Of a stretch of DNA of 64,000 nucleotides, positions 1 to 64,000 are shown one piece after another (position 1 is the first letter of the stretch; each line of letters starts with the position of its first letter). The notes beneath the pieces were generated by a model. The model was not told the origin of the DNA. It did no database searches and worked only from the letters and a program-made list of their open reading frames with translations. Where the stretch lies: IMG/VR virus record IMGVR_UViG_3300033153_012477, positions 55,437 through 119,436 of that record. The stretch is one strand, 5' to 3'. Origin of the DNA: a virus. Lineage: Duplodnaviria > Heunggongvirae > Uroviricota > Caudoviricetes. Position numbers and translations under genes: made by a program.

Positions 1-1062
1 ATGGGAAAAAGAAGTATAAGATCTGCAGAAAAAAAAGGAGCTTACGCCTACTTCATAATAGATAGAGCAGGAAATGTTCACCAAAACTTTCCACTAAATA
101 GGTGGGGATATCATGGTGGCGAGTCAGCTTGGGAAGGTCTGCGTGGCTCTGTGTCTGATGAGTTGATGGGCATTGAAATACAGAATGCAGGAAGACTTAG
201 AGATTACTACCAAAATTCAAGTAAGGGTACTAAGTACGATTGTCCTGAAGGAAAACTAGCAGCTTGGTACACTAGACCTAAGTCTGGTGATTTATTTTTT
301 GATAAAGAAACAGAATGTAGATACTCAGAAAATAATGATAATATTCAAAAAGGTTGGTATCATGCCTACTCTCCTGAACAAGAAGAAGCTTTACTAGAAG
401 TTCTTATTTGGATGAAGAGAAATAATCCTGATGTGTTTGAATTAAAATATGTTTTAGGACATGATGAAGTTGCAGGTAAAAAAGGAATTGGACGAAATAG
501 AAAAAATGATCCAGGAGCAGCACTGTCTATGACGATGACGGAGTTCAGAAAAAAATTAGAAGATGAGTATACAAAAAGATACTCAGATAATATTGAACCA
601 AATCCCCAACAACCAGAACCTCCTCAAGCGGAAGAAGCTTCTTTAGAAGATATGATTGTAGCTTATAAAAAATATGATATAGAGTTTCCTGAATTAAAAG
701 AAATTACTGTAGCACAGTGGCTTCTGGAAACAGGGCACGGCGGATCTAATCTATTTAAAAGGTATAAGAACTGCGGTGGTGTGAAATGGAGAGGATCTCT
801 CGGAGTAGAAGAATCTTACGAAGTGAATTATACTGCTCACGACGGATTGGATGGTTATGCTGCTTTTGTAACTTTTGAAGGTTTCTTTAAATACTATTGG
901 AACTTTTTAGAAAGATCTTATTATGTTGGTTGGAGATCAGAAGCTAAGAAATCTCCCGAAGCATTTATGAGACACATTGTTGAGAGTGGTTACTGTCCTG
1001 GGGACGGTTACATAGACAAAGTCTTAAAACTTATTCCCACAGCTAAGAAATTACTTAAATAA
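1..1062 (+). CDS. Peptidoglycan hydrolase (endolysin): N-acetylmuramoyl-L-alanine amidase (Amidase_2/PGRP) domain plus C-terminal glucosaminidase (FlgJ-like) domain; probably 5'-truncated by the window edge
   Basis: N-terminal 'GYHGGESAWEG...MGIEIQNAG' matches the Amidase_2/PGRP zinc-amidase core. C-terminal 'AQWLLETGHGGSNLFKRYKNCGGVKW' matches the glucosaminidase motif (AQAxLESGWG...NNLFGIK). The upstream His ligand of the amidase domain is missing, so the Met at position 1 is probably internal. Confidence 0.6.
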   Translation: MGKRSIRSAEKKGAYAYFIIDRAGNVHQNFPLNRWGYHGGESAWEGLRGSVSDELMGIEIQNAGRLRDYYQNSSKGTKYDCPEGKLAAWYTRPKSGDLFFDKETECRYSENNDNIQKGWYHAYSPEQEEALLEVLIWMKRNNPDVFELKYVLGHDEVAGKKGIGRNRKNDPGAALSMTMTEFRKKLEDEYTKRYSDNIEPNPQQPEPPQAEEASLEDMIVAYKKYDIEFPELKEITVAQWLLETGHGGSNLFKRYKNCGGVKWRGSLGVEESYEVNYTAHDGLDGYAAFVTFEGFFKYYWNFLERSYYVGWRSEAKKSPEAFMRHIVESGYCPGDGYIDKVLKLIPTAKKLLK

Positions 1063-1064
1063 AA

Positions 1065-1090
1065 GAGAGGGAGCTTAGGCTCCCTTTTTT
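1065..1090. terminator. Bidirectional rho-independent terminator between convergent genes
   Basis: Hairpin GGGAGC-ttag-GCTCCC at 1069-1084 followed by TTTTTT on the plus strand. The reverse complement is also followed by a T-rich tract. It lies between the stop of the endolysin gene and the stop of the minus-strand ORF 1089-1703. Confidence 0.6.
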
Positions 1091-1703
1091 AATTCCAAAG
1101 CCATGGATCGCAGCAAAACTTTATTTTTTTATCATCCATAAGCTCTTCCCAGTTCTCATGAGCTATATTTTGATTTTGCCAGCTTCTGTGAAGCTTTTGA
1201 CTATACCTCTTGATCCATTTTGGAGCACTACGAGTATAAGAAGCTTGTTTTTTATCTCTAGATATTTGTTTGTGCTTTCTCCAATCTCTCTTAGCTTGTT
1301 CTTTTTCAGAAAGATTTTTCTTACCTTTATCTTTCCAGTTAACTTGCTCATGTCTGTTTCTGAAGGGAGCATCAAGATAGCTACGACGAAAATATCTTCC
1401 AGGATGATAACCTTTGATAACTCGGTGTGCAAATTGGTCAAAATCACAAGCAAGAACTTTTCTAGCTCTCCCCTCTCGATAAAGCTTCTCGATATGCATC
1501 CAATTTGCGTTAGCACCTGTGTAGTGGTACTTCCAATCACCTCGATGCCATCTCTTTTCATGAGGACCGTAGTAGCTGTCCCCGAGAGTATATCTCTCGC
1601 TCCATTTCTTATGGTAAAGTTTATAGCATTCTCTGACGTAAGTGTCAGAAGCATCGGTATCCCAGGATGGGACACAACTTTGATTTGGCAATGCCTTTTT
1701 CAT
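1089..1703 (-). CDS. Hypothetical basic (Lys/Arg/Trp-rich) protein
   Basis: 204-aa ORF with a strongly basic C-terminal half. It is the preferred reading over the overlapping hydrophobic plus-strand ORF 1158-1715. No recognisable motif. Confidence 0.4.
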   Translation of the reverse strand: MKKALPNQSCVPSWDTDASDTYVRECYKLYHKKWSERYTLGDSYYGPHEKRWHRGDWKYHYTGANANWMHIEKLYREGRARKVLACDFDQFAHRVIKGYHPGRYFRRSYLDAPFRNRHEQVNWKDKGKKNLSEKEQAKRDWRKHKQISRDKKQASYTRSAPKWIKRYSQKLHRSWQNQNIAHENWEELMDDKKIKFCCDPWLWN

Positions 1704-1790
1704 TTTCTCTCCTAAGTTAAGTTACTTATAGAGAGTGACCGAAAAAGCCTCCGTAATATTGTAGAATTATTGATGTGATCATTGTATTAC

Positions 1791-2207
1791 CTATATTTTT
1801 AAATATTCTTCTAAAACTCTTTCAACAGAAGCTTTCTTGTGTTTCTTATACTTCTTATGCTTCTTCTTATTATTTTCATGTTGAATAATCTGCTCTAAAT
1901 TATCAGGATGATTGTTCGAATTGTCAAGATCAATATGATTAATCATATAATCAGATTTTAACTTACCTTTTCTAGCTCTATAAACAACTCTTTGAGCGAA
2001 AAGAAACTCACCTTTATATCTAAATCTGACATAACCATCTTCTTTTTTGTACCCAACCTGTCTCCATTCTTTAGTCACACCTTGCCCATTCTTTGTTATC
2101 TTGGAGAAGATTTCACCTATTGGGGTTACTTTAAATAAAGGATCTTTAATCATTTCCTCTATAAGTTGGTCATTTTTTGATTCTAAAAGTCCTGAAGCTC
2201 CAGCCAT
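1791..2207 (-). CDS. HNH homing endonuclease
   Basis: 'INHIDLDNSNNHPDNLEQIIQHEN' is a classic HNH_3 motif (H...N...H/N). The Lys-rich basic C-terminal tail and small size fit free-standing phage HNH endonucleases. Confidence 0.55.
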   Translation of the reverse strand: MAGASGLLESKNDQLIEEMIKDPLFKVTPIGEIFSKITKNGQGVTKEWRQVGYKKEDGYVRFRYKGEFLFAQRVVYRARKGKLKSDYMINHIDLDNSNNHPDNLEQIIQHENNKKKHKKYKKHKKASVERVLEEYLKI

Positions 2208-2257
2208 ATATTCCTCTAATTTTTATAATACAACTAAATATTATAAAAATTAGTATG

Positions 2258-2584
2258 TTATTGTATCTCTTTTTCCTTTTTCTCTAGCAATTTCTCATAC
2301 ATTTCCATTCTTTTTTCCTCATAACCCTTACCATACAAGGATTTTGCTTCATTATAAAACTTTGATCCTCTCTCAAGATGGAGAGAGGAGTACATGACCA
2401 CAAAGTTTAAAGCAAATAGAGTAAGAGCATAGATAGCGTGAGAATAAGCTCTAGAGTAACTACCTATGTGATAAGCTTCAAAGAACCCATAGATATTTGT
2501 ACAGGAGAGTGTAAAAAGCAAGAACACTAGAAATTTACTGGATAGGTTTAATGAAAGAAACCCTTCTTTAAGAAGCTTTAGCAT
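2258..2584 (-). CDS. Small membrane protein (hypothetical)
   Basis: 108 aa with two to three hydrophobic helices (FLVFLLFTL..., LTLFALNFVVMY). Confidence 0.35.
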   Translation of the reverse strand: MLKLLKEGFLSLNLSSKFLVFLLFTLSCTNIYGFFEAYHIGSYSRAYSHAIYALTLFALNFVVMYSSLHLERGSKFYNEAKSLYGKGYEEKRMEMYEKLLEKKEKEIQ

Positions 2585-3101
2585 CTTGATACTCCTTAAA
2601 AATATTTTTAACTAAAACTTTAAAAGCTTCTAATTGCTCAGGATAATTTAAGTTATATGTGGGTATCCCATGATCTACAGCACACCTTAGAGCATACCCT
2701 GTGCCCCCTACTTCTGAAGTTTGGTAATCTCCCATAGGTGTCCAACAAACTAGGAACTCTGCAGGTTCTTTTCCATGCTCTCCTAAAACTTGCATCATAT
2801 TTCTAGCCAGCAGTCCTCTAACATAATCTTGCCAAGAATCAAAAGTTGCAGGTCTGTCATTTGGTAAATATTTTTTAACAGTATCATACGCCCAAGGTCT
2901 AGCATCCTTGTGAGTAAAGATTTCTTTATTCTTTGGGTTTTTTACCCCTTTCTCAAAAGCTTTATCTGAACCCTTAGCTTTACCAGATCTTAAAGTATAG
3001 CCACACTGTTCTAGTATCGAAGCGATCTTAGTCATGAAGTCTAATATCTTCTGAGGTGCATTGCGAGATCCTATCCCTATATAAGTTAATTTATTCTTCA
3101 C
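2568..3101 (-). CDS. SLOG-superfamily (DprA/Smf/YpsA-like) Rossmann-fold protein
   Basis: 'IGIGSRNAP...GYTLRSGKAKGSDKAFEKG' resembles the GSR...G...SGxAxGxD signature of the DprA/LOG-like SLOG fold. Weak, by eye only. Confidence 0.3.
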   Translation of the reverse strand: MKNKLTYIGIGSRNAPQKILDFMTKIASILEQCGYTLRSGKAKGSDKAFEKGVKNPKNKEIFTHKDARPWAYDTVKKYLPNDRPATFDSWQDYVRGLLARNMMQVLGEHGKEPAEFLVCWTPMGDYQTSEVGGTGYALRCAVDHGIPTYNLNYPEQLEAFKVLVKNIFKEYQDAKAS

Positions 3102-4197
3102 AAGCTTCTTCTATAGGTTCACAGTCACAGCCTAACTCGGTACCACACGCTGGACAACAGTTTTCTTCTCTCCACTTTTTCTCTCTTTCCTCTATGATCT
3201 CCAAAGATTTTGTTAAAACCTTTTTAGAAACAGAGTCATTACCATGTTGCTCTCCATTCATAGCAGGAAAGAAGAAAACATTTGCTGAGAAGAGCATTGC
3301 TCTAGCAGCACTCCACTCACAGTATTCTTTTACAATAGAACCGTCTTCAAAAGAATCACAGTATATATCGCTTAAGTAGGACCAATCTTCAAATGCCCAA
3401 AGACCATCATTTCTGGTATTTCTACGATCTAGGGGATGACCAAATAAAATTCGGGATTGTCTTAACAGTTTATCTAGTTCAGGATCACCTGTTTTCTCAT
3501 CTTGACTTTGCAGTTTATTATAAGTTTCTATACCATCTTGGATACTCTTAAACTTTGGCAGGTAACAAGAATCCTTTTCATAAGGAGTGAGATCTAAAAC
3601 AACACCGTGTTTTTCGATGTAATTTTCAGCAAGCTCATAAGAACTATCTAACCAGTCTCCATAGTACTCATCTCTAGTATCTTTATCGAAAACTCTCGGA
3701 GAACCATAGTCGCCTACACAAACATAAGCTTCCTCGTCTTCTACCTCTGGATGAAAATAAAAGCGATCATCTCTATTTTCTCTTTTTTTCTCTTTGTCTA
3801 AAACAAACCCCAACTCTTTAATCATCTCTTCGTCGGGATTAGCTTCTGCTCTTGTAGAGCCTTTAGATAAGAGATTGTAGATATCTTCGTGGATAAACAT
3901 ACCTGAAAGATTTTCCATGATATTTATTTTTTCCTGCATCTCTTTTGAAACACCTATGTAATACCCAGTTAATTCAGCAAAATCAGATAAAAGATAGTTG
4001 CGGTAAAAACCGTTATGCTCTCTCTTCTTAACTTCTTTCTCTGTTTCTTTTTCTAAAATATAATAACCCTCAGTTTTTGCACCAAATCTTGTTTTTATTA
4101 AGTAAGGAAAATCTTTATATGTATAATAATTAGCTCTATCAGTTTCTTCAAATCCCATCTCAAACATAAACTCTTTAGTAAGATCAGACTTGCTCAC
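3091..4197 (-). CDS. Hypothetical acidic protein with a C-terminal Cys cluster (CCPACGTELGCDCEP)
   Basis: 368-aa ORF with no recognisable catalytic motif. Its start is translationally coupled to the upstream gene. Confidence 0.45.
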   Translation of the reverse strand: MSKSDLTKEFMFEMGFEETDRANYYTYKDFPYLIKTRFGAKTEGYYILEKETEKEVKKREHNGFYRNYLLSDFAELTGYYIGVSKEMQEKINIMENLSGMFIHEDIYNLLSKGSTRAEANPDEEMIKELGFVLDKEKKRENRDDRFYFHPEVEDEEAYVCVGDYGSPRVFDKDTRDEYYGDWLDSSYELAENYIEKHGVVLDLTPYEKDSCYLPKFKSIQDGIETYNKLQSQDEKTGDPELDKLLRQSRILFGHPLDRRNTRNDGLWAFEDWSYLSDIYCDSFEDGSIVKEYCEWSAARAMLFSANVFFFPAMNGEQHGNDSVSKKVLTKSLEIIEEREKKWREENCCPACGTELGCDCEPIEEACEE

Positions 4198-4231
4198 ATT
4201 ATTGAAAAGTTCAGGCTTCTTAAAGAAATTC

Positions 4232-4516
4232 TTAGTAAGGCATATTAAAAAATTTCTCTATAGCTACGGTATTAGCATCCTGATCAACAAGCTCAATTCC
4301 ACCATAGTCATTATATTGACCCCTGATAGGAAGAGTTAGTGGGTTAAAGTAACAGTTGGAGTAGATTAAACCAGAATGGGTTCCTACAAGGTGGTGTTTA
4401 TGGTCAGGATAATTTCTAATGCCCCAATTATTTGGGAGAAGGGGGATATAGACGACCCTATCACAATGATTAATAGAAAGGTTACTTACTGAACAAGCTA
4501 CATTAAAACATCCCAT
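4232..4516 (-). CDS. Hypothetical protein
   Basis: 94-aa ORF in the co-directional block. No motif. Confidence 0.3.
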   Translation of the reverse strand: MGCFNVACSVSNLSINHCDRVVYIPLLPNNWGIRNYPDHKHHLVGTHSGLIYSNCYFNPLTLPIRGQYNDYGGIELVDQDANTVAIEKFFNMPY

Positions 4517-4517
4517 T

Positions 4518-5024
4518 TTATATCTCCCACACTACCCAAGTTATTTTTTTATCTATTTTAGAACAAGCTAATTTAATTACTTTTTCTGTAGCATCCCAAG
4601 GTGTAGCAAAATACCCCGAATTAATTTTCGGAGAATAAATAGTAATTTCATCTTCAGAAATTGTATTTAACATATTCTGCAACGCTGTATAGGTTTGCAC
4701 AAGTATTTTCTTTGGAGGATCCTTTAATTTTCCATAGCGTTTGCTTGTTATCAAACAAGCTATCTTATAATCTTTGTGACGCACTATATAACCGTCACCA
4801 CATACATTGCCTTTTTTGATATAAGCTAAGTAAGCATCAGGAAATATCCTCTTGAATAAAATTGCTACCCCAGCACCCCATAGACCTTGTGCGTTACAGG
4901 CATGTAAGTAGATAACATCCTTGTTTAATTCTTTAAACAGGTTTCCTTTTTTATATAGCATTTCCATTTGCCTTATCCTTGTAGATCTGTATACACTATA
5001 CAGACTATAAATTTGATATGTCAA
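4518..5024 (-). CDS. Macro-domain protein (TARG1/OARD1/Poa1p-like ADP-ribose processing); true start probably an internal Met
   Basis: 'HACNAQGLWGAGVAILFKRIFPDAY' resembles the OARD1/TARG1 macrodomain signature (...MGAGIAVLFKKKFG...). The annotated start is only 3 bp from the divergent ORF at 5028, so it is probably over-extended. Confidence 0.4.
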   Translation of the reverse strand: MTYQIYSLYSVYRSTRIRQMEMLYKKGNLFKELNKDVIYLHACNAQGLWGAGVAILFKRIFPDAYLAYIKKGNVCGDGYIVRHKDYKIACLITSKRYGKLKDPPKKILVQTYTALQNMLNTISEDEITIYSPKINSGYFATPWDATEKVIKLACSKIDKKITWVVWEI

Positions 5025-5027
5025 TGA

Positions 5028-5981
5028 GTGATATATAGTGTTAAGGAAAACGCATTGAAAATATTAGTAACAGGCGGAGCTGGTTTTATAGGTTCACATC
5101 TTGTAGATAAACTTTTAGAGAAAGGTCAACAGGTTACGGTTTTAGATACATTTCAAACAGGATCTGAAGACAATCTGATCGCTCATAAAAATTTAAAAAT
5201 AATCAATCAGGATTTAGCATTAATCCCTCTCTCTACTCTAGAAGACATTATTATTGAAAGCGACATAGTCTACCATTTAGCAAGTGTTGTTGGAGTAGCT
5301 TTAGTTGATGAAATTAAAGACGCTGGTATGCACACTAACCTAATAATGGCTACCAAGCTATTTCCTATAATCGAAAAATATCAAAAAAAATTAGTTTTCA
5401 CAAGTACTTCAGAAGTTTATGGGTCTAGAAATTACCCTTGCAACGAGAATCATTATTTAACAGTAGGTCCCCCAACTAAACTCAGATGGAGTTATGCTTG
5501 TGCTAAACTCATGCAAGAGTTCATGATACACTCTTACTCCTTCCCTTTTGTTATAGCTCGACTATTCAACGTGACAGGTCCAAGACAATCCTGGAAATAC
5601 GGAATGGTTCTCCCTAAGTTTATTAGAGCAGTTAAAGCTGGAGAACCCTTAAAGGTTTACGGTAGTGGAGAACAGACTAGATGTTTCTGTCATATTAAAG
5701 ACTGTACTGAAGTTTTATATGAGATGGGGATATATAGAGAGTGTGACGGAGAGATTGTAAATATAGGAACTGCTGAAGAAATAAGTATGAAAAAACTTGC
5801 TGAGAAAGTTATCAGACTTAGCAAGAGTAATAGTGTTATTGATTATGTTCCTTATGAAAAAGAGTTTTCCAAGCAACATGACGACATCTTCCAAAGAGTT
5901 CCTGATGTACATAAGATGAAGCTACTTTTAGGATATGAAACTAAATTATTCTTAGATGATATTATCCAGGACATGTTATGA
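5028..5981 (+). CDS. NAD-dependent sugar-nucleotide epimerase/dehydratase (short-chain dehydrogenase family, UDP-glucose 4-epimerase/UDP-glucuronate decarboxylase-like)
   Basis: Rossmann motif 'KILVTGGAGFIGSHL', catalytic 'YACAK' (YxxxK) and 'STSEVYG'. The likely real start is the TTG at 5061, giving the typical 'M-KILVTGGAG' N-terminus after an AGGAAA ribosome-binding site. Confidence 0.8.
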   Translation: MIYSVKENALKILVTGGAGFIGSHLVDKLLEKGQQVTVLDTFQTGSEDNLIAHKNLKIINQDLALIPLSTLEDIIIESDIVYHLASVVGVALVDEIKDAGMHTNLIMATKLFPIIEKYQKKLVFTSTSEVYGSRNYPCNENHYLTVGPPTKLRWSYACAKLMQEFMIHSYSFPFVIARLFNVTGPRQSWKYGMVLPKFIRAVKAGEPLKVYGSGEQTRCFCHIKDCTEVLYEMGIYRECDGEIVNIGTAEEISMKKLAEKVIRLSKSNSVIDYVPYEKEFSKQHDDIFQRVPDVHKMKLLLGYETKLFLDDIIQDML

Positions 5982-6652
5982 GTAAGACAGCCTTAGTGGT
6001 AGTTGCACACCCTGACGATGAGGTGCTTGGAGTTGGAGGTACTATTCTTAAACTTCAAGAAGAATTTGGTTATGATGTTCTTGTAGAATTTTTAACAACT
6101 ACTAAACCTGATAAAAAGTGGGATCAAGTTGATAGAGCTTCAAAAATTCTTGGCACAATTTGGGATAGACCCAACTTTGAGAGTACGGGAGAAGTGTTTT
6201 ACCCCCTAACTTTAGATTCAGAACCGATCACTAATTTAGTAGATTACATCGAACCTATCATTATGGATGTTAGACCTGATATAGTATTCACACATCACAT
6301 AGGAGATCTCAATCAAGATCATAGAGCTGTATCGGAAGCAGTATTGATAGCTACACGACCTTACCCCGACCAGCCAGTCAAGAAGTTGTACACTTTTGAT
6401 ACACCCAGTTCCACAGAATGGAGCTTTGGAGAGTTTCAGAAATTTGAACCTAATGTGTTTATAGATATAACTGATTACTTTAATATAAAACTGAAAGCTT
6501 TAATGATGTATGAAGAAGAAATAAAAGATCTTAAGTTTCCCCACCCTCGTTCTTTAGAAGCTTTAACAATGAACAGTAAGCTAAAAGGCAGTGTGGTGGG
6601 ATTAGAAAAATCTGAAACTTTTAGGTTGATAAGGTCTATTGATATCTTATAA
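5978..6652 (+). CDS. PIG-L/LmbE-family N-deacetylase
   Basis: N-terminal 'VVAHPDDEVLGVGGTI' is the AHPDDE zinc-binding signature of GlcNAc-PI de-N-acetylase/LmbE-like enzymes. Its start overlaps the stop of the upstream gene. Confidence 0.75.
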   Translation: MSKTALVVVAHPDDEVLGVGGTILKLQEEFGYDVLVEFLTTTKPDKKWDQVDRASKILGTIWDRPNFESTGEVFYPLTLDSEPITNLVDYIEPIIMDVRPDIVFTHHIGDLNQDHRAVSEAVLIATRPYPDQPVKKLYTFDTPSSTEWSFGEFQKFEPNVFIDITDYFNIKLKALMMYEEEIKDLKFPHPRSLEALTMNSKLKGSVVGLEKSETFRLIRSIDIL

Positions 6653-6712
6653 ACTATTAATATAGGTTAAATTAAGACTTATATCAAAAGACTTGAGACA
6701 GGAGAATAGCTG

Positions 6713-7813
6713 ATGCTGATAACAGAATTTGTAATAACCGAATCTTGCAACCTAGCATGCACCTATTGCTACATGGCTAATAAAAGTAAGTTCATGGAGA
6801 AGGCAGAAGTAGATCTGTTTATCGAAAAAGTAGGAAACATATTAAAACTATACAAACAAAAAGAATATCATATCTCATTCTTTGGCGGAGAGCCTTTATT
6901 AAACTGGGACATTATAAAATACGCCACCCCTAAGTTTAACGCCGACCCTAGATGCCATAGCGTTATGATTATATCTAACGGTCTTCTTTTAGATGAAGAA
7001 AAGTTAAGATTTATAAAAGAAAATAATCTAGGTTTCTCACTATCATTTGATGGGCTTTGGCAAAAAGAGAATAGACCACTTGTGTCAGGTAGTTCTAGTT
7101 TTGATGCCTACATTGAAAAGAAACCCCTAATCAAGCAACTGGTGAACTCATCAAAGTGTATGGTATCCCCTCAAAACCTCGATACTCTTGTGGAGAATCA
7201 CATCTTCCTTACTCAAGAATATGGTTTCACTACTCCTGATTTTTCTTTAGTACGAGATGATATTTGGTCAGCAGACGATGTTAAAGTTTTTGAGACCGAA
7301 GTAGTAAAGTTAGCCGACCACTGCATTAAGAGAATTAAAGAGGGACACTTTGAGATCAGCGGTCTTTTTGGATTGTATATCTTAGATATGATCGTTGGGG
7401 ATCAAATTGGTAAAAGAGGTTGGGGATGTTTTGCAGGTAAAAATGGAGTAGGTTATAGCAGTGAGGGAGTTTTTTACCCCTGTGCTAGATTTGCTTCAGG
7501 AGACGAGTATGGTCTTTACGATGCGAAAAAAGAAATATGGTACAAAGGTAATATAGCTTTTATGCTTCACCCTAAGGTAACCAACCCAAAAGAATACCCA
7601 GAGTGTAAGGAATGTGAGTTGTATCAGTACTGTAATGCTGGGTGTACCTATTCAGAAATAAAAAATGGAAACGGCGAGAGAGCAGTACCTATAGATGGTT
7701 TATGTGATGTTCTTAAACTTTGTTATAGAGAATCTACTAGAATGGCAGTAGAGTTAAAAGATGTTCCCGTATTTAAAAATATTATTGAAAATATGTTAAG
7801 AAATTCAGGTTAA
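6713..7813 (+). CDS. Radical SAM enzyme with C-terminal SPASM domain (anaerobic sulfatase-maturase-like)
   Basis: 'ITESCNLACTYCY' (CxxxCxxC), 'FFGGEPLLN' and a C-terminal Cys cluster 'CKECELYQYCNAGC...C' typical of SPASM auxiliary Fe-S domains. AGGAGA ribosome-binding site upstream. Confidence 0.8.
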   Translation: MLITEFVITESCNLACTYCYMANKSKFMEKAEVDLFIEKVGNILKLYKQKEYHISFFGGEPLLNWDIIKYATPKFNADPRCHSVMIISNGLLLDEEKLRFIKENNLGFSLSFDGLWQKENRPLVSGSSSFDAYIEKKPLIKQLVNSSKCMVSPQNLDTLVENHIFLTQEYGFTTPDFSLVRDDIWSADDVKVFETEVVKLADHCIKRIKEGHFEISGLFGLYILDMIVGDQIGKRGWGCFAGKNGVGYSSEGVFYPCARFASGDEYGLYDAKKEIWYKGNIAFMLHPKVTNPKEYPECKECELYQYCNAGCTYSEIKNGNGERAVPIDGLCDVLKLCYRESTRMAVELKDVPVFKNIIENMLRNSG

Positions 7814-7836
7814 TAAACAAAAAAAGGAGATCTCCT

Positions 7837-8370
7837 ATGACTACTGAAGAGTTAAAAGAAGTAAAAGAAACTAGTGAACCTCAAAATACCGAGGAAGTAA
7901 CAACATCGATGGATGAGGCTATGGAAGCTGCAAAAGAAATGCAGGACTTAAGCTCTGTTTGTGATAATAACCAAGGTCCTCAGGAAGATCCAGGAATCGA
8001 GTGTAACATTGACGAAATGAGAAGTGCCTTCTATGGAACATCACTTAACTTATTTCAAGCTGCTAAAAGTTTAAAGCCTTATGATATCTTTTATACAGAT
8101 ACTCTTCTTACTCAGGCTCAGTATTTTTTAAATTTAGCGGACAACTATGACACTCTTTACTCTATGGCTAAGATGAACAGTGAGATGCCTTTAAATAAGC
8201 TTTCTTCTAAAGTTCCTGATGAAGTTGTTAATCAAATCGATGACTATGCAACTGCAATTGAAAACAGAATGGCGACTTTGAAAAGCAAAGCTAATGTTTC
8301 TGATGAAGTTGTTGCCAATGTCGATGATATTGCTAATGCTATTCAAGAAAAATTGAATAAAAAAGCTTAA
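7837..8370 (+). CDS. Hypothetical acidic protein
   Basis: 177 aa, highly acidic, preceded by an AAGGAG ribosome-binding site. It sits between rSAM genes and could be an accessory or scaffold protein. No motif. Confidence 0.5.
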   Translation: MTTEELKEVKETSEPQNTEEVTTSMDEAMEAAKEMQDLSSVCDNNQGPQEDPGIECNIDEMRSAFYGTSLNLFQAAKSLKPYDIFYTDTLLTQAQYFLNLADNYDTLYSMAKMNSEMPLNKLSSKVPDEVVNQIDDYATAIENRMATLKSKANVSDEVVANVDDIANAIQEKLNKKA

Positions 8371-8383
8371 TAAGGAAACTCTT

Positions 8384-9607
8384 ATGGCAGAAGATGATGA
8401 TAAAATCATTACTAAGAAACATCTAAATTCTTTTTTTGATTCTATAGATATTAATTTAAGAGATATAATTAATAATCGAAATAGGGAGCAATCAAAGCAA
8501 GCAGAGATGCGTCCTGGTATCGGAGAGTGTGCTGATGATAACTTTAGTGAGAAGCATTCTTCAGAAGAGTTAAAAGATTCTTTAAATAAAATACTAGAAG
8601 AAAACAAACCTAAAGTTGAAGAACAGGTAAAGAAAAAAGTAGGAGAGCAGTCTCCTAAGTATACCGTGCCTGAATTTAAAGAAGAAACCACACTTAAGGT
8701 GGACGATGGTTGTTTTGACACAACCAAAAGCACCCAAGAGGCTCCTGCCCCTGAAGATGTTAAAGGTCCAAACATAATGTATCTCACAACAGAGTGTAAC
8801 TTAGCTTGTGAGTATTGTTATGAACAAACGGAAAGAGACCAACTGGATACTCAGCGAGTTATGACCAAAAAAGAATTGTCTAGTGCTTTAGAGTTGATCC
8901 ACAATAAGTGGAACAAAAAATCAGAGTGTCCAGAAACTGTAGTTATTTTTGGTGGAGAACCTTTTTTAGTTCCAGAATCTGTGAAATATATTCTAGACAG
9001 AAGTATCGAAATCAATAAAGATGCTTATGCTTTTTGCTTAACCACGAATGGTGTCTGGTTTTTAAAAGAAGAAAATGTTCTGAAGTACAAAGAGTGGACT
9101 AAAGGTAGAACTATCAGCTTAGAAGTAAGTTGGGATGGATCAGGAAACTATCGAAGAGTTTACAAAAACGGCAAGCCTGCAGAACACCACATAAATCAAG
9201 CTCTGGACAATCTAGCCAAGCATGGGATCAACGTAACACTGAGATACACGATACATGCAGGTAACTACGATAAGGTGATACATGATTATATCTATGGTAT
9301 CGAGAGATGGGCAAACATCAAAAAAATACAGAATAGTTATGATTTCACAGGACTTGACGAAGTGGACCCAGATCTAAACTGGGAACAGTTGATTTATGGG
9401 AAACTGAAATATCGAGAATTCTACCGAGCTTTGTGGAATAAGTATGAAAAACCACTCTGTCAGGAAGTTTGTGACTTGTGTGACTACTGTGACCTGACGT
9501 TAAACGCTGTTAACTACTTTGTCCCAGAAGAAGATGTTTTAGTAAAACCATCTAATGATAAAGGACAAGTTCAAAATAAACCCTTTGACCATTGGTTAAA
9601 GAAATAA
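8384..9607 (+). CDS. Radical SAM/SPASM-like enzyme with a roughly 130-aa N-terminal extension
   Basis: 'LTTECNLACEYCYE' (CxxxCxxC), 'FGGEPFL' and a C-terminal Cys cluster 'CQEVCDLCDYCDL'. Confidence 0.75.
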   Translation: MAEDDDKIITKKHLNSFFDSIDINLRDIINNRNREQSKQAEMRPGIGECADDNFSEKHSSEELKDSLNKILEENKPKVEEQVKKKVGEQSPKYTVPEFKEETTLKVDDGCFDTTKSTQEAPAPEDVKGPNIMYLTTECNLACEYCYEQTERDQLDTQRVMTKKELSSALELIHNKWNKKSECPETVVIFGGEPFLVPESVKYILDRSIEINKDAYAFCLTTNGVWFLKEENVLKYKEWTKGRTISLEVSWDGSGNYRRVYKNGKPAEHHINQALDNLAKHGINVTLRYTIHAGNYDKVIHDYIYGIERWANIKKIQNSYDFTGLDEVDPDLNWEQLIYGKLKYREFYRALWNKYEKPLCQEVCDLCDYCDLTLNAVNYFVPEEDVLVKPSNDKGQVQNKPFDHWLKK

Positions 9608-9616
9608 GGAGATAAT

Positions 9617-10762
9617 ATGGGAACGAGTCCAATGAGAAAGGGTAACAACTTTTTCTTTTTTGATATAAACACAACAACTCGATGTAATCTACGCTGTAAG
9701 TATTGCATAGAACCTTTCAAAGAAGATAAAGATCTAGACGATGAGGTAATTAATAAGTTTATTGCCAGAATGGATGAGTTTTTTGCTTCTAACTTAATGA
9801 AAAGCTATGACGGGGTCACTATTGGGTTTTGGGGTGGAGAACCAACAACTAACCCAAAAGCTATGCAAAAAATCATCAGACACTACGAAAATGATGATCA
9901 GATTAGATTTTTAGTCTATTCTAATGGATACAGAATCAATCATATCAGACCTTTTATAGAAGAATACAAGGATACGAAACTACCAAATGGTAGTCCTAAA
10001 ATATATTATCAGATATCCTATGATGGTCGTGCAGCTCATGCTCATAATAGATTATCCTACACTGGTAAAGAAACTGTAGAGGAAGTCAAAGACTCAATTG
10101 CTTGGGCTGTGAGGGAAAATATACCTTTCAGTATTAAATCTACTATAAATAGGGAAACATTTCACCTAATGGATGAGTGCTATGAAGATGTCAAAGAACT
10201 CACAGAAGGTCAAAATGGAACTTATTTTCCAACAATTGATTATCTTACTAATATAAAAGTAACAGATGAAGAGAGAACTCAGCATTACAAGGATATGGAG
10301 AAATCTTTAGTTAATATTGCTGAGAAAGAAATTGACTATTATAGGAAACACAACAGGTTCTTTTTCTCTTGGTTTAATGACAGTAAAGCCCTATGTGCAG
10401 CAGGATCTCATGGATTAGCTATGGATATTGATGGTACGATTTACAAATGCCACGGTGTCTTTTACAGCGATGTCAAAGAAGATAACAGGGTTACCTCTAT
10501 CTATGATGATACCTTCATGGAAGATATAGAGGCTTCTTGTAAAATGCACAAAGAGATTCACCAAATTATACCAGAGGCTTGTAAGAACTGTTACTCCGAG
10601 TTTTGTTTGAAGTGCAATTCAATGTGTTACGATATTAGTGAAAAAGAAACATTTATGGAAAGATGGAATGATTACCCAAATCAACCTGAAATATGCGATC
10701 TGTATCGTCTAGCCACACAAGTAAAGTGGGGCATGCAGAAGGTCTTGGGTTTAAAAAAATAA
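9617..10762 (+). CDS. Radical SAM/SPASM-like enzyme
   Basis: 'TTTRCNLRCKYCIE' (CxxxCxxC), 'WGGEPT' and a C-terminal cluster 'CKNCYSEFCLKCNSMC'. GGAG ribosome-binding site. Confidence 0.75.
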   Translation: MGTSPMRKGNNFFFFDINTTTRCNLRCKYCIEPFKEDKDLDDEVINKFIARMDEFFASNLMKSYDGVTIGFWGGEPTTNPKAMQKIIRHYENDDQIRFLVYSNGYRINHIRPFIEEYKDTKLPNGSPKIYYQISYDGRAAHAHNRLSYTGKETVEEVKDSIAWAVRENIPFSIKSTINRETFHLMDECYEDVKELTEGQNGTYFPTIDYLTNIKVTDEERTQHYKDMEKSLVNIAEKEIDYYRKHNRFFFSWFNDSKALCAAGSHGLAMDIDGTIYKCHGVFYSDVKEDNRVTSIYDDTFMEDIEASCKMHKEIHQIIPEACKNCYSEFCLKCNSMCYDISEKETFMERWNDYPNQPEICDLYRLATQVKWGMQKVLGLKK

Positions 10763-10774
10763 GGAGCGTTAGAA

Positions 10775-11452
10775 ATGGGTAGCTGGACATGTACTTGTAA
10801 TGCACATGATGGTTCAAATTGGGCATGTGCTTGTAACTCTCAGGGAGGATCTAACTGGTGGACTTGTGTAGAAGTCTATGATTCTTTTTATCTACTAAAC
10901 GATGCTTGTCCTGCAAATCAATCATCGTGGACGGACCCTACACTTAGCAACACTATTAAGATCAAAGCTCAACACATTAATGAGCTTAGAACTTCTATAA
11001 ATGGGGAGCAGGGTAGGAGACACACAACACCACATAACTTCGGAACATCTCGTTCCTCTGCGGATAAAGTAACCCGAGTTGATACTCAAACACTCAGAGA
11101 CCAGATTGAAGCACTACACCCTTTCACAGGATCGTGGGTTTATAACTACAACACTATCTCTAAGATAGAAGCAGCTATTCTCACAGAAGTTAGAACTAAT
11201 CTAAATGATTCTGAGAACGACTGTTTATGTAACTGCAATTATTGCACATGCCAATGTAATTATTGTACTTGCAACTGTAACTACTGTACTTGCGATTGTA
11301 ACTACTGCACTTGCGATTGTAACTACTGTACTTGTGATTGTAACTACTGCACATGTAACTGTAATTACTGTACATGTAACTGTAACTACTCATGCACATG
11401 TAACTGTAACTATAGTGATGAAGAGCTGAAGGAAGAAATCTCCTATATGTAA
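10775..11452 (+). CDS. Cys-rich tandem-repeat protein: seven 'CNYCTC[QND]' heptads plus an N-terminal 'GSNW-xCxC-N' triplet; candidate rSAM substrate or metal-binding protein
   Basis: 225-aa ORF directly downstream of three rSAM/SPASM genes with a GGAG ribosome-binding site. Residues 150-213 read CLCN CNYCTCQ CNYCTCN CNYCTCD CNYCTCD CNYCTCD CNYCTCN CNYCTCN CNYSCTCN. The N-terminus is 'WTCTCNAHDGSNWACACNSQGGSNWWTC'. Confidence 0.7.
   Translation: MGSWTCTCNAHDGSNWACACNSQGGSNWWTCVEVYDSFYLLNDACPANQSSWTDPTLSNTIKIKAQHINELRTSINGEQGRRHTTPHNFGTSRSSADKVTRVDTQTLRDQIEALHPFTGSWVYNYNTISKIEAAILTEVRTNLNDSENDCLCNCNYCTCQCNYCTCNCNYCTCDCNYCTCDCNYCTCDCNYCTCNCNYCTCNCNYSCTCNCNYSDEELKEEISYM
11222..11413 (+). repeat. 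Tandem 21-bp coding repeat, about 9 units (TGTAACTACTGTACTTGCGAT-like)
   Basis: Visible in the raw sequence between 11222 and 11413. It encodes the CNYCTCx heptads. The spurious ORFs 11196-11471(-) and 11205-11429(+) are repeat artefacts. Confidence 0.85.
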
Positions 11453-11474
11453 TTTTTTTTAAACGGGACAAGAG

Positions 11475-11750
11475 ATGTTGGGACTAGACTTCGTTAAAAA
11501 ATTAAAACCTGCTATATTTCAGTATAAACCTGAGCACCTTCGTAAGAAGGAACATAAAGTCCACTTTGGTTTTATGGCTCAGGATATAGCTGAACTTCTT
11601 GGCGATGATACCAAATACGCAATTCTTAAAAAAGATGATAAAGACTTCTATATGGTAGATCATGGAGAGTTAATAGCTCCCCTGGTTAAAGCTGTCCAAG
11701 AATTGACAGCTAGAGTAGAAGAATTAGAAAGGACTCTTAAACATGACTGA
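11475..11750 (+). CDS. Stand-alone intramolecular-chaperone (Peptidase_S74 / endosialidase-chaperone-like) domain protein
   Basis: 'KVHFGFMAQDIAELLGDD...DFYMVDHGELIAPLVKAVQELTARVEELERTL' matches the S74 C-terminal tail-fiber chaperone pattern (h.GfiAQEv...vdY..L..lliEAiKeL...ieeLe). Confidence 0.5.
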   Translation: MLGLDFVKKLKPAIFQYKPEHLRKKEHKVHFGFMAQDIAELLGDDTKYAILKKDDKDFYMVDHGELIAPLVKAVQELTARVEELERTLKHD

Positions 11751-12075
11751 GATAAAAGAGAAAGCACTTCAAGAGATGCCTCATAGATTTAATGTTTTAA
11801 ACCTATGCACGGTATACAAATACATGACTATTAAAAATGAGTTGGTCCACAAGGGTTACGCTATAGACACCTCTGAAAGAGAGAATGTATTTATTGAAAT
11901 AATCACTAAAAATGATCCTAGAGAGATAAGTCTTTTAGAGAAGTACTTAGAGATCTATGATCTAGTTCAAGAAAATATGGGACTTGTGAATAGATATGAT
12001 GGTTTTTTTAAAAGCATTAAAGATTCAGACCAAAAAGAAACAGATCTTAACAATTTTCTAGCTGGGTTTAATTAA
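11743..12075 (+). CDS. Hypothetical protein
   Basis: 110-aa ORF in the operon. Its start overlaps the upstream stop. Confidence 0.4.
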   Translation: MTEIKEKALQEMPHRFNVLNLCTVYKYMTIKNELVHKGYAIDTSERENVFIEIITKNDPREISLLEKYLEIYDLVQENMGLVNRYDGFFKSIKDSDQKETDLNNFLAGFN

Positions 12076-12088
12076 GGAGATAAAGAGA

Positions 12089-12655
12089 ATGAAGTATTTA
12101 GGAAAAATTCATGATATAGGAAGTGTTTTGAAATTCACAGAACTTCTCGAAGTCAGTGATGATTTCTTTATTGGAGAGAATAGGTATATACAGGTAGATA
12201 AAGGATCCTATGATAAACTCAAAGAACTTGATCATGATAATGAGCTGTTCTATCCTAAAGAGGAAGAAGGTTTCTCTATGGATAAAGTTATCTATGAAAA
12301 AATGGATCCCCTTTTTTACACCAAGTATAAGATAAAAAACGCAATAGCTAATTCTTTTAAAACAGAGTTTTCTAATTTAGACTTATTTAACTTTTTAAAA
12401 TTTGTTGGGTTATCTTCAGAGCTATCTGACAAAGGGCATTATCTCTACATTGACAATCTTGATGAAAAAATAGAAGAAATTAGTAAGTTAGACAATCAAA
12501 ATCTTCTAGAGAAAGCTCAAGACCTAGCTGAGATCATCAGAATTATAGAACCCAGGATGTCGGGGTTCGACAGTTTAGTGAAACTTAAGAAAGAAATAGA
12601 TAAGTGCTCTACCGAAGATCAGATTAAGGAAGTCATAAATAGTAGGTCTAACTAA
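12089..12655 (+). CDS. Hypothetical protein
   Basis: 188-aa ORF with an AAGGAG ribosome-binding site. Confidence 0.45.
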   Translation: MKYLGKIHDIGSVLKFTELLEVSDDFFIGENRYIQVDKGSYDKLKELDHDNELFYPKEEEGFSMDKVIYEKMDPLFYTKYKIKNAIANSFKTEFSNLDLFNFLKFVGLSSELSDKGHYLYIDNLDEKIEEISKLDNQNLLEKAQDLAEIIRIIEPRMSGFDSLVKLKKEIDKCSTEDQIKEVINSRSN

Positions 12656-13754
12656 AGAAGTAGTCTACTATTTCCAAATCAACATTAAACTCTTCGACGG
12701 TGTCATAGAAGTTCAACACAGTACCTGCTGTTTGCATGTCTAACAAATATTGTTTTTTATCCACAGCTAAATCAAAACCGTCACTGTCCTCCATGAATAA
12801 CCACATTGGGTAAAGAGAATCAGAGAAAGAAGGAGCTGCTGTTAGAGTTTTAGCCGTGTAACAGTCAAAATAAATATCCCATTTCAAAAGATTTAAATTA
12901 AACTCGTCCTTGTGAAAGGACAGCTCGTGGACTTCATTATTAATAGTGTGTTCCCCAAGCACGGGGTCATTTATAAAATCTTGAGCGGATATTACCTCGT
13001 AACCGCTAACAGATATCCCTGAAGAAGAAACTACGCTTGTAGCGAAATCGCTTAAAGAGCAAGAATCCATGGAACCTATATGATGAACCCCAAAGACATC
13101 GCTGAAAAATAAGCTAGGAATATCCTTTGCTATCTTCTCAACCAAAATAGGTCTACCGTAAATATTATTTGGAATGTCTATAGACAGCTTACCTTGAGCA
13201 AATTCTTTTATTTGTTTAGCTAAGTTTAACTCACAATAACAAGAAGTGCTGTCATCATAACTGTACATCCAAGATGTTCTTAGAATCATATAGTTGTTGT
13301 CTTGAGCATAACCACTAGCTATGTATTCCTCTATCTCCTTATGAACCCTACCTTGGGCTGTTATGGGGCTTAGAGAGGTAGAATCTGTGTCAGGAGACAG
13401 TAATGAGGAAGTTGCTTGACCATCAGATACCTGATCTGTTGACATTTGAATAAACTTAGACCCATTCCACAAACCAAAAGTTGCCAAGTTCTTCATTCTG
13501 TCAATGTATTCTGTCTCAGTGAAGATACTTGAGTCGTAATGATTTTCACAGTTTACAACTATAAGCATGGTTTCTGCTAAACTATTAGAATAAAAAAGTA
13601 GCTCATCTAGACTAGAGATATCTAACTCTTCAACAGTTGGAGCATGAACAATGTATCCTTGCGTCTCTAATTCCAACTTAAGGCTTTTACCTAAAGAAGT
13701 ACCAACCCCATTAATGAGTACGTTTGACTGTGATTTATCTAATGAAACTGCCAT
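12648..13754 (-). CDS. Putative RmlD-like (dTDP-4-dehydrorhamnose reductase family) Rossmann protein with large insertions
   Basis: N-terminal 'VLINGVGTSLGKSL' glycine-rich Rossmann motif. 'MILRTSWMY' and 'NIYGRPILVEKIAKDI' resemble the RmlD 'LRTSWVYG' substrate-binding region. Weak. Confidence 0.35.
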   Translation of the reverse strand: MAVSLDKSQSNVLINGVGTSLGKSLKLELETQGYIVHAPTVEELDISSLDELLFYSNSLAETMLIVVNCENHYDSSIFTETEYIDRMKNLATFGLWNGSKFIQMSTDQVSDGQATSSLLSPDTDSTSLSPITAQGRVHKEIEEYIASGYAQDNNYMILRTSWMYSYDDSTSCYCELNLAKQIKEFAQGKLSIDIPNNIYGRPILVEKIAKDIPSLFFSDVFGVHHIGSMDSCSLSDFATSVVSSSGISVSGYEVISAQDFINDPVLGEHTINNEVHELSFHKDEFNLNLLKWDIYFDCYTAKTLTAAPSFSDSLYPMWLFMEDSDGFDLAVDKKQYLLDMQTAGTVLNFYDTVEEFNVDLEIVDYFFS

Positions 13755-13881
13755 AATTAAGTCCTTAAACCCTTGTGATTATAATTCTATTATTATCTAA
13801 AATTAATAAAGTATCGTCTTTAATTAGACTTTCCAAATGACAGAATGTTAATATTTACATAGATAAGGAGTATTATATTGT

Positions 13882-14691
13882 ATGGATGCATTATTATTCT
13901 ATCATTATTCAAGAAAAATTACGGGATCTACGTTCAATGCTTTTGAATACTTCATATCTATCTTTGAACATAACCCCGATTTTAAACTAATCTTTGTTAA
14001 TTCTAATGACATGGAGATTGATTATCTGTGTAATATTTTCGAGAACAGATATAACCTAGAGGATATTGACTACAGAAAGAGCATTGATCATATGGACTTC
14101 TGTAAAATAGTCTACCTCAACCAAGTATTAGATAAAGCACTTCTCTTAGATTACGGTACAGTTTGGAAGTTAAAAAATGTACTGAAGTGCAACCACATTA
14201 TACACATATGTGAAAAAACAGAAGATCCAGAATATAGGTTTGAGGGAAAACTTGCCCCAGTAACTTCTTATGGAGAGATGCCTTTCGCCCACAAAGACAA
14301 AGAATATCGGATGAAGTTAGGGTTCAACAGATTCAAGAAACTGAAAAACGTTAAAAAAGCAGTATATGTGAATTCCCCGTTTAACGGAGATAGATCTTTC
14401 CTGGACACAATTGATCTACCTAAAAATAAGCCCGTTATCTTCAAGTCAGGAAACCATCTTGATAATCTTTTTGAGCAGTTTGACGAGTACATATACTACC
14501 ACGCTAATAAGTGGTTTGACCCCCACCCAAGACTTTTCCTGGAGTGTGCCTTTTACGGTAAGAAGATAACATATTACAACAGACCTAACATAAGAGACGG
14601 TAGCTTTTATCGATATAATGATTTAATGATAAATGGTTTAAAGGACAGAACTCTAGATAAAAATGATGAGATAGTCAGGATATTTATATGA
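13882..14691 (+). CDS. Hypothetical protein; paralog of 14935-15948
   Basis: First gene of a 14.4-kb co-directional operon. It shares the C-terminal '...PRLFLECAFYGKKITYYNRPN' motif with 'LIPECAYYNKKVIYHDIDY' in the next large ORF. Confidence 0.5.
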   Translation: MDALLFYHYSRKITGSTFNAFEYFISIFEHNPDFKLIFVNSNDMEIDYLCNIFENRYNLEDIDYRKSIDHMDFCKIVYLNQVLDKALLLDYGTVWKLKNVLKCNHIIHICEKTEDPEYRFEGKLAPVTSYGEMPFAHKDKEYRMKLGFNRFKKLKNVKKAVYVNSPFNGDRSFLDTIDLPKNKPVIFKSGNHLDNLFEQFDEYIYYHANKWFDPHPRLFLECAFYGKKITYYNRPNIRDGSFYRYNDLMINGLKDRTLDKNDEIVRIFI

Positions 14692-14999
14692 TAAAAATAA
14701 TAACAGACTTGCAAGAGCCTTTTGAAGTTCTTCAAAAATTAAAAGGTTTTAAAAAGGAAGAAATTCACCTCTACCTGCTATACAAGGTAGAGTTAGTTGA
14801 CGACATTATAGATTTCTTTAATAAAGCTATTATTCTGGCGGACAGGTATGACACAACACTTCTTCTCCATGAGGATGACCTTAAAGAAGAAGTGGTTAAG
14901 CAAATATATACTAAATATAAAAATGATTTTTTAATTGAGGAAATCACGGATGGATTTTACAAAAAAATTTCTAAAAGGGAAGGATGTAGTCTTAGCTAA
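14688..14999 (+). CDS. Hypothetical protein
   Basis: 103-aa ORF overlapping its neighbours on both sides. Confidence 0.35.
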   Translation: MIKIITDLQEPFEVLQKLKGFKKEEIHLYLLYKVELVDDIIDFFNKAIILADRYDTTLLLHEDDLKEEVVKQIYTKYKNDFLIEEITDGFYKKISKREGCSLS

Positions 15000-15948
15000 T
15001 GTACTGAGGAGTAGTTCCTGTGGACATCTTTTCGAGTGTATTGAATACTACTATCTTTTCAAAACAGAATATATTGCCATGTTAGGTAGACCTCTTAAAC
15101 CAGCTATCTACTTAGCCTATGATAATTTCACTAAAGAAGATCTAAGAGAGATTGTAGAGAATAAGTATGGTTTCACTCCTGTAGAGGTAGACAATCTTCT
15201 AGAGGATACCCACATCGAGACGATAAATGATTTCATGGGATACAAGATACATGACTTCAGAAACGTCACCACTACTATCTTCGTTGAAGGGTATGATTTA
15301 ATACAGATGAACAGGTTAAACATGTTCACATTGGCGAATCATCTAATTGCGTTGAGGTGTGCTCAAGCAGATGAGGAATATAAAGAAATTGGTTTCACTA
15401 AAACAGATTTTCAAGTGTTTCAAGATTATAGAGTTTATGGAAAGGAGCTACACGAGTATAAGACAAAGAATCACGTTAAAAAAATACTTTTCAATAAGCT
15501 AAAGTTATTTAAATTTCAAGAGCGAAATTCAGCGTTTATGTATCTATCTACCGACTGCCGTGAACTTCCAGAGGACTATGTCCAAAAAACTCTGGAACAA
15601 TACCCCCAGTTCTCTAAAATATATGTTTCCGTTTTAGATAAAGAACCTTTTAAACATTTGGAAACGGATAGGATTAAGTTTCTAACTCCCCCTATTAAAA
15701 ACTTTCACAGTCTCTTCGACACTATGATCTACATGCCTGTTGGAAGAAAGTTTGATTGCTCCTCTAGGTTAATTCCTGAGTGTGCTTACTATAATAAAAA
15801 AGTCATCTACCACGATATTGATTATGTCGATAAAGGTTTAAAGATTAGAAAAGAAGATAGTATTGGGCTATTTAACAATCTTTACTTAGACAGAGAGGAT
15901 GAACTATTTAAAACCGTGGCAAGGAAGGTCATCCGTGCTAAGCAATAA
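14935..15948 (+). CDS. Hypothetical protein; paralog of 13882-14691
   Basis: Shared C-terminal ECA(F/Y)Y-KK-(I/V)-Y motif with the upstream paralog. The start coordinate is uncertain because of the overlap with the 103-aa ORF. Confidence 0.45.
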   Translation: MRKSRMDFTKKFLKGKDVVLANVLRSSSCGHLFECIEYYYLFKTEYIAMLGRPLKPAIYLAYDNFTKEDLREIVENKYGFTPVEVDNLLEDTHIETINDFMGYKIHDFRNVTTTIFVEGYDLIQMNRLNMFTLANHLIALRCAQADEEYKEIGFTKTDFQVFQDYRVYGKELHEYKTKNHVKKILFNKLKLFKFQERNSAFMYLSTDCRELPEDYVQKTLEQYPQFSKIYVSVLDKEPFKHLETDRIKFLTPPIKNFHSLFDTMIYMPVGRKFDCSSRLIPECAYYNKKVIYHDIDYVDKGLKIRKEDSIGLFNNLYLDREDELFKTVARKVIRAKQ

Positions 15949-16975
15949 ACTCTTCAACCATTTAGTAGAAGACTCAAACTTACCTCACACGGTTCGCAGT
16001 CAGTTATTTGTTGGGACATTTTGTAACTACAAGTGTGAGTTCTGCTATTATAAACCACACCTATCAGTTAGAAACGATCCCGAAAAAGTTTACGAACAGA
16101 TGAGATATGTGAAGAAGTGTGGTGTTGTAGATATCGAACTCACTGGAGGAGAGCCTACAATAGACCCCCATTGGTTTGATTATTTGGACTATGGGAAGAA
16201 AACTTTCAGACATCTCAGTCTCATAACAAATGGTCAAATGATGGCTAAGAGAGACTTCATCCAGAAAAGTTATGACCACGGTCTTAGAGAAATTCTTTTC
16301 TCACTACACGGATATGATCAAGAATCTCATGAAAAAATAACAGGAATACCAGGATCATGGGAAAAGATACTAAAGGCAATTGAAAATGCTAAGTATATAG
16401 GTTTTATTGTCAGGATAAACACCACGGTCTGCAGCATTAACTATAAAAATCTTGATAGAATTGCCCTGAAGATAAAGGAAATAAAACCGCTAGGTATGAA
16501 CTTTATCCCACTAAACTACTGGGACGGTGCTGATGCTAGTGGAGTAGATGTACCTTATGAGCTAATGGCTCCTCATATTAAATATGCCATCGATATAGTG
16601 AAAGGTCACGCTAGATATATCAATGTCAGATACATGCCTTATTGTCACATGAGGGGATATGAGGAGTATGTTTGTAACTGGCACCAGCACACTTATGACT
16701 ATTGGGACTGGCACAATTCTTTTAAAAAATTACCCGAACTAGACTATAGAGAAGCCCGCACTTACATAGATGAGGTTAGAGAGTATGTTTACGCTAAGAA
16801 AACAAAATGTCTTGCATGTAAGTATCGAGGAATATGTGACGGAGTTGAGAAGAAACTAATAGAGCACAATGAACTAAAAGAAACAACTGGAGATCTAATA
16901 AAAGATCCTATGCATTTTAGAAAAAATTATTGCACCCTTAATGAATACAACGAGATAATTTATGCCAAAAATTAG
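15899..16975 (+). CDS. Radical SAM enzyme
   Basis: 'FCNYKCEFCYY' (CxxxCxxC), 'LTGGEPT' and additional C-terminal Cys residues (CHMRG..C..., CLACKYRGICDG). Confidence 0.7.
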   Translation: MNYLKPWQGRSSVLSNKLFNHLVEDSNLPHTVRSQLFVGTFCNYKCEFCYYKPHLSVRNDPEKVYEQMRYVKKCGVVDIELTGGEPTIDPHWFDYLDYGKKTFRHLSLITNGQMMAKRDFIQKSYDHGLREILFSLHGYDQESHEKITGIPGSWEKILKAIENAKYIGFIVRINTTVCSINYKNLDRIALKIKEIKPLGMNFIPLNYWDGADASGVDVPYELMAPHIKYAIDIVKGHARYINVRYMPYCHMRGYEEYVCNWHQHTYDYWDWHNSFKKLPELDYREARTYIDEVREYVYAKKTKCLACKYRGICDGVEKKLIEHNELKETTGDLIKDPMHFRKNYCTLNEYNEIIYAKN

Positions 16976-17780
16976 TGTTATTATACCAACACATAATAGA
17001 GAAAAGCTTTGTAAAAGAGCAATAGCAAGTGTATTGGCTCAAACATTTGAAGATTATGAGATCATCGTATCAAATGACTCTGAGTTGGATTATAGTATCG
17101 AAGAGAGTTACATCTTTCAGCATCCAAAAGTATCTTACTATAAGATTCCACCTAAGGGATACGATCACAACTATATGTTCTTAGCGGAAAAATCAACAGG
17201 AGAATATCTTTATTGTCTTGAAGATGACGACTACCTTATTAATAATAATATATTTGAAAAAGGTGTAACTCTAATAAACAAATATGATCAAGTAAATGCG
17301 GTAGTGATGAATAGCTCTCTTGGGTTTAAAGAAGCTGTGTCAGATAAAACTAGCTTTAAAGAGATATATTCCAACGAAGAATTTTTCAAACTATTCCCCG
17401 ATATTTCTGTAGGTTTTCAATTTGGTCAAGTATTAGCAAAAACCAGCATAATAAAACCACTTATTTTAAAAGAAGTTCCTAAAAATTATGGGAGCGTTAA
17501 TACAGATGCTCTTGTTTTTCTACTATTATGTTTAAAAAGAGGTAACATATGCCACATGAATAGCGTGGGTTACATGATCACCGTGAATGGAGATAACCAA
17601 TCTTGGAATAACTATGACAATTGTTTCTTTGGTGGAAGCTCCTACATTCAAGATGTTTGTAAAAAAGCATCCCATTTAAATGTCGATTTAGATCAATGGA
17701 AAGAAAAAATGGAGTATCTCCATATTGAACATATTTTAAAATATTTACCTGAATATTTGAAAGAGGTCGGAAAGTGTTAA
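16962..17780 (+). CDS. Family-2 glycosyltransferase (GT2)
   Basis: 'ISVIIPTHNREKLCKRAIASVLAQTFEDYEIIVSNDSE' is the GT2 N-terminal signature (SVIIPTYN....SVL.QT...E(I/L)IVVDD). Confidence 0.7.
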   Translation: MPKISVIIPTHNREKLCKRAIASVLAQTFEDYEIIVSNDSELDYSIEESYIFQHPKVSYYKIPPKGYDHNYMFLAEKSTGEYLYCLEDDDYLINNNIFEKGVTLINKYDQVNAVVMNSSLGFKEAVSDKTSFKEIYSNEEFFKLFPDISVGFQFGQVLAKTSIIKPLILKEVPKNYGSVNTDALVFLLLCLKRGNICHMNSVGYMITVNGDNQSWNNYDNCFFGGSSYIQDVCKKASHLNVDLDQWKEKMEYLHIEHILKYLPEYLKEVGKC

Positions 17781-18745
17781 ATACTATTAGACAGGGACAC
17801 GACGATAGATTCACAGAAGACTTCACCCGTATCTGTATACACTGGGATCTTCTTCTTATTTGCAACTACAAATGTTCATATTGTTATGCCAGAAACCCAA
17901 ACTTCTATAAGGATGGTTGGTTAAAACTTCCTAGATGGGAACAACAAGAATCAATAATTGAGTCCATAAGTAAATGTTCTCACCCCATGAACATAGGTCT
18001 GCTTGGAGGGGAACCTACCCTTTACCCACACTTTCATAAGCTAGTAGATAAACTACACCGAGAGTGTGGTCACAACAAGAAGCATGATGTTCCCAACTTC
18101 ATATATGTTGTAACTAACGGATCTCAACCTAGAGAGTGGTTTGAAAATCTCAAGAACTATGAAAACATGTCTTACCTATGGTCATTCCACCCCGAATTTG
18201 CAGAAGTAGAACCTTTTATAACTAATATTAAAGTTATGAGAGATAAAGGGTACGGTGCTAAAGTAAACCTTATTCTACACGCTTCTAAGTCACACAGAAA
18301 AAAGTTAGAACAAGCTTATCTCAGATGTAAAGAAGAAGGTTTTAAAGTTCACCCACACTTTCTCTATCAAGAAGATGCTAATAATCTGTGGCGATATAAT
18401 GATGACTTTTGGAAATGGGCTAAAGAGTGGTTTGGAGAAGAACACAGAGACCTTGAATTCCAAGAATATAAAGATGGTGAGGTTGTTAAACATTTATTTA
18501 ATGATTACGAAGTCTACTTTAATAAGATTAATTCTTTTAAAGGTTTTAATTGCATGAATAGTAATTACGAAATAAATGCAAACGGAAGAGTAATTATGTT
18601 CTGCACAGATAAGGTTTCATCTAATCTTAATGAGGATCCAGACTTTTTTGCTAGAGTAGGAATCAACACTATGAAGTGCCCACATAACTTTTGTAATTGT
18701 GATGGATTGCTTAAAATAAAAAAGTATAAGGATGGGTATGCTTAA
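17774..18745 (+). CDS. Radical SAM enzyme
   Basis: 'ICNYKCSYCYA' (CxxxCxxC), 'LLGGEPTL' and a C-terminal 'CPHNFCNCDG'. Confidence 0.7.
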   Translation: MLNTIRQGHDDRFTEDFTRICIHWDLLLICNYKCSYCYARNPNFYKDGWLKLPRWEQQESIIESISKCSHPMNIGLLGGEPTLYPHFHKLVDKLHRECGHNKKHDVPNFIYVVTNGSQPREWFENLKNYENMSYLWSFHPEFAEVEPFITNIKVMRDKGYGAKVNLILHASKSHRKKLEQAYLRCKEEGFKVHPHFLYQEDANNLWRYNDDFWKWAKEWFGEEHRDLEFQEYKDGEVVKHLFNDYEVYFNKINSFKGFNCMNSNYEINANGRVIMFCTDKVSSNLNEDPDFFARVGINTMKCPHNFCNCDGLLKIKKYKDGYA

Positions 18746-18935
18746 AATAACAGAAGAAGAAAAGAAACTTTTTTTTGAAGACATAACTCCTATTCGGAGA
18801 CAGTACAACTTCTTTATTGTAACTAAAGGATTTATTTTTGCTGAAGAATTTAAGAAAACTTATATAAGAGAGTATATCTTAAAAAATAAAGATAGACTAC
18901 TTAACTTGAGAGATAGGATATATGGATCTAAATAA
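18732..18935 (+). CDS. Small hypothetical protein
   Basis: 67-aa ORF bridging two operon genes. May be spurious. Confidence 0.25.
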   Translation: MGMLKITEEEKKLFFEDITPIRRQYNFFIVTKGFIFAEEFKKTYIREYILKNKDRLLNLRDRIYGSK

Positions 18936-19791
18936 GAAAATGCATTGGAATATCGCAGGTGGTTTCGTAAAGAGCGATATCATCCTGGATTATTTCACAA
19001 AAAATAACCTCTTTGATAGGTATGGTCATATTTCCGTTTATGATGGTCTAGAAAACTGTGTCTGGAATGGAGGGAGGCTTCATTCTTTTGTACCCTATAA
19101 AAAAGAAATTAAAGAAAGATACTATGACTTAGGATGGTCAATTAACTTAACTTTCACAAATCCTGTAATTGATTTAAATGATGAAAAAGGAAATTATCTT
19201 CTTGAGGAATTTCACAGAGATGGAAATAATATAATTTTAGTAAATGAAGAATTAAGAAAGTATATCAAAGAAAATTTTCCTAAATATAAACTGATACACT
19301 CAATAACTGCTTGTGGTGAGGTTCAAGGTTACCCCTTACGAGATGAAGATCTTGCTTTCTATAAAGACAAACTCGATAGGTATGATATGATTATCCCCCG
19401 ATGCGATAGCACCTTTGATCCTAGATTAAAGGAGTTGGATATAAGTCGTTTAGAAGTTTTGATAAGCGATACTTGTATTTTAAACTGCCCTTACTTTGGA
19501 GATCATTTTAAAAAAATTGCTAAACACAATGAGACGGGAAAGGATGCCTCGGAAGAACAATGGGAAGGAATCGGAGAGTGTTGGATTCCTAAAGATGAGT
19601 TTGATAAAAAAACAAAATTTGAAAAGAGGATGCTCGGAGATAAATATCCCTTTTATTTAAACTTTAGGCAAATTCAACAACTAGTTAAAGAAGGTTTTAG
19701 TATATTCAAGATGCAAGGAAGAGAAGCATCAGAAGAAGAATTCAGATATGATTTAGACAGATTTATGAAGGACTACAATGAAGAAAGGTAA
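18922..19791 (+). CDS. Hypothetical protein, paralog A of a duplicated family (with 26381-27322)
   Basis: Shares 'VYDG(L/I)..C.W.GGR', 'LTFTNPVIDLNDEKGNYLLEEFHRDGNNIILVNEELRKYIKENFPKYKLIHSITA' with 'IPLTNRNVDIADSLGNETLERFDRKGNRIILCDDNLRKHINKNYPNYETSYSITA'. Each paralog is followed by an rSAM gene. Confidence 0.5.
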   Translation: MDLNKKMHWNIAGGFVKSDIILDYFTKNNLFDRYGHISVYDGLENCVWNGGRLHSFVPYKKEIKERYYDLGWSINLTFTNPVIDLNDEKGNYLLEEFHRDGNNIILVNEELRKYIKENFPKYKLIHSITACGEVQGYPLRDEDLAFYKDKLDRYDMIIPRCDSTFDPRLKELDISRLEVLISDTCILNCPYFGDHFKKIAKHNETGKDASEEQWEGIGECWIPKDEFDKKTKFEKRMLGDKYPFYLNFRQIQQLVKEGFSIFKMQGREASEEEFRYDLDRFMKDYNEER

Positions 19792-21094
19792 AAGAGGATA
19801 TTTATCTATTACCAACGGAAAGCAAGAAGTTAAACGAGAATGGTTTAAAGAGTTTGACTTACCTGAAGAATATGAAGACGAGATGTATCTTGAAGAACAG
19901 CTAGTGTCCAAGCTTAGAACAAACCTGCAGATATCTTCATTGTGCAATGCACATTGTATCTTCTGCTGTAATGATATGGGTCCCCTACCTATCGAAAGAA
20001 GACCCTTCAGGACTATTGATAGCGTCCGTAGAGGGATTGAGTTAATGGATGGTTCTTACAGTAACACTATTGGTTTAAGACTCTTCAGGAGGCTGTCAGA
20101 AGGCGAAGCAATACTCCACCCCCAGCTTCTTCAGATTCTCTCAATGATTAGAGAAAAGTTCCCCGATCATATAATTGAAATTGAAACAAACGGCTCTACT
20201 CTTAAAGAAGGGTTTGTGAAGCTTTTAGCGGAGTATAAACCACTCAGCATCTGCATTTCCTATCACTCACACAATCCAAAACATTGGAGCAAAATACTTA
20301 ATCTTCCTGAAAAGTTACACCAATACCCTAGAGATGCTTTTGAGCTACTCCCAAAGTATGGGATTAATGTAGAACCTACCTTATCTCCCCTACCTAATCT
20401 GGTAGGTTGGGATGATATAGAGGAATCTATATCTTACATTAGTAAGCATAAAGATAGAATGGATATGAGTGGATCTTGCTTTAGCGGAGATGTTGATCTT
20501 GAAGTACAGGACTGGATGAAGATTGACTATCACGAACTTTCTGACTTTATTAGAAAAATGGAGAAGAAATATAATATAGTGATTAATTCTGATCCTGATG
20601 TCGGTAAAGATCTTGAATTCTACCCCAAATGGGTAATTATCAACACAATTCAGAAGAAATACAAAAACGTGGTGTGGTTAATTTCAGAGTGTGCTTATGA
20701 CCGAGCTAAAAAAATATTAAATAAAGAAGCGAGACTCTCTGCTAACAAGCACCACATTGAAATGGTTAAAAATATAAGTTATGGCGGTAATATAATAGTG
20801 TCAGGAATCCTCTTAACTTCAGATTTTAAAGAAGCTGGGATTAAGGCGATAGAGAAATTAAAAAATGATAATATAGAACCTGATCTTTTTATTATCCCAT
20901 CGGTGTGTTTTGATAAAAGAGGAGAAGACTTAGCGGGGATACCTTATAATACATTAGAAGATGATTTGAATGCTGACATTATGGTAGTAGCAGACCAAAG
21001 AGCCTATGACCCCAACCAAGGTAGTGAAAATAGCTCTCCTATTGAAAACCTTAAACGAAAGATGATGCAGACTTATGAACCTTACGATGATTAA
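19778..21094 (+). CDS. Radical SAM-like enzyme (438 aa)
   Basis: 'SSLCNAHCIFCCND' gives a CxxxCxxC motif. The call rests on the motif and on placement after paralog A, so it is less certain than the others. Confidence 0.55.
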   Translation: MKKGKRGYLSITNGKQEVKREWFKEFDLPEEYEDEMYLEEQLVSKLRTNLQISSLCNAHCIFCCNDMGPLPIERRPFRTIDSVRRGIELMDGSYSNTIGLRLFRRLSEGEAILHPQLLQILSMIREKFPDHIIEIETNGSTLKEGFVKLLAEYKPLSICISYHSHNPKHWSKILNLPEKLHQYPRDAFELLPKYGINVEPTLSPLPNLVGWDDIEESISYISKHKDRMDMSGSCFSGDVDLEVQDWMKIDYHELSDFIRKMEKKYNIVINSDPDVGKDLEFYPKWVIINTIQKKYKNVVWLISECAYDRAKKILNKEARLSANKHHIEMVKNISYGGNIIVSGILLTSDFKEAGIKAIEKLKNDNIEPDLFIIPSVCFDKRGEDLAGIPYNTLEDDLNADIMVVADQRAYDPNQGSENSSPIENLKRKMMQTYEPYDD

Positions 21095-21878
21095 TTTAAA
21101 AAAAGACATTTTAAAGATGTCATATATTGCAGGTGCAGGACACATAGCAAGCTCGCTTTCTATGATTGACTACCTGAACATTCTTTTCAAAGAGAAGTAT
21201 ATTGATTTATATACTGATAAAATTGTTATAGGGAAGCCCTTCGGAGCACAAGCATACTATGTTATTTTTTCAGATCTTGGTGTTTTCGATAGAAAAGAGT
21301 TATGGAACTTTGGAAAAACAGGACACATGCTTACTCACGGTATATCTGCTAATTTTCCAGGAATAGACTTTGCGGAAGAAACATTAGCAAGTTGTTTGGG
21401 AGTGGCTTGTGGGATGGCATTATCCTTAAAAAATAAAGAAAGTACTAAAAAAGTTTATGTCAATATTAGTGATGCGTCCCTGCAAGCAGGAACTGTATGG
21501 GAAGCAGCAATGTTTGCCTCAACACACAAATTAAATAACATAGTTATGACGGTCGATTATAATAAGCAGCAAATCTTATGTGACACCTTTGGTATGGAGA
21601 ACCTCTCAGAAAAGTTTGAATCCTTTGGTTGGCACGTTATACAAAGAGACGGTCACATCGAGTATGAGATTAGACAAGCCTATAATATGGCTTTTGATGA
21701 CGAGTATCCAACTGCTATGTTTAGGATTGATAAACCTACTGTAATACTCTTTGACACCGTGAAAGGAAAAGATGTTTTTTTCATGGAAAAGAATAGAGAT
21801 TGGCACTACAAGATGCTTACCAGAGAACAGTATTTAGAAGCGATATCTAGTTTAAATAGATTAAATAGTAGGAGATAG
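21075..21878 (+). CDS. Transketolase N-terminal (TPP-binding) subunit
   Basis: 'AGAGHIASSLSMIDYLNILF' (GH.GsSLS..D.L) and 'GHMLTHGISANFPGIDF...SCLGVACGMALS' match the split-transketolase TktA N-terminal section. Confidence 0.75.
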   Translation: MNLTMINLKKDILKMSYIAGAGHIASSLSMIDYLNILFKEKYIDLYTDKIVIGKPFGAQAYYVIFSDLGVFDRKELWNFGKTGHMLTHGISANFPGIDFAEETLASCLGVACGMALSLKNKESTKKVYVNISDASLQAGTVWEAAMFASTHKLNNIVMTVDYNKQQILCDTFGMENLSEKFESFGWHVIQRDGHIEYEIRQAYNMAFDDEYPTAMFRIDKPTVILFDTVKGKDVFFMEKNRDWHYKMLTREQYLEAISSLNRLNSRR

Positions 21879-21880
21879 CT

Positions 21881-22960
21881 ATGGAGTGGTCAGATTTTTA
21901 TAACTCGTTTAACTCATATAAAGTTTTAACACACTATGATAGATTGAAATCTATTGCAGATGGTAAATTTCCAGTTCCTTCTGTTGTTGATATTGATCCA
22001 ACAAATTATTGTAACCTCGATTGCTCTTACTGTGACTCTCAATACTTTAGAAAAAACAACAGTAAAGCTATGTCTGAAGAACATCTGTTAAACATTGTTA
22101 ACTTTATTTCTGAATGGGGAGTAAAAGCAGTTTGTGTTGGAGGAGGGGGCGAACCTTTAAGTAATCCTGCAACACCTAAATTATTAGAAGCTCTCTATGA
22201 GAATAACATAGAAATAGGTCTGATTAATAATGGTACTTTTTTAAGTAAAGACATAGCTGAAATTTTAAGCAGAACCGCTAGATGGGTTGGGGTAAGCTTT
22301 GAAGCAAGCAATGCTAAGACCTATGAGATAATGAAAGGAGCTAATGAGTTTGAAAAAGTTAGAAGAAATTTAAAGTATCTCAACAATATTAAGGGATCTT
22401 TGGAGGTAACTCTCAAGTATCTAATTCATCCTAATAATATCGACAATATTTATTCTACAGCGAAGATGGCGAAAGAAGACGGATATGATGCTATACATAT
22501 ACGCCCCGTAGGATTAGAAAATGTATTTGATAAAGACGGTAGAAATATGAGTGAAGATTTCAACATGTTAAAATATGCGGACGAGATCAACGAACAACTA
22601 GATTTAGCTAGGTCTTTAGAGACTAAACAATTTAAAGTATTTACCATTAAACACAAGTTTGGAGAAGATTTTGGAAAGATTATAAAATTTAACAAATGTA
22701 GAGCTACCCCCTTAAGTGGTGTCTTTGCTGCTGATGGTAATTTCTATATCTGTTTTACTAATAGAGGTAAAAAGAATTTTATTCTATGTGAACACTTTCC
22801 TAATCCAAAAGAGGTTCTAAAAAGCTGGGGAGGAGACAAGCATAAAGATATGATTGAGGACATCAACCCAGAAAAGTGTATGCGTTGTGCTTTCAATACT
22901 TATAATGAGGTTATTGAAAAAGTAGTTTTAGAAGATAACATGACTAGGAATTTTCTATGA
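21881..22960 (+). CDS. Radical SAM enzyme
   Basis: 'IDPTNYCNLDCSYCDS' (CxxxCxxC), 'CVGGGGEPL' and a C-terminal 'CMRCAF'. Confidence 0.7.
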   Translation: MEWSDFYNSFNSYKVLTHYDRLKSIADGKFPVPSVVDIDPTNYCNLDCSYCDSQYFRKNNSKAMSEEHLLNIVNFISEWGVKAVCVGGGGEPLSNPATPKLLEALYENNIEIGLINNGTFLSKDIAEILSRTARWVGVSFEASNAKTYEIMKGANEFEKVRRNLKYLNNIKGSLEVTLKYLIHPNNIDNIYSTAKMAKEDGYDAIHIRPVGLENVFDKDGRNMSEDFNMLKYADEINEQLDLARSLETKQFKVFTIKHKFGEDFGKIIKFNKCRATPLSGVFAADGNFYICFTNRGKKNFILCEHFPNPKEVLKSWGGDKHKDMIEDINPEKCMRCAFNTYNEVIEKVVLEDNMTRNFL

Positions 22961-23301
22961 AATACCCAATAGGTGATTTTTTAGACAGGTTATCAATACT
23001 TAGACTAAAAAAGGAACGATATAAAGTAAACGAACAACAAATATGCTCCTTTGAATTAGAATATCAGAAAGACCACACTAATCTAGAAGATTATTTAATT
23101 AAATTATACAAAATAAATAGCTCTATCTGGGATTTGGAATATGACATACGCATGGGTATAGAAAAAAATCTAGAAGTTATCGGAAGAAGAGCACTTGAGA
23201 TACGGGATCTAAACAACATTAGAGTATCTCTTGTGAATGAAGTTAATAGGGTAACCTGCTCTGGTTATTTAGAGGAAAGAAACTATGATAAGAGTGTATG
23301 A
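22957..23301 (+). CDS. Hypothetical protein
   Basis: 114-aa ORF. Its start overlaps the upstream stop. Confidence 0.4.
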   Translation: MKYPIGDFLDRLSILRLKKERYKVNEQQICSFELEYQKDHTNLEDYLIKLYKINSSIWDLEYDIRMGIEKNLEVIGRRALEIRDLNNIRVSLVNEVNRVTCSGYLEERNYDKSV

Positions 23302-24379
23302 TTTTGAAATATCTAATGAGTCCTTATTAAACGTAAAAGACTGTCTTGAAACAAGTTTTGTCTCAAGTGAAAGCCCTTATGTTTCTAAATTTGAAGAAAA
23401 ATTCTCAAGCTACGTTAATTGTGATTATGGTTGCACCACAAACAGTGGGACATCAGCTCTACATTTATCTTTAGAAGTCTTAGGAATCACAAAAGGAGAT
23501 GAGGTTATACTCCCCAACTATAGTGGAGTGTATGCGAGCATAGCTACCTTATTAGTTGGAGCAACTCCTATTTATGTGGATATCGACCACACTTGGACTA
23601 TAGATCCTTTAAAAATAGAATCAAAAATAACATCAAAAACAAAAGCAATAATACCCGTCCATATTAATGGGAATCCTTCAGATATGGATAAGATTAATCT
23701 TTTAGCTAAAAAATATAATCTATATGTTATTGAGGATGCTGCTCAAGCTATTGGGTCTACATATAGAAACAAAAAAGTAGGATCTTTGGGGGATATGGGT
23801 TGTTTCAGTTTCTTTGCTAATAAACTAGTTACCTCTGGAGAAGGGGGAATGCTGGTTACTAAAAAAGAAGAGTGGGCTGAAAGAGCGAAATACTTAGCGT
23901 CCATGTGCTACCCCAAGTATGATATAGTTAAATCATTTAATCACAAAGATTTGGGATTTAATTACAAAATGTCAGGGCTTTCGGCAGCTTTAGGATTAGG
24001 ACAATTCTCTAAATTGGATGATACCATCAAAATACACCAGGATGTATATAGAAGGTATCAAGAGTCTTTGAAGGATTATCTAGTTTTCCCAGAAGAACAA
24101 ACCAACGCAAGTATGATTCCTTGGATGCCTCTTGTTTATTCAGAATCAGTTAAAGGGGAGAGGGTGGTTGAGAATCTTTATCTTAAAGGTATTCAGAGTA
24201 GAACAGCTTACACCTCTAATAACAAGATGAAGGCTTTAGATAGCTACAGCGTTTCGGGAGATTACACTATTTCAGAAAAATTAGCTAAACATGGGTTTAT
24301 ACTGCCTTTAGGGTACCACTTAAAAGAAAGTCATTTTGAAAAAATAATAACAGAGGTGAAAAGAATAGTGAATGAGTAA
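23285..24379 (+). CDS. DegT/DnrJ/EryC1/StrS-family PLP-dependent sugar aminotransferase
   Basis: 'GSLGDMGCFSFFANKLVTSGEGGMLVT' is the family signature around the PLP-lysine. The N-terminal 'CTTNSGTSALHLSL' also fits. Confidence 0.8.
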   Translation: MIRVYDFEISNESLLNVKDCLETSFVSSESPYVSKFEEKFSSYVNCDYGCTTNSGTSALHLSLEVLGITKGDEVILPNYSGVYASIATLLVGATPIYVDIDHTWTIDPLKIESKITSKTKAIIPVHINGNPSDMDKINLLAKKYNLYVIEDAAQAIGSTYRNKKVGSLGDMGCFSFFANKLVTSGEGGMLVTKKEEWAERAKYLASMCYPKYDIVKSFNHKDLGFNYKMSGLSAALGLGQFSKLDDTIKIHQDVYRRYQESLKDYLVFPEEQTNASMIPWMPLVYSESVKGERVVENLYLKGIQSRTAYTSNNKMKALDSYSVSGDYTISEKLAKHGFILPLGYHLKESHFEKIITEVKRIVNE

Positions 24380-25127
24380 ACTAATTAAGATAACACACAG
24401 ATCGGGTATTGGAGAATTTTTTGAATTTCTTGAAAAAGTGTTTGATGTCTATTCAATTGAATGCAAAGTTGTCATAACAGAAACACCTATGGTGAATTAT
24501 CTTTTTTCTAAAGTTTTCGAATCGGACTCTATCTTATTTGATGACCATCCTAAGTATATGTTGCAAATAGGTGAATGCGAAGAGGAGATTTTTGTTCCAG
24601 AAGAACAATTTAGAGATAGACCTAGAGAGTATCATAGAAAGGTACTCTATACTGAGAATTTCACTAATTTACCAAAAGTTCTAAAGCTGAGAAAGGACTT
24701 TAAATGTAAAGCCAAGGAGATAATAGAGACCTTGGATATTGTGTCTAAGGTAGGAATACATTTGAGACATGACCCTCTTCATCCTGGAGATTCAGGTCCA
24801 TATCATTATTATAAAGTTAGAGAATCTTTAAAGAAAAAAGATAAATTAAATGTTTTTTTATGTTCTGATAATTATTTTTATAAAGAATTGATTACAAAAG
24901 ATTTCCCAATGTGGGATATAACGGAATATCCAAAACAGTACACCTACTCTAAAAAAGATTCTGTGGAACTGTACTCTAAATTTGATAATAAACATAAGAT
25001 GAGACATACCTATGAAGCCGTACTGGAGGCGACTATACTCTCTCAATGCAAGAGTCTTTACCTGAATCCAGTTAGCTCTTTTAGCAATATGACCCGTTTA
25101 TTTAAGGAACTTTATGATAAATGTTGA
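24372..25127 (+). CDS. Hypothetical protein
   Basis: 251-aa ORF in the operon. No motif. Confidence 0.45.
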   Translation: MSKLIKITHRSGIGEFFEFLEKVFDVYSIECKVVITETPMVNYLFSKVFESDSILFDDHPKYMLQIGECEEEIFVPEEQFRDRPREYHRKVLYTENFTNLPKVLKLRKDFKCKAKEIIETLDIVSKVGIHLRHDPLHPGDSGPYHYYKVRESLKKKDKLNVFLCSDNYFYKELITKDFPMWDITEYPKQYTYSKKDSVELYSKFDNKHKMRHTYEAVLEATILSQCKSLYLNPVSSFSNMTRLFKELYDKC

Positions 25128-25554
25128 ATTAGTTGAGAAGTATCATCAACATATTTACGATGGCAGGCAATTTGATAATATCTACGAAATAGATTATACC
25201 TCACATGATTTTATAGCAAATGGTATAAATAGAAAGGATGTGAACTCAAAGGGAAGTCCTAATTTTTGGACGTATGGAAGAATTGAAATTAGAAACTGTA
25301 TTTTTTTAGACAATGTAACCAACCCAACCACAATCTACACCCACTGGTTTAGTAATACTAAGACCAAAGATATATTTGAGATAGTATCACCATTTAAAGG
25401 GGAAGTTAGGTCTATCAAAGAAACAAAAGACGGGCAACTGATGTTGGTTACTTTAGACATACTTAAAATTGGTATAGATTGTATTGAGCATGAGGGATGC
25501 CAGCATAGAGAGTACGGCATAATAGATAGAATAGCTAAAGAGGTATCTGTATGA
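25114..25554 (+). CDS. Hypothetical protein
   Basis: 146-aa ORF in the operon. Confidence 0.4.
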   Translation: MINVELVEKYHQHIYDGRQFDNIYEIDYTSHDFIANGINRKDVNSKGSPNFWTYGRIEIRNCIFLDNVTNPTTIYTHWFSNTKTKDIFEIVSPFKGEVRSIKETKDGQLMLVTLDILKIGIDCIEHEGCQHREYGIIDRIAKEVSV

Positions 25555-26399
25555 GAAATATATTTGCTGATGAGATAGTACGATTAGCTGAAAGAGATGA
25601 GAGTGTCTACCTACTGGTCGGAGACTTAGGGTCCTTCCCAGAGTTTCAAAGAAGATTCCCAAAAAGGTTTATTAATCTAGGTATAGCAGAGTCTAACCAG
25701 GTATCTGTTGCAGCGGGACTAGCTCAAGATGGTTGTAAAGTTTTTTTATATTCTGTTGCGGGGTTTTGCATACACCGAGGATTTGAGCAGCTCAAGTTTG
25801 AAGTATGTCATTGGAATAAAAATATTGTTTTAGTTAATGCCTCTGCGGGTCTTTGTTACAATAGAGTGGGTGCAGGACACTATCTTATTGATGATCTTTC
25901 TCTAATGCAAACTCTTCCTGATGTAACTGTGTGTGCTCCTATAGACAAACCTGAGTTTAAAAAAATGCTATATGAAAGCTATGAAGCAGAGAGCATGTAT
26001 TATATCAGAACAGGGTTGGACAACTGTCCTGATGTTGAAAGAAGAGATGATTTTCTTCAATTTGAAGAGAGTAACAAAGTGACCGTTGTGTCTACGGGTG
26101 TTTTTTCTCCCGTTGCTCAAAGGATTTGCAAGGGTCTTCCTGTAGATGTGCTTCATGTCCCTTATATAAAAAAGATAGATACTAGATATCTCAAAGAAAA
26201 AGTATTTGTTATAGAAGACCACATTAGGTTTGGGGGGTTAGCGAGCTTACTCTCCAAAGAGCCTGAGCTGCATATATGCTTGCCAAATATAGTGAATAAG
26301 ACAGCACACACACGGAATGAGCTTCTAAGTATGTACGGTTTTGATGACTTAAGTCTTAAAAATAAAATTGAGGAAACTTTGTGTCAGATAGGAATATAA
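25551..26399 (+). CDS. Transketolase C-terminal (pyrimidine-binding) subunit
   Basis: 'LVGDLGSFPEF...RFINLGIAESNQVSVAAGLAQDGCKVFLYSVAGF' matches the transketolase central/C-terminal section (G.AEQ.mv..AaGLA..G..pf..tf..F). Confidence 0.7.
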   Translation: MRNIFADEIVRLAERDESVYLLVGDLGSFPEFQRRFPKRFINLGIAESNQVSVAAGLAQDGCKVFLYSVAGFCIHRGFEQLKFEVCHWNKNIVLVNASAGLCYNRVGAGHYLIDDLSLMQTLPDVTVCAPIDKPEFKKMLYESYEAESMYYIRTGLDNCPDVERRDDFLQFEESNKVTVVSTGVFSPVAQRICKGLPVDVLHVPYIKKIDTRYLKEKVFVIEDHIRFGGLASLLSKEPELHICLPNIVNKTAHTRNELLSMYGFDDLSLKNKIEETLCQIGI

Positions 26400-27322
26400 A
26401 AATTAAGTGGGAGATTGGAAGAGCTTTTCAGTTAAAGGATGACTTCTTTAAAGTTCTAGATTCGATGGATCCAAATATAAATTACGGAGAGCTAAACGTA
26501 TACGATGGCATAAGCATGTGTGCATGGAGTGGTGGTAGGTTTGTAACCAAGGAGAAGATGAGATATGAAAACATGGAAGAATTTTATAGTAGAGGTATTA
26601 ACATCAGTATCCCGCTTACCAATAGAAATGTGGATATTGCTGACAGTCTGGGTAACGAAACGCTAGAGAGATTCGATAGAAAAGGAAATAGAATTATTCT
26701 TTGTGATGACAATCTCAGAAAGCACATCAATAAGAACTACCCCAACTATGAAACATCTTATTCGATCACAGCTTCTTATGCTGATGAGATTCTCTGGACA
26801 CACAAGGGAGAGAAACTTTGGGACTATTATAAGCAAAAACTAGATGAATATGATATTGTAGTTATTCCCAAGGAGCTATTAGAACCTCCCTTATACCAAG
26901 ATATACACAACAAACTTGATGTAAGTAGGCTTGAGTTTGTAGTTGATAATGATTGCTATCTTTATTGTAAACCTATGGGACAAATGTATCGTTATTTAAG
27001 TATGCTAAACACTGTACCTCCTTTTGGAAAATTGTATGATCATATTTTTAATAAGACCTGTCTAAAACAATGCCACCTAGGTCCTGAAAATTTTAAATAC
27101 TGGTACGATAAAAAGAGGTTACAAGACTTTGCAGACGAGGGATTAGTTAGATTCAAAATTGCAAGGCATGAAGAGTACCCCACTGAGAGAACAGTACAAC
27201 AATGGGAAGGTTACTTATTAGATTATAACTTACCTGATGAAGACCCTGCATATTGGAATAGGTTCCACGATAGTGGAGAGTGTTACAACGAGACTTTAGA
27301 GAGGCACATAATAGATGATTGA
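26381..27322 (+). CDS. Hypothetical protein, paralog B (see 18922-19791)
   Basis: Clear paralogy to 18922-19791 across most of its length. Confidence 0.5.
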   Translation: MSDRNIKIKWEIGRAFQLKDDFFKVLDSMDPNINYGELNVYDGISMCAWSGGRFVTKEKMRYENMEEFYSRGINISIPLTNRNVDIADSLGNETLERFDRKGNRIILCDDNLRKHINKNYPNYETSYSITASYADEILWTHKGEKLWDYYKQKLDEYDIVVIPKELLEPPLYQDIHNKLDVSRLEFVVDNDCYLYCKPMGQMYRYLSMLNTVPPFGKLYDHIFNKTCLKQCHLGPENFKYWYDKKRLQDFADEGLVRFKIARHEEYPTERTVQQWEGYLLDYNLPDEDPAYWNRFHDSGECYNETLERHIIDD

Positions 27323-28319
27323 CGTTAAAGAAAAAAACCCTATTAAAAACATGGTCGCTTTTGGATCAGAAGAAAATGATCTTTTCTGCCTAGACTATCG
27401 ACTCACTACTAAGTGCAACTATAGTTGTTGGTACTGCACTGACATGCACAATAATAAGAAGAAGAATGGTCCTTTTGATATAACCAAAATACAGAGAATG
27501 ATAAAAAAGTTAGATAAAGATGTTCGTTTTTTCTTCTACGGGGGAGAGCCTTTGATTCACCCTGACTTCCTGGAAGCAGTTTGTGGAGTAATAGAAACGG
27601 TGAGTAACAACAGTATTATTGAAATTCAAACCAACCTTTCTTCAAAAAAAGAAAAGTTTAAAAGAATATGTAACGGAATAGACAACGCTAACAAAGACAG
27701 GTCCTTGCCCGTATTTTTTTTAGCATCATATCACTATGAAGAGTGTGATTTTAAAGACTTTGTATCTAATTGCAGTATCGCTAATAACCACGGGATGTTA
27801 GATCAAATAGCAGTAATGTATCAAGACCTGCATAAAGATGACATCATCAATAACTTGAAAATATTAAGAAAAGTATTTCCAAAGGCGACAGTAGAGCTTT
27901 TACCCACACTGTGTGGATCCGTGAAAGAAAACGCAGATAGACCTTACGAGGATATTGAAAAGTTCTATGATTGCAAAGAAGCTATGTGTCTTTCAAAGGA
28001 TAATTATTCTTTTATAAAAAGATTAAGAATTGATTATGAAGACGGAACACACAGGTTTACATCTTCTGGGGATATTTGGAGATACAGGCAAAACTCTTTT
28101 AAAGGTATGATGTGTGACGTTGGTAAGGAGAGAATAGTTATAGATAGTGACGGCGAGTGCTACAGGTGTTTCAATCAAATATTTGATGACGCTGTTAAAG
28201 CAGAATTTAATATCTTTCTAGATGATGACCCAATACCCTTTATAAAAGGGATGCGGTGTGTAGAGTGTGTCTATGACAAATGTTTCTTTGATTTTAATCA
28301 CGTTAGAAGAAAAATCTAA
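27315..28319 (+). CDS. Radical SAM enzyme; last gene of the operon
   Basis: 'LTTKCNYSCWYCTD' (CxxxCxxC), 'FYGGEPLIHP' and C-terminal Cys pairs (CYRCFNQ, CVECVYDKC). Confidence 0.65.
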   Translation: MIDVKEKNPIKNMVAFGSEENDLFCLDYRLTTKCNYSCWYCTDMHNNKKKNGPFDITKIQRMIKKLDKDVRFFFYGGEPLIHPDFLEAVCGVIETVSNNSIIEIQTNLSSKKEKFKRICNGIDNANKDRSLPVFFLASYHYEECDFKDFVSNCSIANNHGMLDQIAVMYQDLHKDDIINNLKILRKVFPKATVELLPTLCGSVKENADRPYEDIEKFYDCKEAMCLSKDNYSFIKRLRIDYEDGTHRFTSSGDIWRYRQNSFKGMMCDVGKERIVIDSDGECYRCFNQIFDDAVKAEFNIFLDDDPIPFIKGMRCVECVYDKCFFDFNHVRRKI

Positions 28320-28320
28320 T

Positions 28321-28641
28321 TTACTTGATAATACTTAAGGTAATGTCATGCTTAGTTTTTTTCTGATGAATAAGCAACTTCATTAAATTATCTATATCCT
28401 CATCTTTAAATATAAATTCATCAAAGTCCCCGTACTTACTTTTATACCCAAAAGCGTACTTTACCCCAACCCAAATTCTCTTGTACCAAGGAAGATAATT
28501 GGCTAGGTGGAAGTCAACACACAAATCCCCATCCTCAAGATCTAAGTGAAACTTTAATAGATGCTCTGGGGACATACATCTACACTCCATGTACTCTATG
28601 TTGTAGTTAGTTTCCCCAGTAGTGTACTTAATAAAAGCCAT
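28321..28641 (-). CDS. Hypothetical protein
   Basis: 106-aa ORF, convergent with the plus-strand operon. Confidence 0.4.
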   Translation of the reverse strand: MAFIKYTTGETNYNIEYMECRCMSPEHLLKFHLDLEDGDLCVDFHLANYLPWYKRIWVGVKYAFGYKSKYGDFDEFIFKDEDIDNLMKLLIHQKKTKHDITLSIIK

Positions 28642-28651
28642 AATCGCCTCG

Positions 28652-28885
28652 CTAATTTTCGGAAAGAATAAAATCCATTGAGTTAGGTATAGAACACATT
28701 ATACCGTCTTCTTCTACACCTATAAATTTTGGACATTTGTGTTTATATTGATCCATAGTAAAAGTATGATTAGTGGAATAGACACAGCAAGCTTTAGAGA
28801 AGGAGCAAAAGTGACATTGCCAGACAGTCATCCCACCTGAATCTATTCTAATGGCTTGTTTGAATAAAAACTTCTCATCAGACAT
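28652..28885 (-). CDS. Small Cys-rich hypothetical protein
   Basis: 77 aa with 'CHFCSFSKACCVY...CPKF', a possible zinc ribbon. Confidence 0.3.
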   Translation of the reverse strand: MSDEKFLFKQAIRIDSGGMTVWQCHFCSFSKACCVYSTNHTFTMDQYKHKCPKFIGVEEDGIMCSIPNSMDFILSEN

Positions 28886-29979
28886 TAGATTAAGTTCCTA
28901 TCCTTCCAAAACTCAAGAATAATTTTTCTTTGCAGCTTGTCTATCTCCTCATGATTAGGAGTATAAGGAAGTTTTGCTTTGTTTTCTTCATAAGCTATAT
29001 CGAAAAGAGGTTCTAGTTCCTTAGATTTTTCTAGTAAAAAATCAAGATCATATTTACCTGCTTTTATGTCCATCATAAATTGAATTTCGTCTTCAGGCAT
29101 AGGAAAAATAAGATTACCGTCTCTCAAAAGACGCAACCCTTCATAATAAAGTCTAAACAGATGTGCTGCAAACTTTACATCAAAACCATATTCCTTAACA
29201 TACTCTAACCTACCGCCATAAGTCTCTACTTCCTTATTCACATAGTTATAGATTCTCTGTACAGGCATCCCAAAGTTATAATCTTTATTATCAACTCGAA
29301 TAGCATCTGTATCTTCAGGAGTTCTTTTATACTCTATGAAATGGTACTTAGCTTTCATTCTTTTAAGAGAATGTACTCCAACCGTGTCTGTGTCTCGGTG
29401 GTACTTCTTATGCTCATGAGTTTCAGTTAGGTCTAAAGCTCCTATAGTAGTTTTACCTTGCTCTAATCCTTCTTTTAGGACTTCTCTGAAGGACTTTAAC
29501 TCTTCATATCTTTTCTTTTTAGTAACTAACTTGTGTTCTTGGCTTTTAGCGTAACCACTAAAACTGTGTTTTAATTTTAGGGATAAAAAGATGTCCTGGT
29601 TTTCTATGATCTGATTCCAATATCTATCTTCTTTAAACCTGAATTGATCATTGGGGATAAAGAACCACTCAACTTTATTAGGGTTGTTTTGTTGAGCAAG
29701 TGAAAAATATTTTCTCAAAGAATAAAGCTTACAATCAATATCTTCAGAAGTATTTCTAGATTTATCATCACCTGTAGAAAAGCTTACCTCATCACAAGAT
29801 TTATTTCCTAAAATGTACTCAGGAGTCTCAATGAATACCCCTTCATAATCCCAATCAGATGCAGGAGTGCTAGTCCCATATAGTTGAGAACCTGTCACAA
29901 ATAACCCAACACAGTTATCTAAAGCCATTTGCTGCTCTTCACAATTAATATTTTTTCTTAGTTTCTCTATAAAATCCAT
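28885..29979 (-). CDS. Pol-beta-superfamily nucleotidyltransferase (minimal NTase / possible CD-NTase-like)
   Basis: 'VTGSQLYGTSTPASDWDYEGVF' fits the hG[GS]-x9-13-[DE]h[DE]h nucleotidyltransferase active-site motif (GSxxxGTxxxxSDxD). Confidence 0.5.
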   Translation of the reverse strand: MDFIEKLRKNINCEEQQMALDNCVGLFVTGSQLYGTSTPASDWDYEGVFIETPEYILGNKSCDEVSFSTGDDKSRNTSEDIDCKLYSLRKYFSLAQQNNPNKVEWFFIPNDQFRFKEDRYWNQIIENQDIFLSLKLKHSFSGYAKSQEHKLVTKKKRYEELKSFREVLKEGLEQGKTTIGALDLTETHEHKKYHRDTDTVGVHSLKRMKAKYHFIEYKRTPEDTDAIRVDNKDYNFGMPVQRIYNYVNKEVETYGGRLEYVKEYGFDVKFAAHLFRLYYEGLRLLRDGNLIFPMPEDEIQFMMDIKAGKYDLDFLLEKSKELEPLFDIAYEENKAKLPYTPNHEEIDKLQRKIILEFWKDRNLI

Positions 29980-29981
29980 TA

Positions 29982-30683
29982 TCAGTCGTCCTCTTCAACC
30001 CAACACTTAAGGTCTTTATACACGAAGGCAAGTACTCCTGTCATGCTTCTCAGCTTTCTAGGCATATCCCCGTAATCATTAAACATAGTAACCCAATCAC
30101 TTAGTTGATATCCAATTATCTCATCAGGGTTATGATCTAATGGTTCAAAAGTAATATCTCTATCATCAGTAGCATCAGGATCCCAGTTACTCAAGTCTAA
30201 GGGTTCTTTCTTATTCTCGTCTTCTGAACTTTTGTCAGTCCCCGATTTTAGATATGTTGGAGTAAGACTTATGCCATAATACTCTAAACCAAACTCTACT
30301 AGCTCTGCTTGAGATTCTTCTGTTTTATCATCAATCTCTTCTAATGTTTTTAAATGATCTGTTTCTGTAGTCAATCTGCCTTGCCACTGCTTAACAGAAC
30401 TTTCCTTCCACTCAAGAGAATCAAAGCTGTTGTTATTCCCACTCATTCTTTTTTCTTTAGGAATCTTTGCTAGTTTATCATATTCTTCTTGGGAATCTTT
30501 TAATCTTTCCTCTGCATACTCTATATTATTTTTTATTGCTTCACCTAGATAGTACTTGCCAAAATAATCATACTCAAATTGGTTATAGAGAGTGTGTATA
30601 ACTTCTGATCTATTAGTTGAAGGTATCCCCACTACAAAACTTGCAGAACTGCTGTTGCTTACGAAACCTTTTCTGTAACGCAT
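29982..30683 (-). CDS. Member of the N-terminal 'GFVSNSSSSSF'-tag family (233 aa, acidic C-terminal domain)
   Basis: N-terminus 'MRYRKGFVSNSSSASFVVG'. Confidence 0.6.
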   Translation of the reverse strand: MRYRKGFVSNSSSASFVVGIPSTNRSEVIHTLYNQFEYDYFGKYYLGEAIKNNIEYAEERLKDSQEEYDKLAKIPKEKRMSGNNNSFDSLEWKESSVKQWQGRLTTETDHLKTLEEIDDKTEESQAELVEFGLEYYGISLTPTYLKSGTDKSSEDENKKEPLDLSNWDPDATDDRDITFEPLDHNPDEIIGYQLSDWVTMFNDYGDMPRKLRSMTGVLAFVYKDLKCWVEEDD

Positions 30684-30959
30684 CTAATACTCCCATGTAA
30701 CTACGCTGTTTGGTATTCCTATCTCTTCAAAATATTTATCCATATCGAAGTTATCCATACCTGTGTAGCCTTCAACTACCCCTTTATCAGTATCGATATG
30801 TATTGACCACGCACAAGAAAATCCTTCCTCTGTCCCACAATTTTGAGAAGTATAATCAGGACTCATGACTTGGTGTAATTGCTCTCCTGATAAGTCATGT
30901 AGTTTAATAACAAAACTACTAGAGGACGAATTTGAGATAAAACCAAAACGTTTTTTCAC
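30684..30959 (-). CDS. Member of the 'GFVSNSSSSSF'-tag family (91 aa)
   Basis: N-terminus 'MKKRFGFISNSSSSSFVIK'. Confidence 0.6.
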   Translation of the reverse strand: MKKRFGFISNSSSSSFVIKLHDLSGEQLHQVMSPDYTSQNCGTEEGFSCAWSIHIDTDKGVVEGYTGMDNFDMDKYFEEIGIPNSVVTWEY

Positions 30960-31216
30960 TATCCCTCCTCAAGATCATAATGGGCTTCTTTAATACCTAG
31001 CCCAGTCAACTGTTCTTCTAACCCACAGTGAAAACTAACAGATCCAAAAAAGTAATTAGTTGTTTCAGATATAAAATGGTCATCCATGTGTCTTTGCTCG
31101 TTGTGGATGTTAACCCAAGATGTAAAACCTATTATCTGTTCTAAAGTTAAATCTTTTTTAGGTAGGATAAAAGAACTACTACTTGAATTTGAAACGAACC
31201 CTAGTCTGTTTTTCAA
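30959..31216 (-). CDS. Member of the 'GFVSNSSSSSF'-tag family (85 aa)
   Basis: N-terminus 'MKNRLGFVSNSSSSSFILPK'. AAGGAGG ribosome-binding site upstream on the minus strand. Confidence 0.6.
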   Translation of the reverse strand: MKNRLGFVSNSSSSSFILPKKDLTLEQIIGFTSWVNIHNEQRHMDDHFISETTNYFFGSVSFHCGLEEQLTGLGIKEAHYDLEEG

Positions 31217-31228
31217 CCTATCCTCCTT

Positions 31229-31258
31229 GGTTTGAAAAGGGGAGACTCCTGTCTCCCC
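31229..31258 (-). terminator. Rho-independent terminator downstream of the flotillin gene (minus strand)
   Basis: Perfect hairpin GGGGAGAC-tcct-GTCTCCCC at 31239-31258. On the minus-strand transcript it is followed by UUUUCAAACC. It sits between the flotillin stop at 31275 and the next gene start at 31216. Confidence 0.6.
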
Positions 31259-31274
31259 TATATCAATAAATTAC

Positions 31275-32693
31275 TTACTGTACTTTACCGTCAGTCCCTT
31301 CAGGAATTTTATTTTCTACAAAGTTACCTAAAAACTTAGGACCGTCTACCCCTGCTGTTTCTAAAATTTCATGGAATGCAGGAAGAGCTTTAGACATAGA
31401 CTGTAGAAAGTTAGCTACGCCTGCTCCCTCACTATTACCACTATCCACAACAGTTACTTTATCAAATTTAATATTTGAAATTGCTTTTGCTTGAGATGCT
31501 ACAATTTCAGGAAGATTTTTAACGATATCCATAGTTGGGATAAGATGTTTTTGATCTTTACCCACAGTACTAAATAACTTTTGAAAACCTTCAGCTTTAG
31601 CTTTAAGAACTGCTTCAATACCTTTAGCTTCTGCTTCTTTCTCCATCAAAATTGCATCTGCTTTAGCTTTTGCTTTAATCAGGATTTGTTCAGCTTCTGC
31701 TTCTGCTTGGATAACTCTTTCTCTTTTCTGAATCTCTTGAGCAACAATGGTCTCTTTTTCAAGTCTTGCTGTCTCTTTTTCTTTCTCAGCAATTAAAATT
31801 GCCTTTTCAGCATTTGCTTTAGCTACATCTGATCTTTGATCTGCTTCCGCTTGTTTTTCAGCAAGAGTAGCGTTGTATTCAGCTTGTTTTGCCTTCGCTG
31901 TGTTTTCACCTTCTACTGCTTCAGCTTCAAGAGAAGAAACTCTAACTCTTTGCTCTTTTTGAGCCTTCATAGTACCTTGCTCTGTAATAGACTGCTGATC
32001 TGCAACAGCAACTCTCTGCTCTTGGTTTGCAGTAGCTACGCCAATCTGCCCATCTCGGTCTTGTTTAGAAACGTCGATATTTGCTCGGTTAACTGCTTCT
32101 GCGGCTGCCTTTCTACCGATAGCATCTATGTATCCCGACTCATCAGTAATGTCTGTAATATTCACGTTGATAATTTGAAGACCTAGCTTATTAAGCTCAG
32201 TATTCACATTCTTTTCAACAGCGTCCATAAAGCTATCCCGATCTCCATTTATTTCTTCGATGCTCATAGTAGCAATAGCTGCACGGAGCTGACCAAAAAT
32301 AACTTCTTCAGATTGTTGAGCAATAGCAGCTTGGTTCAAACCAATAAGTCTTTGAGCTGCTGAGTCCATAAGAGTTTGATTAGAAGATAAGGCTACAGTA
32401 AATGTAGAAGGAACATTAATTCTAATATTATTACGAGAGAGTGCTCCGCTTAAATTAATATCAACAGAAAAAGGTCTTAGAGGAAGCTTAGACCATTGTT
32501 GAATTAGAGGAAAAACAAAAGCTCCACCCCCATGTTGTGTCTTAGCAGACTTTTCTGCATCTTTTCCGAATAATTTACCACTAATAACAAGTATTTCTTC
32601 AGATCCGCACCTGACATACATGTTAGCAATGAATAAAAACACGAAAAGAATAATGACAATTGGAATCGCAATCGTTGCAATAGTTGCAAACAT
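31275..32693 (-). CDS. Flotillin-like SPFH/band-7 protein (FloT/YuaG-like)
   Basis: 472 aa with an N-terminal TM segment, an SPFH domain and a long Ala/Glu/Lys-rich coiled-coil ('EAEKAILIAEKEKETARLEKETIVAQEIQKRERVIQAEAEAEQ') typical of bacterial flotillins. Confidence 0.8.
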   Translation of the reverse strand: MFATIATIAIPIVIILFVFLFIANMYVRCGSEEILVISGKLFGKDAEKSAKTQHGGGAFVFPLIQQWSKLPLRPFSVDINLSGALSRNNIRINVPSTFTVALSSNQTLMDSAAQRLIGLNQAAIAQQSEEVIFGQLRAAIATMSIEEINGDRDSFMDAVEKNVNTELNKLGLQIINVNITDITDESGYIDAIGRKAAAEAVNRANIDVSKQDRDGQIGVATANQEQRVAVADQQSITEQGTMKAQKEQRVRVSSLEAEAVEGENTAKAKQAEYNATLAEKQAEADQRSDVAKANAEKAILIAEKEKETARLEKETIVAQEIQKRERVIQAEAEAEQILIKAKAKADAILMEKEAEAKGIEAVLKAKAEGFQKLFSTVGKDQKHLIPTMDIVKNLPEIVASQAKAISNIKFDKVTVVDSGNSEGAGVANFLQSMSKALPAFHEILETAGVDGPKFLGNFVENKIPEGTDGKVQ

Positions 32694-32703
32694 AAGAACC
32701 TCC

Positions 32704-33252
32704 TTAAGGTTGTTTGATTTCTTTTACTTTTACCACAGTATTAGTATCTATTTCTTTATCTTCTAAAATTTGTATTCTTTTAAATGAATCAATTAACTCA
32801 TCTGAAGTAGCTTTAATGTTATTGTTATTTACTGTAACTTCCCCAATACCGAAAGAAGGAATTTTTCTGTAAACTATCCCAACATCACCCTTGTATACTG
32901 AAGGAGGAGTTGGTTCATGTGCAAGCTTCTTAGCTAATCCTAAAGAAAAAGAGAAAAATAAAGAAGCAGCGGTACCTGCTCCAAAAGCAATCCCCATTGA
33001 TGGGTAAAATGAGATTCCCCACTCAGTTATAGAGGCAAACCCAAACCAACCAAATGCCATAAAGAAGCAAATAATTGCGTTTATAGAAAATGCCCCAAAA
33101 TCACCATCTGAATCTCCAGCATCTGCTGAAAAGTCGTGGTCACCTTCAAAGTCTCCACCTATAAACATCATAATTATTTTTATTAAAAATAATCCTGACG
33201 ATATACAAGCCATATAAAATAAAACATATTCTGCTTTTGTTGCAAATTCCAT
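32704..33252 (-). CDS. NfeD-like membrane protein (flotillin partner, YuaF-like)
   Basis: 182 aa with an N-terminal multi-TM region and a C-terminal beta-rich 'GDVGIVYRKIPSFGIGEVTVNN...' OB-fold-like tail. It lies immediately upstream of the flotillin gene, as in yuaF-yuaG operons. Confidence 0.5.
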   Translation of the reverse strand: MEFATKAEYVLFYMACISSGLFLIKIIMMFIGGDFEGDHDFSADAGDSDGDFGAFSINAIICFFMAFGWFGFASITEWGISFYPSMGIAFGAGTAASLFFSFSLGLAKKLAHEPTPPSVYKGDVGIVYRKIPSFGIGEVTVNNNNIKATSDELIDSFKRIQILEDKEIDTNTVVKVKEIKQP

Positions 33253-33261
33253 TGTTACCCC

Positions 33262-34884
33262 CTATTGTATCTTAAATTGTGTCTTATTTTTATTGAGGGT
33301 GTCAAATTGTTTTAACTCACCTTCAAATATCTCTCCAGACTCTCCATCTAGCGAGATCCAGTCCCCTTCTTGGAAGAGTTTGTCACCAATTTGCACTGTT
33401 TTGGTGACTGCGTCTATAAGTATTTTAGAGCCAACAACGCAACACAAGGAGGCACCTCGGCAAATCACAGCGGCGTGAGAAGTGGTTCCGCCTCTGGCGG
33501 TAAGAGTCCCTTCTGCAGCAAGTATTCCATCTAAATCGTGAGTATCCGTTTGCTCTCTAACCAGTATTACTTTTTGCTCTGCTTTTTTCACAGCATCTTT
33601 TGATTCAAACACTATTTTACCTGAAGCTAACCCAGTGGATGCTCCTAAACCAATAGACAAAAGTTTTCCTAGTCTTTCTGTTTCACAAGAAAAGTGGAAA
33701 TTTTTAACTTCTTCTAGTTTATACCTTTTGGTCCTTTCAAATAACTCGTCTTCAGAGATCAAACCTTCACGAAATAGGCTTCTCTGTATAACACTATTTG
33801 CTCTCGGAGTTGTTTTAGCAGTCCTAGCTTGAAGAATCCAAGGAGTATCATCCTCCACAGTAAACTCTATGTCTTGAACATCACCAAAATGCTTCTCTAG
33901 TTTTTTAGCGTAAAAAGATAATGATTTAAATAGATCAAGATTCTTTTCTTCTAGTGATAACATGTTAGATAACCTATCTGATTCAGAGTATCCTATTTTA
34001 TGAGCTATTTCTTTTGAAAAGTATAATGAGATTGGATCAGGAGTAATAAGCCCGCTAACTATATCCTCTCCTTGAGCTTTATAAAGATATTCTCCAGTAA
34101 TGTTTTTACTACCGTTCAAACAATCTCTAGAAAAGAGTACTCCAGTTAAAGATATATCGTTCTTGTTCCCATAAACCATCGCTTGTATACTAACAGCAGT
34201 GCCAATATCTTCAGAAATATTATTCATTTTACGATAAATCTTAGCTCGGTCACTATACCAACTGTTATAAACAGCTTTTATCGCTTCAGTTAATTGTTCA
34301 TGCCCATTAGACGGAAGTCTTTTTTCTTCATCTTTAATTATCTGCTTAAATTCTACGCATAAATTTTTTAAGTCGTCTATTGTAGGGGAGTCTAGCTCCT
34401 CTACCTTATCTTCAAATAATTCAGGAGCAATATTAAGCACTACTATAGAATAAGTTTGAATAAAGCGACGATAGCTGTCATAAACAAAATAGGGGTTTCC
34501 TGTTTTCTCAATAAGAGAGTCAAGAATATAATCATTTAACCCAAGATTAAGAACAGTATCCATCATACCAGGCATGGATACCTTAGCCCCCGATCTCACT
34601 GATAATAAGCACGGGTTAGTCTCACTAGCTAAACGTGTGCCTGTAATATCTTCTAAATTTTTTAAGGATTCATCGAATTGAGTGTTAAATTCAAATTTTT
34701 CACTGCTCTCAAATTTTTTAGATATAAAAAATTTTGATGATTCTGGAATTAGGGTAAATCCTGGAGGCACAGGTATGTCAAGGTTGCACATCTCCGCTAG
34801 ATTTGCTCCCTTGCCCCCAAGGATATCTCGCATATCTTTGGATCCTTCTGAATTACCTTGTTGGAAAGTGTATATATACTTCAT
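33262..34884 (-). CDS. PEP-utilizing-enzyme family protein: PPDK/PEP-synthase-like ATP-grasp N-domain plus phosphohistidine swivel domain, lacking the PEP/pyruvate TIM-barrel
   Basis: N-terminal 'RDILGGKGANLAEM' (GGKGANL nucleotide-binding signature of PPDK/PpsA). C-terminal 'TARGGTTSHAAVICRGASLCCVVG' is the PEP-utilizers mobile-domain phospho-His motif. At 540 aa it is too short to hold a PEP-binding domain. Confidence 0.7.
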   Translation of the reverse strand: MKYIYTFQQGNSEGSKDMRDILGGKGANLAEMCNLDIPVPPGFTLIPESSKFFISKKFESSEKFEFNTQFDESLKNLEDITGTRLASETNPCLLSVRSGAKVSMPGMMDTVLNLGLNDYILDSLIEKTGNPYFVYDSYRRFIQTYSIVVLNIAPELFEDKVEELDSPTIDDLKNLCVEFKQIIKDEEKRLPSNGHEQLTEAIKAVYNSWYSDRAKIYRKMNNISEDIGTAVSIQAMVYGNKNDISLTGVLFSRDCLNGSKNITGEYLYKAQGEDIVSGLITPDPISLYFSKEIAHKIGYSESDRLSNMLSLEEKNLDLFKSLSFYAKKLEKHFGDVQDIEFTVEDDTPWILQARTAKTTPRANSVIQRSLFREGLISEDELFERTKRYKLEEVKNFHFSCETERLGKLLSIGLGASTGLASGKIVFESKDAVKKAEQKVILVREQTDTHDLDGILAAEGTLTARGGTTSHAAVICRGASLCCVVGSKILIDAVTKTVQIGDKLFQEGDWISLDGESGEIFEGELKQFDTLNKNKTQFKIQ

Positions 34885-34887
34885 AAG

Positions 34888-35283
34888 CTAATAAGATTCC
34901 TCTTTGTAGATTATGATTTCTTCATCTTCATAATCTATTGTCATACCACACAGAGCTGTTTCTGCTCCACCATAGGAACCGCTATCTTCATCAGAAGCAG
35001 ACCCAGAATAAAAAGTGTACCCTTTATCAAAGATTTTCTTTTCAAGAGTACCTATATCATCCTCACTATCGAGATAGTGATCTTTAATGTGTTCTTCTTG
35101 AGTATAACTATCTGCTTCTAGCATCACTTCTGCCATTCTTTCGGAGAAAGAGTACAGAGGAGAGTCCTTTCCAACTCGAAATGCTTTCATTATCTTTTCT
35201 TTAGTTAAGCTTCCTTTCACACCTATAATGAAACTCGATGAACTTGAATTTGAAACAAAACAACCCCTAGTTTTCACACTCAC
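34888..35283 (-). CDS. Member of the 'GFVSNSSSSSF'-tag family (131 aa)
   Basis: N-terminus 'MSVKTRGCFVSNSSSSSFIIG'. Confidence 0.6.
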   Translation of the reverse strand: MSVKTRGCFVSNSSSSSFIIGVKGSLTKEKIMKAFRVGKDSPLYSFSERMAEVMLEADSYTQEEHIKDHYLDSEDDIGTLEKKIFDKGYTFYSGSASDEDSGSYGGAETALCGMTIDYEDEEIIIYKEESY

Positions 35284-35416
35284 TCCTTTTGCTCATTACG
35301 TTAATGATCTAGAATGTAGCAATGCTTGAATAGTTTGGAAAGATAAATCTATATAGACCTGAAAAGAATTTTTAGGTAAGCGTCAAATATATGGAATTAG
35401 TATCTATGTTGCAGTG

Positions 35417-36193
35417 TCAAAATCCAAATTTAGCTGAAAGTATAACAGTGTTAGTATAAGGATCCGCAAACAACGAAACGATAGGTAAATGCTGATCCCT
35501 TAGTTTCCCCTCACTGTCAAAATGGAAAGAATACATAGTGTACCCAATCAATGCCCCTAGTGAGCCTCCTACTAAAACATCTGTGAGATAGTGTTTCTTC
35601 CCACCTATCCTAGTAGCTCCTACAAAGCTTGCAAAGACGTAGGGAACCGTGGCGTAAGCATATCGCATAGGAGAGTTCTCGTGTGTTCTATATAGGTCCG
35701 TGGCTATCCATGACGCTGCAGTAAACGCTTGAGCAGTGTGTCCACTAGGAAAGGATAAGTTATTTCCACCATCAGGTCTTTCTCTACCGAAAGAATACTT
35801 TGCAATAGTTATAGAGCCGTGCATCATAAGTAAGGCTTCTGTGTAAACAAAGGACTTTTCCCAACTATATTTAGGGCGTAGGACAAGATAATAAGCGTAG
35901 GGTACTCCTATTATCCATTTAGCACCTTTATCTCCGAGAGTATAAGCCCATCTTGGGACATCAAAGTTATGTTTTTTATCTATCTCTGGTACAAAAATTA
36001 TAGGACGAGATGTTTCGGGTCTAACTAAGATTAGAGCTGTTCCAATAATACCTAATGCTAAAGAAGAATACCGAATCTGACTTGGAGAGACATCCCACCT
36101 AATGTCTACTGGCTCAAAGTAAGTCTCTCCTTTAAGGTTCTGCGATATAATTATCAATATAATTACTAATATAAAACTTCGTATATATTCCAT
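35417..36193 (-). CDS. PAP2-family (type 2 phosphatidic acid phosphatase-like) membrane phosphatase
   Basis: PAP2 motifs 'RERPDGG' (KxxxxxxRP), 'PSGHTA' and 'TRIGGKKHYLTDVLVGG' (SRxxxxxHxxxD), plus multiple TM helices. Confidence 0.7.
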   Translation of the reverse strand: MEYIRSFILVIILIIISQNLKGETYFEPVDIRWDVSPSQIRYSSLALGIIGTALILVRPETSRPIIFVPEIDKKHNFDVPRWAYTLGDKGAKWIIGVPYAYYLVLRPKYSWEKSFVYTEALLMMHGSITIAKYSFGRERPDGGNNLSFPSGHTAQAFTAASWIATDLYRTHENSPMRYAYATVPYVFASFVGATRIGGKKHYLTDVLVGGSLGALIGYTMYSFHFDSEGKLRDQHLPIVSLFADPYTNTVILSAKFGF

Positions 36194-36196
36194 AGT

Positions 36197-36448
36197 TTAC
36201 TCCACTGTTTTTTTCCAAGATAAGTATTCGTCATGACACTCTTTAAACTTGGTTTTGTTATAATCGAGGTCTGGGCTATAACCGCACTTAGTACACTCAT
36301 TATAATAAAGGTGTGCTAATAGTTTTTTTTCAAAGTTATGTTGATGGGGTTTGTTGCAGGGGGCACTAGGTATTGAAGGAAGATCTTCTTTAGGATCATC
36401 AAAGTCTAGGTATACAAGTCCAAAGTCATCTTCATCATTTGTTGTCAT
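36197..36448 (-). CDS. Small hypothetical protein (possible Zn-binding, CNKPHQH...CTKCG)
   Basis: 83-aa ORF. Confidence 0.3.
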   Translation of the reverse strand: MTTNDEDDFGLVYLDFDDPKEDLPSIPSAPCNKPHQHNFEKKLLAHLYYNECTKCGYSPDLDYNKTKFKECHDEYLSWKKTVE

Positions 36449-36869
36449 ACATTTGCTTTAACTCTTTTTCTCTACTAAGATAGTCATATGCTTCAAAAGC
36501 TATTTCGCTTTCAGAAGTGCTCTCATCTAGTAGCTTAGTTAGTATCCCTTCAACTTTTCTCAGTTTATCTTGAGGAGAAAGTTTACCTTTTTTCTTGATA
36601 GTTACTTCTACACTTTTACCAGCACTATCATATAGATCGCATATTACGTAATTATCACTATCTTTGACCAAGTCCCAGAAGCTTCCTGCAAATATTTGCA
36701 CAAGCTCAGTACCTTTGAAATCAATAGAGAGACCATTATTTGTTGAAATTGTTGTATTTTTATGAAAATAATCCTCAAATGTAGCTTTTTCTTCTTTCTC
36801 TAAAGCTTCTTTCAATTCTTTATTCTCTTTCTTTAGCTGTTTTTTACTAGTGTATCCTTTCCAGAACAT
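36435..36869 (-). CDS. Hypothetical protein
   Basis: 144-aa ORF overlapping its neighbours. No motif. Confidence 0.35.
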   Translation of the reverse strand: MFWKGYTSKKQLKKENKELKEALEKEEKATFEDYFHKNTTISTNNGLSIDFKGTELVQIFAGSFWDLVKDSDNYVICDLYDSAGKSVEVTIKKKGKLSPQDKLRKVEGILTKLLDESTSESEIAFEAYDYLSREKELKQMYDNK

Positions 36870-37597
36870 ATCGACCTCTTAACTTCTTCTAATGTGTTAA
36901 ATATCCTCTTTTTTTCTCTTTTTCCTAAAGAAGAATCTATATCTACTATTCTATCCTCTACATAGGAAACCTTTTCCATAAGGGAAAAAGAAGCAAATTT
37001 TTTCTTCTCTTTTTTTTCTAGCAAATCTTTTTGCTCTTCACTATAACAAGCAACACAAATTGGATCTTTACGTCCTTTTATTCGAATAATATCTAACCAG
37101 TGATCCCCTTTACAGGAGTGTTTTTCTCTTTCAGGATCTTCATATACAAGAGGAGTGCCTCCTACCCCATGCTCGGGATACCAAAAAGAAGATAGTTTAC
37201 TGACAGCACATTCTAAGTCCTCCATAGCAGAGCCTACTGAAGTACCCCATTGAGGGTTATCTTCCCAATCAACTAAATCTCTTAAATCTTCTGGAAAATA
37301 ATTAAGGCACTCATCATATAAATTCCACGCATGGTTATTACAGGTAGCGATAAGGTAGTAGTCTTTATGTTTAACAATGTAAGTCTCTTCGTTACAGGAA
37401 TTAAAACAAATACTAGTATTTATATCCATCCCTCTAATTTCTGCTTCTTCAATGGTTTCAATTAACTCCTGATCTGAGTCCCACTCTCGGGAAGGTATCA
37501 TGGATTTAGCTAAATCAAACACGGAATCGAAGGTGTTTTTAGAGACTATAAAGCTACTTGAAGATGAATTTGAGACGTACCCCATTCTCGTTTTCAT
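36833..37597 (-). CDS. Member of the 'GFVSNSSSSSF'-tag family (254 aa)
   Basis: N-terminus 'MKTRMGYVSNSSSSSFIVSK'. Confidence 0.6.
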   Translation of the reverse strand: MKTRMGYVSNSSSSSFIVSKNTFDSVFDLAKSMIPSREWDSDQELIETIEEAEIRGMDINTSICFNSCNEETYIVKHKDYYLIATCNNHAWNLYDECLNYFPEDLRDLVDWEDNPQWGTSVGSAMEDLECAVSKLSSFWYPEHGVGGTPLVYEDPEREKHSCKGDHWLDIIRIKGRKDPICVACYSEEQKDLLEKKEKKKFASFSLMEKVSYVEDRIVDIDSSLGKREKKRIFNTLEEVKRSICSGKDTLVKNS

Positions 37598-37611
37598 TTA
37601 ATATGCTCCTG

Positions 37612-37971
37612 CTAACAACAACGTGTCCCACCAAAAATAGTGGGTTCTTTTAATTCTTCAAGATCAACGTCTAAGCGATCTTTTAATTTTAATTTTAACT
37701 CAATTATATTTTGAGTTATTTCCTGCAGGTCATACGATTTCTCGTCACAAGTTCCACAATCATCGAACTCAAACATATTGAAACCAATAACAATCTTTCC
37801 ATCTGGAACACCGTCTTCACTGCCTTGTAAAACTGTAAAGTCGTCATAAAGATCACTAAGTAGTTCATCACAGTCTTCTCTATCCTCTAAAAAATCTTCT
37901 TCGAAGGAGTATCCTAAAACTACGAAACTACTTGAAGATGAGTTACTAACAAATGAAGTTCTAACTTTCAA
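37612..37971 (-). CDS. Member of the 'GFVSNSSSSSF'-tag family (119 aa)
   Basis: N-terminus 'MKVRTSFVSNSSSSSFVVLG'. Confidence 0.6.
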   Translation of the reverse strand: MKVRTSFVSNSSSSSFVVLGYSFEEDFLEDREDCDELLSDLYDDFTVLQGSEDGVPDGKIVIGFNMFEFDDCGTCDEKSYDLQEITQNIIELKLKLKDRLDVDLEELKEPTIFGGTRCC

Positions 37972-37973
37972 AA

Positions 37974-38297
37974 TTATCTCCTATACTTATATAAAGATTT
38001 ACCTGAGCTATCCACCACAGTGACTACATTATTTTTAACCACTTTCTTTTCAGTTCTCTCTCCACCTAAAGCCCATATCCAAGTAAAAACAACTAAAACA
38101 GGGTTGGTGTCCCAGTAAGAAGTTGTCGCTAAAATGGCGACAAGTAGTCTTGGAGCTAGAAGCCAACCAAACCACCACCAGAATCCTCCGAAAAGGACAC
38201 TAGAGAACAAAAGAGTAAGTCTTGGAAAAAACATTAAGAAGAATATGAACCAGAGTCCATGCACGTCCCAAAAATCAACCATTGCTTTTCTCCCCAT
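37974..38297 (-). CDS. Small membrane protein (hypothetical)
   Basis: 107 aa with Trp/Phe-rich TM helices (LWFIFFLMFFPRLTLLFSSVLFGGFWWWFGWLLAP). Confidence 0.4.
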   Translation of the reverse strand: MGRKAMVDFWDVHGLWFIFFLMFFPRLTLLFSSVLFGGFWWWFGWLLAPRLLVAILATTSYWDTNPVLVVFTWIWALGGERTEKKVVKNNVVTVVDSSGKSLYKYRR

Positions 38298-38430
38298 AAT
38301 CTTTGGAGATGAATTTCAAAAGATTATTTTTTCCTGCATAATATCCAGCATAGAATATAAAATAGAATAACAAGACGTTATCTAAAACATTCCAATACCA
38401 ACCAATTTCATCAAACCAGAGCATATTAAC

Positions 38431-38769
38431 CTAACTGTAGTAAGATTCTTCTTGGGTAGAGCATTTAATATCCTCTCCAAAAAGTTCTTTTATTTCTTTC
38501 TCAACATTTTCTTTAAACTGTTTTCCTGTCTCATCGTCTTTAACTGAAGACCAGTCTCTACCTATATAAACAGTATCCCAGTCACTAGGTGTGTGTACTT
38601 CTAGAGAAGTATCGAGGTTTTCAGAAAGCTCATAGACACAATCTTCGTCTTCTAAATCGGGCTTCATTTTTATTATTTTTTCTTTAAATTCACAGGAATC
38701 AAGTTCAATTCCATAGATACAAAAACTACTGGAGGACGAATTTGAGACAAAACCTGTTCTGATTTTCAT
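38431..38769 (-). CDS. Member of the 'GFVSNSSSSSF'-tag family (112 aa)
   Basis: N-terminus 'MKIRTGFVSNSSSSSFCIYG'. Confidence 0.6.
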   Translation of the reverse strand: MKIRTGFVSNSSSSSFCIYGIELDSCEFKEKIIKMKPDLEDEDCVYELSENLDTSLEVHTPSDWDTVYIGRDWSSVKDDETGKQFKENVEKEIKELFGEDIKCSTQEESYYS

Positions 38770-38852
38770 AGCACTTCCTTGTGTTTGAGTTCAAAACTAT
38801 TATACTTAAAGGATAGTTTAAAATTAAACTATAAATCAAGAAATTTATAAAG

Positions 38853-38863
38853 CCTGTATAGAT
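38853..38863 (+). promoter_or_regulatory. Copy of the recurring CCTGTATAGAT motif
   Basis: 'aagCCTGTATAGATTATTTTgtatcg', immediately 3' of the minus-strand ORF 38863-39093. Confidence 0.25.
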
Positions 38864-39093
38864 TATTTTGTATCGTCAGTAAAGTATTTGATTATCCCCT
38901 TACCTTGAAGGGCAGGAGAAATAACATACCATCCCTTGTTTGGGATGTGAGAGATGCCTGTAGCAATTGTTCCTTGATTTTCTTTCCACTGATAAAAAAA
39001 ATCAATAACTGGCTTAGGAATTTGAGAAGGTTGATTAATATCTACTAAGTTTTCTTCTAGTTCTGGAAGTGTTACATTATCATGCTGCATCAT
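38863..39093 (-). CDS. Small hypothetical protein
   Basis: 76-aa ORF. Confidence 0.3.
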   Translation of the reverse strand: MMQHDNVTLPELEENLVDINQPSQIPKPVIDFFYQWKENQGTIATGISHIPNKGWYVISPALQGKGIIKYFTDDTK

Positions 39094-39745
39094 AGCTCTC
39101 TTCAGGTACTAAGTATGCTTCTATCCAAATAGAAGGAGTACCCCACCCATCAAAATTATACATAGACTCAATAGCTAATCCATTCTGTGTCAACTCTTGC
39201 ATTATAGTTGCTTTGGTGAAGCCACACGTATGAAATTGACCAGGATCAACAGGATAGTCTAATGTGTTGGCATCCCTGTTGGCAGGATTAGTTTGAAACC
39301 CAAATAAAGTATAAGTGAACCAGTCCCTTTCGTCACTAGAAAGATTAGGTTGTAGTAAAAGTTTAATGATTAATTCTAAGTCAGGTATAGCTAAGAATAG
39401 TTTACCTTCTCTTGGTTTTAGTACTCTTGCCCACTCCTTAATCGCTAATCTAGCATGCCTAATCGGAAGATGTTCTAGTACATGGGAGCAAAATATCAGG
39501 TCAGTGTTATGAGAAGCATAAGGAAGTTGAAATATGTCAAAATTTATAACTTTAGGATCTTCAAAATATTTATCTACGTTAGTAAAACCATCTAGGATTC
39601 TCCCACCGCAACCTAAGTGTAGAAAGGTTTTGTCACCGTGAGGGTAATCTTTAACATAGTTAAATAGTTCTTGTTCTGAGAATATAACTTGATTTCTTTT
39701 CTCTATAAGATCTAGAGAAGGATATTTCCCATCTTCTGACATCAC
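39080..39745 (-). CDS. Class I SAM-dependent methyltransferase
   Basis: 'FLHLGCGGRILDGFTNVD' (motif I, hh(D/E)hGxGxG) and 'DLIFCSHVLEHL' (motif post-II), the Methyltransf_11/23-like pattern. Confidence 0.65.
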   Translation of the reverse strand: MMSEDGKYPSLDLIEKRNQVIFSEQELFNYVKDYPHGDKTFLHLGCGGRILDGFTNVDKYFEDPKVINFDIFQLPYASHNTDLIFCSHVLEHLPIRHARLAIKEWARVLKPREGKLFLAIPDLELIIKLLLQPNLSSDERDWFTYTLFGFQTNPANRDANTLDYPVDPGQFHTCGFTKATIMQELTQNGLAIESMYNFDGWGTPSIWIEAYLVPEESYDAA

Positions 39746-39809
39746 TTACAACCTCATCCTTAAAGTTTATATAATATTATACAAACTCAATAGGTTAAGA
39801 TCAAGTGCA

Positions 39810-40196
39810 TTACCAGAAGAATGATTTTATTTTAGAAAAAAATGACTTGTTTGCTTTATACCCTTCAGGAATAGAGTTAACTGCCTCTTCTACTATACTG
39901 GAGTAGATATTATCTAAGTTATCAATACCTAAAGACTTCTCATCAAAACCATTTGATCTAAAATAATTCCTAACTGCCATACCACCCATAAAATGATATG
40001 GGAGAGGAGTAGAATTAGTTATGGTTGTAGCCCACTCCCCATCAGGATTATCTTTAATAATCTTTTTAAAGAATTTTGTTTCTTCATCAGTAAGCTTTTC
40101 CTTAAAAGATTGAACCATCTTGTTACGATCAGAGCTTTTAAGAATCATTAGGTCATCTATCTTTCTCTTCAAGGATTCTTCCTCGGAGTCCTGCAT
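39810..40196 (-). CDS. Hypothetical protein
   Basis: 128-aa ORF. Confidence 0.35.
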   Translation of the reverse strand: MQDSEEESLKRKIDDLMILKSSDRNKMVQSFKEKLTDEETKFFKKIIKDNPDGEWATTITNSTPLPYHFMGGMAVRNYFRSNGFDEKSLGIDNLDNIYSSIVEEAVNSIPEGYKANKSFFSKIKSFFW

Positions 40197-40206
40197 AATT
40201 TACCTC

Positions 40207-40737
40207 TTAATGTTTAGAAATTCTGTAAGCATCAATGTTATCAAAAAGAGGACCATGCTCTAAAGCACTTCCGTAAGAATCATCATCTGCATATTCAACC
40301 AAAAACAGTACTTTGTTCCCAGCTTCAGCGATTAACTCATCTGCAGTTTTGTCTTGAAATACTTTACAAGCTTCTTGATAGGAATCCCAGTCTATGTCAT
40401 CCATACCTTTTGTGATTACACCTTTCTTCTTGAAGCTTTCATACTCAGGAGCACCCTCAAGCCAACCGTGACCCATCTCTTCTGAAACCTGTGCCTTAGT
40501 CATAGGTGTTTGGTCTTTAATGTCATCAAACACAGTTTCAGCTACTGTAGAGGTAGGATATCCTGGGGTTCTATTGGCAAAATAGGTGCAGTCGGGATCA
40601 TAATAAGGATCTGCATAGAATTCTTCTGTTCCAAATAACACTTCTTTCATATCTTCTACTGACTCTGGTTTTTTATCCAAAGCTAGAATAAAACTTGAAG
40701 AACTACTGTTGCTGACGTGCCCTTGTCTAGTTTTCAT
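40207..40737 (-). CDS. Member of the 'GFVSNSSSSSF'-tag family (176 aa)
   Basis: N-terminus 'MKTRQGHVSNSSSSSFILAL'. Confidence 0.6.
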   Translation of the reverse strand: MKTRQGHVSNSSSSSFILALDKKPESVEDMKEVLFGTEEFYADPYYDPDCTYFANRTPGYPTSTVAETVFDDIKDQTPMTKAQVSEEMGHGWLEGAPEYESFKKKGVITKGMDDIDWDSYQEACKVFQDKTADELIAEAGNKVLFLVEYADDDSYGSALEHGPLFDNIDAYRISKH

Positions 40738-41125
40738 TTAAGAACTCCCCTATACCATCATCTTTTCTATCATATAAACTGTTAGTGTATGTATCAATCA
40801 TTTCCCTAAAAGGTATCTCATTATCCTCTACTTTTGGATAGATAATTGTCTGACCAGCTACTCCGCCAAAATCTTTTACTAAATTTTTCCTAAAGTCACC
40901 ATAGTCGTGTTGAAGATAGTGAGCCTCATATTTTTCAGCAAACGTTCCTTTCGCAACAAAAGAAGGATTAAAAAAATCTTTAAACCTGTACTTTTTTCCC
41001 ATCATCTTATTGTGGAAATCAATTATCGCATGAAGTTTTTTATCTGTTTCCTTAGGAGATTGCTCCACTATGACCAAAAAACTACAACTACTTGAATTGC
41101 TAATAAATCCTTTTCTTTTTTTCAC
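40727..41125 (-). CDS. Divergent member of the 'GFVSNSSSSSF'-tag family (132 aa)
   Basis: N-terminus 'MKKRKGFISNSSSCSFLVIV'. Confidence 0.55.
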   Translation of the reverse strand: MKKRKGFISNSSSCSFLVIVEQSPKETDKKLHAIIDFHNKMMGKKYRFKDFFNPSFVAKGTFAEKYEAHYLQHDYGDFRKNLVKDFGGVAGQTIIYPKVEDNEIPFREMIDTYTNSLYDRKDDGIGEFLNEN

Positions 41126-41425
41126 TTAGCACCCCGTGCAACTTCCACAAGCATCAGGAGCATTCTTAATCTCCTCTTCTGCTGCTTCATCTCCCTCGAT
41201 AATTCTAGTTAGATTATCTTGGAAAAATTTTATAAATCTCTTGTTTGCCCCAATGTCGTTTACTACAAAACCGCCTTGAAAACTAACGTTACCTTCTGAA
41301 TCAAGTTTTAAAACTTCTTGACCATGAAGCGTTACTATTACTTCATTTTCCTTGTCATTGGACATATATTTTCTCCTAATTATTTTTATTAGAAAAAGCA
41401 GAAGTAGTCTTGAGCATAGCTTCAT
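41126..41425 (-). CDS. Small hypothetical protein with a C-terminal 'CGSCTGC'
   Basis: 99-aa ORF that partially overlaps the 41376-41612 ORF. Only one of the two may be real. Confidence 0.3.
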   Translation of the reverse strand: MKLCSRLLLLFLIKIIRRKYMSNDKENEVIVTLHGQEVLKLDSEGNVSFQGGFVVNDIGANKRFIKFFQDNLTRIIEGDEAAEEEIKNAPDACGSCTGC

Positions 41426-41621
41426 AGTACATATCTTCTAACTTTTCCTCAGTAAGCGGTGTTGGGGTATCGCAAGTTGGATCAAAGAAAACAGGGTCTG
41501 CAGGTCCTGGCTCTCTGCCAAATTTTTCCATAAATGCTCTTCGTTGTTCTTGTAAAATAGAATACATCCCGTCATCTATCTGTATAGCATCAATTTCTTG
41601 ATCTTTTTTCATAAGTTATCC

Positions 41622-42677
41622 TTAATAAATATCATATTCAGGACAAAACCTACAACCGCTTCCATTAATAGTGCATTTATCTGCGGTTGCTAAAAGTTTT
41701 TCTCTAAACTCTTGCACAGGTTTAGCATGCCAAATATCTTTAATGAAGTCATCACACTTTGCCACGTCAATCTCTTCATAACCTCGTCCCTCTAAAAAAG
41801 AACAAGGTGTTGTCTTTCCCTCTACATTAACATAAAAACTGAAAAGGTAAGATTCACAAGGTTCGCTCATTTGCTCCAAGACTTTAAAGTTATCCTTTTC
41901 TTTCACAGCTTCCAAAAACATAGGTGCAGAGCAGGAATCAAATCCAACCCTAACATCATTTTCAAAAGCATAATCTATTAGTTCTTTATACTTTGCAGTA
42001 CCTAATTTTTTATAGTTATTTCTCTTTCCTTTAGGTTTTAGAGACAAAAAGACAATAGCATTTAAGTCATCTAATCGAGGATCGATTTTTGAATCGGTCA
42101 TAACCTCTAGGCAATCCTCGTAAGTTTCATGTGATACAAGACGGTGTATGTTAACCTGTTTCATTCCTCGTTTAGTCAACTTAGCGACGGCATCGTAACA
42201 AATATCTTTCGGCTTATACATTGAAACAGAAACAGCACCACACAGTTCAGCCAACTTGTCAGCGTATTTATCTGTTAGGTTGTATCCGTTTATTGTAACA
42301 TTTGGAACAACATAATTGTAATCATTATTTCGACAATATTCCATAATCTTAAAAAAATCAGGATTAGAATCTATGTCCCCAATCCCAAACGCTATCTGAG
42401 TTAAAGTCTTAGGAAGTTTATGGAAAATAGTTTTAAATTTCTCAAGGGACATATTCTCCCCAACCTTAGTGTTGGACTTATAACACCATCGACAAGGACC
42501 AAGACCAATACCTTCACAAACAGTACTTATTTCCATGTCAAGAATTTCTGGTCCATATGGAGAATAGTCTGGGTCGTCTTCTTCTCTTTCTCCCCATCTT
42601 CTAAAGAATCCAGTTTTTACATCAAAGTCGTAGTTATACTTAGGTGAGCGTACTCTCTTTACTTTAGGTACTCTCAT
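41622..42677 (-). CDS. Putative radical-SAM-like Fe-S enzyme with a non-canonical Cx7CxxC motif and C-terminal Cys-rich (SPASM/twitch-like) region
   Basis: 'ISTVCEGIGLGPCRWCYKSN' (C-x7-C-x2-C) followed about 30 residues later by a glycine-rich stretch, and 'AFGIGDID'. C-terminal 'EPCESYLFSFYVNVEGKTTPCSF...CTINGSGCRFC'. Confidence 0.4.
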   Translation of the reverse strand: MRVPKVKRVRSPKYNYDFDVKTGFFRRWGEREEDDPDYSPYGPEILDMEISTVCEGIGLGPCRWCYKSNTKVGENMSLEKFKTIFHKLPKTLTQIAFGIGDIDSNPDFFKIMEYCRNNDYNYVVPNVTINGYNLTDKYADKLAELCGAVSVSMYKPKDICYDAVAKLTKRGMKQVNIHRLVSHETYEDCLEVMTDSKIDPRLDDLNAIVFLSLKPKGKRNNYKKLGTAKYKELIDYAFENDVRVGFDSCSAPMFLEAVKEKDNFKVLEQMSEPCESYLFSFYVNVEGKTTPCSFLEGRGYEEIDVAKCDDFIKDIWHAKPVQEFREKLLATADKCTINGSGCRFCPEYDIY

Positions 42678-42985
42678 TGTACTGCCTCTGGCTTTATTAA
42701 ACAGGAGATCTCACCATGCATAGTGTCCTTAACCATAGCGAACATCATAGATCTCTCTTCTGGAAAGGGGATTGTACCATTTTTGATTCTATCCACCACA
42801 AATGTTCTTAAATGATCTCCTAATTTAGAAGCATCGCTATCTTTTAGAATCTGAGTTTTTTTAAACTTTAATTTTGCTTTAACAGCACCATTAAGATTGT
42901 CGTCAAAAGTCTCAACGGTTAATGTTTTAAAATTAATATTCATCTTCTCTCCTCTCCTGCCTTGAGTGATGACATCTTGCATCAC
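42674..42985 (-). CDS. Hypothetical protein
   Basis: 103-aa ORF. A conserved CCTGTATAGAT motif lies about 65 nt upstream on the minus strand. Confidence 0.4.
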   Translation of the reverse strand: MMQDVITQGRRGEKMNINFKTLTVETFDDNLNGAVKAKLKFKKTQILKDSDASKLGDHLRTFVVDRIKNGTIPFPEERSMMFAMVKDTMHGEISCLIKPEAVQ

Positions 42986-43050
42986 GTAACACTTACTTTG
43001 TTGAGTGAAAAGATTACCAAAGCTTTTTCAATATAACAATATTTTTTTAG

Positions 43051-43061
43051 ATCTATACAGG
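43051..43061 (-). promoter_or_regulatory. Copy of the recurring CCTGTATAGAT motif (candidate phage promoter/regulatory element)
   Basis: Minus-strand 'aaaCCTGTATAGATCTaaaaaaa', about 65 nt upstream of the start of gene 42674-42985. Confidence 0.3.
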
Positions 43062-43076
43062 TTTACACTATATATC

Positions 43077-44420
43077 TTAATCATAGCTAAATAAAAAACC
43101 ATTCTCTGCTTTTAGTATAACTTTAGAAATTTCTTTAGTGTCTTTATATTTCAACATATCTTTTTCTGATCGGTATACTTTTCTCTCTTCTGTTTTTTCT
43201 TTAGGCAGCACTAAGACAGGTAAAAAATCAGGATTATGGTGGTTATATATAGTTTTAATTACCCTGTTGCCATGACCATAGATAGCAAAGATACCATCCC
43301 CTGTAGGCACATGAAGAGTATTTACCCCACACCCCGTGACCTGTAAAGGGTGTGTTTTTCGAGACCTAGTGCCAAAAGTATCTGTAACTGGAGAAACTGT
43401 AAACACTTCCACTCTATTTTTTAGTATAGATAAAGATTCAGTGTATCCTAAGTCAGTTATAATTTTGTCATCCCTTAATTTTTTAAAGTCATCTCGCATA
43501 GAGTTTAATGATTTTTTTTCTCGATGCTCATCACTTAAAATATCATTAAACTCTTCAGTGGGAGGTAAGTTTGTAATACTATGGGTGCCTTGAAGCATGT
43601 CCATTCCAGCGAAGAGCATCTTGGTGGTGGTATTTGTACCATAGTTACTATTTATGTATAAACAATGCATATGTACTGGATACTCTACGTAAGCTCTCAC
43701 TACGCTTCTTTTCTTTATACCTTTTACACATATAGGCACTCTAACTGTCTTAACACCAATAGGAGGGTTTGAATGAAAAGATCCACCGTGCATGTAATGT
43801 ATTTCATTATTTAGACTGTTAAGTCTAATAGCGTTTTCCTCTGTTTTACAAGTAATTGGAGGATTATTCTTGGCTGTACGAAAACGAGCATCTTGATCAG
43901 CTTTGAACTCCGAAGCGTAGGAAGCAAAAGGGTGCCCATGGATAATACCAGATGGGATTAATATTTTAGGTCCTAACATCAACCCTTTTATTTTCACATC
44001 AGGAGTTAAAGTAAGCGTGTAATCTCCAGGGAAAGGGTACTCTTTTTTTAAAGGATCGTCATCAAAGTAAAATGTTCGGGACTGCAAGTCTTTTAAAGTA
44101 GCTTTTGGCTTTAGAGTAAATATACCGTAATCAGGAGAAGTGTTTTTAGGCACTCGGATTAGCATCCAATCTAACTTTGTTAACTGTTTAAATTTTAATA
44201 AAGCTAGATCAACTATTGGAGCAAAACTTTGCTCATTCCCGCTTTTTTCAAAGTTTAAATTATCTTCTAAGCAAGGTTTTTCATAGTATAAGTCGTAGAG
44301 GGTTTGCTCGAAAGCTTTTCTGTAGTCTTCTAAGAAAGAAGAGTCAATAAAACTCTTAGAGGAGTTTTTAAAGTAATCGTGTAATTTTTTTAATCCAGCA
44401 TGTTTTCTAATTTCTCCCAT
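43077..44420 (-). CDS. Hypothetical protein (447 aa)
   Basis: Long ORF with no confident motif. 'IYGHGNRV...NHHNPD' is faintly metallophosphoesterase-like, which is not sufficient for a call. Confidence 0.45.
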   Translation of the reverse strand: MGEIRKHAGLKKLHDYFKNSSKSFIDSSFLEDYRKAFEQTLYDLYYEKPCLEDNLNFEKSGNEQSFAPIVDLALLKFKQLTKLDWMLIRVPKNTSPDYGIFTLKPKATLKDLQSRTFYFDDDPLKKEYPFPGDYTLTLTPDVKIKGLMLGPKILIPSGIIHGHPFASYASEFKADQDARFRTAKNNPPITCKTEENAIRLNSLNNEIHYMHGGSFHSNPPIGVKTVRVPICVKGIKKRSVVRAYVEYPVHMHCLYINSNYGTNTTTKMLFAGMDMLQGTHSITNLPPTEEFNDILSDEHREKKSLNSMRDDFKKLRDDKIITDLGYTESLSILKNRVEVFTVSPVTDTFGTRSRKTHPLQVTGCGVNTLHVPTGDGIFAIYGHGNRVIKTIYNHHNPDFLPVLVLPKEKTEERKVYRSEKDMLKYKDTKEISKVILKAENGFLFSYD

Positions 44421-45216
44421 GATTACTTGCTTTATGGGTTGTCTTCTTTTTGGTTGTTTTTTTCTTAGAAACCTTCTTACTGGTGACTTTTTTAGCAGTC
44501 TTCACAGTATCAGGCTCATTCATAAGTCGAGACATCAATACCAGTTTTTTAGCTTTATGCTCATCTCCAAGTTGTTCCTTAAACATCTCATAGACGAGTT
44601 CTTCTCTTGGAGAGAAATTAAACAATTTATCAAATGATTTTTCTTTTCCTGGTACAACAGCTAAGAAAAAAGAATACTCATCTGAGGAAAACACCAAATG
44701 CGTAGGATCTATAAATCTACACAAATCTAATTGTTCAGGAGTTAAAGGTTCTAGCCCTTTCTTGTAACCATACTTAAATTCACTTAAACTGACATTTAGT
44801 TTTCTTCTAGATTTTGCTTTCTCTGGGGGAAGAGACGGTGTTAAAGTAGTCTCTTCTTCAAAAAGGTCATCAGGAGTGATATGTTCAGAAACCTTGTCTG
44901 CTATAATGCCTGGGGTTAACCCAGCTTCGTATAACCTATTTATAGCGGCAGCTATCTGACCGCCTTTATCCTCTAAATCAGTATAATCTGTACACCCAAA
45001 CCTCTTGCAATAATGAAGAAGAATCTCTTTTTCAGTTTCCTTCTCCCATTTTTTTGGGAGAGGTTTACTGCCTCTTGCGGTACTAGAAAATGAATCTAGA
45101 CTTTTAGCAGTAGACCTTTTTCCTGCTTCTATATCTTTATACTGTTGGACATAGTTATTAGCACTACCTATGGATTCACCTTCGTTATCTCTAAGAATGT
45201 TTTTGTCTACGTTCAT
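44407..45216 (-). CDS. Hypothetical protein with a highly basic Lys/Thr-rich C-terminal tail (possible nucleic-acid binding)
   Basis: C-terminal 'KKVTSKKVSKKKTTKKKTTHKASNHGRN'. Confidence 0.45.
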   Translation of the reverse strand: MNVDKNILRDNEGESIGSANNYVQQYKDIEAGKRSTAKSLDSFSSTARGSKPLPKKWEKETEKEILLHYCKRFGCTDYTDLEDKGGQIAAAINRLYEAGLTPGIIADKVSEHITPDDLFEEETTLTPSLPPEKAKSRRKLNVSLSEFKYGYKKGLEPLTPEQLDLCRFIDPTHLVFSSDEYSFFLAVVPGKEKSFDKLFNFSPREELVYEMFKEQLGDEHKAKKLVLMSRLMNEPDTVKTAKKVTSKKVSKKKTTKKKTTHKASNHGRN

Positions 45217-47520
45217 TTAAAAAATCTCCTTCAATGCGTCTGATACATGTGAGATATATTTAACTTCAATCTTTTCGGATAGATGTTCAGGAATGTTTTC
45301 AAAATCTCCCTTACAATCTTTTGGAAGTAAGACTAGTTTTATACCAGACCTAATGGCAGCGAGTACCTTCTCTTTGATACCTCCTACAGGAAGTACTTTT
45401 CCAGTCAGAGTTATCTCCCCAGTCATAGCTATAGAATCTTTAATCTTTTTATTGGTCAATAAAGACACAATACTTGATAAAAGAGCAACACCTGCACTAG
45501 GTCCATCTTTAGGAACAGCTCCTGCTGGGGCATGGATATGTATTCTATGCTTAGTTAGAATTTCAGGATCTACGTTTAGCTTTTTGTAGTTATTCTTAAT
45601 TACAGATACAGCAATTTTAGCAGATTCCTGCATAACTTCACCAAGTCTGCCTGTTAAGATAGTGTCCCCTTTTTCTTCTATAAGAATACATTCTAACTTT
45701 AAAATTTCTCCACCATAAGGAGTCCAAGCTAGTCCAGTAACAACACCTATATTGTTTTTATTGTCTTCTATGTCACTGAATTTCTCGGGTCCTAAATATG
45801 TTTTCAAATTCTTCTTATTTAAGACTATAGTCTTTCTAAATTTACCTTCAGCTTTCTTTTTAGAAACTTTTCTGACGATTCTAGCAACTTGTCTTTCAAG
45901 TTCTCGAACACCAAATTCCTTAGTGTACTTTCTAATAACGTCTTGTAATATAGGTTTAGAAAATGAGACATCCTTGTCTCGTAAACCGCCTTCCTTGACT
46001 CTTTTGGGTATGAGAAACTTTTTAGCAATTTCTATTTTTTCTTCTTCGCAATAACCACTGATATTAATTAACTCCATTCTATCTTTAAGTGCTGGAGGGA
46101 TGGTGTCAACATTATTTGCTGTGGCAATAAACATAACTTTTGATAGATCATATTCTATATTAATATAATGATCTTTGAATGTGTTGTTCTGCTCTGGATC
46201 TAGTACCTCTAGAAGAGCACTAGACGGATCTCCACGGAAATCACTCGATAGCTTATCTACTTCATCTAGAACAAAGACAGGATTTATAACTCCAGCATTT
46301 TTCATGCCTTGCATAATTTTTCCTGGCATTGCCCCAACATAAGTTTTACGGTGTCCCCTGACTTCAGACTCATCTTTCACACCACCTAAGGCAATACGCA
46401 CACATTTTCGATCTAATGCAGTGGCGATAGATTTAGCAAAAGATGTCTTACCCACTCCTGGAGGTCCATGGAAACAGATAATTGTACCTTTGGAATCTGG
46501 GTTAAGTTTCTTTATTGATAGAAACTCTAAAATTCTTTCTTTAACATCTGCGAGGTGACAATGCTCGCTGTCTAATACTTCTTTAGCTAAAGAAATATCC
46601 ATGTTATCTTCAGAAGTTTCATAAAAAGGAAGTTCAAAAACGTAGTCAAGATAGTTACGAGTAATTGTAGACTCATAAGATTCTGACATGCTATTTTTTA
46701 ACTTTTTAATATTCTTTAAAATTTCTTCTCTTGAATCTTTAGTTAAGTATTTTTCAATTTTCTCAAATTTAATAATGTAAGAGTCTAGGTCATTTTCCTT
46801 GTCTTCTCCTAACTCTTTTTTAATGGCTTTCATTTGTTCTTTTAAAAAGTATTCTTTTTGACTCTGAGTCATACTTTCTTTAGCATCTTCAACAATGGAA
46901 GCTTTCATATTGATGAAATTCTTCTGCTTAACTATCTCTTTGTAGGCTTTCCCTACAATTTCAAAAGAATCCTCTGATTCTAAAAGTTTTTGATTCTCTA
47001 GGTGATCTAGAGTCATAGCTAGTAGCAAATAACTAGTTGCCATAGGATTATCTAACTCTTTAACAGGGATTAAAGCTTCTGAAACAAATCCTTTCTCGAT
47101 AATATATACTAAATCTTTTATTAAAGTGTCATATAGAGCTTTATTTTTAGATACCTCTAAATCATAAGAAAGGTTTGGCAGTTCCTCTACTTTAGCAATA
47201 AAAGTTCCACCTGCTTCCGATAAGTGTTTTACCTTAGCTCTCTGTAATCCTTGAACTAAGAGTTTATACACCTTCTTACCTTGCATTGCTTCTTTTTTAA
47301 CAATCTTACAGACTACGCCCATGGGTTGAAAGTCTTTTAAAGAAGTAATATCAGACTGATCAGAATCTTTTTGTAGAAGAATAAGGATTTCTGAGGAGTA
47401 GTGGTCTATGGATTCAAACATTGCGTTTTTTGAAAACTCTCTTCCTACTGAAATAGGAATAAATATATGAGGAAAGACCACTAAATCTTTCACAGGTAAT
47501 ACAGGTAGTTCTTTAATCAT
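45217..47520 (-). CDS. lon: ATP-dependent Lon protease (LonA type)
   Basis: LonA N-domain 'LPVLPVKDLVVFPHIFIPISVGRE', Walker A 'GPPGVGKTS' and proteolytic-domain 'PKDGPSAGVAL' with the catalytic Ser, followed by the Lys-containing 'TGEITLTGKVLPVGGIKEK'. 767 aa. Confidence 0.9.
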   Translation of the reverse strand: MIKELPVLPVKDLVVFPHIFIPISVGREFSKNAMFESIDHYSSEILILLQKDSDQSDITSLKDFQPMGVVCKIVKKEAMQGKKVYKLLVQGLQRAKVKHLSEAGGTFIAKVEELPNLSYDLEVSKNKALYDTLIKDLVYIIEKGFVSEALIPVKELDNPMATSYLLLAMTLDHLENQKLLESEDSFEIVGKAYKEIVKQKNFINMKASIVEDAKESMTQSQKEYFLKEQMKAIKKELGEDKENDLDSYIIKFEKIEKYLTKDSREEILKNIKKLKNSMSESYESTITRNYLDYVFELPFYETSEDNMDISLAKEVLDSEHCHLADVKERILEFLSIKKLNPDSKGTIICFHGPPGVGKTSFAKSIATALDRKCVRIALGGVKDESEVRGHRKTYVGAMPGKIMQGMKNAGVINPVFVLDEVDKLSSDFRGDPSSALLEVLDPEQNNTFKDHYINIEYDLSKVMFIATANNVDTIPPALKDRMELINISGYCEEEKIEIAKKFLIPKRVKEGGLRDKDVSFSKPILQDVIRKYTKEFGVRELERQVARIVRKVSKKKAEGKFRKTIVLNKKNLKTYLGPEKFSDIEDNKNNIGVVTGLAWTPYGGEILKLECILIEEKGDTILTGRLGEVMQESAKIAVSVIKNNYKKLNVDPEILTKHRIHIHAPAGAVPKDGPSAGVALLSSIVSLLTNKKIKDSIAMTGEITLTGKVLPVGGIKEKVLAAIRSGIKLVLLPKDCKGDFENIPEHLSEKIEVKYISHVSDALKEIF

Positions 47521-47535
47521 TTTTCATCCTTAAAA

Positions 47536-47805
47536 TTAAAGGTTTTCTTTCATAGCTTTACCAGGTCTAAACTTGGCAACAGTTTTTTCGGGAATGTCTA
47601 CGGTAGCCCCTGTTTTTGGATTTCTACCCTTTCTAGCTTCTCTCTTAGTAGTTAAAAAAGTTCCAAACCCAGCTATTTTTACTGAATCCCCTTCCTTTAA
47701 TTTCCCAATGATTGTCTCGTGAGTCTCGTTAATGATAAGAGCAACAGTGCTTTTTTGAATTCCTGTTTTCTCTGAAATAACTTCAACCAATTCGCCTTTG
47801 TTCAT
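47536..47805 (-). CDS. HU/IHF-family histone-like DNA-binding protein
   Basis: 89 aa. 'MNKGELVEVISEKTGIQKS...GFGTF...R.ARKGRNPKTGATVDIPEKTVAKFRPGKAMKE' follows the canonical HU beta-arm pattern. Confidence 0.85.
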   Translation of the reverse strand: MNKGELVEVISEKTGIQKSTVALIINETHETIIGKLKEGDSVKIAGFGTFLTTKREARKGRNPKTGATVDIPEKTVAKFRPGKAMKENL

Positions 47806-47820
47806 AATTCCTCCGTGAAT

Positions 47821-48537
47821 TTAAATATCTGCAAGTAAACTTTCTACCTCATCGTTAATAAGTTTATTATCAAGGTTAATTTCCAGGTCAGTTCCTTCTA
47901 ACGTGGTATCTACCTTAGTTTTATTTAACTTATCCTCATTATTATACTGATCCATTTTTATTTGTTCAACAGCATCATCTGTAAATATAGGCTTTATAGG
48001 TTGAGAATCTAGCTCATTCTTAACTTTTGCTATAAAATCACCATCACTTCCTAATCTTTTGATAGTTTTTAACTCTAATTGAACAGTATCCCACAATAAC
48101 TTTAACTTATTATAAAGTTTTTCAATATCTCTAGATTTTTTATGAGCTAACTTAAGAAGTTGCTCCAAGTCTTTAATGCTGGCATCCCAATCAAGTAATT
48201 CCTTATAGTCGTCTTTTAACAAAAAGAAATTTATATAGTCATTTCTCTCTTTTGCTGTAGCTAATTGAGTTATTCTTGGGTCATTGATGCTTAAGTCAGT
48301 AGCTCTAACATCAAAAGCAAATCTATTATTAGTGTGTTTGTTTCTTAGAATAGTTTGTTCTACAGAAACTTCTCCAATCACTGTGTTCAAGGTGTCATTG
48401 TACGCTGCCATTTTTGCTAACTGCGTCTGAATATAGTCAAAATCTATTTCTTTTTGTAAAGAAAGAGAACAGTTATTAACTGTATTATAATATTCTTGTA
48501 GTTTTTTTACTTCCATTTCAGATGCCCCCTGGCACAA
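47821..48537 (-). CDS. Hypothetical protein
   Basis: 238-aa ORF. No motif. Confidence 0.45.
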   Translation of the reverse strand: MCQGASEMEVKKLQEYYNTVNNCSLSLQKEIDFDYIQTQLAKMAAYNDTLNTVIGEVSVEQTILRNKHTNNRFAFDVRATDLSINDPRITQLATAKERNDYINFFLLKDDYKELLDWDASIKDLEQLLKLAHKKSRDIEKLYNKLKLLWDTVQLELKTIKRLGSDGDFIAKVKNELDSQPIKPIFTDDAVEQIKMDQYNNEDKLNKTKVDTTLEGTDLEINLDNKLINDEVESLLADI

Positions 48538-49084
48538 AACAGTTTATACATCGAGGTTGGTATAGCTCAAGATCTCCTACCTCGATTTGACCTCCACCTT
48601 TTCTAAGCTTCTGACTAAATATAGCATGATCACATTTACAACTCATACACACAGCAGTTAGCTTTTCTACAGAGTCTGAGAGAGTGACCATTCTGGTAAT
48701 ATCTCCAAAAGGCTCTCCATTAAAATCTGAATCAAGTGCTGAAACTAACACTTTGAACTTCCTCAAGAGGAGATCTTTTACAACTCTGTACAGGTCTCTA
48801 TAGAATTGTCCCTCATCAAAAGCAATGATGTCAACATCCTTATTACTTTTTTTAAGGTACTGTTCAATTTCAGCGTAAATCTCATCAGGTGAAGATATTT
48901 CAACACAATCTCTCTCAGAACCATTTCTTGATTTAACTGTTTTTGATCTAGTATCAACCAAGGGTTTTGCTAGTAATACATTATAGCCTGCTATTTCATA
49001 TCGGGTGACTCTACGTAATAGTTCTTCTGATTTACCACAACAAACTGGACCAGTTATTAACTCTAAATTATTTCTCAAGTTCAT
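48518..49084 (-). CDS. tdk: Thymidine kinase
   Basis: P-loop 'ITGPVCCGKSEELLRR' (variant of GPMFSGKSTELI), 'IIAFDEGQF' and a C-terminal zinc-ribbon 'CMSC...C...CINC'. Confidence 0.8.
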   Translation of the reverse strand: MNLRNNLELITGPVCCGKSEELLRRVTRYEIAGYNVLLAKPLVDTRSKTVKSRNGSERDCVEISSPDEIYAEIEQYLKKSNKDVDIIAFDEGQFYRDLYRVVKDLLLRKFKVLVSALDSDFNGEPFGDITRMVTLSDSVEKLTAVCMSCKCDHAIFSQKLRKGGGQIEVGDLELYQPRCINCFVPGGI

Positions 49085-49889
49085 GTTTATTACCTATTTC
49101 CTTCAGGTTTAATATTTCAGGATACCCCGCATCTTTGATAAATGATTTATATTTTTTTGATATAAGGTCTAACTGATCATTTAAGCTATCTTCTCCATAT
49201 TTATTTATATTCTTGTTTATTCTGATAATATCGCTATCTAGGATGTGGTGATAGGAAGACTTTCTATCAGGTCGATATTTTATTGGTTTTTGAATAATAA
49301 TCTCTAGGTTGTTGTAGAATTTTTCTGGGTTTCTGAAAGAATCCTCAAATTTTAACAAAGAGGTGATGTCTATTTTTTCGTAAAGATCCTGGTCATACTC
49401 CCAGTAGTTGCCTAAACAAGTGTGTGTAGTGACTAAATACCTCACCCTTGGATCTCTAACAAAACCAAAAACAGAAGTACTACTCACGTCCAGTTTGTCC
49501 AACATAAAGTGTTTGGTATGAGCAAAAAGATATTTTAAGTTATTTATCTCAAGTATATCTCTCAAAAAAGATTTACCTGTGTCATATAATGAAAATACTA
49601 AAACATCTTTTCCAGAGATAGTAGCTTGTTTATCTAGCTTCTCTCTGAGAGTTACGTCTTCTTTTTTTATAAACTGTAATTGAGGGAAGAATGTCGGAAC
49701 CCTGTCTTTCAAGTAGTCGTGTAAGCTGGAGCTAGTTAGCGAACTGTCTTTATTTCCACAATAAGAGCAAGTAGAATAGACTCTTAGTTCTTTATCATTT
49801 TTAAAGAAAGAAGCTTCATTAGAAAATCTACCGCAGTTATAGCAGGGATAACGCTCCGCTATAAGATTGATAATCTCTCCCAAACTCAT
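49068..49889 (-). CDS. Hypothetical protein with an N-terminal zinc-ribbon (CYNC...CSYC)
   Basis: 273-aa ORF. 'VLVFSLYDTGKSFL' is P-loop/sulfotransferase-like but not diagnostic. Confidence 0.4.
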   Translation of the reverse strand: MSLGEIINLIAERYPCYNCGRFSNEASFFKNDKELRVYSTCSYCGNKDSSLTSSSLHDYLKDRVPTFFPQLQFIKKEDVTLREKLDKQATISGKDVLVFSLYDTGKSFLRDILEINNLKYLFAHTKHFMLDKLDVSSTSVFGFVRDPRVRYLVTTHTCLGNYWEYDQDLYEKIDITSLLKFEDSFRNPEKFYNNLEIIIQKPIKYRPDRKSSYHHILDSDIIRINKNINKYGEDSLNDQLDLISKKYKSFIKDAGYPEILNLKEIGNKHELEK

Positions 49890-49891
49890 AA

Positions 49892-50431
49892 TTATCTCAT
49901 CTGATCTAGTAATGTTAAGTTTGTATTATCTTTTTTTAGCTTTTCTTCTATATCTCGATGCCCTTCAACGAAAAAATCTTTAGCATAGAAGAATTGTTTA
50001 ACTCCCGCATTTAGAGAACACATAAGATCTGAGTCTTTATCCCCAACCATTATAGATGTCTCAAGATCCACATTATACTGCAGCCTTAGTTTGTCTATCA
50101 TTCCTGTGTTTGGTTTCCTATCAGGACTCTCTAAATCTGGTGCCCACATGATACGGTCAAAGATATTACCCATCAGCTCATTAGTCTTATCCATGAGTGC
50201 TTCACACTCTTTATCAGTTAGATAACCAAGTTGAATACCCCCTTGATTAGATACACCAAATATATAGAAACCCGCTTTTTTGAAATTTTTTATCTTATCA
50301 ACTACTCCAGGATAAATCCTAATGTCAGAAGGTTTGTTTGGACAAGGTTGTTTAGGATCTTCTGTATAACGAACGGTGCTGTCTAAGTCTAGAAATAATG
50401 CAGGTCTAGCACCGTGGAATTTAATTTTCAT
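49892..50431 (-). CDS. HAD-IIIA family phosphatase (GmhB / polynucleotide 3'-phosphatase-like)
   Basis: Motif I 'LFLDLDSTV' (DxDxT), 'IFGVSNQGGIQLGY' (compare GmhB TNQSGIARG) and motif IV 'VGDKDSDLMCSLNAG'. Confidence 0.6.
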   Translation of the reverse strand: MKIKFHGARPALFLDLDSTVRYTEDPKQPCPNKPSDIRIYPGVVDKIKNFKKAGFYIFGVSNQGGIQLGYLTDKECEALMDKTNELMGNIFDRIMWAPDLESPDRKPNTGMIDKLRLQYNVDLETSIMVGDKDSDLMCSLNAGVKQFFYAKDFFVEGHRDIEEKLKKDNTNLTLLDQMR

Positions 50432-51282
50432 GGAGTCTCCATATTTTTTATAAGCAAGTGTTTATTTTGAATAAGCATATTTTTAAAGTGCATATCAAGT
50501 TTAAGGTTTGAGTTTAACTTATCTTTGAACTTGTTACATGAATCTAAAAATATTAAAGAAGTATTTAATGACTTATTTTTTTTTGCCAAATCTTGAGACA
50601 CTAAGAGCAGCATGTTGTTGAGAAGAATAATATCTAAGTCTTTATGAGATAAGTACCAATCAATAATATTAGAATAATCTAAATCAGCGAAAGTGCTTAC
50701 AAATAAATGGATTTCTTGGTATATTTCATCCACACCTAGATTATCTAACGTAGCTTTATTACCAAGACACCCTCCCATCATCTTCACTTCTGTGTCTGAT
50801 AGGTTTGGCATATATCTCTTCAGATCTTTTATAGGGCTGAACTCAAAAGATATACTCCTAGAACAAATAGTATTTATGACTAATTCTTTATTTTCTGCTA
50901 ATAATATAAAGTAGGTATTGTCAGGAGCATCCTCAAAAACTTTAAGACAAGCATTAGCAGACTCCTTGTTCATGAGATCCACATCTCGCAAAATAACATA
51001 TTTACTATCTAGCTCAAAAGCAGTATCGCTAATGTAGTCCTTCATCTGGTCTATGAGTTCTAGTTTAAAAGTTTTTGTCTCTGGCTCTAACACTAAAATA
51101 TCGGGGTGAGACTCTAACCTAGAGTTAAAAGAACCTTTGTATATCTCATCCAGTAAATTAAGGGCGGTGTGTTTTTTACCAACACCTTTTGGTCCTGTAA
51201 AAAGTAACACGGTTGGAAGTTTATTTTTTAATGTCTTTAGCGAAGATTTTATGTCCTCGTGTCCTAGAATATCTTTTAGCAT
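50428..51282 (-). CDS. AAA+ clamp-loader subunit (DNA polymerase III delta-prime / HolB-like)
   Basis: 'LLFTGPKGVGKKHTA' P-loop and 'KESANACLKVFEDAPDNTYFILLAENKELVINTICSRSISFEF' matching the HolB sensor-1/SRC region (NALLKtLEEPp...fiL......ll.TI.SRC). Confidence 0.65.
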   Translation of the reverse strand: MLKDILGHEDIKSSLKTLKNKLPTVLLFTGPKGVGKKHTALNLLDEIYKGSFNSRLESHPDILVLEPETKTFKLELIDQMKDYISDTAFELDSKYVILRDVDLMNKESANACLKVFEDAPDNTYFILLAENKELVINTICSRSISFEFSPIKDLKRYMPNLSDTEVKMMGGCLGNKATLDNLGVDEIYQEIHLFVSTFADLDYSNIIDWYLSHKDLDIILLNNMLLLVSQDLAKKNKSLNTSLIFLDSCNKFKDKLNSNLKLDMHFKNMLIQNKHLLIKNMETP

Positions 51283-52238
51283 TATTGGATCTCTTCTATA
51301 TAATTATCTAAATCTTTTTTCCAAGTGCCCATACGACCACACAGTATTGTTTTTAGACTATTGTTGTTAAGTGCTCCGAATTTAGGACGAGCTACTTTAC
51401 CGTGAGGTAAGTCTTTTACTGGCGTTACGCAGTCCTCGAATCCCATTTTTTCTAGAAAATATTTACCACATTGATATCTTGAACAGTAGTCATTGTGAGT
51501 GAGGTGAAATATCCTCCCCTTTAATTTGCGAGGGTCCTTCTTGAAAAAAGCTCTATAAACCACATCGCTTATATAAGAGACACTACAGGGAGACCCCATT
51601 TCATCTGAAACAATCGATAAGGGTTTACCTTGCCTTGCTACTGATAAAATTTTACTAAAAAATGTCTTATCATTATTTCCGAATAACCACTGTAGCCTGA
51701 AGATGGTATACTTAGGAGAGTCTTTCATTTTTTTCTGTATAGCTCGCTCACCATGTAACTTGGAAAGACCATAATAGTTAATAGGATTAGTCTCGTCAGA
51801 CTCCGAGTAAGGAGTCGCACTTATCCCATCAAATACAAAGTCAGTACTGAAGTGAACTAAATGGATATTATATTCTAAACATACTCTTGCCAGTACTCCC
51901 GCTGCTTGAGCATTAACTAAGTAAGCTTGTTTCTGGTCTTCTTCTGCTTTTGGAACATCAGTATATGCAGCACAGTTAAAAAGGTATTTGATGCTTGGAT
52001 TCAAAAATTTTTTCATAGATTCATAACTAGCTATGTTAAAATTGGGGCGGTCACCTACAATTACTTCTAAATTTTTTTCTTCTAAGTAAGATTTTAAACG
52101 AGATCCTAGTAAACCTCTTGAACCTGTAATCGCTATCTTCATTTTAATGCTCGCTCTTTTTATAAACCTGTATAGGTCTATAATAGTAAAGAACAAGACT
52201 ATGGAAAGTACAGTATTTTTTTCAATAAGTTGGTCCAA
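51282..52238 (-). CDS. dTDP-4-dehydrorhamnose reductase-like (RmlD family) NAD(P)-dependent reductase; true start probably the internal Met ('MKIAITGSRG')
   Basis: 'MKIAITGSRGLLGSRL' Rossmann motif, 'YGLSKLHGE' (YxxxK), and the size and layout of RmlD. The first 32 annotated residues are likely not translated. Confidence 0.6.
   Translation of the reverse strand: MDQLIEKNTVLSIVLFFTIIDLYRFIKRASIKMKIAITGSRGLLGSRLKSYLEEKNLEVIVGDRPNFNIASYESMKKFLNPSIKYLFNCAAYTDVPKAEEDQKQAYLVNAQAAGVLARVCLEYNIHLVHFSTDFVFDGISATPYSESDETNPINYYGLSKLHGERAIQKKMKDSPKYTIFRLQWLFGNNDKTFFSKILSVARQGKPLSIVSDEMGSPCSVSYISDVVYRAFFKKDPRKLKGRIFHLTHNDYCSRYQCGKYFLEKMGFEDCVTPVKDLPHGKVARPKFGALNNNSLKTILCGRMGTWKKDLDNYIEEIQ
52168..52180 (+). 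promoter_or_regulatory. Copy of the recurring CCTGTATAG(A/G)T motif in the long divergent intergenic region
   Basis: 'aaaCCTGTATAGGTCTATAATag' in the 52143-52536 intergenic region. A second related element, 'ACCTGTAaaaaagaaattttagatTTATATAGATTTT', lies at 52441-52476, about 60 nt upstream of the helicase gene. Confidence 0.3.
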
Positions 52239-52536
52239 AAAAGAGGGCGGCTAGAATCTAAGTATAGTAACGATTTTAAAATCGATGCAATTTTAAATGG
52301 CAAGAAACCGCTACTAAGTAATATATAAGAGTAATATTCTGTTTTATGCCCTGCATATAAGAGAGAGTGGGATTAATGATACTTATTGTCAAACAACAAG
52401 CAATTTAAAATGGCACACTTACATGACTCAGCACGTTGTTACCTGTAAAAAAGAAATTTTAGATTTATATAGATTTTACACACAATATAAATTAACATAA
52501 TCTCTAACTAAAGTTAGATTAGGAAAACAATTTACT

Positions 52537-54504
52537 ATGGACAGTCAAATAATATTTAAGGGGATAATTGAGTACTTACACTGGTATATTGATATACCTC
52601 GTATAACTGCTACAGATATTGCAAGCTATATAGACCTAGAGGATTTAAATTCTCTATGGGAAGTAGAACTCGATGCGTATATTCCAGATTATAAAATACA
52701 AGCCTTACGAAGTAAACTTGCAACGCACCCATTAAAACCTGCTGCCTTCTTATTAGGTATTACTTTCACTCCTAGCATTACAGATATTATTCTTAAACAT
52801 TATGGGGGTTCCGATTCTTTAGCAAAGGATATTGAAGAGAATCCTTATGTGTTAATAGATATTGAAGAACTCTCTTTTAAAAAGTTAGATAAAGTAGCTA
52901 CTGAGGTTCTGAAAATCCCTACTGATTCACCTTTGCGTTATAAAGCTTTAGTACATTACCAATTAGCTAGTCAGAGTTTCAAAAACGGACACCTATATAC
53001 TTATTTAGAGACATTTATTAATTCACGATTTGAAGTAAACATCAGTAGAGTTAACCTGAAGACCTATTTAAAAGAATTAATTATAGAAGGTAAAATTATC
53101 CTAGAGGGTAAAAAACTATACACGTCTCACCATTACAAAGCTGAAAAATATTCAGCACAGATACTTGCTAAACTGATTAATATTTCAGGACGACATCTTT
53201 TCTTTGAAGGAGTAGATGTAGATGAATACATAGCAGGGTACGAGAAGATTCAAACTGAAAATATTAACGGGGGCGAGTGGAAAAATCTTACATGGAAAGA
53301 AAAACAATTTACACTTTCTCCAGAACAGAGAATTGCTGTTGATAAATTTTTTAACGAGAATTTTTTCATAGTTACTGGGCTTCCTGGGACGGGTAAGACC
53401 ACTGTCACCAAAGCATTGGTTGATATCTCCACTAGTAGGAGTTTAAAAGTAACTTTAATGGCTCCTACAGGGATAGCTGCTAAAAGATTAGCTGAAACTT
53501 GCGGGCATGACGCATCAACTATTCATAAAGAACTAGGATTTGATGGTGTAGTTTGGAAGAGAGGCATAGATGACCCTCTCGATTCTGATGTTATTATAGT
53601 TGATGAGTTCAGCATGGTTGACCAAGTCCTTTTGTACAAACTCTTACAAGCGTTACCTAAAAAAGAATTTGTACTAGTGTTTATCGGAGATTCTGCTCAG
53701 TTACCTTCAGTTGGTCCAGGAAATGTTCTTAGGGAATTAACTAATAGTGGTAAAATACCTCACATATCTTTGACTAAAATATTTAGACAGGAAGATACCT
53801 CTGACATTGTTTTGAATTCTCATCAAATAAATAAAGGCAGCACTAAGTTGTTCAATACTAAAAAAGATTTTATCTTTATGGAGATTGAGCATGAACAGGA
53901 TACTTTGAAAAAGCTAATAACTGTTGCAGAAGCATTACAAGAGAAGAACTATCAAATTTTAAGTCCAACTTATAAGGGTATTTTAGGAGTCTCTAACCTC
54001 AATCGAACTCTGCAAGAAACTTTTAATCCAAACTTTGATTCTGCCAGAGAGTTTAAAACAGAGATTTGTACCTTTCGTGAAGACGATCAGGTTATGGTGA
54101 TTAAAAATGATTACAAGAACGAAGTATATAATGGGGAGCGGGGTACACTCGTTAACATTAATCAAAGAAATAGGAAACTAGAAATTTTTATTGATGGGAA
54201 AACAATAGAGTACACTTTTAGAGACGCTTATGCCATGCTTGCCTTAGACTACGCAAGAACTATACATAAAGCACAGGGTCAGGAGTATGACTATGTAATT
54301 CTTCCTTTCGTTAATTATTTCTCGGTACAACTACAGCGAAATCTTATATACACCGCAATTACTAGAGCTAAGAAAAAAGTATTTATACTTGGACATCAGA
54401 AAGCTCTTTTTAGATCAATACAAAATAATAACGTATCAAAAAGAAATACAATTTTATCAAGTAGGTTACTGACCCATTTGAAAGAACTTAAGGAGAACTC
54501 ATGA
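52537..54504 (+). CDS. SF1B RecD-like ATP-dependent DNA helicase
   Basis: Walker A 'VTGLPGTGKTT', 'LMAPTGIAAKRL', Walker B 'IIVDEFSMVD', 'GDSAQLPSVGPGNV', 'LTKIFRQ' and a C-terminal 'YAMLALDYARTIHKAQGQEYDYVI' (helicase motifs V/VI). Confidence 0.8.
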   Translation: MDSQIIFKGIIEYLHWYIDIPRITATDIASYIDLEDLNSLWEVELDAYIPDYKIQALRSKLATHPLKPAAFLLGITFTPSITDIILKHYGGSDSLAKDIEENPYVLIDIEELSFKKLDKVATEVLKIPTDSPLRYKALVHYQLASQSFKNGHLYTYLETFINSRFEVNISRVNLKTYLKELIIEGKIILEGKKLYTSHHYKAEKYSAQILAKLINISGRHLFFEGVDVDEYIAGYEKIQTENINGGEWKNLTWKEKQFTLSPEQRIAVDKFFNENFFIVTGLPGTGKTTVTKALVDISTSRSLKVTLMAPTGIAAKRLAETCGHDASTIHKELGFDGVVWKRGIDDPLDSDVIIVDEFSMVDQVLLYKLLQALPKKEFVLVFIGDSAQLPSVGPGNVLRELTNSGKIPHISLTKIFRQEDTSDIVLNSHQINKGSTKLFNTKKDFIFMEIEHEQDTLKKLITVAEALQEKNYQILSPTYKGILGVSNLNRTLQETFNPNFDSAREFKTEICTFREDDQVMVIKNDYKNEVYNGERGTLVNINQRNRKLEIFIDGKTIEYTFRDAYAMLALDYARTIHKAQGQEYDYVILPFVNYFSVQLQRNLIYTAITRAKKKVFILGHQKALFRSIQNNNVSKRNTILSSRLLTHLKELKENS

Positions 54505-56702
54505 GGTATTACGCAATTAAAGAGAATCTATTTTTAGTAGAGCAAGAAATTCCAGGAACGGACACACCTGTCATACCTGATCCTGTGAATCACTTGTGGA
54601 TATATGACAGAAGCTACTCTATGAGTTATGACCTACCCGCTTTAGCTAAAGACTTAATCTACAAAGCTAAGGAAATTCCAAAAGGGGACACGCTCTCAAT
54701 AGGGTGGTTCTCTAGTGAAGGTGAATATAATTTCATCTTAAAGGGTTTCAAGGTAACGGACTCCTCAGATTATAAAATCCTAGAAAATGCAATCAATAAA
54801 AATAAAACTCCCGTAGGTTGTACCTGTTTTTCAGAAATACTAACAGACACCAAAACTGTAATTGAAGATTTATCGGTTATCTCAGATAAATTCTCATTAA
54901 TGTTTTTCTCGGATGGGTATCCTGTAGTTAGAAACTATTCAAAAGAGATTGAATCCATCTACACGGCTGTAGAGAGCTTAGAGGGTAAGATTACCTCAAG
55001 TTGTATGATTGGTTATGGTAACTACTATAATAAAAATCTTATGATGGAAATGGCAGAAAGATTAGGAGGTTCACTTATTCATAGTAATAACCTGCCTCAA
55101 TTTAGCATTGCCCTAGAAGACCTAATTAAAAATTCGGGAAGTACCACAGGAAAAACTCCTATTGAATTCACAGGTGCAAAACCTAACAAAGATATCATCT
55201 TTTCACTGAACGTTAACTTTAAAGAAAGTGCTTCAATTAATGTTTATCGACAAAAAGAAGATGATACTGTAATGTACGCCCCAACAACAGGTACGTCTAA
55301 AGAACACATCTATTTTTTAACTGATAAGCTTTCAGGAAATGAGGAAGAGGTATTAATTCAAGAGAATAACTTCCTAAGACCTACTAAAAAAGAATCAATG
55401 ATACAAGCTGTTTACGCTCTTAGTTGCATCCTTAATCAGAAAACTAAAACAGATGAAGCTCTTGAGGTCCTAGGTTCACTAGGGGATACTAAGCTAGTAG
55501 ACGTGCTCTATAATGCCTTCACAAACTCGGAACACGGGGATGCAGAAGAAGCTTTAAAGAAAGCTATCCACACTCCGAAAGAAAGAATACAACATAAGTA
55601 TGACACAAGTTACCTACCTGCCTCGGATGCCTTTTGCCTTTTAGATGTTATTGAGATGCTATTAAAAGATGAGAACGCTTCTTTCTACCCCTATCATGAA
55701 GACTTTAAGTATAAAAAGATTAGTCGGGGTACTAAAACCAAAGGTGATTTCCCTAAGTTTGTTGCAGATAAGAACCCAAGATGTGATCTATCTACCCTTG
55801 CTTGGCACAAAAGTAAGCTTAATCTATCTGTGAAAGCTAATATTAAAGGTACTATTGATCTCGGTGATGAAGCAGAGAAATTAGGTTTTGCTAAAAACTA
55901 CCCAACTCACGTTTTTAGAAACTATGCTATCGTAAAAGATGGGTTCCTAAACACTCCTTGGCTTCCTGTAACCATATCCAAAGAAACTTATGAAACATTA
56001 AGTGCAAAGGGTGTTATCTGGACGAATGGAGCTTGGGAAGAAGATAGAGTGTATGTTCTAGAGCTAAACAAGATTCCAGTTATGAATAGAGCTATTGCTG
56101 ATGGGAAAACTTCAGCAACTGAGCTTTCTAATAAAGTTTTTGAAGAGATTAAATTACAAGCTCAGTTAAAAGTATTAAACGATGCTAAGAAATCACTTGA
56201 AGAGAAAACTGCTTATGTAGACAGTACTTTTGCAGGACTCTCTGAAGAGCAGATTGAGTTTCTAAAAAATAAAGGAATAGGTAAAAATGGTTTCTCCCCA
56301 GCAATGGAATCTCAAGAGCCTGTAGACTATTACTTTGCTAAAGAGTTCTCCATCAAGGTAAAAAGTTTTTCAAGCTTACCTTCTGTGAAAGATACTAGAG
56401 CTAGAATTGCTTCAGGAAAACTCAGACCTGCTGACGAAGTGATGAAATTAGGCATCGACCTATATGACAGTTCTCCAGTAGCTAAACAGTCTGACAAGAT
56501 AAAACTTACTTGGGTAGAGGAAGAGGTTACTAAATTGAAAACAAATCTACTTGATGTGCGATTTGACATTCAACGTACTAAATTTGCCATCATATTAGGT
56601 AAAAAATGGTTTGATGAGTTTGAAAGTAGAGATGACTCTACATTAGAGATAGATGGTAAAACTTTCACCATTTCCGTGGAAGAGAAAAAAGTAACTATCT
56701 AA
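54501..56702 (+). CDS. von Willebrand factor A (vWA) domain protein, 733 aa
   Basis: N-terminal MIDAS 'WIYDRSYSMSYD' (DxSxS), followed by 'GCTCFSEIL' (T) and 'MFFSDGYP' (D). Confidence 0.5.
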   Translation: MRYYAIKENLFLVEQEIPGTDTPVIPDPVNHLWIYDRSYSMSYDLPALAKDLIYKAKEIPKGDTLSIGWFSSEGEYNFILKGFKVTDSSDYKILENAINKNKTPVGCTCFSEILTDTKTVIEDLSVISDKFSLMFFSDGYPVVRNYSKEIESIYTAVESLEGKITSSCMIGYGNYYNKNLMMEMAERLGGSLIHSNNLPQFSIALEDLIKNSGSTTGKTPIEFTGAKPNKDIIFSLNVNFKESASINVYRQKEDDTVMYAPTTGTSKEHIYFLTDKLSGNEEEVLIQENNFLRPTKKESMIQAVYALSCILNQKTKTDEALEVLGSLGDTKLVDVLYNAFTNSEHGDAEEALKKAIHTPKERIQHKYDTSYLPASDAFCLLDVIEMLLKDENASFYPYHEDFKYKKISRGTKTKGDFPKFVADKNPRCDLSTLAWHKSKLNLSVKANIKGTIDLGDEAEKLGFAKNYPTHVFRNYAIVKDGFLNTPWLPVTISKETYETLSAKGVIWTNGAWEEDRVYVLELNKIPVMNRAIADGKTSATELSNKVFEEIKLQAQLKVLNDAKKSLEEKTAYVDSTFAGLSEEQIEFLKNKGIGKNGFSPAMESQEPVDYYFAKEFSIKVKSFSSLPSVKDTRARIASGKLRPADEVMKLGIDLYDSSPVAKQSDKIKLTWVEEEVTKLKTNLLDVRFDIQRTKFAIILGKKWFDEFESRDDSTLEIDGKTFTISVEEKKVTI

Positions 56703-56711
56703 GGGGGTAAT

Positions 56712-57251
56712 ATGGATAAGGTATTGATTGTTGTAGACATGCAAAATGATTTTCTTCTTAACGAGGGGAGTCTAAATTTAGGGCACGACACTAAGGAACT
56801 TCGTGAAAAAATGGCGGAGTTTGTAGATAATTTTGAAGGCAGGCTCTACTTTACTTATGATAATCACCAAGAAGACGACTGCGAGTTTGCAGTCTTCCCA
56901 AAGCACTGTGTAGAGCACTCTAATGGGCATAAGTTAGTTAATGAGCTTAAAGCTGTTTTAAGAGGTAAAGATTTCGAAACCCTAGCAAAGAAGTCTTACA
57001 CTGGCGGAGCAATAACCAACTTAGCAAACGAACTTGCAGACAATGCTATCAAAGAGATTCATGTGGTAGGGGTCTGTGTTCATATCTGTGTGCATGATAT
57101 TGTAGGTACTCTTGTGAATCATACAAAAAATGTTCATGGTTATATTCCAAAAATAGTCATTCACAAAGATTTAGTAGATGACTTTAATCCTGAAATGGCA
57201 GAATTTGCATTAAAAAGAATGGAAAGCTTATATGGTGCGGAGTTAGTGTGA
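56712..57251 (+). CDS. pncA: Nicotinamidase / isochorismatase-family hydrolase (PncA-like)
   Basis: 'LIVVDMQNDF' (PncA 'LLVDLQNDF'), 'FPKHCV' (PncA 'WPDHCV') and a catalytic-Cys region 'VVGVCVHICV'. GGGGG ribosome-binding site. Confidence 0.65.
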   Translation: MDKVLIVVDMQNDFLLNEGSLNLGHDTKELREKMAEFVDNFEGRLYFTYDNHQEDDCEFAVFPKHCVEHSNGHKLVNELKAVLRGKDFETLAKKSYTGGAITNLANELADNAIKEIHVVGVCVHICVHDIVGTLVNHTKNVHGYIPKIVIHKDLVDDFNPEMAEFALKRMESLYGAELV

Positions 57252-57487
57252 AAGATTTAGAGCGTAAGGATCCAAGGAAAGTTATTCCCCACGGTCCTTA
57301 CTGTTACTCGGGATCTAGGAATCCCGCAGACAAGAATTACAAACCTTGTCCTTATTGGGAACTTCGGGGAACTGAAGAAGAATACTATGGTTGCTGTTCC
57401 TATCTAGATATATCAGACGATGATGGGGAAGGTTTAAGTCATCTCTGGGATCAAGTGAAAGAGTGTGGGATTAATTGTGACTACTAA
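57248..57487 (+). CDS. Small Cys-rich hypothetical protein
   Basis: 79-aa ORF between pncA-like and nadM-like, overlapping both. Confidence 0.3.
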   Translation: MKDLERKDPRKVIPHGPYCYSGSRNPADKNYKPCPYWELRGTEEEYYGCCSYLDISDDDGEGLSHLWDQVKECGINCDY

Positions 57488-58052
57488 GAAATATAAAACA
57501 GGACTAGCTTGTATGAGATGCCAACCTTTTCATATAGGGCATCAGAGATTAGTCAACAAGATGATTTCAGAATGTGAGACATCTTTTGTAATTATAGGTT
57601 CTGCTAATGAGTCAGGAACAGACAGAAACCCCATCTCTTATGTAAACAGAAAAAGAATGGTTGAGAACTGCTATGTGGAAGAGTGGGTGTCGGGGAACTT
57701 AGTGATCTCTCCCGCAGTAGATATTAATGACTTCCCTAATTGGAGTAAGTTTATTCTAAACATGATTCCTTTCATAGTTAATAAGTATTATGCAGGATCA
57801 AAAGAAGATGCCTCTGCTTTTGAACTTTACCCTGTAGAAAATTATCCAAAACTTGAAATAGAAATTTTAGACAGAGATGATTTTCCTGTAACCGCTACAG
57901 AAATAAGAAAACTTTTTAAACAAGATAATCCAGCATGGAAATTACATATTCCTAAAGATAATATAGAAATAACTGAAAGAATATTAAACGGGAAACATCC
58001 TTTCCCTGAGTTAGAAAAACTTGAAAAAGAGATGGGTGGGGAGATAATATGA
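57465..58052 (+). CDS. nadM: NadM-type nicotinamide/nicotinate-mononucleotide adenylyltransferase
   Basis: 'MRCQPFHIGHQRLV' ((H/T)xGH nucleotidyltransferase motif; archaeal NadM 'GRFQPFHKGH') and 'FVIIGSANESGTDRNPISYVNRKRM' (NadM 'IIGIGSAQ.SHT..NPFT..ER'). Confidence 0.65.
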   Translation: MGLIVTTKKYKTGLACMRCQPFHIGHQRLVNKMISECETSFVIIGSANESGTDRNPISYVNRKRMVENCYVEEWVSGNLVISPAVDINDFPNWSKFILNMIPFIVNKYYAGSKEDASAFELYPVENYPKLEIEILDRDDFPVTATEIRKLFKQDNPAWKLHIPKDNIEITERILNGKHPFPELEKLEKEMGGEII

Positions 58053-59212
58053 TTATTCAAAGTTTACTAGACAACGACCTTTACAAATTCACTATGATGC
58101 AGGCATTCCATCATAATTTTCCTGAGGCTCAATCTAAACATAGATTCATACTCAGAAGCAAAGGGGTGAACTTACTTCCTTACAAAAAACAAATCGAAGA
58201 AGAGATAGAGCATATGTGCTCCCTTAGTTTTAAACCAAAGGAGTTAGAGTATCTCAGCAGTCTGGGTTTTATGAAGCCCGACTATTTAGACCTTCTTGAA
58301 GATATTAAGCTTAAAACTAGAGGGATGAAGATAACAGAAGAATCTGGAAACCTCGCTATAACATATGAAGGGAGTCTCGTTCAAAAGATATTATTTGAAG
58401 TCCCTGTAATGGCAATCATCAGTGAAACTTATTTGAGAGATAAGGTAGATATTAAACAAGAAGCTCATAAGATTGGTTATGCTAAAATTAAAGAAAAAAT
58501 AGAAAAATTGGAAAATGCGGGAGTTCCAATAAAATTTGCGGATTTTGGAACTCGAAGAAGATTTTCAAGAGAGTGGCACGATGTGGTTGTGAATCTATTT
58601 TCAAATCTTGCACCAGATTATTTTGTAGGAACTTCAAATGTTTTATTAGCTATGAATCATAAGGTTAAACCTATTGGCACTATGGCACATGAGTGGATTC
58701 AGGCAGGGCAAGCTTTAGGGGAAGTGCAGTTAAAAAATAGTCAGAAGTTTATGTTCGAGACTTGGGTAAAGGAATATAGAGGAGACTTAGGAATACTTTT
58801 AACAGACACTATAGGAATGGAGCCTTTCCTTAAAGATTTCGATAAGTATTTCGCTAAACTTTATGACGGGTGTCGCCACGATTCTGGTTGCCCCTACACT
58901 TGGGGAGATAAGTTAATTGAACATTATAAGAGCTTCAATATTGACCCTACCACTAAAACAGCAGTTTTTAGCGATGGTTTAAATTTTGATAAAATGATTG
59001 AAATTGATAAACATTTTCACGGAAAAATTAACACCTCCTATGGTATTGGTACTAACGTTACCAATGATGTGGGTGTCCAACCACTGTCTATGGTTATCAA
59101 ACTTGTGGAGTTAAACGGTAATGCAGTAGCTAAGATTTCGGATGAGCCTATTAAGGCAATCTGTGAGGATCCAGAATTTTTAAGCTACCTCAAGAAAGTT
59201 TATGGTGTGTAG
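58049..59212 (+). CDS. pncB: Nicotinate phosphoribosyltransferase
   Basis: Near-collinear match to E. coli PncB by eye: 'LLDNDLYKFTMMQA', 'DFGTRRRFSREW', 'FVGTSNV', 'GTMAHEWIQA', 'GCRHDSGCP', 'AVFSDGLNFDK', 'SYGIGTN' and 'IKLVELNGNAVAKISDEP'. Confidence 0.9.
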   Translation: MIIQSLLDNDLYKFTMMQAFHHNFPEAQSKHRFILRSKGVNLLPYKKQIEEEIEHMCSLSFKPKELEYLSSLGFMKPDYLDLLEDIKLKTRGMKITEESGNLAITYEGSLVQKILFEVPVMAIISETYLRDKVDIKQEAHKIGYAKIKEKIEKLENAGVPIKFADFGTRRRFSREWHDVVVNLFSNLAPDYFVGTSNVLLAMNHKVKPIGTMAHEWIQAGQALGEVQLKNSQKFMFETWVKEYRGDLGILLTDTIGMEPFLKDFDKYFAKLYDGCRHDSGCPYTWGDKLIEHYKSFNIDPTTKTAVFSDGLNFDKMIEIDKHFHGKINTSYGIGTNVTNDVGVQPLSMVIKLVELNGNAVAKISDEPIKAICEDPEFLSYLKKVYGV

Positions 59213-59901
59213 TGGTTACTTTAGAACAAGTACACTTAGATAGATCTAAAGGGACTGGTTTAGATTTTGGGATAAGAGATGGGTACTCATGGAAAGGGTA
59301 CTATATTAAGAAATACCATATATTTGATCCAAAAACAGGAAATATTATAATAAGTAATATTGAACACCTGAAAGAAAAGAATAATGAAGAAATAGAATCT
59401 CTCGAATTAGGCTCTGACATACAATCCGTTGAGTTTATGACGGGTATCCCTAACTGTGATTTAATCCGAAAAAGAAAACCTATTCTAAAATCTGCAGATA
59501 TTTTTTATATTCCATCTGGAGATAAAATCAAAACTAGAAACTACCTGGGTTCAAAACGAAGATCTTTTACTCATGGTGAAAAATTAGTTTGTGAGATATA
59601 TTTACCTTCCACACTGTTTAAAAAAATAGTGAAGATAAGAAATAAAGTAGACAAGTTCCCAACCTTTAAAGGTATCTTTGAACAGCATAAGATATATTAC
59701 AGAAACTTTGTATTTACGATAAAATCTAATTACCAGATAAAAAATTTAGATAAAAATAAAGAATTTTTAAAAGATTGGAAAAGTGTGACAAGAGGATCTA
59801 GATGGGGAGAGCCTCTGGTTACCGAGAATTTGAAAGATACAATTTTACAAGACATGAGAAACTTTATTAAAAAATATGAAAACTTTGAAGTGGAGAATTA
59901 G
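59212..59901 (+). CDS. Hypothetical protein embedded in the NAD module
   Basis: 229-aa ORF, start coupled to the pncB stop. No motif. Confidence 0.45.
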   Translation: MVTLEQVHLDRSKGTGLDFGIRDGYSWKGYYIKKYHIFDPKTGNIIISNIEHLKEKNNEEIESLELGSDIQSVEFMTGIPNCDLIRKRKPILKSADIFYIPSGDKIKTRNYLGSKRRSFTHGEKLVCEIYLPSTLFKKIVKIRNKVDKFPTFKGIFEQHKIYYRNFVFTIKSNYQIKNLDKNKEFLKDWKSVTRGSRWGEPLVTENLKDTILQDMRNFIKKYENFEVEN

Positions 59902-59903
59902 TT

Positions 59904-60758
59904 ATGATTAAGTATGTGAACAGACTTATTGAGAATATAAAAGATGATATTAGATCCGAAATGGATATTGCAGTGCTAGGTCTTAGTGGGGGTGTTGATT
60001 CTACCGTCTGTGCTGTTTTAGCTACCTTAGCTTTAGGACCAGAAAGAGTATACTGTGTTCATATGCCTTATGGGGAAGTTGATCTCACCGAGGGTAAATT
60101 TAATAGTAATTCTATTAAAATAGCAGAAAAATTAAAAGTACAATCTCTATACAGACCTATTGAAAATGCAGTTAATGCTCTCAATACTGTTTTATCCTTT
60201 GCAAGTGATACCTTTGCTTTCGCAAAAGACCCCTTAAGTGATGTTAACTTAGGTAACTCAAGATCAAGAGTAAGAATGTGTGTTCTATACGGCATTGCTC
60301 ACCACTTAGAGACAACGCTTGAAAAAAATGTGCGAGTTTTAGGAACGGGTAATTTATCCGAGGACTATATTGGCTATTTTACAAAATTCGGAGACGGGGG
60401 TGCTGACATCTTTCCAATTGGAGAGTTGTTTAAGTCTGAAGTTTATCAACTAGCAGAGCATTTCATAAAAACAACTTTAATATCTAAAGAGATGATAGAT
60501 TATAACCCTTCAGCAGGTCTTTGGTCAGGACAACTTGATTCTTCGGAAATAGGGTATACTTATGATGAGATGGAACCGTCTATAAGAAAAACAAGAAATC
60601 CAGAAACAGGGTTTGCTTATACAGGATATGAAAAAATAATAAGTGGTATTAACCATAATAGGTCAAACATGGACAATATTGTCTTAAAAAAACACTTTAA
60701 CAATCAACATAAACTCAAAAGTGTACCCACTTTACCCTTGAGGGAGTTTTGTGACTAA
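59904..60758 (+). CDS. nadE: NH3-dependent NAD+ synthetase
   Basis: PP-loop 'IAVLGLSGGVDSTVCAVLA' (SGGxDS), 'LGTGNLSEDYIGYFTKFGDGGADI' and a size typical of NadE (284 aa). Confidence 0.8.
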   Translation: MIKYVNRLIENIKDDIRSEMDIAVLGLSGGVDSTVCAVLATLALGPERVYCVHMPYGEVDLTEGKFNSNSIKIAEKLKVQSLYRPIENAVNALNTVLSFASDTFAFAKDPLSDVNLGNSRSRVRMCVLYGIAHHLETTLEKNVRVLGTGNLSEDYIGYFTKFGDGGADIFPIGELFKSEVYQLAEHFIKTTLISKEMIDYNPSAGLWSGQLDSSEIGYTYDEMEPSIRKTRNPETGFAYTGYEKIISGINHNRSNMDNIVLKKHFNNQHKLKSVPTLPLREFCD

Positions 60759-61533
60759 AGTATATAACAAAAACTCCCTTATTTATAAAATAACCAACAC
60801 TAGGAATAACAAAGTTTACATTGGAAAAACAACTTCAAGTTTAAAAAAAAGAAAGGGTCAATATTTTTCGGAATCTTTTAAAACTAAACGAAATAGACTG
60901 ATTAATAAAGCTATTCGAAAGCATGGTTGGGATTCTTTCTCTTGGGAGATTTTATGCTATTGTGATAACCTAGATGAATTAGCTAAAAAAGAAAAGGAAT
61001 TTATAAAAAAATACAAATCTTTCTATAAAGAAAATAAGAGTATTATAGCAAAACATGGCTATAATATGACAGAAGGTGGAGAGGGAAACTTAGGTTATGT
61101 CTGGACAAATGAAGCAAGAGAAAAAATAAAAGGAAAAAATAATCATAGATTTGGAAAAAAATTAACAAAAGAACAAAGAGAACACTTAAAAAATATTAAT
61201 TTAAACAGGAAACATTCTAAGTCATCTATATCAAAATTGAAAAAAACACTAGAGATATATCACTGGAATAGGAAAAATTTAGATATTGCTTTAATTACAT
61301 TCCTATTTTTTAAGGAGTTTTCATTTAATAAGATGACCTCTATTTATAATATTATTAAAAAAGAGAATCTAAGCAACTCTCCCTTCAAAAGAATAACTAA
61401 GAAAATAGGAATTAGCATGAACGCTAAAAATCAAAATGACTATAAAAAGAAACAAAATATTTTTGTAAGAAAAAATAAAATAGAAGAAGTTTTGATAAAA
61501 GCTTTACTGAACATTAAAAAAAATAAGCAATGA
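60751..61533 (+). CDS. GIY-YIG homing endonuclease
   Basis: 'LIYKITNTRNNKVYIGKTTSSLKKR...H' is the GIY-YIG core. 'YNMTEGGEG' plus a Lys-rich DNA-binding C-terminal half, as in T4 Seg/I-TevI-like enzymes. Confidence 0.65.
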   Translation: MTKVYNKNSLIYKITNTRNNKVYIGKTTSSLKKRKGQYFSESFKTKRNRLINKAIRKHGWDSFSWEILCYCDNLDELAKKEKEFIKKYKSFYKENKSIIAKHGYNMTEGGEGNLGYVWTNEAREKIKGKNNHRFGKKLTKEQREHLKNINLNRKHSKSSISKLKKTLEIYHWNRKNLDIALITFLFFKEFSFNKMTSIYNIIKKENLSNSPFKRITKKIGISMNAKNQNDYKKKQNIFVRKNKIEEVLIKALLNIKKNKQ

Positions 61534-61808
61534 GATATATCAAAGAACTCGACTTATTTGAGATTGACTGTTCCTTAGACATGGAGGGAACAGCTCATGA
61601 CTGTGCTATCTTAAGAATAATTCCCAAGCAATGCCCTGGAGGTAAAGGAGTCTGTAAGGAATCTCGATCTGATCCTGGGTTTGGTAATGTTTTTGAATGT
61701 GATAATTATGTTCGTATGGTTTCTGATACGGGAGAGCCAGGAATTTTCGTAGACAATAAATTATACTGTAAAGGACATAATTCCCTTAAATTTATTATGG
61801 AGGATTAA
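61530..61808 (+). CDS. Small Cys-containing hypothetical protein
   Basis: 92-aa ORF. Confidence 0.35.
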   Translation: MRYIKELDLFEIDCSLDMEGTAHDCAILRIIPKQCPGGKGVCKESRSDPGFGNVFECDNYVRMVSDTGEPGIFVDNKLYCKGHNSLKFIMED

Positions 61809-62405
61809 ATGGAAAGACCAATCTGTTATTTAGATGTGGACGGGGTACTCTATTACTATCCAAAAGAAGGTTCAGAAGACTTCAAAACTGAAGGAGTATA
61901 TGGAGGCATAAGACCTTATATTATGGGACTCCTACAAACAATTCACAATTGTGGTTATGAGTTAAGAATGCTCACATGTAACCGTAAAGGGGGGCATCTT
62001 TTATTAAACTCATGCCTGCACAGCGGATACTACCCTTTAAAATGGAGAAGAGATAAAGATACTAATGATAAAAAACTATTAGAATTCAATATGCCCGATG
62101 ATATTCCCTCTTGTTATCTAAATTATGACTACAAAAATGAACTAGATCACGGAGAGTACAGTAAAGCTGCTTTTGTCGATTTCAGTAGAGAATTTATCTG
62201 GATAGAAGATGGAATACTTGACAAAGAAGAGGAGCTTCTAGAAGAAAAAGGCATTCTTGACTGCTACTGTTATGTAGACAGGTTTAAAAGAGAAGAGTTA
62301 CTAAAAGTAATGGATTGGATCAGCAATCATCGCCTCACTAAAAAGTATTATGACAGTAATATAGAGATACCAACTAACCGAGATGAGCCGAGGTATCAAG
62401 GATGA
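61809..62405 (+). CDS. Putative HAD-like hydrolase
   Basis: N-terminal 'ICYLDVDGVLYY' resembles HAD motif I (DxDGxL). Weak. Confidence 0.35.
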   Translation: MERPICYLDVDGVLYYYPKEGSEDFKTEGVYGGIRPYIMGLLQTIHNCGYELRMLTCNRKGGHLLLNSCLHSGYYPLKWRRDKDTNDKKLLEFNMPDDIPSCYLNYDYKNELDHGEYSKAAFVDFSREFIWIEDGILDKEEELLEEKGILDCYCYVDRFKREELLKVMDWISNHRLTKKYYDSNIEIPTNRDEPRYQG

Positions 62406-62896
62406 GCGATATTTTCTTAAATTTAGGATGCAGTGAATATAAACTACCTAACTTTATAAACGTAGATATAGATCCAAATGTAAAACCAGAACTTTGTATA
62501 GATCTAAACAAACTGGGGGATCATTTTGAGGAAAGATCTGTAGACTTTATCTTCGCAGGGCATGTTTTTGAACATTTCAAAAAAGAAGACTCTCAAAAAT
62601 TAATGGAAACCTGTTTCAAGATATTAAAGCCGCACCGAATATTGCTTGCCGTAGTTCCTGACTATAGTAAGTGTGCGGATCAGCACATAGCTACTGCAGA
62701 AAGAGTAATCTTAGCAGGAGGGGACCACCTTATGTTATTTCATAAAGAAAGATTAAGAGCTATGTTGGGCAAAGCTGGGTTCAGGCATGCTTATCACGTA
62801 GAAGATCTTCATGAAATCCCATATCTTCTTGTCTCAAATATAAATGATCCCGTACCAGACTCTTGGCAAACAGGATTTGTTGCCTTAAAACTATAA
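62402..62896 (+). CDS. Class I SAM-dependent methyltransferase (paralog-like to 39080-39745)
   Basis: 'FLNLGCSEYKLPNFINVDI' and 'DFIFAGHVFEHF'. It has the same architecture as the minus-strand methyltransferase. Confidence 0.5.
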   Translation: MSDIFLNLGCSEYKLPNFINVDIDPNVKPELCIDLNKLGDHFEERSVDFIFAGHVFEHFKKEDSQKLMETCFKILKPHRILLAVVPDYSKCADQHIATAERVILAGGDHLMLFHKERLRAMLGKAGFRHAYHVEDLHEIPYLLVSNINDPVPDSWQTGFVALKL

Positions 62897-62921
62897 CGCA
62901 TAGCTAACAAATTTACATAGG

Positions 62922-62931
62922 CTGTATAGAT
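62922..62931 (+). promoter_or_regulatory. Copy of the recurring CTGTATAGAT motif
   Basis: 'ggCTGTATAGATTTTTTTaattg', about 68 nt upstream of the AAA-ATPase start at 62999. Confidence 0.3.
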
Positions 62932-62998
62932 TTTTTTAATTGTCTTCTAGAATCCTTATGGGCTATACTTTTTTATAATCAAATATGGAGGTAGGATT

Positions 62999-64000
62999 AT
63001 GTCGAGAGAACTAGCAGAAGGTTTGTCTTTTGAAGACGGTATGAAGAACGAGATCGTAGAAGCTTCTTCAAGTGAGACTGCTAAGGATGTAGACTGGAGA
63101 AATTTCTTCATAGAAGAAAATCCAAATTATAACAAAATCGATAGACTTGACTACTCTGAGAAACTTCAGGGCTTTAAAGAAAGATATCCCGAGCTAACTA
63201 AATTTAAAAAGATAGCTTCCTTAGGATCAGGATCTTATTACATTGACCCTTTTATCAAATACGCTGCGAAACATCCAGAAGAGTGTAAGGATGTCATGTT
63301 AGATGGATCTCATTTCACTCAATGGGAAGAGAAAGATAAGGACATACCTTATTTTCAAACAATGACTATTCTAAATGATAAATTTGGTTTCCTTTATAGG
63401 AGGAATGCAATAAACGACTCCTCAACAGTGGTTCTTTTCTTTAATGATGAAGAGTATATTCATGAGAAATTTTACAAAGAGGAAGATCTCAAATATGCAC
63501 CAGGAATTTATGAATTAGCAGTTGCTAATAACAACTATATACTGAAGAAGATAGAAATAAAATATCTATCTAAACCTATTCTAGATGACAAATTATCAGA
63601 GATGCTTGGTGACGATATTACCTGTTTTTTTGATAATGAAGATTTCTACAGGAACAACCCAATAGAGTCATTACCTTATAAAAGAGGTATAATAATATAT
63701 GGTCCACATGGTAACGGTAAGACAACCTTCATAAAACATATCTTAGGAGAGTATACTGATAGTTATCGCTTACTCATTGACTCAGGTATGCACTTCTCCC
63801 CTGAATTATTTGATTTTATCAATCACGTTTTTCCAAAAAAAGGTAAAAAAATAATCGTGTTTGAAGATGTTGAATCAATAAGCGAAGGCAATGAGGGAAG
63901 GTCTTACGCAAAAAGAAGCAGCTTCCTTAATTTCATTGATGGTCCTAAGACAATGGAAAGCACAATGTTCTTAGCGACTACCAACCACATAGACCTTGTG
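62999..64000 (+). CDS. AAA-family ATPase, 3'-partial (runs off the window)
   Basis: ATG at 62999 preceded by a GGAGGTAGG ribosome-binding site; open to the window end. Walker A 'IIIYGPHGNGKTTFIK' and Walker B-like 'IIVFEDVE'. Not present in the supplied ORF track because it lacks a stop. Confidence 0.6.
   Translation, partial: MSRELAEGLSFEDGMKNEIVEASSSETAKDVDWRNFFIEENPNYNKIDRLDYSEKLQGFKERYPELTKFKKIASLGSGSYYIDPFIKYAAKHPEECKDVMLDGSHFTQWEEKDKDIPYFQTMTILNDKFGFLYRRNAINDSSTVVLFFNDEEYIHEKFYKEEDLKYAPGIYELAVANNNYILKKIEIKYLSKPILDDKLSEMLGDDITCFFDNEDFYRNNPIESLPYKRGIIIYGPHGNGKTTFIKHILGEYTDSYRLLIDSGMHFSPELFDFINHVFPKKGKKIIVFEDVESISEGNEGRSYAKRSSFLNFIDGPKTMESTMFLATTNHIDLV

Follow-up and report, generated by a model that had tools for sequence, protein, structure and literature searches.

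A conserved phage module of radical SAM maturase-type genes, a Cys-heptad protein gene and a split Peptidase_S74 domain that may yield a modified, fibre-like virion protein

PapB (freyrasin) and CteB (thermocellin) are radical SAM (rSAM) enzymes whose SPASM domain has seven Cys; the substrates of the ranthipeptide/SCIFF type are ~45-aa leader-core peptides, rich in Cys residues at a fixed spacing to Asp, Asn or Thr. Another rSAM/SPASM enzyme, QhpD, places several Cys-to-Asp/Glu thioethers in a structural subunit and not in a secreted peptide (PMC10114670). The bacterial CXXX-repeat and Cys-every-fifth (CefA/CefB) systems combine an rSAM/SPASM enzyme with a target made of short tandem repeats that contain Cys. 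Peptidase_S74 domains, in turn, bring about trimerisation and folding of the triple beta-helices that lie upstream, and cleave themselves by means of a Ser-Lys dyad (PMC8326128); in endosialidase K1F, the L-shaped tail fibre pb1 of phage T5 and GA-1 gp12 such a domain directly follows a repetitive stalk. Genomes of CP220-type phages, sequenced in 2010, were remarked on both for their many rSAM genes and for a 21-bp repeat (PMC2853527). The original prediction regarded the combination studied here as not described in a phage: the genes and the repeat were in fact known from CP220-type genomes, although we found no paper connecting the two.

The analysed window, a stretch of 64,000 nucleotides of a tailed virus, contains eight rSAM genes, together with many sugar and sugar-nucleotide genes. 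Three of the rSAM genes belong to the cassette listed below, and five lie elsewhere in the window.

6713..7813, + strand: rSAM1; PF04055, CxxxCxxC, full SPASM domain by profile match, without an N-terminal RRE domain
7837..8370, + strand: small acidic ORF, 177 aa; invariably the slot immediately 5′ of rSAM2
8384..9607, + strand: rSAM2; radical SAM core and C-terminal Cx3Cx2Cx2C cluster, not SPASM
9617..10762, + strand: rSAM3; radical SAM, SPASM-like seven-Cys C-terminal domain
10775-11452, + strand: Cys-repeat ORF, 225 aa; N-terminal part, heptad array and C-terminal tail
10775..11221, + strand: N-terminal part of the 225-aa product; W-x-C-x-C motifs within aa 1-31, then a helical domain
11222..11413, + strand: Cys-heptad array, from TRF and codon parsing; proposed rSAM substrate and trimeric stalk
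11414..11452, + strand: C-terminal tail SDEELKEEISYM and stop codon; N-terminal segment of Peptidase_S74
11475..11750, + strand: S74 remainder ORF, 91 aa; PF13884 match, C-terminal helix
11743..12075, + strand: downstream neighbour, 110 aa; conserved position 3′ of heptad/S74 genes

All previously proposed ORFs were found at these coordinates, and each of the three enzymes has a PF04055 match and a CxxxCxxC motif. The three rSAM genes had been described as consecutive, but the ORF at 7837..8370 separates rSAM1 from rSAM2. This ORF had no family match in profile searches including Pfam, NCBIfam and PHROG; a counterpart of 70-160 aa takes this place in all related loci that were examined. The counterparts form two weakly related groups, and the profile of one recovers the 177-aa ORF at E 0.002, a marginal value obtained in a small database. 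The product of 11743..12075 has no Pfam match and belongs with phrog_25260 (unknown function); its relatives, about 200 aa in other loci, were located by BLAST directly 3′ of heptad or S74 genes in many of them. An epimerase and a PIG-L deacetylase, earlier counted as operon partners, are not conserved neighbours across related loci.

The locus differs from each of the described systems. Scores against the ranthipeptide/SCIFF maturases are 142.7 (cutoff 340) and 102.2 (cutoff 425), no RRE was found in the maturases, three different enzymes are present and phage-encoded, and the substrate, a protein of 225 aa, would include a folded domain and an S74 module. QhpD is among the rSAM1 matches (81.9 bits, cutoff 453), but QhpC is non-repetitive and modified by one enzyme instead of three, with no viral or fibre context. 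The CXXX-repeat (97.5, cutoff 350) and Cys-every-fifth (58.1, cutoff 600) maturases are also matched below cutoff; the period here differs, with three Cys in 7 residues, none of the NCBIfam target families is matched by the repeat protein, and those systems lack an S74 domain. On balance, we lean towards a conserved phage module that makes a post-translationally modified, fibre-like virion protein, in which the rSAM enzymes would cross-link a trimeric heptad stalk by thioethers. An enzymatically cross-linked virion fibre, one of the options raised in the original prediction, fits best: the array abuts an S74 domain, and a homologue in phage IBB_35 was detected in virions.

The predicted 225-aa ORF with seven heptads and a 21-bp DNA repeat is borne out by TRF (11255-11390, 6.5 copies, 87% matches) and by codon parsing, which resolves seven exact units of 7 residues, C[NQD]CNYCT, between 11228 and 11374. 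The array opens with CL; after the seven exact units come two variant ones, the 8-residue CNCNYSCT and, last, CNCNY, which runs to 11413. Of the array's 64 residues, 27 are Cys. The units are contiguous, the codon parse revealing no spacers or cleavage motifs between them. Comparing the codons of the seven units in pairs gives 64 synonymous and 15 non-synonymous differences, the latter all at position 2, which indicates that the repeat is kept by selection at the protein level and not by recent DNA duplication alone; judged by these codons, the heptad repeat is under purifying selection. Across the family (793 heptads) the consensus is C 100%, N/D 92%, C 100%, N 92%, Y 89%, C 100% and T 86%, with Pro in place of Thr at position 7 in some lineages. 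The array matches nothing in Pfam or NCBIfam, rSAM-target peptide families included; its PHROG match is phrog_26958 (unknown function) at E 3.8e-30.

Three GSNW-x-C-x-C-N mini-repeats had been proposed at the N-terminus; two are full (GSWTCTCN and GSNWACACN), while the third is partial (GSNWWTC). The N-terminal part contains a helical domain with the conserved motif WTDP...IKAxHINELRxAI..E..RR, and a helix runs directly into the repeats. In a 25-member alignment, E78 and R82 are invariant and N144 is nearly so. The AF2 model places helices at 65-81, 101-114 and 133-148 (pLDDT 80-89) and gives no confident fold for the heptad repeats; a Foldseek search with it returned no significant match.

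The gene at 11475-11750, previously taken for a stand-alone S74 chaperone, turned out to encode one half of a split domain. Its 91-aa product matches Peptidase_S74 (30.9 bits, cutoff 22) over PF13884 positions 16-53 only and, in PHROG, tail-fibre and tail-spike families at their C-termini. Profile positions 1-15 correspond to the final 12 codons of the Cys-repeat ORF: with this tail placed in front of the 91-aa sequence, the match covers 1-53 instead of 16-53 and rises to 40.9 bits. The tail SDEELKEEISYM bears the Ser/Lys dyad positions S214 and K219. Of 170 relatives, 73 have the same split form, recognised by the ending SDxxLKxxIxY[MFIL]*, and 20 have a fused, continuous S74 domain, the canonical one-chain arrangement. 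A stand-alone homologue of the S74 remainder lies 3′ of 16 of the 22 split-form heptad ORFs for which 400 nt or more of downstream sequence are available, in frame 0, +1 or +2; three split-form loci have no such gene nearby. Some loci carry arrays of 3-4 heptad paralogues with one common S74-remainder gene.

With K1F, pb1 and gp12 this domain shares the PF13884 match, the Ser-x4-Lys motif and the position directly after a repetitive stalk. Unlike theirs, it is divided between two genes after about 12 residues, as it is in most relatives, and the stalk is a Cys heptad instead of a known triple beta-helix sequence. The repeat protein begins with the helical part, continues with nine C-x-C-N-Y-(x)-C-T units as its proposed stalk and ends in the Ser/Lys-bearing first S74 segment; the remainder of the domain is encoded as the separate 91-aa protein. 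By analogy with endosialidase, T5 pb1 and GA-1 gp12, the S74 module may trimerise the chains, template folding of the repeat stalk and then cleave at the conserved Ser, releasing only the 12-residue tail. Because the domain is split, any chaperone action must be intermolecular.

The original prediction assigned C-terminal SPASM clusters to all three enzymes. Against profile TIGR04085 (cutoff 27 bits), the C-terminus of rSAM1 scores 41.1 bits, that of rSAM3 is borderline below the cutoff at 25.1 bits, and that of rSAM2 gives no SPASM match. Seven C-terminal Cys are conserved in rSAM1 (SPASM Cys invariant across 15 homologues) and seven in rSAM3 (19 sequences), against four in rSAM2 (C359, C363, C366 and C369, invariant in 18 sequences). 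By profile, a true SPASM domain is thus present in one or two of the three enzymes only. The PapB family model is matched by rSAM1 (E 1.5e-41, positions 7-319 of 330, below the model cutoff) and rSAM3 (3.8e-20, positions 10-322 of 330) and, in its core only (positions 7-186), by rSAM2, which has PF04055 at residues 133-297 behind a 130-aa N-terminal extension absent or far shorter in 17 compared homologues. The closest PDB match of rSAM1 is CteB (5wgg, E 2.9e-25), aligned from CteB residue 103 and showing no N-terminal RRE; the family profile of rSAM2 retrieves CteB (2e-19), anSME and SkfB. Top families for the three enzymes are the PapB, nif11-type, SCIFF, CXXX-repeat and QhpD maturases. These families and the CteB structure support assignment to the peptide- or protein-maturase type, and not to the sugar-modifying rSAMs that the original prediction had named as a refuting outcome.

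In the preferred reading, the heptads would be the substrate of all three enzymes. The most probable reaction would be the formation of non-reducible thioethers linking a Cys sulfur to a side-chain carbon of the conserved Asn/Asp, perhaps also of Thr, with one enzyme family per conserved Cys position. Modification of the heptads by some other chemistry, such as C-alpha (sactionine) thioethers, conversion of Cys to formylglycine, C-C or C-O cross-links of Tyr, epimerisation or methylation, appears unlikely to us. The anaerobic sulfatase maturase (anSME) does align full-length with rSAM3 (E 1.5e-15) and rSAM1 (7.8e-17), the cyclophane-forming YhhB, AmcB, FxsB and GrrM are among the family matches, and heptad position 5 is conserved as an aromatic (Tyr 89%, Phe 7%, His 2%). 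Moreover, for no named maturase family does any of the three enzymes come near the curated cutoff, so that the chemistry of those families is not transferable. However, the top families and structures for all three are Cys-thioether formers, and the three Cys are the invariant residues of the substrate.

The genome-neighbourhood survey found the rSAM, heptad and S74 genes to be a conserved module. A heptad ORF lies within about 4.1 kb in 31 of 35 dereplicated rSAM1-family viral loci (two more are truncated), and two or all three of the rSAM families are on the same strand within the fetched flanks in 21 of 29 viral loci found via the repeat protein, several of the remaining ones being cut by contig ends; the abundance of rSAM genes across the lineage, eight in this window, could inflate such co-occurrence. 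The adjacency persists in three distinct gene orders, between proteins that are 35-50% identical, and this conservation supports the link between the enzymes and the repeat protein.

The sole cultured carriers are Campylobacter phages of the genus Firehammervirus. CPT_0180 (CP220 gp140), CP21_105 and IBB_35 gene 3-9 have the same C[DN]CNYCT 21-bp repeat and fall in the same PHROG, and these genomes also hold rSAM1- and rSAM3-type genes. At 534 aa, their heptad proteins represent a long form that differs in its N- and C-terminal regions and lacks the S74 motif, and their rSAM genes are scattered instead of adjoining the heptad gene as here. In annotation these proteins appear as hypothetical or, mistakenly, as N-acetylneuraminate lyase. 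IBB_35 gene 3-9 is present in a published virion mass-spectrometry list (single entry, 2.6% coverage), so that virion association is known for one distant homologue lacking S74.

The scattered Campylobacter genes, the CxC spacing typical of metal sites and the island of rSAM and sugar-nucleotide genes in the window would also suit an unmodified metal-binding, Fe-S-binding or disulfide stalk, comparable to the HxH iron sites of T4 gp37, a metallothionein or an Fe-S carrier, with the rSAM enzymes acting on sugars, nucleotides or the like. We consider this quite improbable: the same three rSAM families adjoin the heptad gene through three rearrangements in distant lineages, the sugar genes are not conserved neighbours, and the enzymes resemble peptide maturases. 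In addition, the Pfam search gave no metallothionein match for the repeat protein, and each unit has a conserved Tyr, unlike classical metallothioneins.

Enzymes of the rSAM/SPASM type beside a Cys-rich repetitive ORF are a classic RiPP signature, and some loci have several tandem "precursor" paralogues, yet a multi-core precursor whose modified heptads are released as bioactive peptides against hosts or competitors is very improbable, as the defining features (RRE, short leader-core precursor, protease and exporter) are missing, the ORF list and family profile searches reveal no immunity gene in the cassette either, the uninterrupted repeats resemble no rSAM-target peptide family, and the protein carries a conserved, confidently modelled helical domain, an S74 fibre-trimerisation domain and a virion-associated homologue.

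The target that this module would cross-link is therefore probably a protein of the virus particle and not a small antibiotic peptide. For the cross-linking of a folded protein subunit by an rSAM/SPASM enzyme, QhpD provides a precedent (PMC10114670).

The three radical SAM genes, the Cys-repeat ORF and the Peptidase_S74 ORF of the original prediction were confirmed, with corrections, by the ORF list, TRF and a codon parse. They belong to a co-directional, tightly packed gene run on the plus strand (5028–12075), and no terminator-like site was seen on that strand between 5028 and 12655 in a consensus-matching scan, which is weak evidence.

Genes of the co-directional run (window coordinates)
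5028–5981, plus strand: epimerase
5978–6652, plus strand: PIG-L
6713–7813, plus strand: rSAM1, radical SAM
7837–8370, plus strand: acidic ORF of 177 aa (ORF177)
8384–9607, plus strand: rSAM2, radical SAM
9617–10762, plus strand: rSAM3, radical SAM
10775–11452, plus strand: Cys-repeat ORF, 225 aa
11475–11750, plus strand: 91-aa ORF with a Peptidase_S74 match
11743–12075, plus strand: 110-aa ORF (orf110)

The Cys-repeat ORF contains a 21-bp tandem repeat (11255–11390, TRF), and parsing 11222–11413 by codons gives CL, seven exact C[NQD]CNYCT units, CNCNYSCT and CNCNY, an array of 64 residues, 27 of them Cys. Pairwise codon differences between the seven exact units amount to 64 synonymous and 15 non-synonymous changes, all 15 at position 2; the heptad peptide sequence is therefore under selection. 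The consensus of 793 heptads from the family is Cys (100%), Asn/Asp (92%), Cys (100%), Asn (92%), Tyr (89%), Cys (100%) and Thr (86%; Pro in 8%). Two long ORFs lying over the repeat in other frames (11196–11471, minus strand; 11205–11429, plus strand) are by-products of the repeat and not genes.

No Pfam or NCBIfam entry, of a metallothionein or otherwise, matches the Cys-repeat protein, and the proposed comparison with rSAM-target peptide families returned no NCBIfam family either. An AF2 monomer model (mean pLDDT 58.9) is confident for the central helical part only, with pLDDT of 41–52 in the repeats, and has no structural neighbours at E ≤ 0.001 in PDB or BFVD (Foldseek). Many relatives (P0018, P0027, P0049, P0056 and those in loci L004, L006 and L043) start with MAC or MGC and continue with several C-x-x-H motifs, as in MACTGHTGGTEVHTCTCHGHTGG, where the window protein has W-x-C-x-C motifs; the C-x-x-H motifs may serve as a metal site or as a second target that contains Cys.

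All three enzymes fall within the radical SAM superfamily (PF04055, 45–51 bits against a cutoff of 29.5), and the Cys residues of the CxxxCxxC cluster are invariant in the homologue alignment of each. SPASM membership was judged by TIGR04085 at or above its cutoff of 27 bits together with the motif C-x(9-15)-G-x4-C ... C-x2-C-x5-C-x3-C ... C. The claim of three SPASM enzymes holds for rSAM1, which scores 41.1 bits and has seven invariant C-terminal Cys in the alignment of its homologues. rSAM3 is a borderline case that scores 25.1 bits and retains seven conserved C-terminal Cys in a variant spacing (Cx2Cx4Cx2C), and rSAM2 has no TIGR04085 match and four C-terminal Cys (Cx3Cx2Cx2C) in its homologue alignment, so "triple SPASM" overstates the case.

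The best NCBIfam family for each enzyme is the PapB ranthipeptide maturase, aligned with rSAM1 over positions 7–319 of 330 (E 1.5e-41), with rSAM3 over positions 10–322 (E 3.8e-20) and with rSAM2 over the core only (E 1.5e-20). Next come nif11-type, SCIFF, CXXX-repeat and QhpD maturases and anSME, all scoring far under the curated cutoffs. The enzymes reach 142.7, 73.7 and 72.4 bits against the PapB equivalog NF047865 (cutoff 340 bits), and rSAM1 reaches 102.2 bits against the SCIFF maturase TIGR03974 (cutoff 425 bits), a system that also expects a six-Cys precursor of about 45 aa. Among solved structures rSAM1 matches CteB best (5wgg, E 2.9e-25), with an alignment extending through the SPASM region; a profile of rSAM2 homologues likewise finds CteB first (2e-19), then an uncharacterised radical SAM protein (8vpo) and ChlB, followed by anSME and SkfB. 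These profile, structure and Cys-alignment matches thus place rSAM1–3, as judged from sequence, among maturases of the peptide or protein type and not the sugar-modifying type. Clustering with sugar-modifying enzymes, the outcome named as adverse to the original prediction, was not borne out, as PapB, SCIFF and CteB-type maturases match best.

Scanning IMG/VR with the Cys-repeat protein yielded 29 loci, in most of which genes of the rSAM1, rSAM2 and rSAM3 types directly adjoin the heptad gene (BLAST of ORFs); several loci that seem to depart from this pattern are truncated at a contig end. In the reverse direction, a single rSAM1 sequence found nothing in viral contigs and an alignment-based scan was needed, which recovered 57 loci, or 35 clusters when grouped at 90% identity. 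In 31 of the 35 clusters the same strand carries a heptad ORF no more than 4.1 kb away, two others being truncated and two having none, and the neighbourhood survey thereby upholds the proposed association. The genes come in three orders: r1-small-r2-r3-Cys, r3-r1-small-r2-Cys(n) and Cys-r3-r1-...-r2. In related loci a small ORF always precedes rSAM2, to which ORF177 shows marginal similarity, and an orf110-like gene usually lies 3′ of the cassette. ORF177, orf110 and its longer homologues, the small ORFs between radical SAM genes and the N-termini of the long form (534-aa homologues from Campylobacter phages) have no Pfam or NCBIfam match. In one locus (L003, 1947–3694) the small protein normally encoded between rSAM1 and rSAM2 is replaced by an acyl-carrier-protein-like ORF with the motif DSMGYLELALMIEEKL and two further ORFs. 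The epimerase and PIG-L genes, originally counted in the same operon unit, were rejected as module members, as their homologues adjoin the cassette in few other viral loci.

The 91-aa ORF had been taken for a stand-alone S74 chaperone; it is instead part of a domain split between two genes. It matches PF13884 with 30.9 bits (cutoff 22) only from profile position 16 onwards. The Cys-repeat ORF ends in CNCNYSDEELKEEISYM followed by its stop codon, and when its 12-residue C-terminal tail (SDEELKEEISYM) is joined to the 91-aa ORF, the match covers positions 1–53 and rises to 40.9 bits. The SD-x-x-L-K-x-x-I ending is thus predicted to be the start of the S74 domain, with S214 and K219, five residues apart within SDEELK, as the predicted catalytic dyad; SD-x-[RE]-L-K is conserved in relatives. 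Against PDB, the best phmmer match of the rejoined sequence is a tail fibre (8jov) at only E 0.41.

The two parts are not one polypeptide: they lie in different frames, with a stop codon plus 22 nt between them (TAA, a run of eight T and AAACGGGACAAGAG). The junction (11447–11477) reads ATG TAA TTTTTTTT AAACGGGACAAGAG ATG, the same codon ending one ORF and starting the next with the T run between them. Relatives end in SDxRLKxxIxY[MFIL] and a stop codon, followed by an S74-remainder ORF of their own of about 90 aa, the two ORFs overlapping by 1 nt at one extreme and lying 27 nt apart at the other, in relative frame 0, +1 or +2. Among 170 non-identical family members, 73 have the split ending and 20 a complete fused S74 domain (for example P0057, P0100 and L055:10074-10907). 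Downstream sequence of at least 400 nt is available for 22 split-form ORFs, and 16 of these are followed by a stand-alone S74 partner. Where three or four heptad paralogues lie in tandem, the locus has a single partner gene, at the end, which suggests that one chaperone is shared in trans among the paralogues. Such arrays were seen at L055 (9501–11824) and L057 (10696–13526); most of their paralogues have the split S74 segment at the C-terminus, and a single one, from L055, is fully fused.

We reject a sequencing error or pseudogene as the origin of the stop between 11452 and 11475, because the split ending recurs in 73 relatives, with an S74-remainder partner in 16 of 22 cases and one partner per paralogue array. 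Programmed frameshifting or ribosomal bypass, which the ATG-TAA-T8 arrangement before a second ATG had suggested, is also rejected, given that the gap length and frame vary and that the downstream S74 ORFs each have their own start codon. S74 (ICA) domains trimerise, template an upstream triple beta-helix and self-cleave through a Ser-Lys dyad (PMC8326128), and because they template stalks in this way, we infer that the heptad array would be the stalk of a trimeric fibre.

In PapB, QhpD, NxxcB and CteB the Cys sulfur becomes linked to the side chain of an Asp, Glu, Asn or Thr at its beta or gamma carbon. Thioether formation is known for these four relatives of rSAM1–3 (PMC10114670). A thioether ladder on the heptads is probably the most economical hypothesis, because the conserved Cys and the enzyme families both number three and the Asn/Asp acceptors are conserved. 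We tentatively put forward, as a possible if somewhat doubtful arrangement, a new architecture in which a trimeric fibre stalk is stapled by up to about 27 thioether bridges per chain. Each of the three dedicated enzymes would serve one of the three Cys positions of the heptad; the bridges would be a non-reducible stand-in for disulfides in phages assembling in a reducing cytoplasm; and the split would let one trans-acting S74 copy fold several fibre paralogues.

Of the readings compared, that of a cross-linked fibre is favoured. That the heptads bind metal is less probable: the protein is rich in Cys, but the Tyr conserved in every unit does not agree with a metallothionein, and the conserved linkage of the array to radical SAM genes is left without an explanation. 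A RiPP-like product, as originally suggested, is disfavoured despite the maturase-type enzymes, since rSAM1 lacks an RRE domain (the CteB alignment begins only at CteB residue 103), the candidate substrate is a 225-aa protein with a folded domain and not a short leader-core precursor, and no protease or transporter domain was found within 5028–12655. By kind, the system of the favoured cross-linked fibre is one of radical SAM/SPASM maturases with a Cys-repeat target, which is familiar; unusual are the viral structural substrate, the new heptad motif and the conserved split of an intramolecular chaperone.

The cassette lies at an end of a roughly 23-kb island, whose 12648–28319 stretch contains five more radical SAM genes along with sugar-nucleotide genes. 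In many viral loci a homologue of the gene at 15899 recurs 2–4 kb downstream of the cassette.

Other features of the window
1–1062: endolysin-like ORF
12648–13754, minus strand: RmlD-like
15899–16975: radical SAM, MoaA/viperin-like
16962–17780: GT2
17774–18745: radical SAM
19778–21094: radical SAM with DUF512
21075–21878 and 25551–26399: split transketolase
21881–22960: radical SAM
23285–24379: DegT aminotransferase
24372–25127: NodZ-like
27315–28319: radical SAM
45217–47520, minus strand: 767-aa ATPase/Lon-like protein (phrog_15585, 830 bits)
50428–51282: clamp-loader-like gene
52537–54504: Dda/exonuclease V-like helicase
58049–59212 and 59904–60758: NAD salvage, NAMPT-like and NAD synthetase

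The NAD-salvage, clamp-loader-like, helicase and endolysin-like genes are consistent with a large phage genome; no virion hallmark gene was found within the 64-kb window. The 767-aa protein is about 40% identical to "lon" genes of Acinetobacter phage records and to an unannotated Moraxella phage homologue, and its ORF matches only Lon-like genes of unrelated phages by tblastn. Megablast of 5000–12100 and 31000–55000 against INPHARED phages gave no match, nor did tblastn of the Cys-repeat protein against phages, in which the repeats were probably masked by the low-complexity filter. The exact protein is absent from the contig index.

A protein search at E ≤ 1e-5 returned 579 relatives of the Cys-repeat protein, all unnamed, with PF13884 as the sole precomputed Pfam domain. 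The idea that the heptad motif is widespread in bacteria was rejected: a two-heptad DNA pattern occurs at five loci among 185,579 bacterial and archaeal species (one genome each), namely three phage-like MAG contigs, one of which repeats the cassette, and two CRISPR spacers of Campylobacter concisus. The spacers (L032, CP147775.1, about 2384–2421; L034, NZ_PPBR01000103.1, about 7083–7127) translate to CDCNYCTCDCNYCT and lie in arrays with the repeat GTTTCAATCCCCTAGATCGGGGAAATTTGTATCAGAT. The presence of such a spacer in these two strains suggests that they have met phages carrying the heptad gene.

In a set of 50,697 phage records, both rSAM1-type and heptad genes are confined to the same 11 phages, all Campylobacter Firehammervirus, which as a single lineage are weak evidence of co-occurrence. 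Timms et al. reported in 2010 both the 11–12 radical SAM genes and, within CPT_0180, the CP220 homologue of the Cys-repeat protein, an intragenic repeat of 21 bp, and left them unconnected (PMC2853527). The product of IBB_35 gene 3-9 (60.3 kDa, "no homologs"), a distant long-form homologue, is in a virion mass-spectrometry list with 2.6% coverage. Two records (HE815464.1, CP21_105; OP654737.1, phage WX1) annotate the heptad homologue as "putative N-acetylneuraminate pyruvate lyase", and no domain evidence supports that name for the CP21_105-type homologue. We found no paper describing a link between radical SAM enzymes and the heptad protein in the literature on the motif, on radical SAM with tail fibre, on SPASM with phage or on Firehammervirus with radical SAM.

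The substrates known for radical SAM/SPASM maturases are small peptides and a single bacterial enzyme subunit. If true, a conserved viral module that acts on a fibre protein would extend this chemistry to virion structure and be the first radical SAM "RiPP-type" maturation of a virus particle protein. The C-[ND]-C-N-Y-C-T heptad is a new repeat motif common to several hundred unnamed proteins, the conserved two-gene split of an "intramolecular" chaperone is a natural experiment on S74 action in trans, and a genetically encoded rod with a dense set of thioether staples would be of interest for protein engineering. The reason for the many radical SAM genes of Campylobacter group II phages has been unclear since 2010 (PMC2853527), and a 2025 description only lists them (PMC12398825). 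The heptad protein is a candidate substrate for these genes and would, if the proposal is true, account for part of their abundance in CP220-type phages; as such phages can be cultured, the old puzzle is now directly testable.

What the first reader, a model, noticed from the sequence alone, without database searches (positions are those of the whole stretch)
56712..60758. Complete Preiss-Handler NAD salvage pathway encoded by the virus (PncA, NadM-type adenylyltransferase, PncB, NadE)
Four enzymes sufficient to rebuild NAD+ from nicotinamide are clustered on one strand: nicotinamidase (56712-57251), NaMN/NMN adenylyltransferase of the archaeal NadM type (57465-58052), nicotinate phosphoribosyltransferase (58049-59212) and NAD synthetase (59904-60758). 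Phages have been reported with NAMPT/NMNAT (NadV/NatV) or ADPR-based NAD reconstitution pathways that counter NAD-depleting defence systems (Thoeris, DSR, CBASS/SIR2/TIR effectors). A full deamidated route starting from the nicotinamide released by NADase effectors is a different solution. Together with the macro-domain protein at 4518-5024, this suggests investment in NAD/ADP-ribose homeostasis during infection. Two unknown ORFs (57248-57487, 59212-59901) are embedded and may be novel accessory factors.
Basis: partly seen in the sequence, partly recalled or inferred. Interest (0 to 1): 0.7.

Follow-up and report, generated by a model that had tools for sequence, protein, structure and literature searches.

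The report
Phage-encoded nicotinamide-to-NAD salvage gene cluster
A large bacteriophage carries four neighbouring genes that together should rebuild the cofactor NAD from nicotinamide; the cluster is real, but the same gene set is already annotated or published in other large phages, and its proposed role against bacterial immunity has never been tested.

Summary
The ORFs lie at the stated coordinates on the + strand. They encode a nicotinamidase-type isochorismatase-family hydrolase (triad and metal site intact), a NadM-type adenylyltransferase, a type I nicotinate phosphoribosyltransferase (above curated cutoffs) and a single-domain NH3-type NAD synthetase. They are tightly packed inside a phage replication-gene block and are syntenic in independent metagenomic phage contigs. 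PncA and PncB show dN of about 0.1 with saturated dS.

The kind is not new. Bacillus phage G and Sinorhizobium phage Phosso carry the same four families clustered. Li et al. 2024 described Preiss-Handler clusters in "NAD-jumbo phages". Of 80 IMG/VR pncB loci, 16 hold all four families and 18 more hold PncA+PncB+NadE.

The 79-aa ORF belongs to a general Cys-rich family of large phages, not to the NAD pathway. The 229-aa ORF is a backbone gene of this phage group: hypervariable, with no match to any solved fold, and absent from NAD clusters elsewhere.

NadM comes and goes between lineages, and the order of the last two steps cannot be decided from sequence. The counter-defence role is plausible by analogy with NARP2 but untested. 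I rate it a new member of a known kind, with modest interest.

The parts
56712..57251 (+). PncA-type nicotinamidase (179 aa), predicted to convert nicotinamide to nicotinate plus NH3
   Evidence: Pfam PF00857, 2.6e-19. Best PDB hits are B. subtilis PncA 5ZN8 and P. horikoshii PncA 1ILW. The catalytic D9/K93/C126 and the metal ligands D50/H52/H65 align with P. horikoshii D10/C133 and D52/H54/H71, and are invariant in three lineages. 82% identical to L012, with dN 0.12 and saturated dS. The NCBIfam PncA equivalog cutoff is not reached (23 vs 174 bits).
57248..57487 (+). Small Cys-rich ORF (79 aa), function unknown. It is a facultative passenger, not specific to the NAD pathway.
   Evidence: No Pfam, NCBIfam or PHROG hit. 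The family has 66 clusters. It is present in L001, L005 and L012 and absent in L002/L003. In distant large phages it lies next to a metallophosphatase (L008) or a macro-domain gene (L010), not next to NAD genes.
57465..58052 (+). NadM-type (archaeal-type) NaMN/NMN adenylyltransferase (195 aa; the start may be the GTG at 57477)
   Evidence: NCBIfam PRK01153 1.5e-17 and TIGR01527 6e-15, both below cutoff. PDB M. thermautotrophicus NMNAT 1EJ2, 1.9e-10 over the full length. R18, H23-I-G-H26 and T145-E-I-R148 are conserved with the L002 orthologue. The gene is present in the window, L012 and L002, and absent in L001/L005.
58049..59212 (+). PncB, type I nicotinate phosphoribosyltransferase (387 aa): nicotinate + PRPP (+ATP) gives NaMN
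   Evidence: NF003704 522 bits (cutoff 379); TIGR01514 448 bits (cutoff 270). Pfam NAPRTase_N plus NAPRTase. 86% identical to L012, dN 0.095. The GTMAHE motif, with H214 invariant across five phage PncBs.
59212..59901 (+). Conserved phage protein of unknown function (229 aa). It lies between PncB and NadE in every lineage that carries both genes, but is probably a backbone gene rather than a pathway component.
59904..60758 (+). NadE, single-domain NH3-dependent NAD synthetase family (284 aa): NaAD + ATP + NH3 gives NAD, or possibly NaMN to NMN
   Evidence: Pfam PF02540, 3.7e-49. TIGR00552 154 bits (cutoff 64). The GLSGGVDS ATP-pyrophosphatase motif is aligned. Best PDB hits are P. horikoshii NadE 2E18 (1e-28) and F. 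tularensis 3FIU (1.7e-26). There is no glutaminase domain.
60751..61533 (+). GIY-YIG/NUMOD3 homing-endonuclease-like gene, a mobile insertion at the 3' edge of the module
   Evidence: Pfam GIY-YIG 2.2e-9, NUMOD3. It is absent at this position in L001, L002 and L005. In L012 a GIY-YIG gene sits instead between the 229-aa ORF and NadE.
52537..56702 (+). Upstream context: a RecD/Dda-like helicase (52537-54504) and a vWA-domain protein (54501-56702). The NAD genes follow with a 9-nt gap, so they are probably in the same transcription unit.
   Evidence: PHROG 4412 and 2426. 506 phage records carry the vWA homologue. Gene junctions overlap or are separated by 9 nt or less. Promoter- and terminator-like sites are at chance level.
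62402..62896 (+). Methyltransferase (164 aa), the most constant neighbour of the 229-aa ORF family across the phage group. It marks the far edge of the variable island.
   Evidence: Pfam Methyltransf_23/11. 57-83% identical orthologues lie downstream of the 229-aa family in L001, L002, L005, L012, L013, L015 and L016.

Best explanation
This is an auxiliary metabolic module of a large lytic-type phage (source contig about 193 kb). It encodes a complete deamidated (Preiss-Handler-type) salvage route from nicotinamide to NAD.

The predicted steps are:
1. PncA hydrolyses nicotinamide to nicotinate plus NH3.
2. PncB condenses nicotinate with PRPP, stimulated by ATP, to give NaMN.
3. The NadM-type adenylyltransferase converts NaMN plus ATP to NaAD.
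4. The single-domain NadE amidates NaAD with ATP and free NH3 to give NAD.

The genes are packed stop-to-start behind replication genes (helicase, vWA protein) and are probably co-transcribed with them. The module therefore raises or maintains the NAD pool while the phage replicates. Because it starts from nicotinamide, the product of NADase action, it would also tend to refill NAD after depletion by SIR2/TIR-type defence effectors.

What is shown: family membership, intact catalytic motifs, conserved synteny and purifying selection. What is inferred: substrate specificities, the order of the last two steps, expression timing and any effect on the NAD pool or on defence systems.

The two embedded unknown ORFs are most likely not pathway components.
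For: - Family assignments.
- PncA: the triad D9/K93/C126 and the metal site D50/H52/H65 are intact and invariant in three lineages. These are the defining nicotinamidase residues (PMC13398362).
- Other motifs: NadM HxGH and TEIR; NadE SGGxDS; PncB above equivalog cutoffs.
- Selection: the module is syntenic in L012, L001/L005 and L002/L003, with divergence similar to the neighbouring replication genes. dN is 0.095-0.12 with saturated dS for PncA and PncB.
- Functional coupling: the one lineage lacking PncB, NadM and NadE (L015) has a PncA-like gene that has lost the Asp, both metal positions and the Cys.
- Recurrence in unrelated large phages: phage G, Phosso, and 16 of 80 IMG/VR pncB loci with all four families, including the four-gene operon in L072 beside phage topoisomerase II, helicase and polymerase.
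- Classical order: lineage L001/L005 and 27 of 80 IMG/VR loci keep NadE next to PncB with no phage adenylyltransferase nearby, and 6 pair them with a NadD-type enzyme. This fits NadE acting on NaAD made by a NaMN-preferring NadD. Archaeal and Acinetobacter NadM work with a conventional NaAD-specific NadE (PMC3376133).
- Not host contamination: GC content is uniform across the module and the window, and phage genes flank it on both sides.
Against: - No enzyme activity, expression or NAD measurement exists for this cluster or for any phage PncA/PncB/NadE cluster that I could find.
- PncA and NadM score well below NCBIfam equivalog cutoffs, so their substrate specificity is extrapolated from motifs.
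- NadM-family enzymes often prefer NMN, and the second-best solved relative of the NadE is the Francisella enzyme (3FIU). PMC3376133 describes the Francisella NadE homologue as an NMN synthetase, so the order of the last two steps could be reversed.
- The route costs PRPP plus three ATP per NAD. It also removes nicotinamide, which is a product inhibitor of sirtuin-type enzymes (general knowledge), so it is not obviously the best answer to fast NAD depletion.
- Only 64 kb of the roughly 193-kb contig was visible, so other NAD genes (NadV, Nudix, Prs) elsewhere in the genome cannot be excluded.
Confidence: 0.65

Rival explanations
1. The same four enzymes run in the Francisella-type order. PncA and PncB make NaMN, the NadE homologue acts as an NMN synthetase (NaMN to NMN), and the NadM-type enzyme then adenylates NMN to NAD. 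NaAD is never an intermediate.
For: - The adenylyltransferase is of the NadM type, not NadD.
- PMC3376133 states that NadM-family enzymes use NMN efficiently, and that in F. tularensis the replacement of NadD by NadM goes with adaptation of the NadE homologue to NMN synthetase.
- The phage NadE's second-best solved relative is the Francisella enzyme 3FIU (96 bits, against 104 for P. horikoshii NadE).
- Phage NadM-type enzymes normally partner NAMPT and act on NMN (PHROG 3462 annotation; NARP2 description in PMC13464706).
Against: - The best solved relative is an archaeal NadE (2E18), and the archaeal NadE that has been tested (M. jannaschii) is a NaAD-specific NAD synthetase with no NMN synthetase activity.
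- Sister lineage L001/L005 and many IMG/VR phages keep NadE with PncB but without NadM, and some pair it with NadD. That makes sense only if NadE uses NaAD.
- NadM is the most dispensable and most divergent module gene (36-65% identity).
Confidence: 0.2
2. One reading: the module is primarily a counter-defence system, a further 'NAD reconstitution pathway'. It would be selected because it rebuilds NAD from the nicotinamide released by Thoeris, DSR, SIR2 or TIR NADases, with the embedded unknown ORFs as accessory factors.
For: - NARP1, NARP2 and NARP3 show experimentally that phage-encoded NAD synthesis overcomes NAD-depleting defences. NARP2 also starts from nicotinamide (abstracts listed; PMC13464706).
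- Li et al. 2024 proposed the same role for jumbo-phage NAD pathways.
- Including PncA makes nicotinamide, the NADase product, the entry point.
- The 229-aa ORF is hypervariable (31% identity between otherwise 82-86% identical relatives; dN 0.67 against about 0.1), a pattern often seen in host-interaction genes.
Against: - There is no experimental evidence for the deamidated route in any phage; the NARP preprint does not mention it.
- The route is slow and costly in ATP.
- The module sits among replication and nucleotide-metabolism genes rather than in an anti-defence island.
- The phage also encodes several NAD(P)-dependent sugar-nucleotide enzymes, so plain cofactor supply is an adequate explanation.
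- The 79-aa ORF is not NAD-linked elsewhere.
- The 229-aa ORF occurs without the NAD genes, is absent from other NAD clusters, and has few conserved polar residues.
Confidence: 0.3
3. The cluster is not a functional viral pathway. Either it is host DNA captured or mis-assembled into the contig, or the isochorismatase-family gene is not a nicotinamidase and the route starts only from nicotinate.
For: - PncA reaches only 23 bits against the E. coli-type PncA equivalog model (cutoff 174), with weak hits to RutB and biuret hydrolase models.
- Some INPHARED pncB hits (Acinetobacter MD-2021a, Moraxella Mcat17) look like host-flank or bin material.
Against: - The same gene order appears in independent assemblies from different samples, flanked on both sides by phage genes.
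- GC content is uniform.
- Selection is purifying.
- The metal-binding D-x-H...H site is intact; from general knowledge, this site distinguishes nicotinamidases from other isochorismatase-like hydrolases.
- The top solved relatives are all nicotinamidases.
Confidence: 0.05

Closest known systems
Bacillus phage G (NC_023719) cluster gp273-gp283
   Same: A same-strand cluster holds an isochorismatase-family nicotinamidase-like gene (gp275, catalytic and metal residues intact), a nicotinate phosphoribosyltransferase (gp277), an adenylyltransferase (gp281) and NAD synthetase (gp283), with small unknown ORFs interspersed. It is a cultured jumbo phage.
   Different: Phage G uses Bacillus-type enzymes: a type II PncB (NF006695, 653 bits), NadD rather than NadM (TIGR00482, 142 bits) and a PRK00768-type NadE. 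It also has Nudix and KptA-like genes in the cluster. The interspersed ORFs are unrelated to the window's 79-aa and 229-aa ORFs. PncA is 32% identical and the PncB was not picked up by tblastn, so the cluster was assembled independently.
Sinorhizobium phage Phosso (PV764938) genes 368-377
   Same: It has the same four families, including a NadM-type adenylyltransferase: a PncA-like 'hydrolase' (368), NMNAT (369), type I PncB (375) and NH3-dependent NadE (377), all on one strand within 6 kb.
   Different: The gene order differs, and the cluster includes a MutT/Nudix gene and several other small ORFs. Protein identity is low (PncB 31%, NadE 32%). The genome is 469 kb.
'NAD-jumbo phages' of Li et al. 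2024 (Microbiome 12:268, PMC11662467), e.g. the Kuafu_71 pncB-nadD-nadE cluster
   Same: This is a published description of phage-encoded Preiss-Handler gene clusters, with the suggestion that they supply NAD and may counter NAD depletion.
   Different: The published example uses NadD and starts from nicotinate; pncA is mentioned only in passing. Those phages come from animal guts and have genomes over 200 kb. The evidence there, as here, is annotation only.
NARP2 (NAMPT/NadV plus NMNAT; Osterman et al. 2024) and the Vibrio phage KVP40 NadV/NatV pathway
   Same: Both are phage-encoded salvage routes from nicotinamide to NAD that use a NadM-family adenylyltransferase. NARP2 has been shown experimentally to overcome NAD-depleting defence.
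   Different: NARP2 is a two-step amidated route through NMN, using a nicotinamide phosphoribosyltransferase. The route here has four steps through nicotinate, NaMN and NaAD, using a nicotinate phosphoribosyltransferase plus nicotinamidase and NAD synthetase. No functional data exist for it.
Cellular NadM + NadE networks: archaea and Acinetobacter (NaMN to NaAD to NAD) and Francisella tularensis (NaMN to NMN to NAD)
   Same: These networks combine a NadM-type adenylyltransferase with a short single-domain NadE in place of NadD (PMC3376133). The phage NadM and NadE are closest to archaeal and Francisella structures.
   Different: They are chromosomal housekeeping pathways fed mainly by de novo NaMN. 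In the phage, the pathway is fed by PncA and PncB, and NadM is dispensable between lineages.

Membership tests
Nicotinamidase (PncA) within the isochorismatase-like hydrolase superfamily | Isochorismatase-family domain | tested here: met
   PF00857, 70 bits (cutoff 27), covering residues 4-176.
Nicotinamidase (PncA) within the isochorismatase-like hydrolase superfamily | Asp-Lys-Cys catalytic triad | tested here: met
   D9 and C126 align with P. horikoshii D10 and C133. K93 aligns with the Lys of B. subtilis PncA. All three are invariant in three phage lineages. The triad definition is taken from PMC13398362.
Nicotinamidase (PncA) within the isochorismatase-like hydrolase superfamily | Asp-x-His...His metal-binding site | tested here: met
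   D50/H52/H65 align with P. horikoshii D52/H54/H71. They are invariant, and lost only in the L015 copy.
Nicotinamidase (PncA) within the isochorismatase-like hydrolase superfamily | Score above the curated equivalog cutoff (NCBIfam NF008623) | tested here: not met
   23.3 bits against a cutoff of 174. The protein is of the short B. subtilis/archaeal type, not the E. coli type.
Nicotinamidase (PncA) within the isochorismatase-like hydrolase superfamily | Hydrolysis of nicotinamide to nicotinate | not testable with these tools
   Requires an enzyme assay.
Type I nicotinate phosphoribosyltransferase (PncB) | Full-length match above curated cutoffs, with both NAPRTase domains | tested here: met
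   NF003704 522 bits (cutoff 379) and TIGR01514 448 bits (cutoff 270). PF17767 plus PF04095.
Type I nicotinate phosphoribosyltransferase (PncB) | Conserved His in the GT(M)AHE motif. This is the ATP-coupling phosphohistidine in enterobacterial PncB, according to my recollection of the literature. | tested here: met
   H214 lies in G210-T-M-A-H-E and is invariant in five phage PncBs. The equivalence to the phosphohistidine rests on memory and was not checked here.
NadM-type (archaeal-type) NMN/NaMN adenylyltransferase | Nucleotidyltransferase (H/T)xGH motif and C-terminal (S/T)xxxR motif | tested here: met
   H23-I-G-H26 aligns with HRGH of 1EJ2, and T145-E-I-R148 aligns with TEVR. Both are conserved in L002.
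NadM-type (archaeal-type) NMN/NaMN adenylyltransferase | Closest to NadM models rather than NadD or NadR, over the full length | tested here: met
   Top hits are PRK01153 and TIGR01527, covering residues 13-173. The NadD model TIGR00482 reaches only 19 bits. PDB hits are all NadM-type.
NadM-type (archaeal-type) NMN/NaMN adenylyltransferase | Score above curated cutoffs | tested here: not met
   63.7 bits against a cutoff of 127, and 55.1 against 181.
NadM-type (archaeal-type) NMN/NaMN adenylyltransferase | Substrate preference (NaMN or NMN) | not testable with these tools
   Family members range from NMN-preferring to bifunctional (PMC3376133).
NH3-dependent NAD synthetase (single-domain NadE) | NAD_synthase domain above cutoff, with the SGGxDS ATP-pyrophosphatase motif | tested here: met
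   PF02540 167 bits. TIGR00552 154 bits (cutoff 64). G-L-S-G-G-V-D-S is aligned.
NH3-dependent NAD synthetase (single-domain NadE) | No glutaminase (nitrilase-like) domain | tested here: met
   The protein is 284 aa with a single domain. The full-length equivalog PRK13980 scores 179 bits, below its cutoff of 255.
NH3-dependent NAD synthetase (single-domain NadE) | NaAD rather than NaMN as substrate (NAD synthetase versus NMN synthetase) | tested here: inconclusive
   The scores against P. horikoshii NadE (104 bits) and the Francisella enzyme 3FIU (96 bits) are nearly equal. Gene co-occurrence favours NaAD. An assay is needed.
NARP1 / NARP2 / NARP3 phage NAD reconstitution pathways | Their defining gene pairs: NARP2 (nicotinamide phosphoribosyltransferase + NMNAT), NARP3 (PnuC + NadR-like) (PMC13464706), and NARP1, whose gene pair (Adps + Namat) I recall from the published paper rather than from a text read here | tested here: not met
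   The cluster's phosphoribosyltransferase is a nicotinate type, PncB. No PnuC or NadR-like domain appears in the ORFs examined, but no NARP1-specific model was searched. Only 64 kb of the genome was visible.
Phage Preiss-Handler NAD biosynthetic gene cluster ('NAD-jumbo phage', Li et al. 2024) | pncB, an NaMN adenylyltransferase and nadE encoded together on a phage genome | tested here: met
   The viral context is shown.
Phage Preiss-Handler NAD biosynthetic gene cluster ('NAD-jumbo phage', Li et al. 2024) | Genome larger than 200 kb | tested here: inconclusive
   The longest contig carrying the identical 229-aa protein is 192,712 bp. Its completeness is unknown.

The most novel reading that the evidence does not exclude
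The deamidated nicotinamide-to-NAD route could be a fourth, mechanistically distinct phage NAD-reconstitution strategy, selected to outlast SIR2/TIR NADase defences. It would be assembled stepwise in this phage group: a dead PncA only; then PncA+PncB+NadE; then the same plus NadM. The hypervariable 229-aa protein, which has no match to any solved fold and sits between PncB and NadE, could be a host-interaction or counter-defence factor travelling with the module.
Probability: 0.25. Interest if true: 0.6.

Novelty: new member of a known kind. Interest (0 to 1): 0.3.

Why it matters
NAD depletion is a widespread bacterial abortive-infection strategy, and three phage NAD-rebuilding pathways (NARP1-3) have been demonstrated so far. 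The deamidated route seen here is common in large phages: it occurs in phage G, in Phosso, in the gut 'NAD-jumbo phages' and in about a fifth of the IMG/VR pncB loci I sampled. It has never been tested.

This window adds a compact NadM-type version, with natural variants (plus or minus NadM, and one lineage with a dead PncA) that could guide experiments. Conceptually, though, it adds another instance of something already annotated and published. Its value is as a candidate for functional testing rather than as a discovery.

Tried and rejected
1. Single-protein pattern scans of IMG/VR with PncB and with the 229-aa ORF found nothing, as did the seven-sequence alignment. The 17-sequence alignment was too divergent for pattern design. 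Only the PncB alignment worked.
4. I considered the 229-aa ORF as a non-homologous adenylyltransferase that might fill the gap in the NadM-less lineage. I rejected this: it has no nucleotide-binding motif, only Y130, P132, N182 and F218 are invariant, and it occurs without any NAD genes.
5. I tried to decide between NAD synthetase and NMN synthetase from specificity residues of the Francisella enzyme. Sorci et al. 2009 is not held in the library and my memory of the residues is not reliable enough, so I left the question open.
6. Exact look-ups of P0001, P0003, P0022 and P0024 contigs returned nothing, so the source contig outside the window could not be inspected.
7. The promoter and terminator scan gave only chance-level matches.
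8. dN/dS could not be computed for most genes because dS is saturated. Only dN values are used.
9. The supplementary tables of Li et al. 2024 are not held.

Full report
**1. Observation**

- 56712-57251 is an isochorismatase-family protein (PF00857, 2.6e-19).
- 57465-58052 is a cytidylyltransferase-like protein. Its best curated matches are the archaeal-type NMN adenylyltransferases PRK01153 (1.5e-17) and TIGR01527 (6e-15), both below their cutoffs.
- 58049-59212 is a type I nicotinate phosphoribosyltransferase, well above cutoffs: NF003704 scores 522 bits against 379, and TIGR01514 scores 448 against 270.
- 59904-60758 is a single-domain NAD synthetase (PF02540, 3.7e-49; TIGR00552, 154 bits against 64).
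- 57248-57487 (79 aa) and 59212-59901 (229 aa) match nothing in Pfam, NCBIfam or PHROGs.
- The macro-domain ORF at 4518-5024 (- strand) is also real (PF01661, 31.5 bits), but it lies 52 kb away.

**2. Is it viral, and is the cluster a unit?**

The window has no tRNA genes and a uniform GC content of 0.32-0.37. It carries phage genes throughout:

- a lysin;
- a clamp-loader subunit and a thymidine kinase;
- a RecD/Dda-like helicase, and a vWA protein whose homologues occur in 506 phage records, among them Ackermannviridae-like and AR9/PBS1-like phages;
- a large AAA ATPase of phrog_15585;
- a GIY-YIG homing endonuclease.

There is no close relative among deposited phages. The longest contig carrying the identical 229-aa protein is 192,712 bp.

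The NAD genes follow the helicase and vWA genes with a 9-nt gap. They are joined to each other by overlaps of 1 to 23 nt or a 2-nt gap. Promoter- and terminator-like matches are at chance level. I infer that the genes are co-transcribed with the replication block.

**3. Catalytic competence**

- PncA. The closest solved relatives are nicotinamidases: B. subtilis PncA 5ZN8 (identity confirmed in PMC13398362), P. horikoshii PncA 1ILW and S. pneumoniae nicotinamidase. In the printed alignments, D9, C126 and the metal ligands D50/H52/H65 coincide with P. horikoshii D10, C133 and D52/H54/H71. K93 coincides with the Lys of the B. subtilis enzyme. These are the defining nicotinamidase residues. All six are invariant in three phage lineages.
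- NadM. It aligns over its full length with Methanobacterium NMNAT. It keeps R18, H23-x-G-H26 and T-E-I-R148.
- NadE. It keeps the SGGxDS motif, and it is nearly equidistant from P. horikoshii NadE (2E18, 104 bits) and the F. tularensis enzyme (3FIU, 96 bits).
- PncB. It keeps the GTMAHE histidine.

**4. Comparative genomics of this phage group**

The 229-aa ORF served as a rare marker: it has 7 hits in 5.8 billion sequences and 14 among 1.84 billion representatives. With it I recovered related contigs. The gene order in each lineage is as follows.

| Lineage | Order between the vWA gene and the methyltransferase |
|---|---|
| L012 (closest relative) | PncA, 81 aa, NadM, PncB, unknown, GIY-YIG, NadE |
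| L001 = L005 | PncA, 73 aa, PncB, unknown, NadE (no NadM) |
| L002/L003 | PncA, NadM, PncB, unknown, NadE (no small ORF) |
| L014 (short contig) | PncB followed by two tandem members of the unknown family |
| L015 (L013 and L016 are shorter contigs showing only the unknown and methyltransferase) | PncA-like, small ORF, C92 peptidase, unknown (no PncB, NadM or NadE) |

Identity of each window protein to its L012 orthologue:

| Protein | Identity to L012 |
|---|---|
| vWA | 82% |
| PncA | 82% |
| small ORF | 85% |
| NadM | 65% |
| PncB | 86% |
| 229-aa unknown | 31% |
| NadE | 57% |
| methyltransferase | 83% |

dN is 0.095-0.12 for PncA, PncB, vWA and the methyltransferase, with synonymous sites saturated. 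dN is 0.67 for the unknown ORF.

In L015, the lineage without PncB and NadE, the PncA-like gene has lost the catalytic Asp, both metal positions and the Cys.

From this I draw four conclusions:

- (a) The NAD genes are under purifying selection and are inherited within this phage group.
- (b) The interval between the vWA gene and the methyltransferase is a variable island, in which NAD genes have been gained or lost one module at a time.
- (c) PncA integrity tracks the presence of the downstream enzymes, which supports their working together.
- (d) NadM is dispensable.

**5. The two unknown ORFs**

The 79-aa Cys-rich ORF belongs to a family of 66 clusters. In other large phages it lies next to unrelated genes, and it is missing from L002. 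It is therefore not a component of the NAD pathway.

The 229-aa ORF lies between PncB and NadE in every lineage that carries both genes. However, it also occurs without them, next to the methyltransferase. It is absent from all 80 IMG/VR pncB loci. Only four columns are invariant across 17 sequences.

I regard the 229-aa ORF as a fast-evolving backbone gene of unknown function. A role linked to the NAD module cannot be excluded, but nothing supports one.

**6. Mechanism**

The most likely chemistry is the classical sequence:

1. nicotinamide to nicotinate (PncA);
2. nicotinate to NaMN (PncB);
3. NaMN to NaAD (NadM);
4. NaAD to NAD (NadE, using NH3).

By stoichiometry, the NH3 released by PncA matches the NH3 consumed by a glutaminase-less NadE. 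This point is an inference.

The alternative is the Francisella order, NaMN to NMN to NAD. It is a real possibility because the adenylyltransferase is NadM-type. PMC3376133 documents both arrangements in cells: archaea and Acinetobacter use the classical order, and Francisella uses the reversed one.

I favour the classical order by roughly 3 to 1, for two reasons. First, L001/L005 and 27 of 80 IMG/VR loci keep NadE beside PncB with no phage adenylyltransferase, and 6 pair them with NadD. That arrangement requires NadE to act on NaAD. Second, the one archaeal NadE that has been assayed is NaAD-specific.

**7. What is already known**

- Bacillus phage G carries an annotated same-strand cluster of isochorismatase hydrolase (gp275), nicotinate phosphoribosyltransferase (gp277), nicotinate-nucleotide adenylyltransferase (gp281) and NAD synthetase (gp283). 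I confirmed these by NCBIfam and by the PncA residues.
- Sinorhizobium phage Phosso has the same four families, including a NadM-type enzyme.
- The huge phage LR756501 has pncB adjacent to nadE.
- Li et al. 2024 reported that 174 of 668 gut jumbo phages encode complete salvage or Preiss-Handler pathways. Their example is a pncB-nadD-nadE cluster. They mention phage pncA and suggest a counter to NAD depletion.
- IMG/VR holds 342 pncB-encoding stretches. The best 80 break down as follows:

| Gene families within 10 kb of pncB | Loci |
|---|---|
| All four, NadM-type adenylyltransferase | 11 |
| All four, NadD-type adenylyltransferase | 5 |
| PncA + PncB + NadE | 18 |
| PncB + NadE | 9 |
| PncA + PncB | 11 |
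| PncB + NadD (with or without NadE) | 2 |
| PncB alone | 24 |

- All 15 PncA copies I checked keep the Asp, the D-x-H...H site and the Cys, and 12 also align a Lys at the K93 column.
- In L071-L073 the four genes are consecutive and overlapping. L072 comes from a 233-kb contig with phage topoisomerase II, a DnaB-like helicase and a DNA polymerase alongside.
- None of the experimentally established pathways uses this route. These are NARP1 and NARP2 (Osterman et al.; one search shows no mention of nicotinate, PncA or NadE) and NARP3 (PnuC + NadR). I found no functional study of a phage PncA/PncB/NadE set.

**8. Verdict**

The cluster is a genuine phage NAD salvage module, under selection.

It is a new member of a kind that is already annotated in cultured jumbo phages, published for metagenomic ones, and frequent in IMG/VR. 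The counter-defence interpretation is reasonable by analogy but remains untested for this route in any phage. It competes with plain cofactor supply for a phage that encodes several NAD(P)-dependent sugar-nucleotide enzymes.

The 'novel accessory factor' idea is not supported for the 79-aa ORF and is unsupported, though not excluded, for the 229-aa ORF.

Interest is modest at 0.3. The useful by-products are the natural series of module variants and the hypervariable protein with no solved-fold match.

Noticed in passing
window 5028-28319 (+), plus 12648-13754 (-) and 51282-52238 (-): A large island resembling sugar or nucleotide-sugar modification. It has at least seven radical-SAM ORFs (6713-7813, 8384-9607, 9617-10762, 15899-16975, 17774-18745, 21881-22960, 27315-28319), a GT2 glycosyltransferase, a DegT aminotransferase, a split transketolase (21075-21878 and 25551-26399), a PIG-L deacetylase and several SDR epimerase/reductase genes. 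This density of radical-SAM genes is unusual for a phage.
   Followed up: partly
window 59212-59901 versus L012 6001-6693: The 229-aa ORF is only 31% identical (dN 0.67) between two phages whose flanking genes are 82-86% identical (dN about 0.1). It is either hypervariable or an exchanged allele. The confident AF2 model has no PDB fold match.
   Followed up: yes
window 60751-61533; L012 6668-7546: GIY-YIG homing-endonuclease genes sit at different junctions of the NAD module in the two closest relatives: after NadE in the window, and between the unknown ORF and NadE in L012. NadE itself is only 57% identical between them. This suggests endonuclease-associated recombination at this end of the module.
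   Followed up: partly
L015 356-925: A distant relative retains a PncA-like gene that has lost the catalytic Asp, both metal positions and the Cys. It has no PncB, NadM or NadE. This is either a decayed or an exapted pseudo-enzyme.
   Followed up: partly
L014 480-1981: Two tandem, divergent members of the 229-aa family lie directly after PncB.
   Followed up: no
L010 4571-5315 (a 220-kb ENA contig): In an unrelated large phage, the homologue of the 79-aa Cys-rich ORF overlaps the end of a macro-domain gene. It lies near cpYpsA, nucleoside deoxyribosyltransferase and thymidylate synthase genes. A link to ADP-ribose or nucleotide metabolism is possible but was seen only once.
   Followed up: no
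window 28885-36193 (-): A run of unusual accessory genes: an RlaP-like nucleotidyltransferase (28885-29979), an SPFH/flotillin-like protein (31275-32693), a PEP-utilising/PPDK-like enzyme (33262-34884) and a PAP2 phosphatase (35417-36193).
   Followed up: no
L001 12589-16533; L002 309-3410 and 10370-12733: Relatives of this phage carry inteins or homing-endonuclease domains in ribonucleotide reductase, in the RecD-like helicase and in an AAA ATPase. The window's helicase (655 aa) has no intein.
   Followed up: no
window 4518-5024 (-): A macro-domain protein (PF01661, 31.5 bits; PHROG 335 'phosphatase'). It sits next to the sugar-modification island, 52 kb from the NAD module. No evidence found here links the two.
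   Followed up: partly
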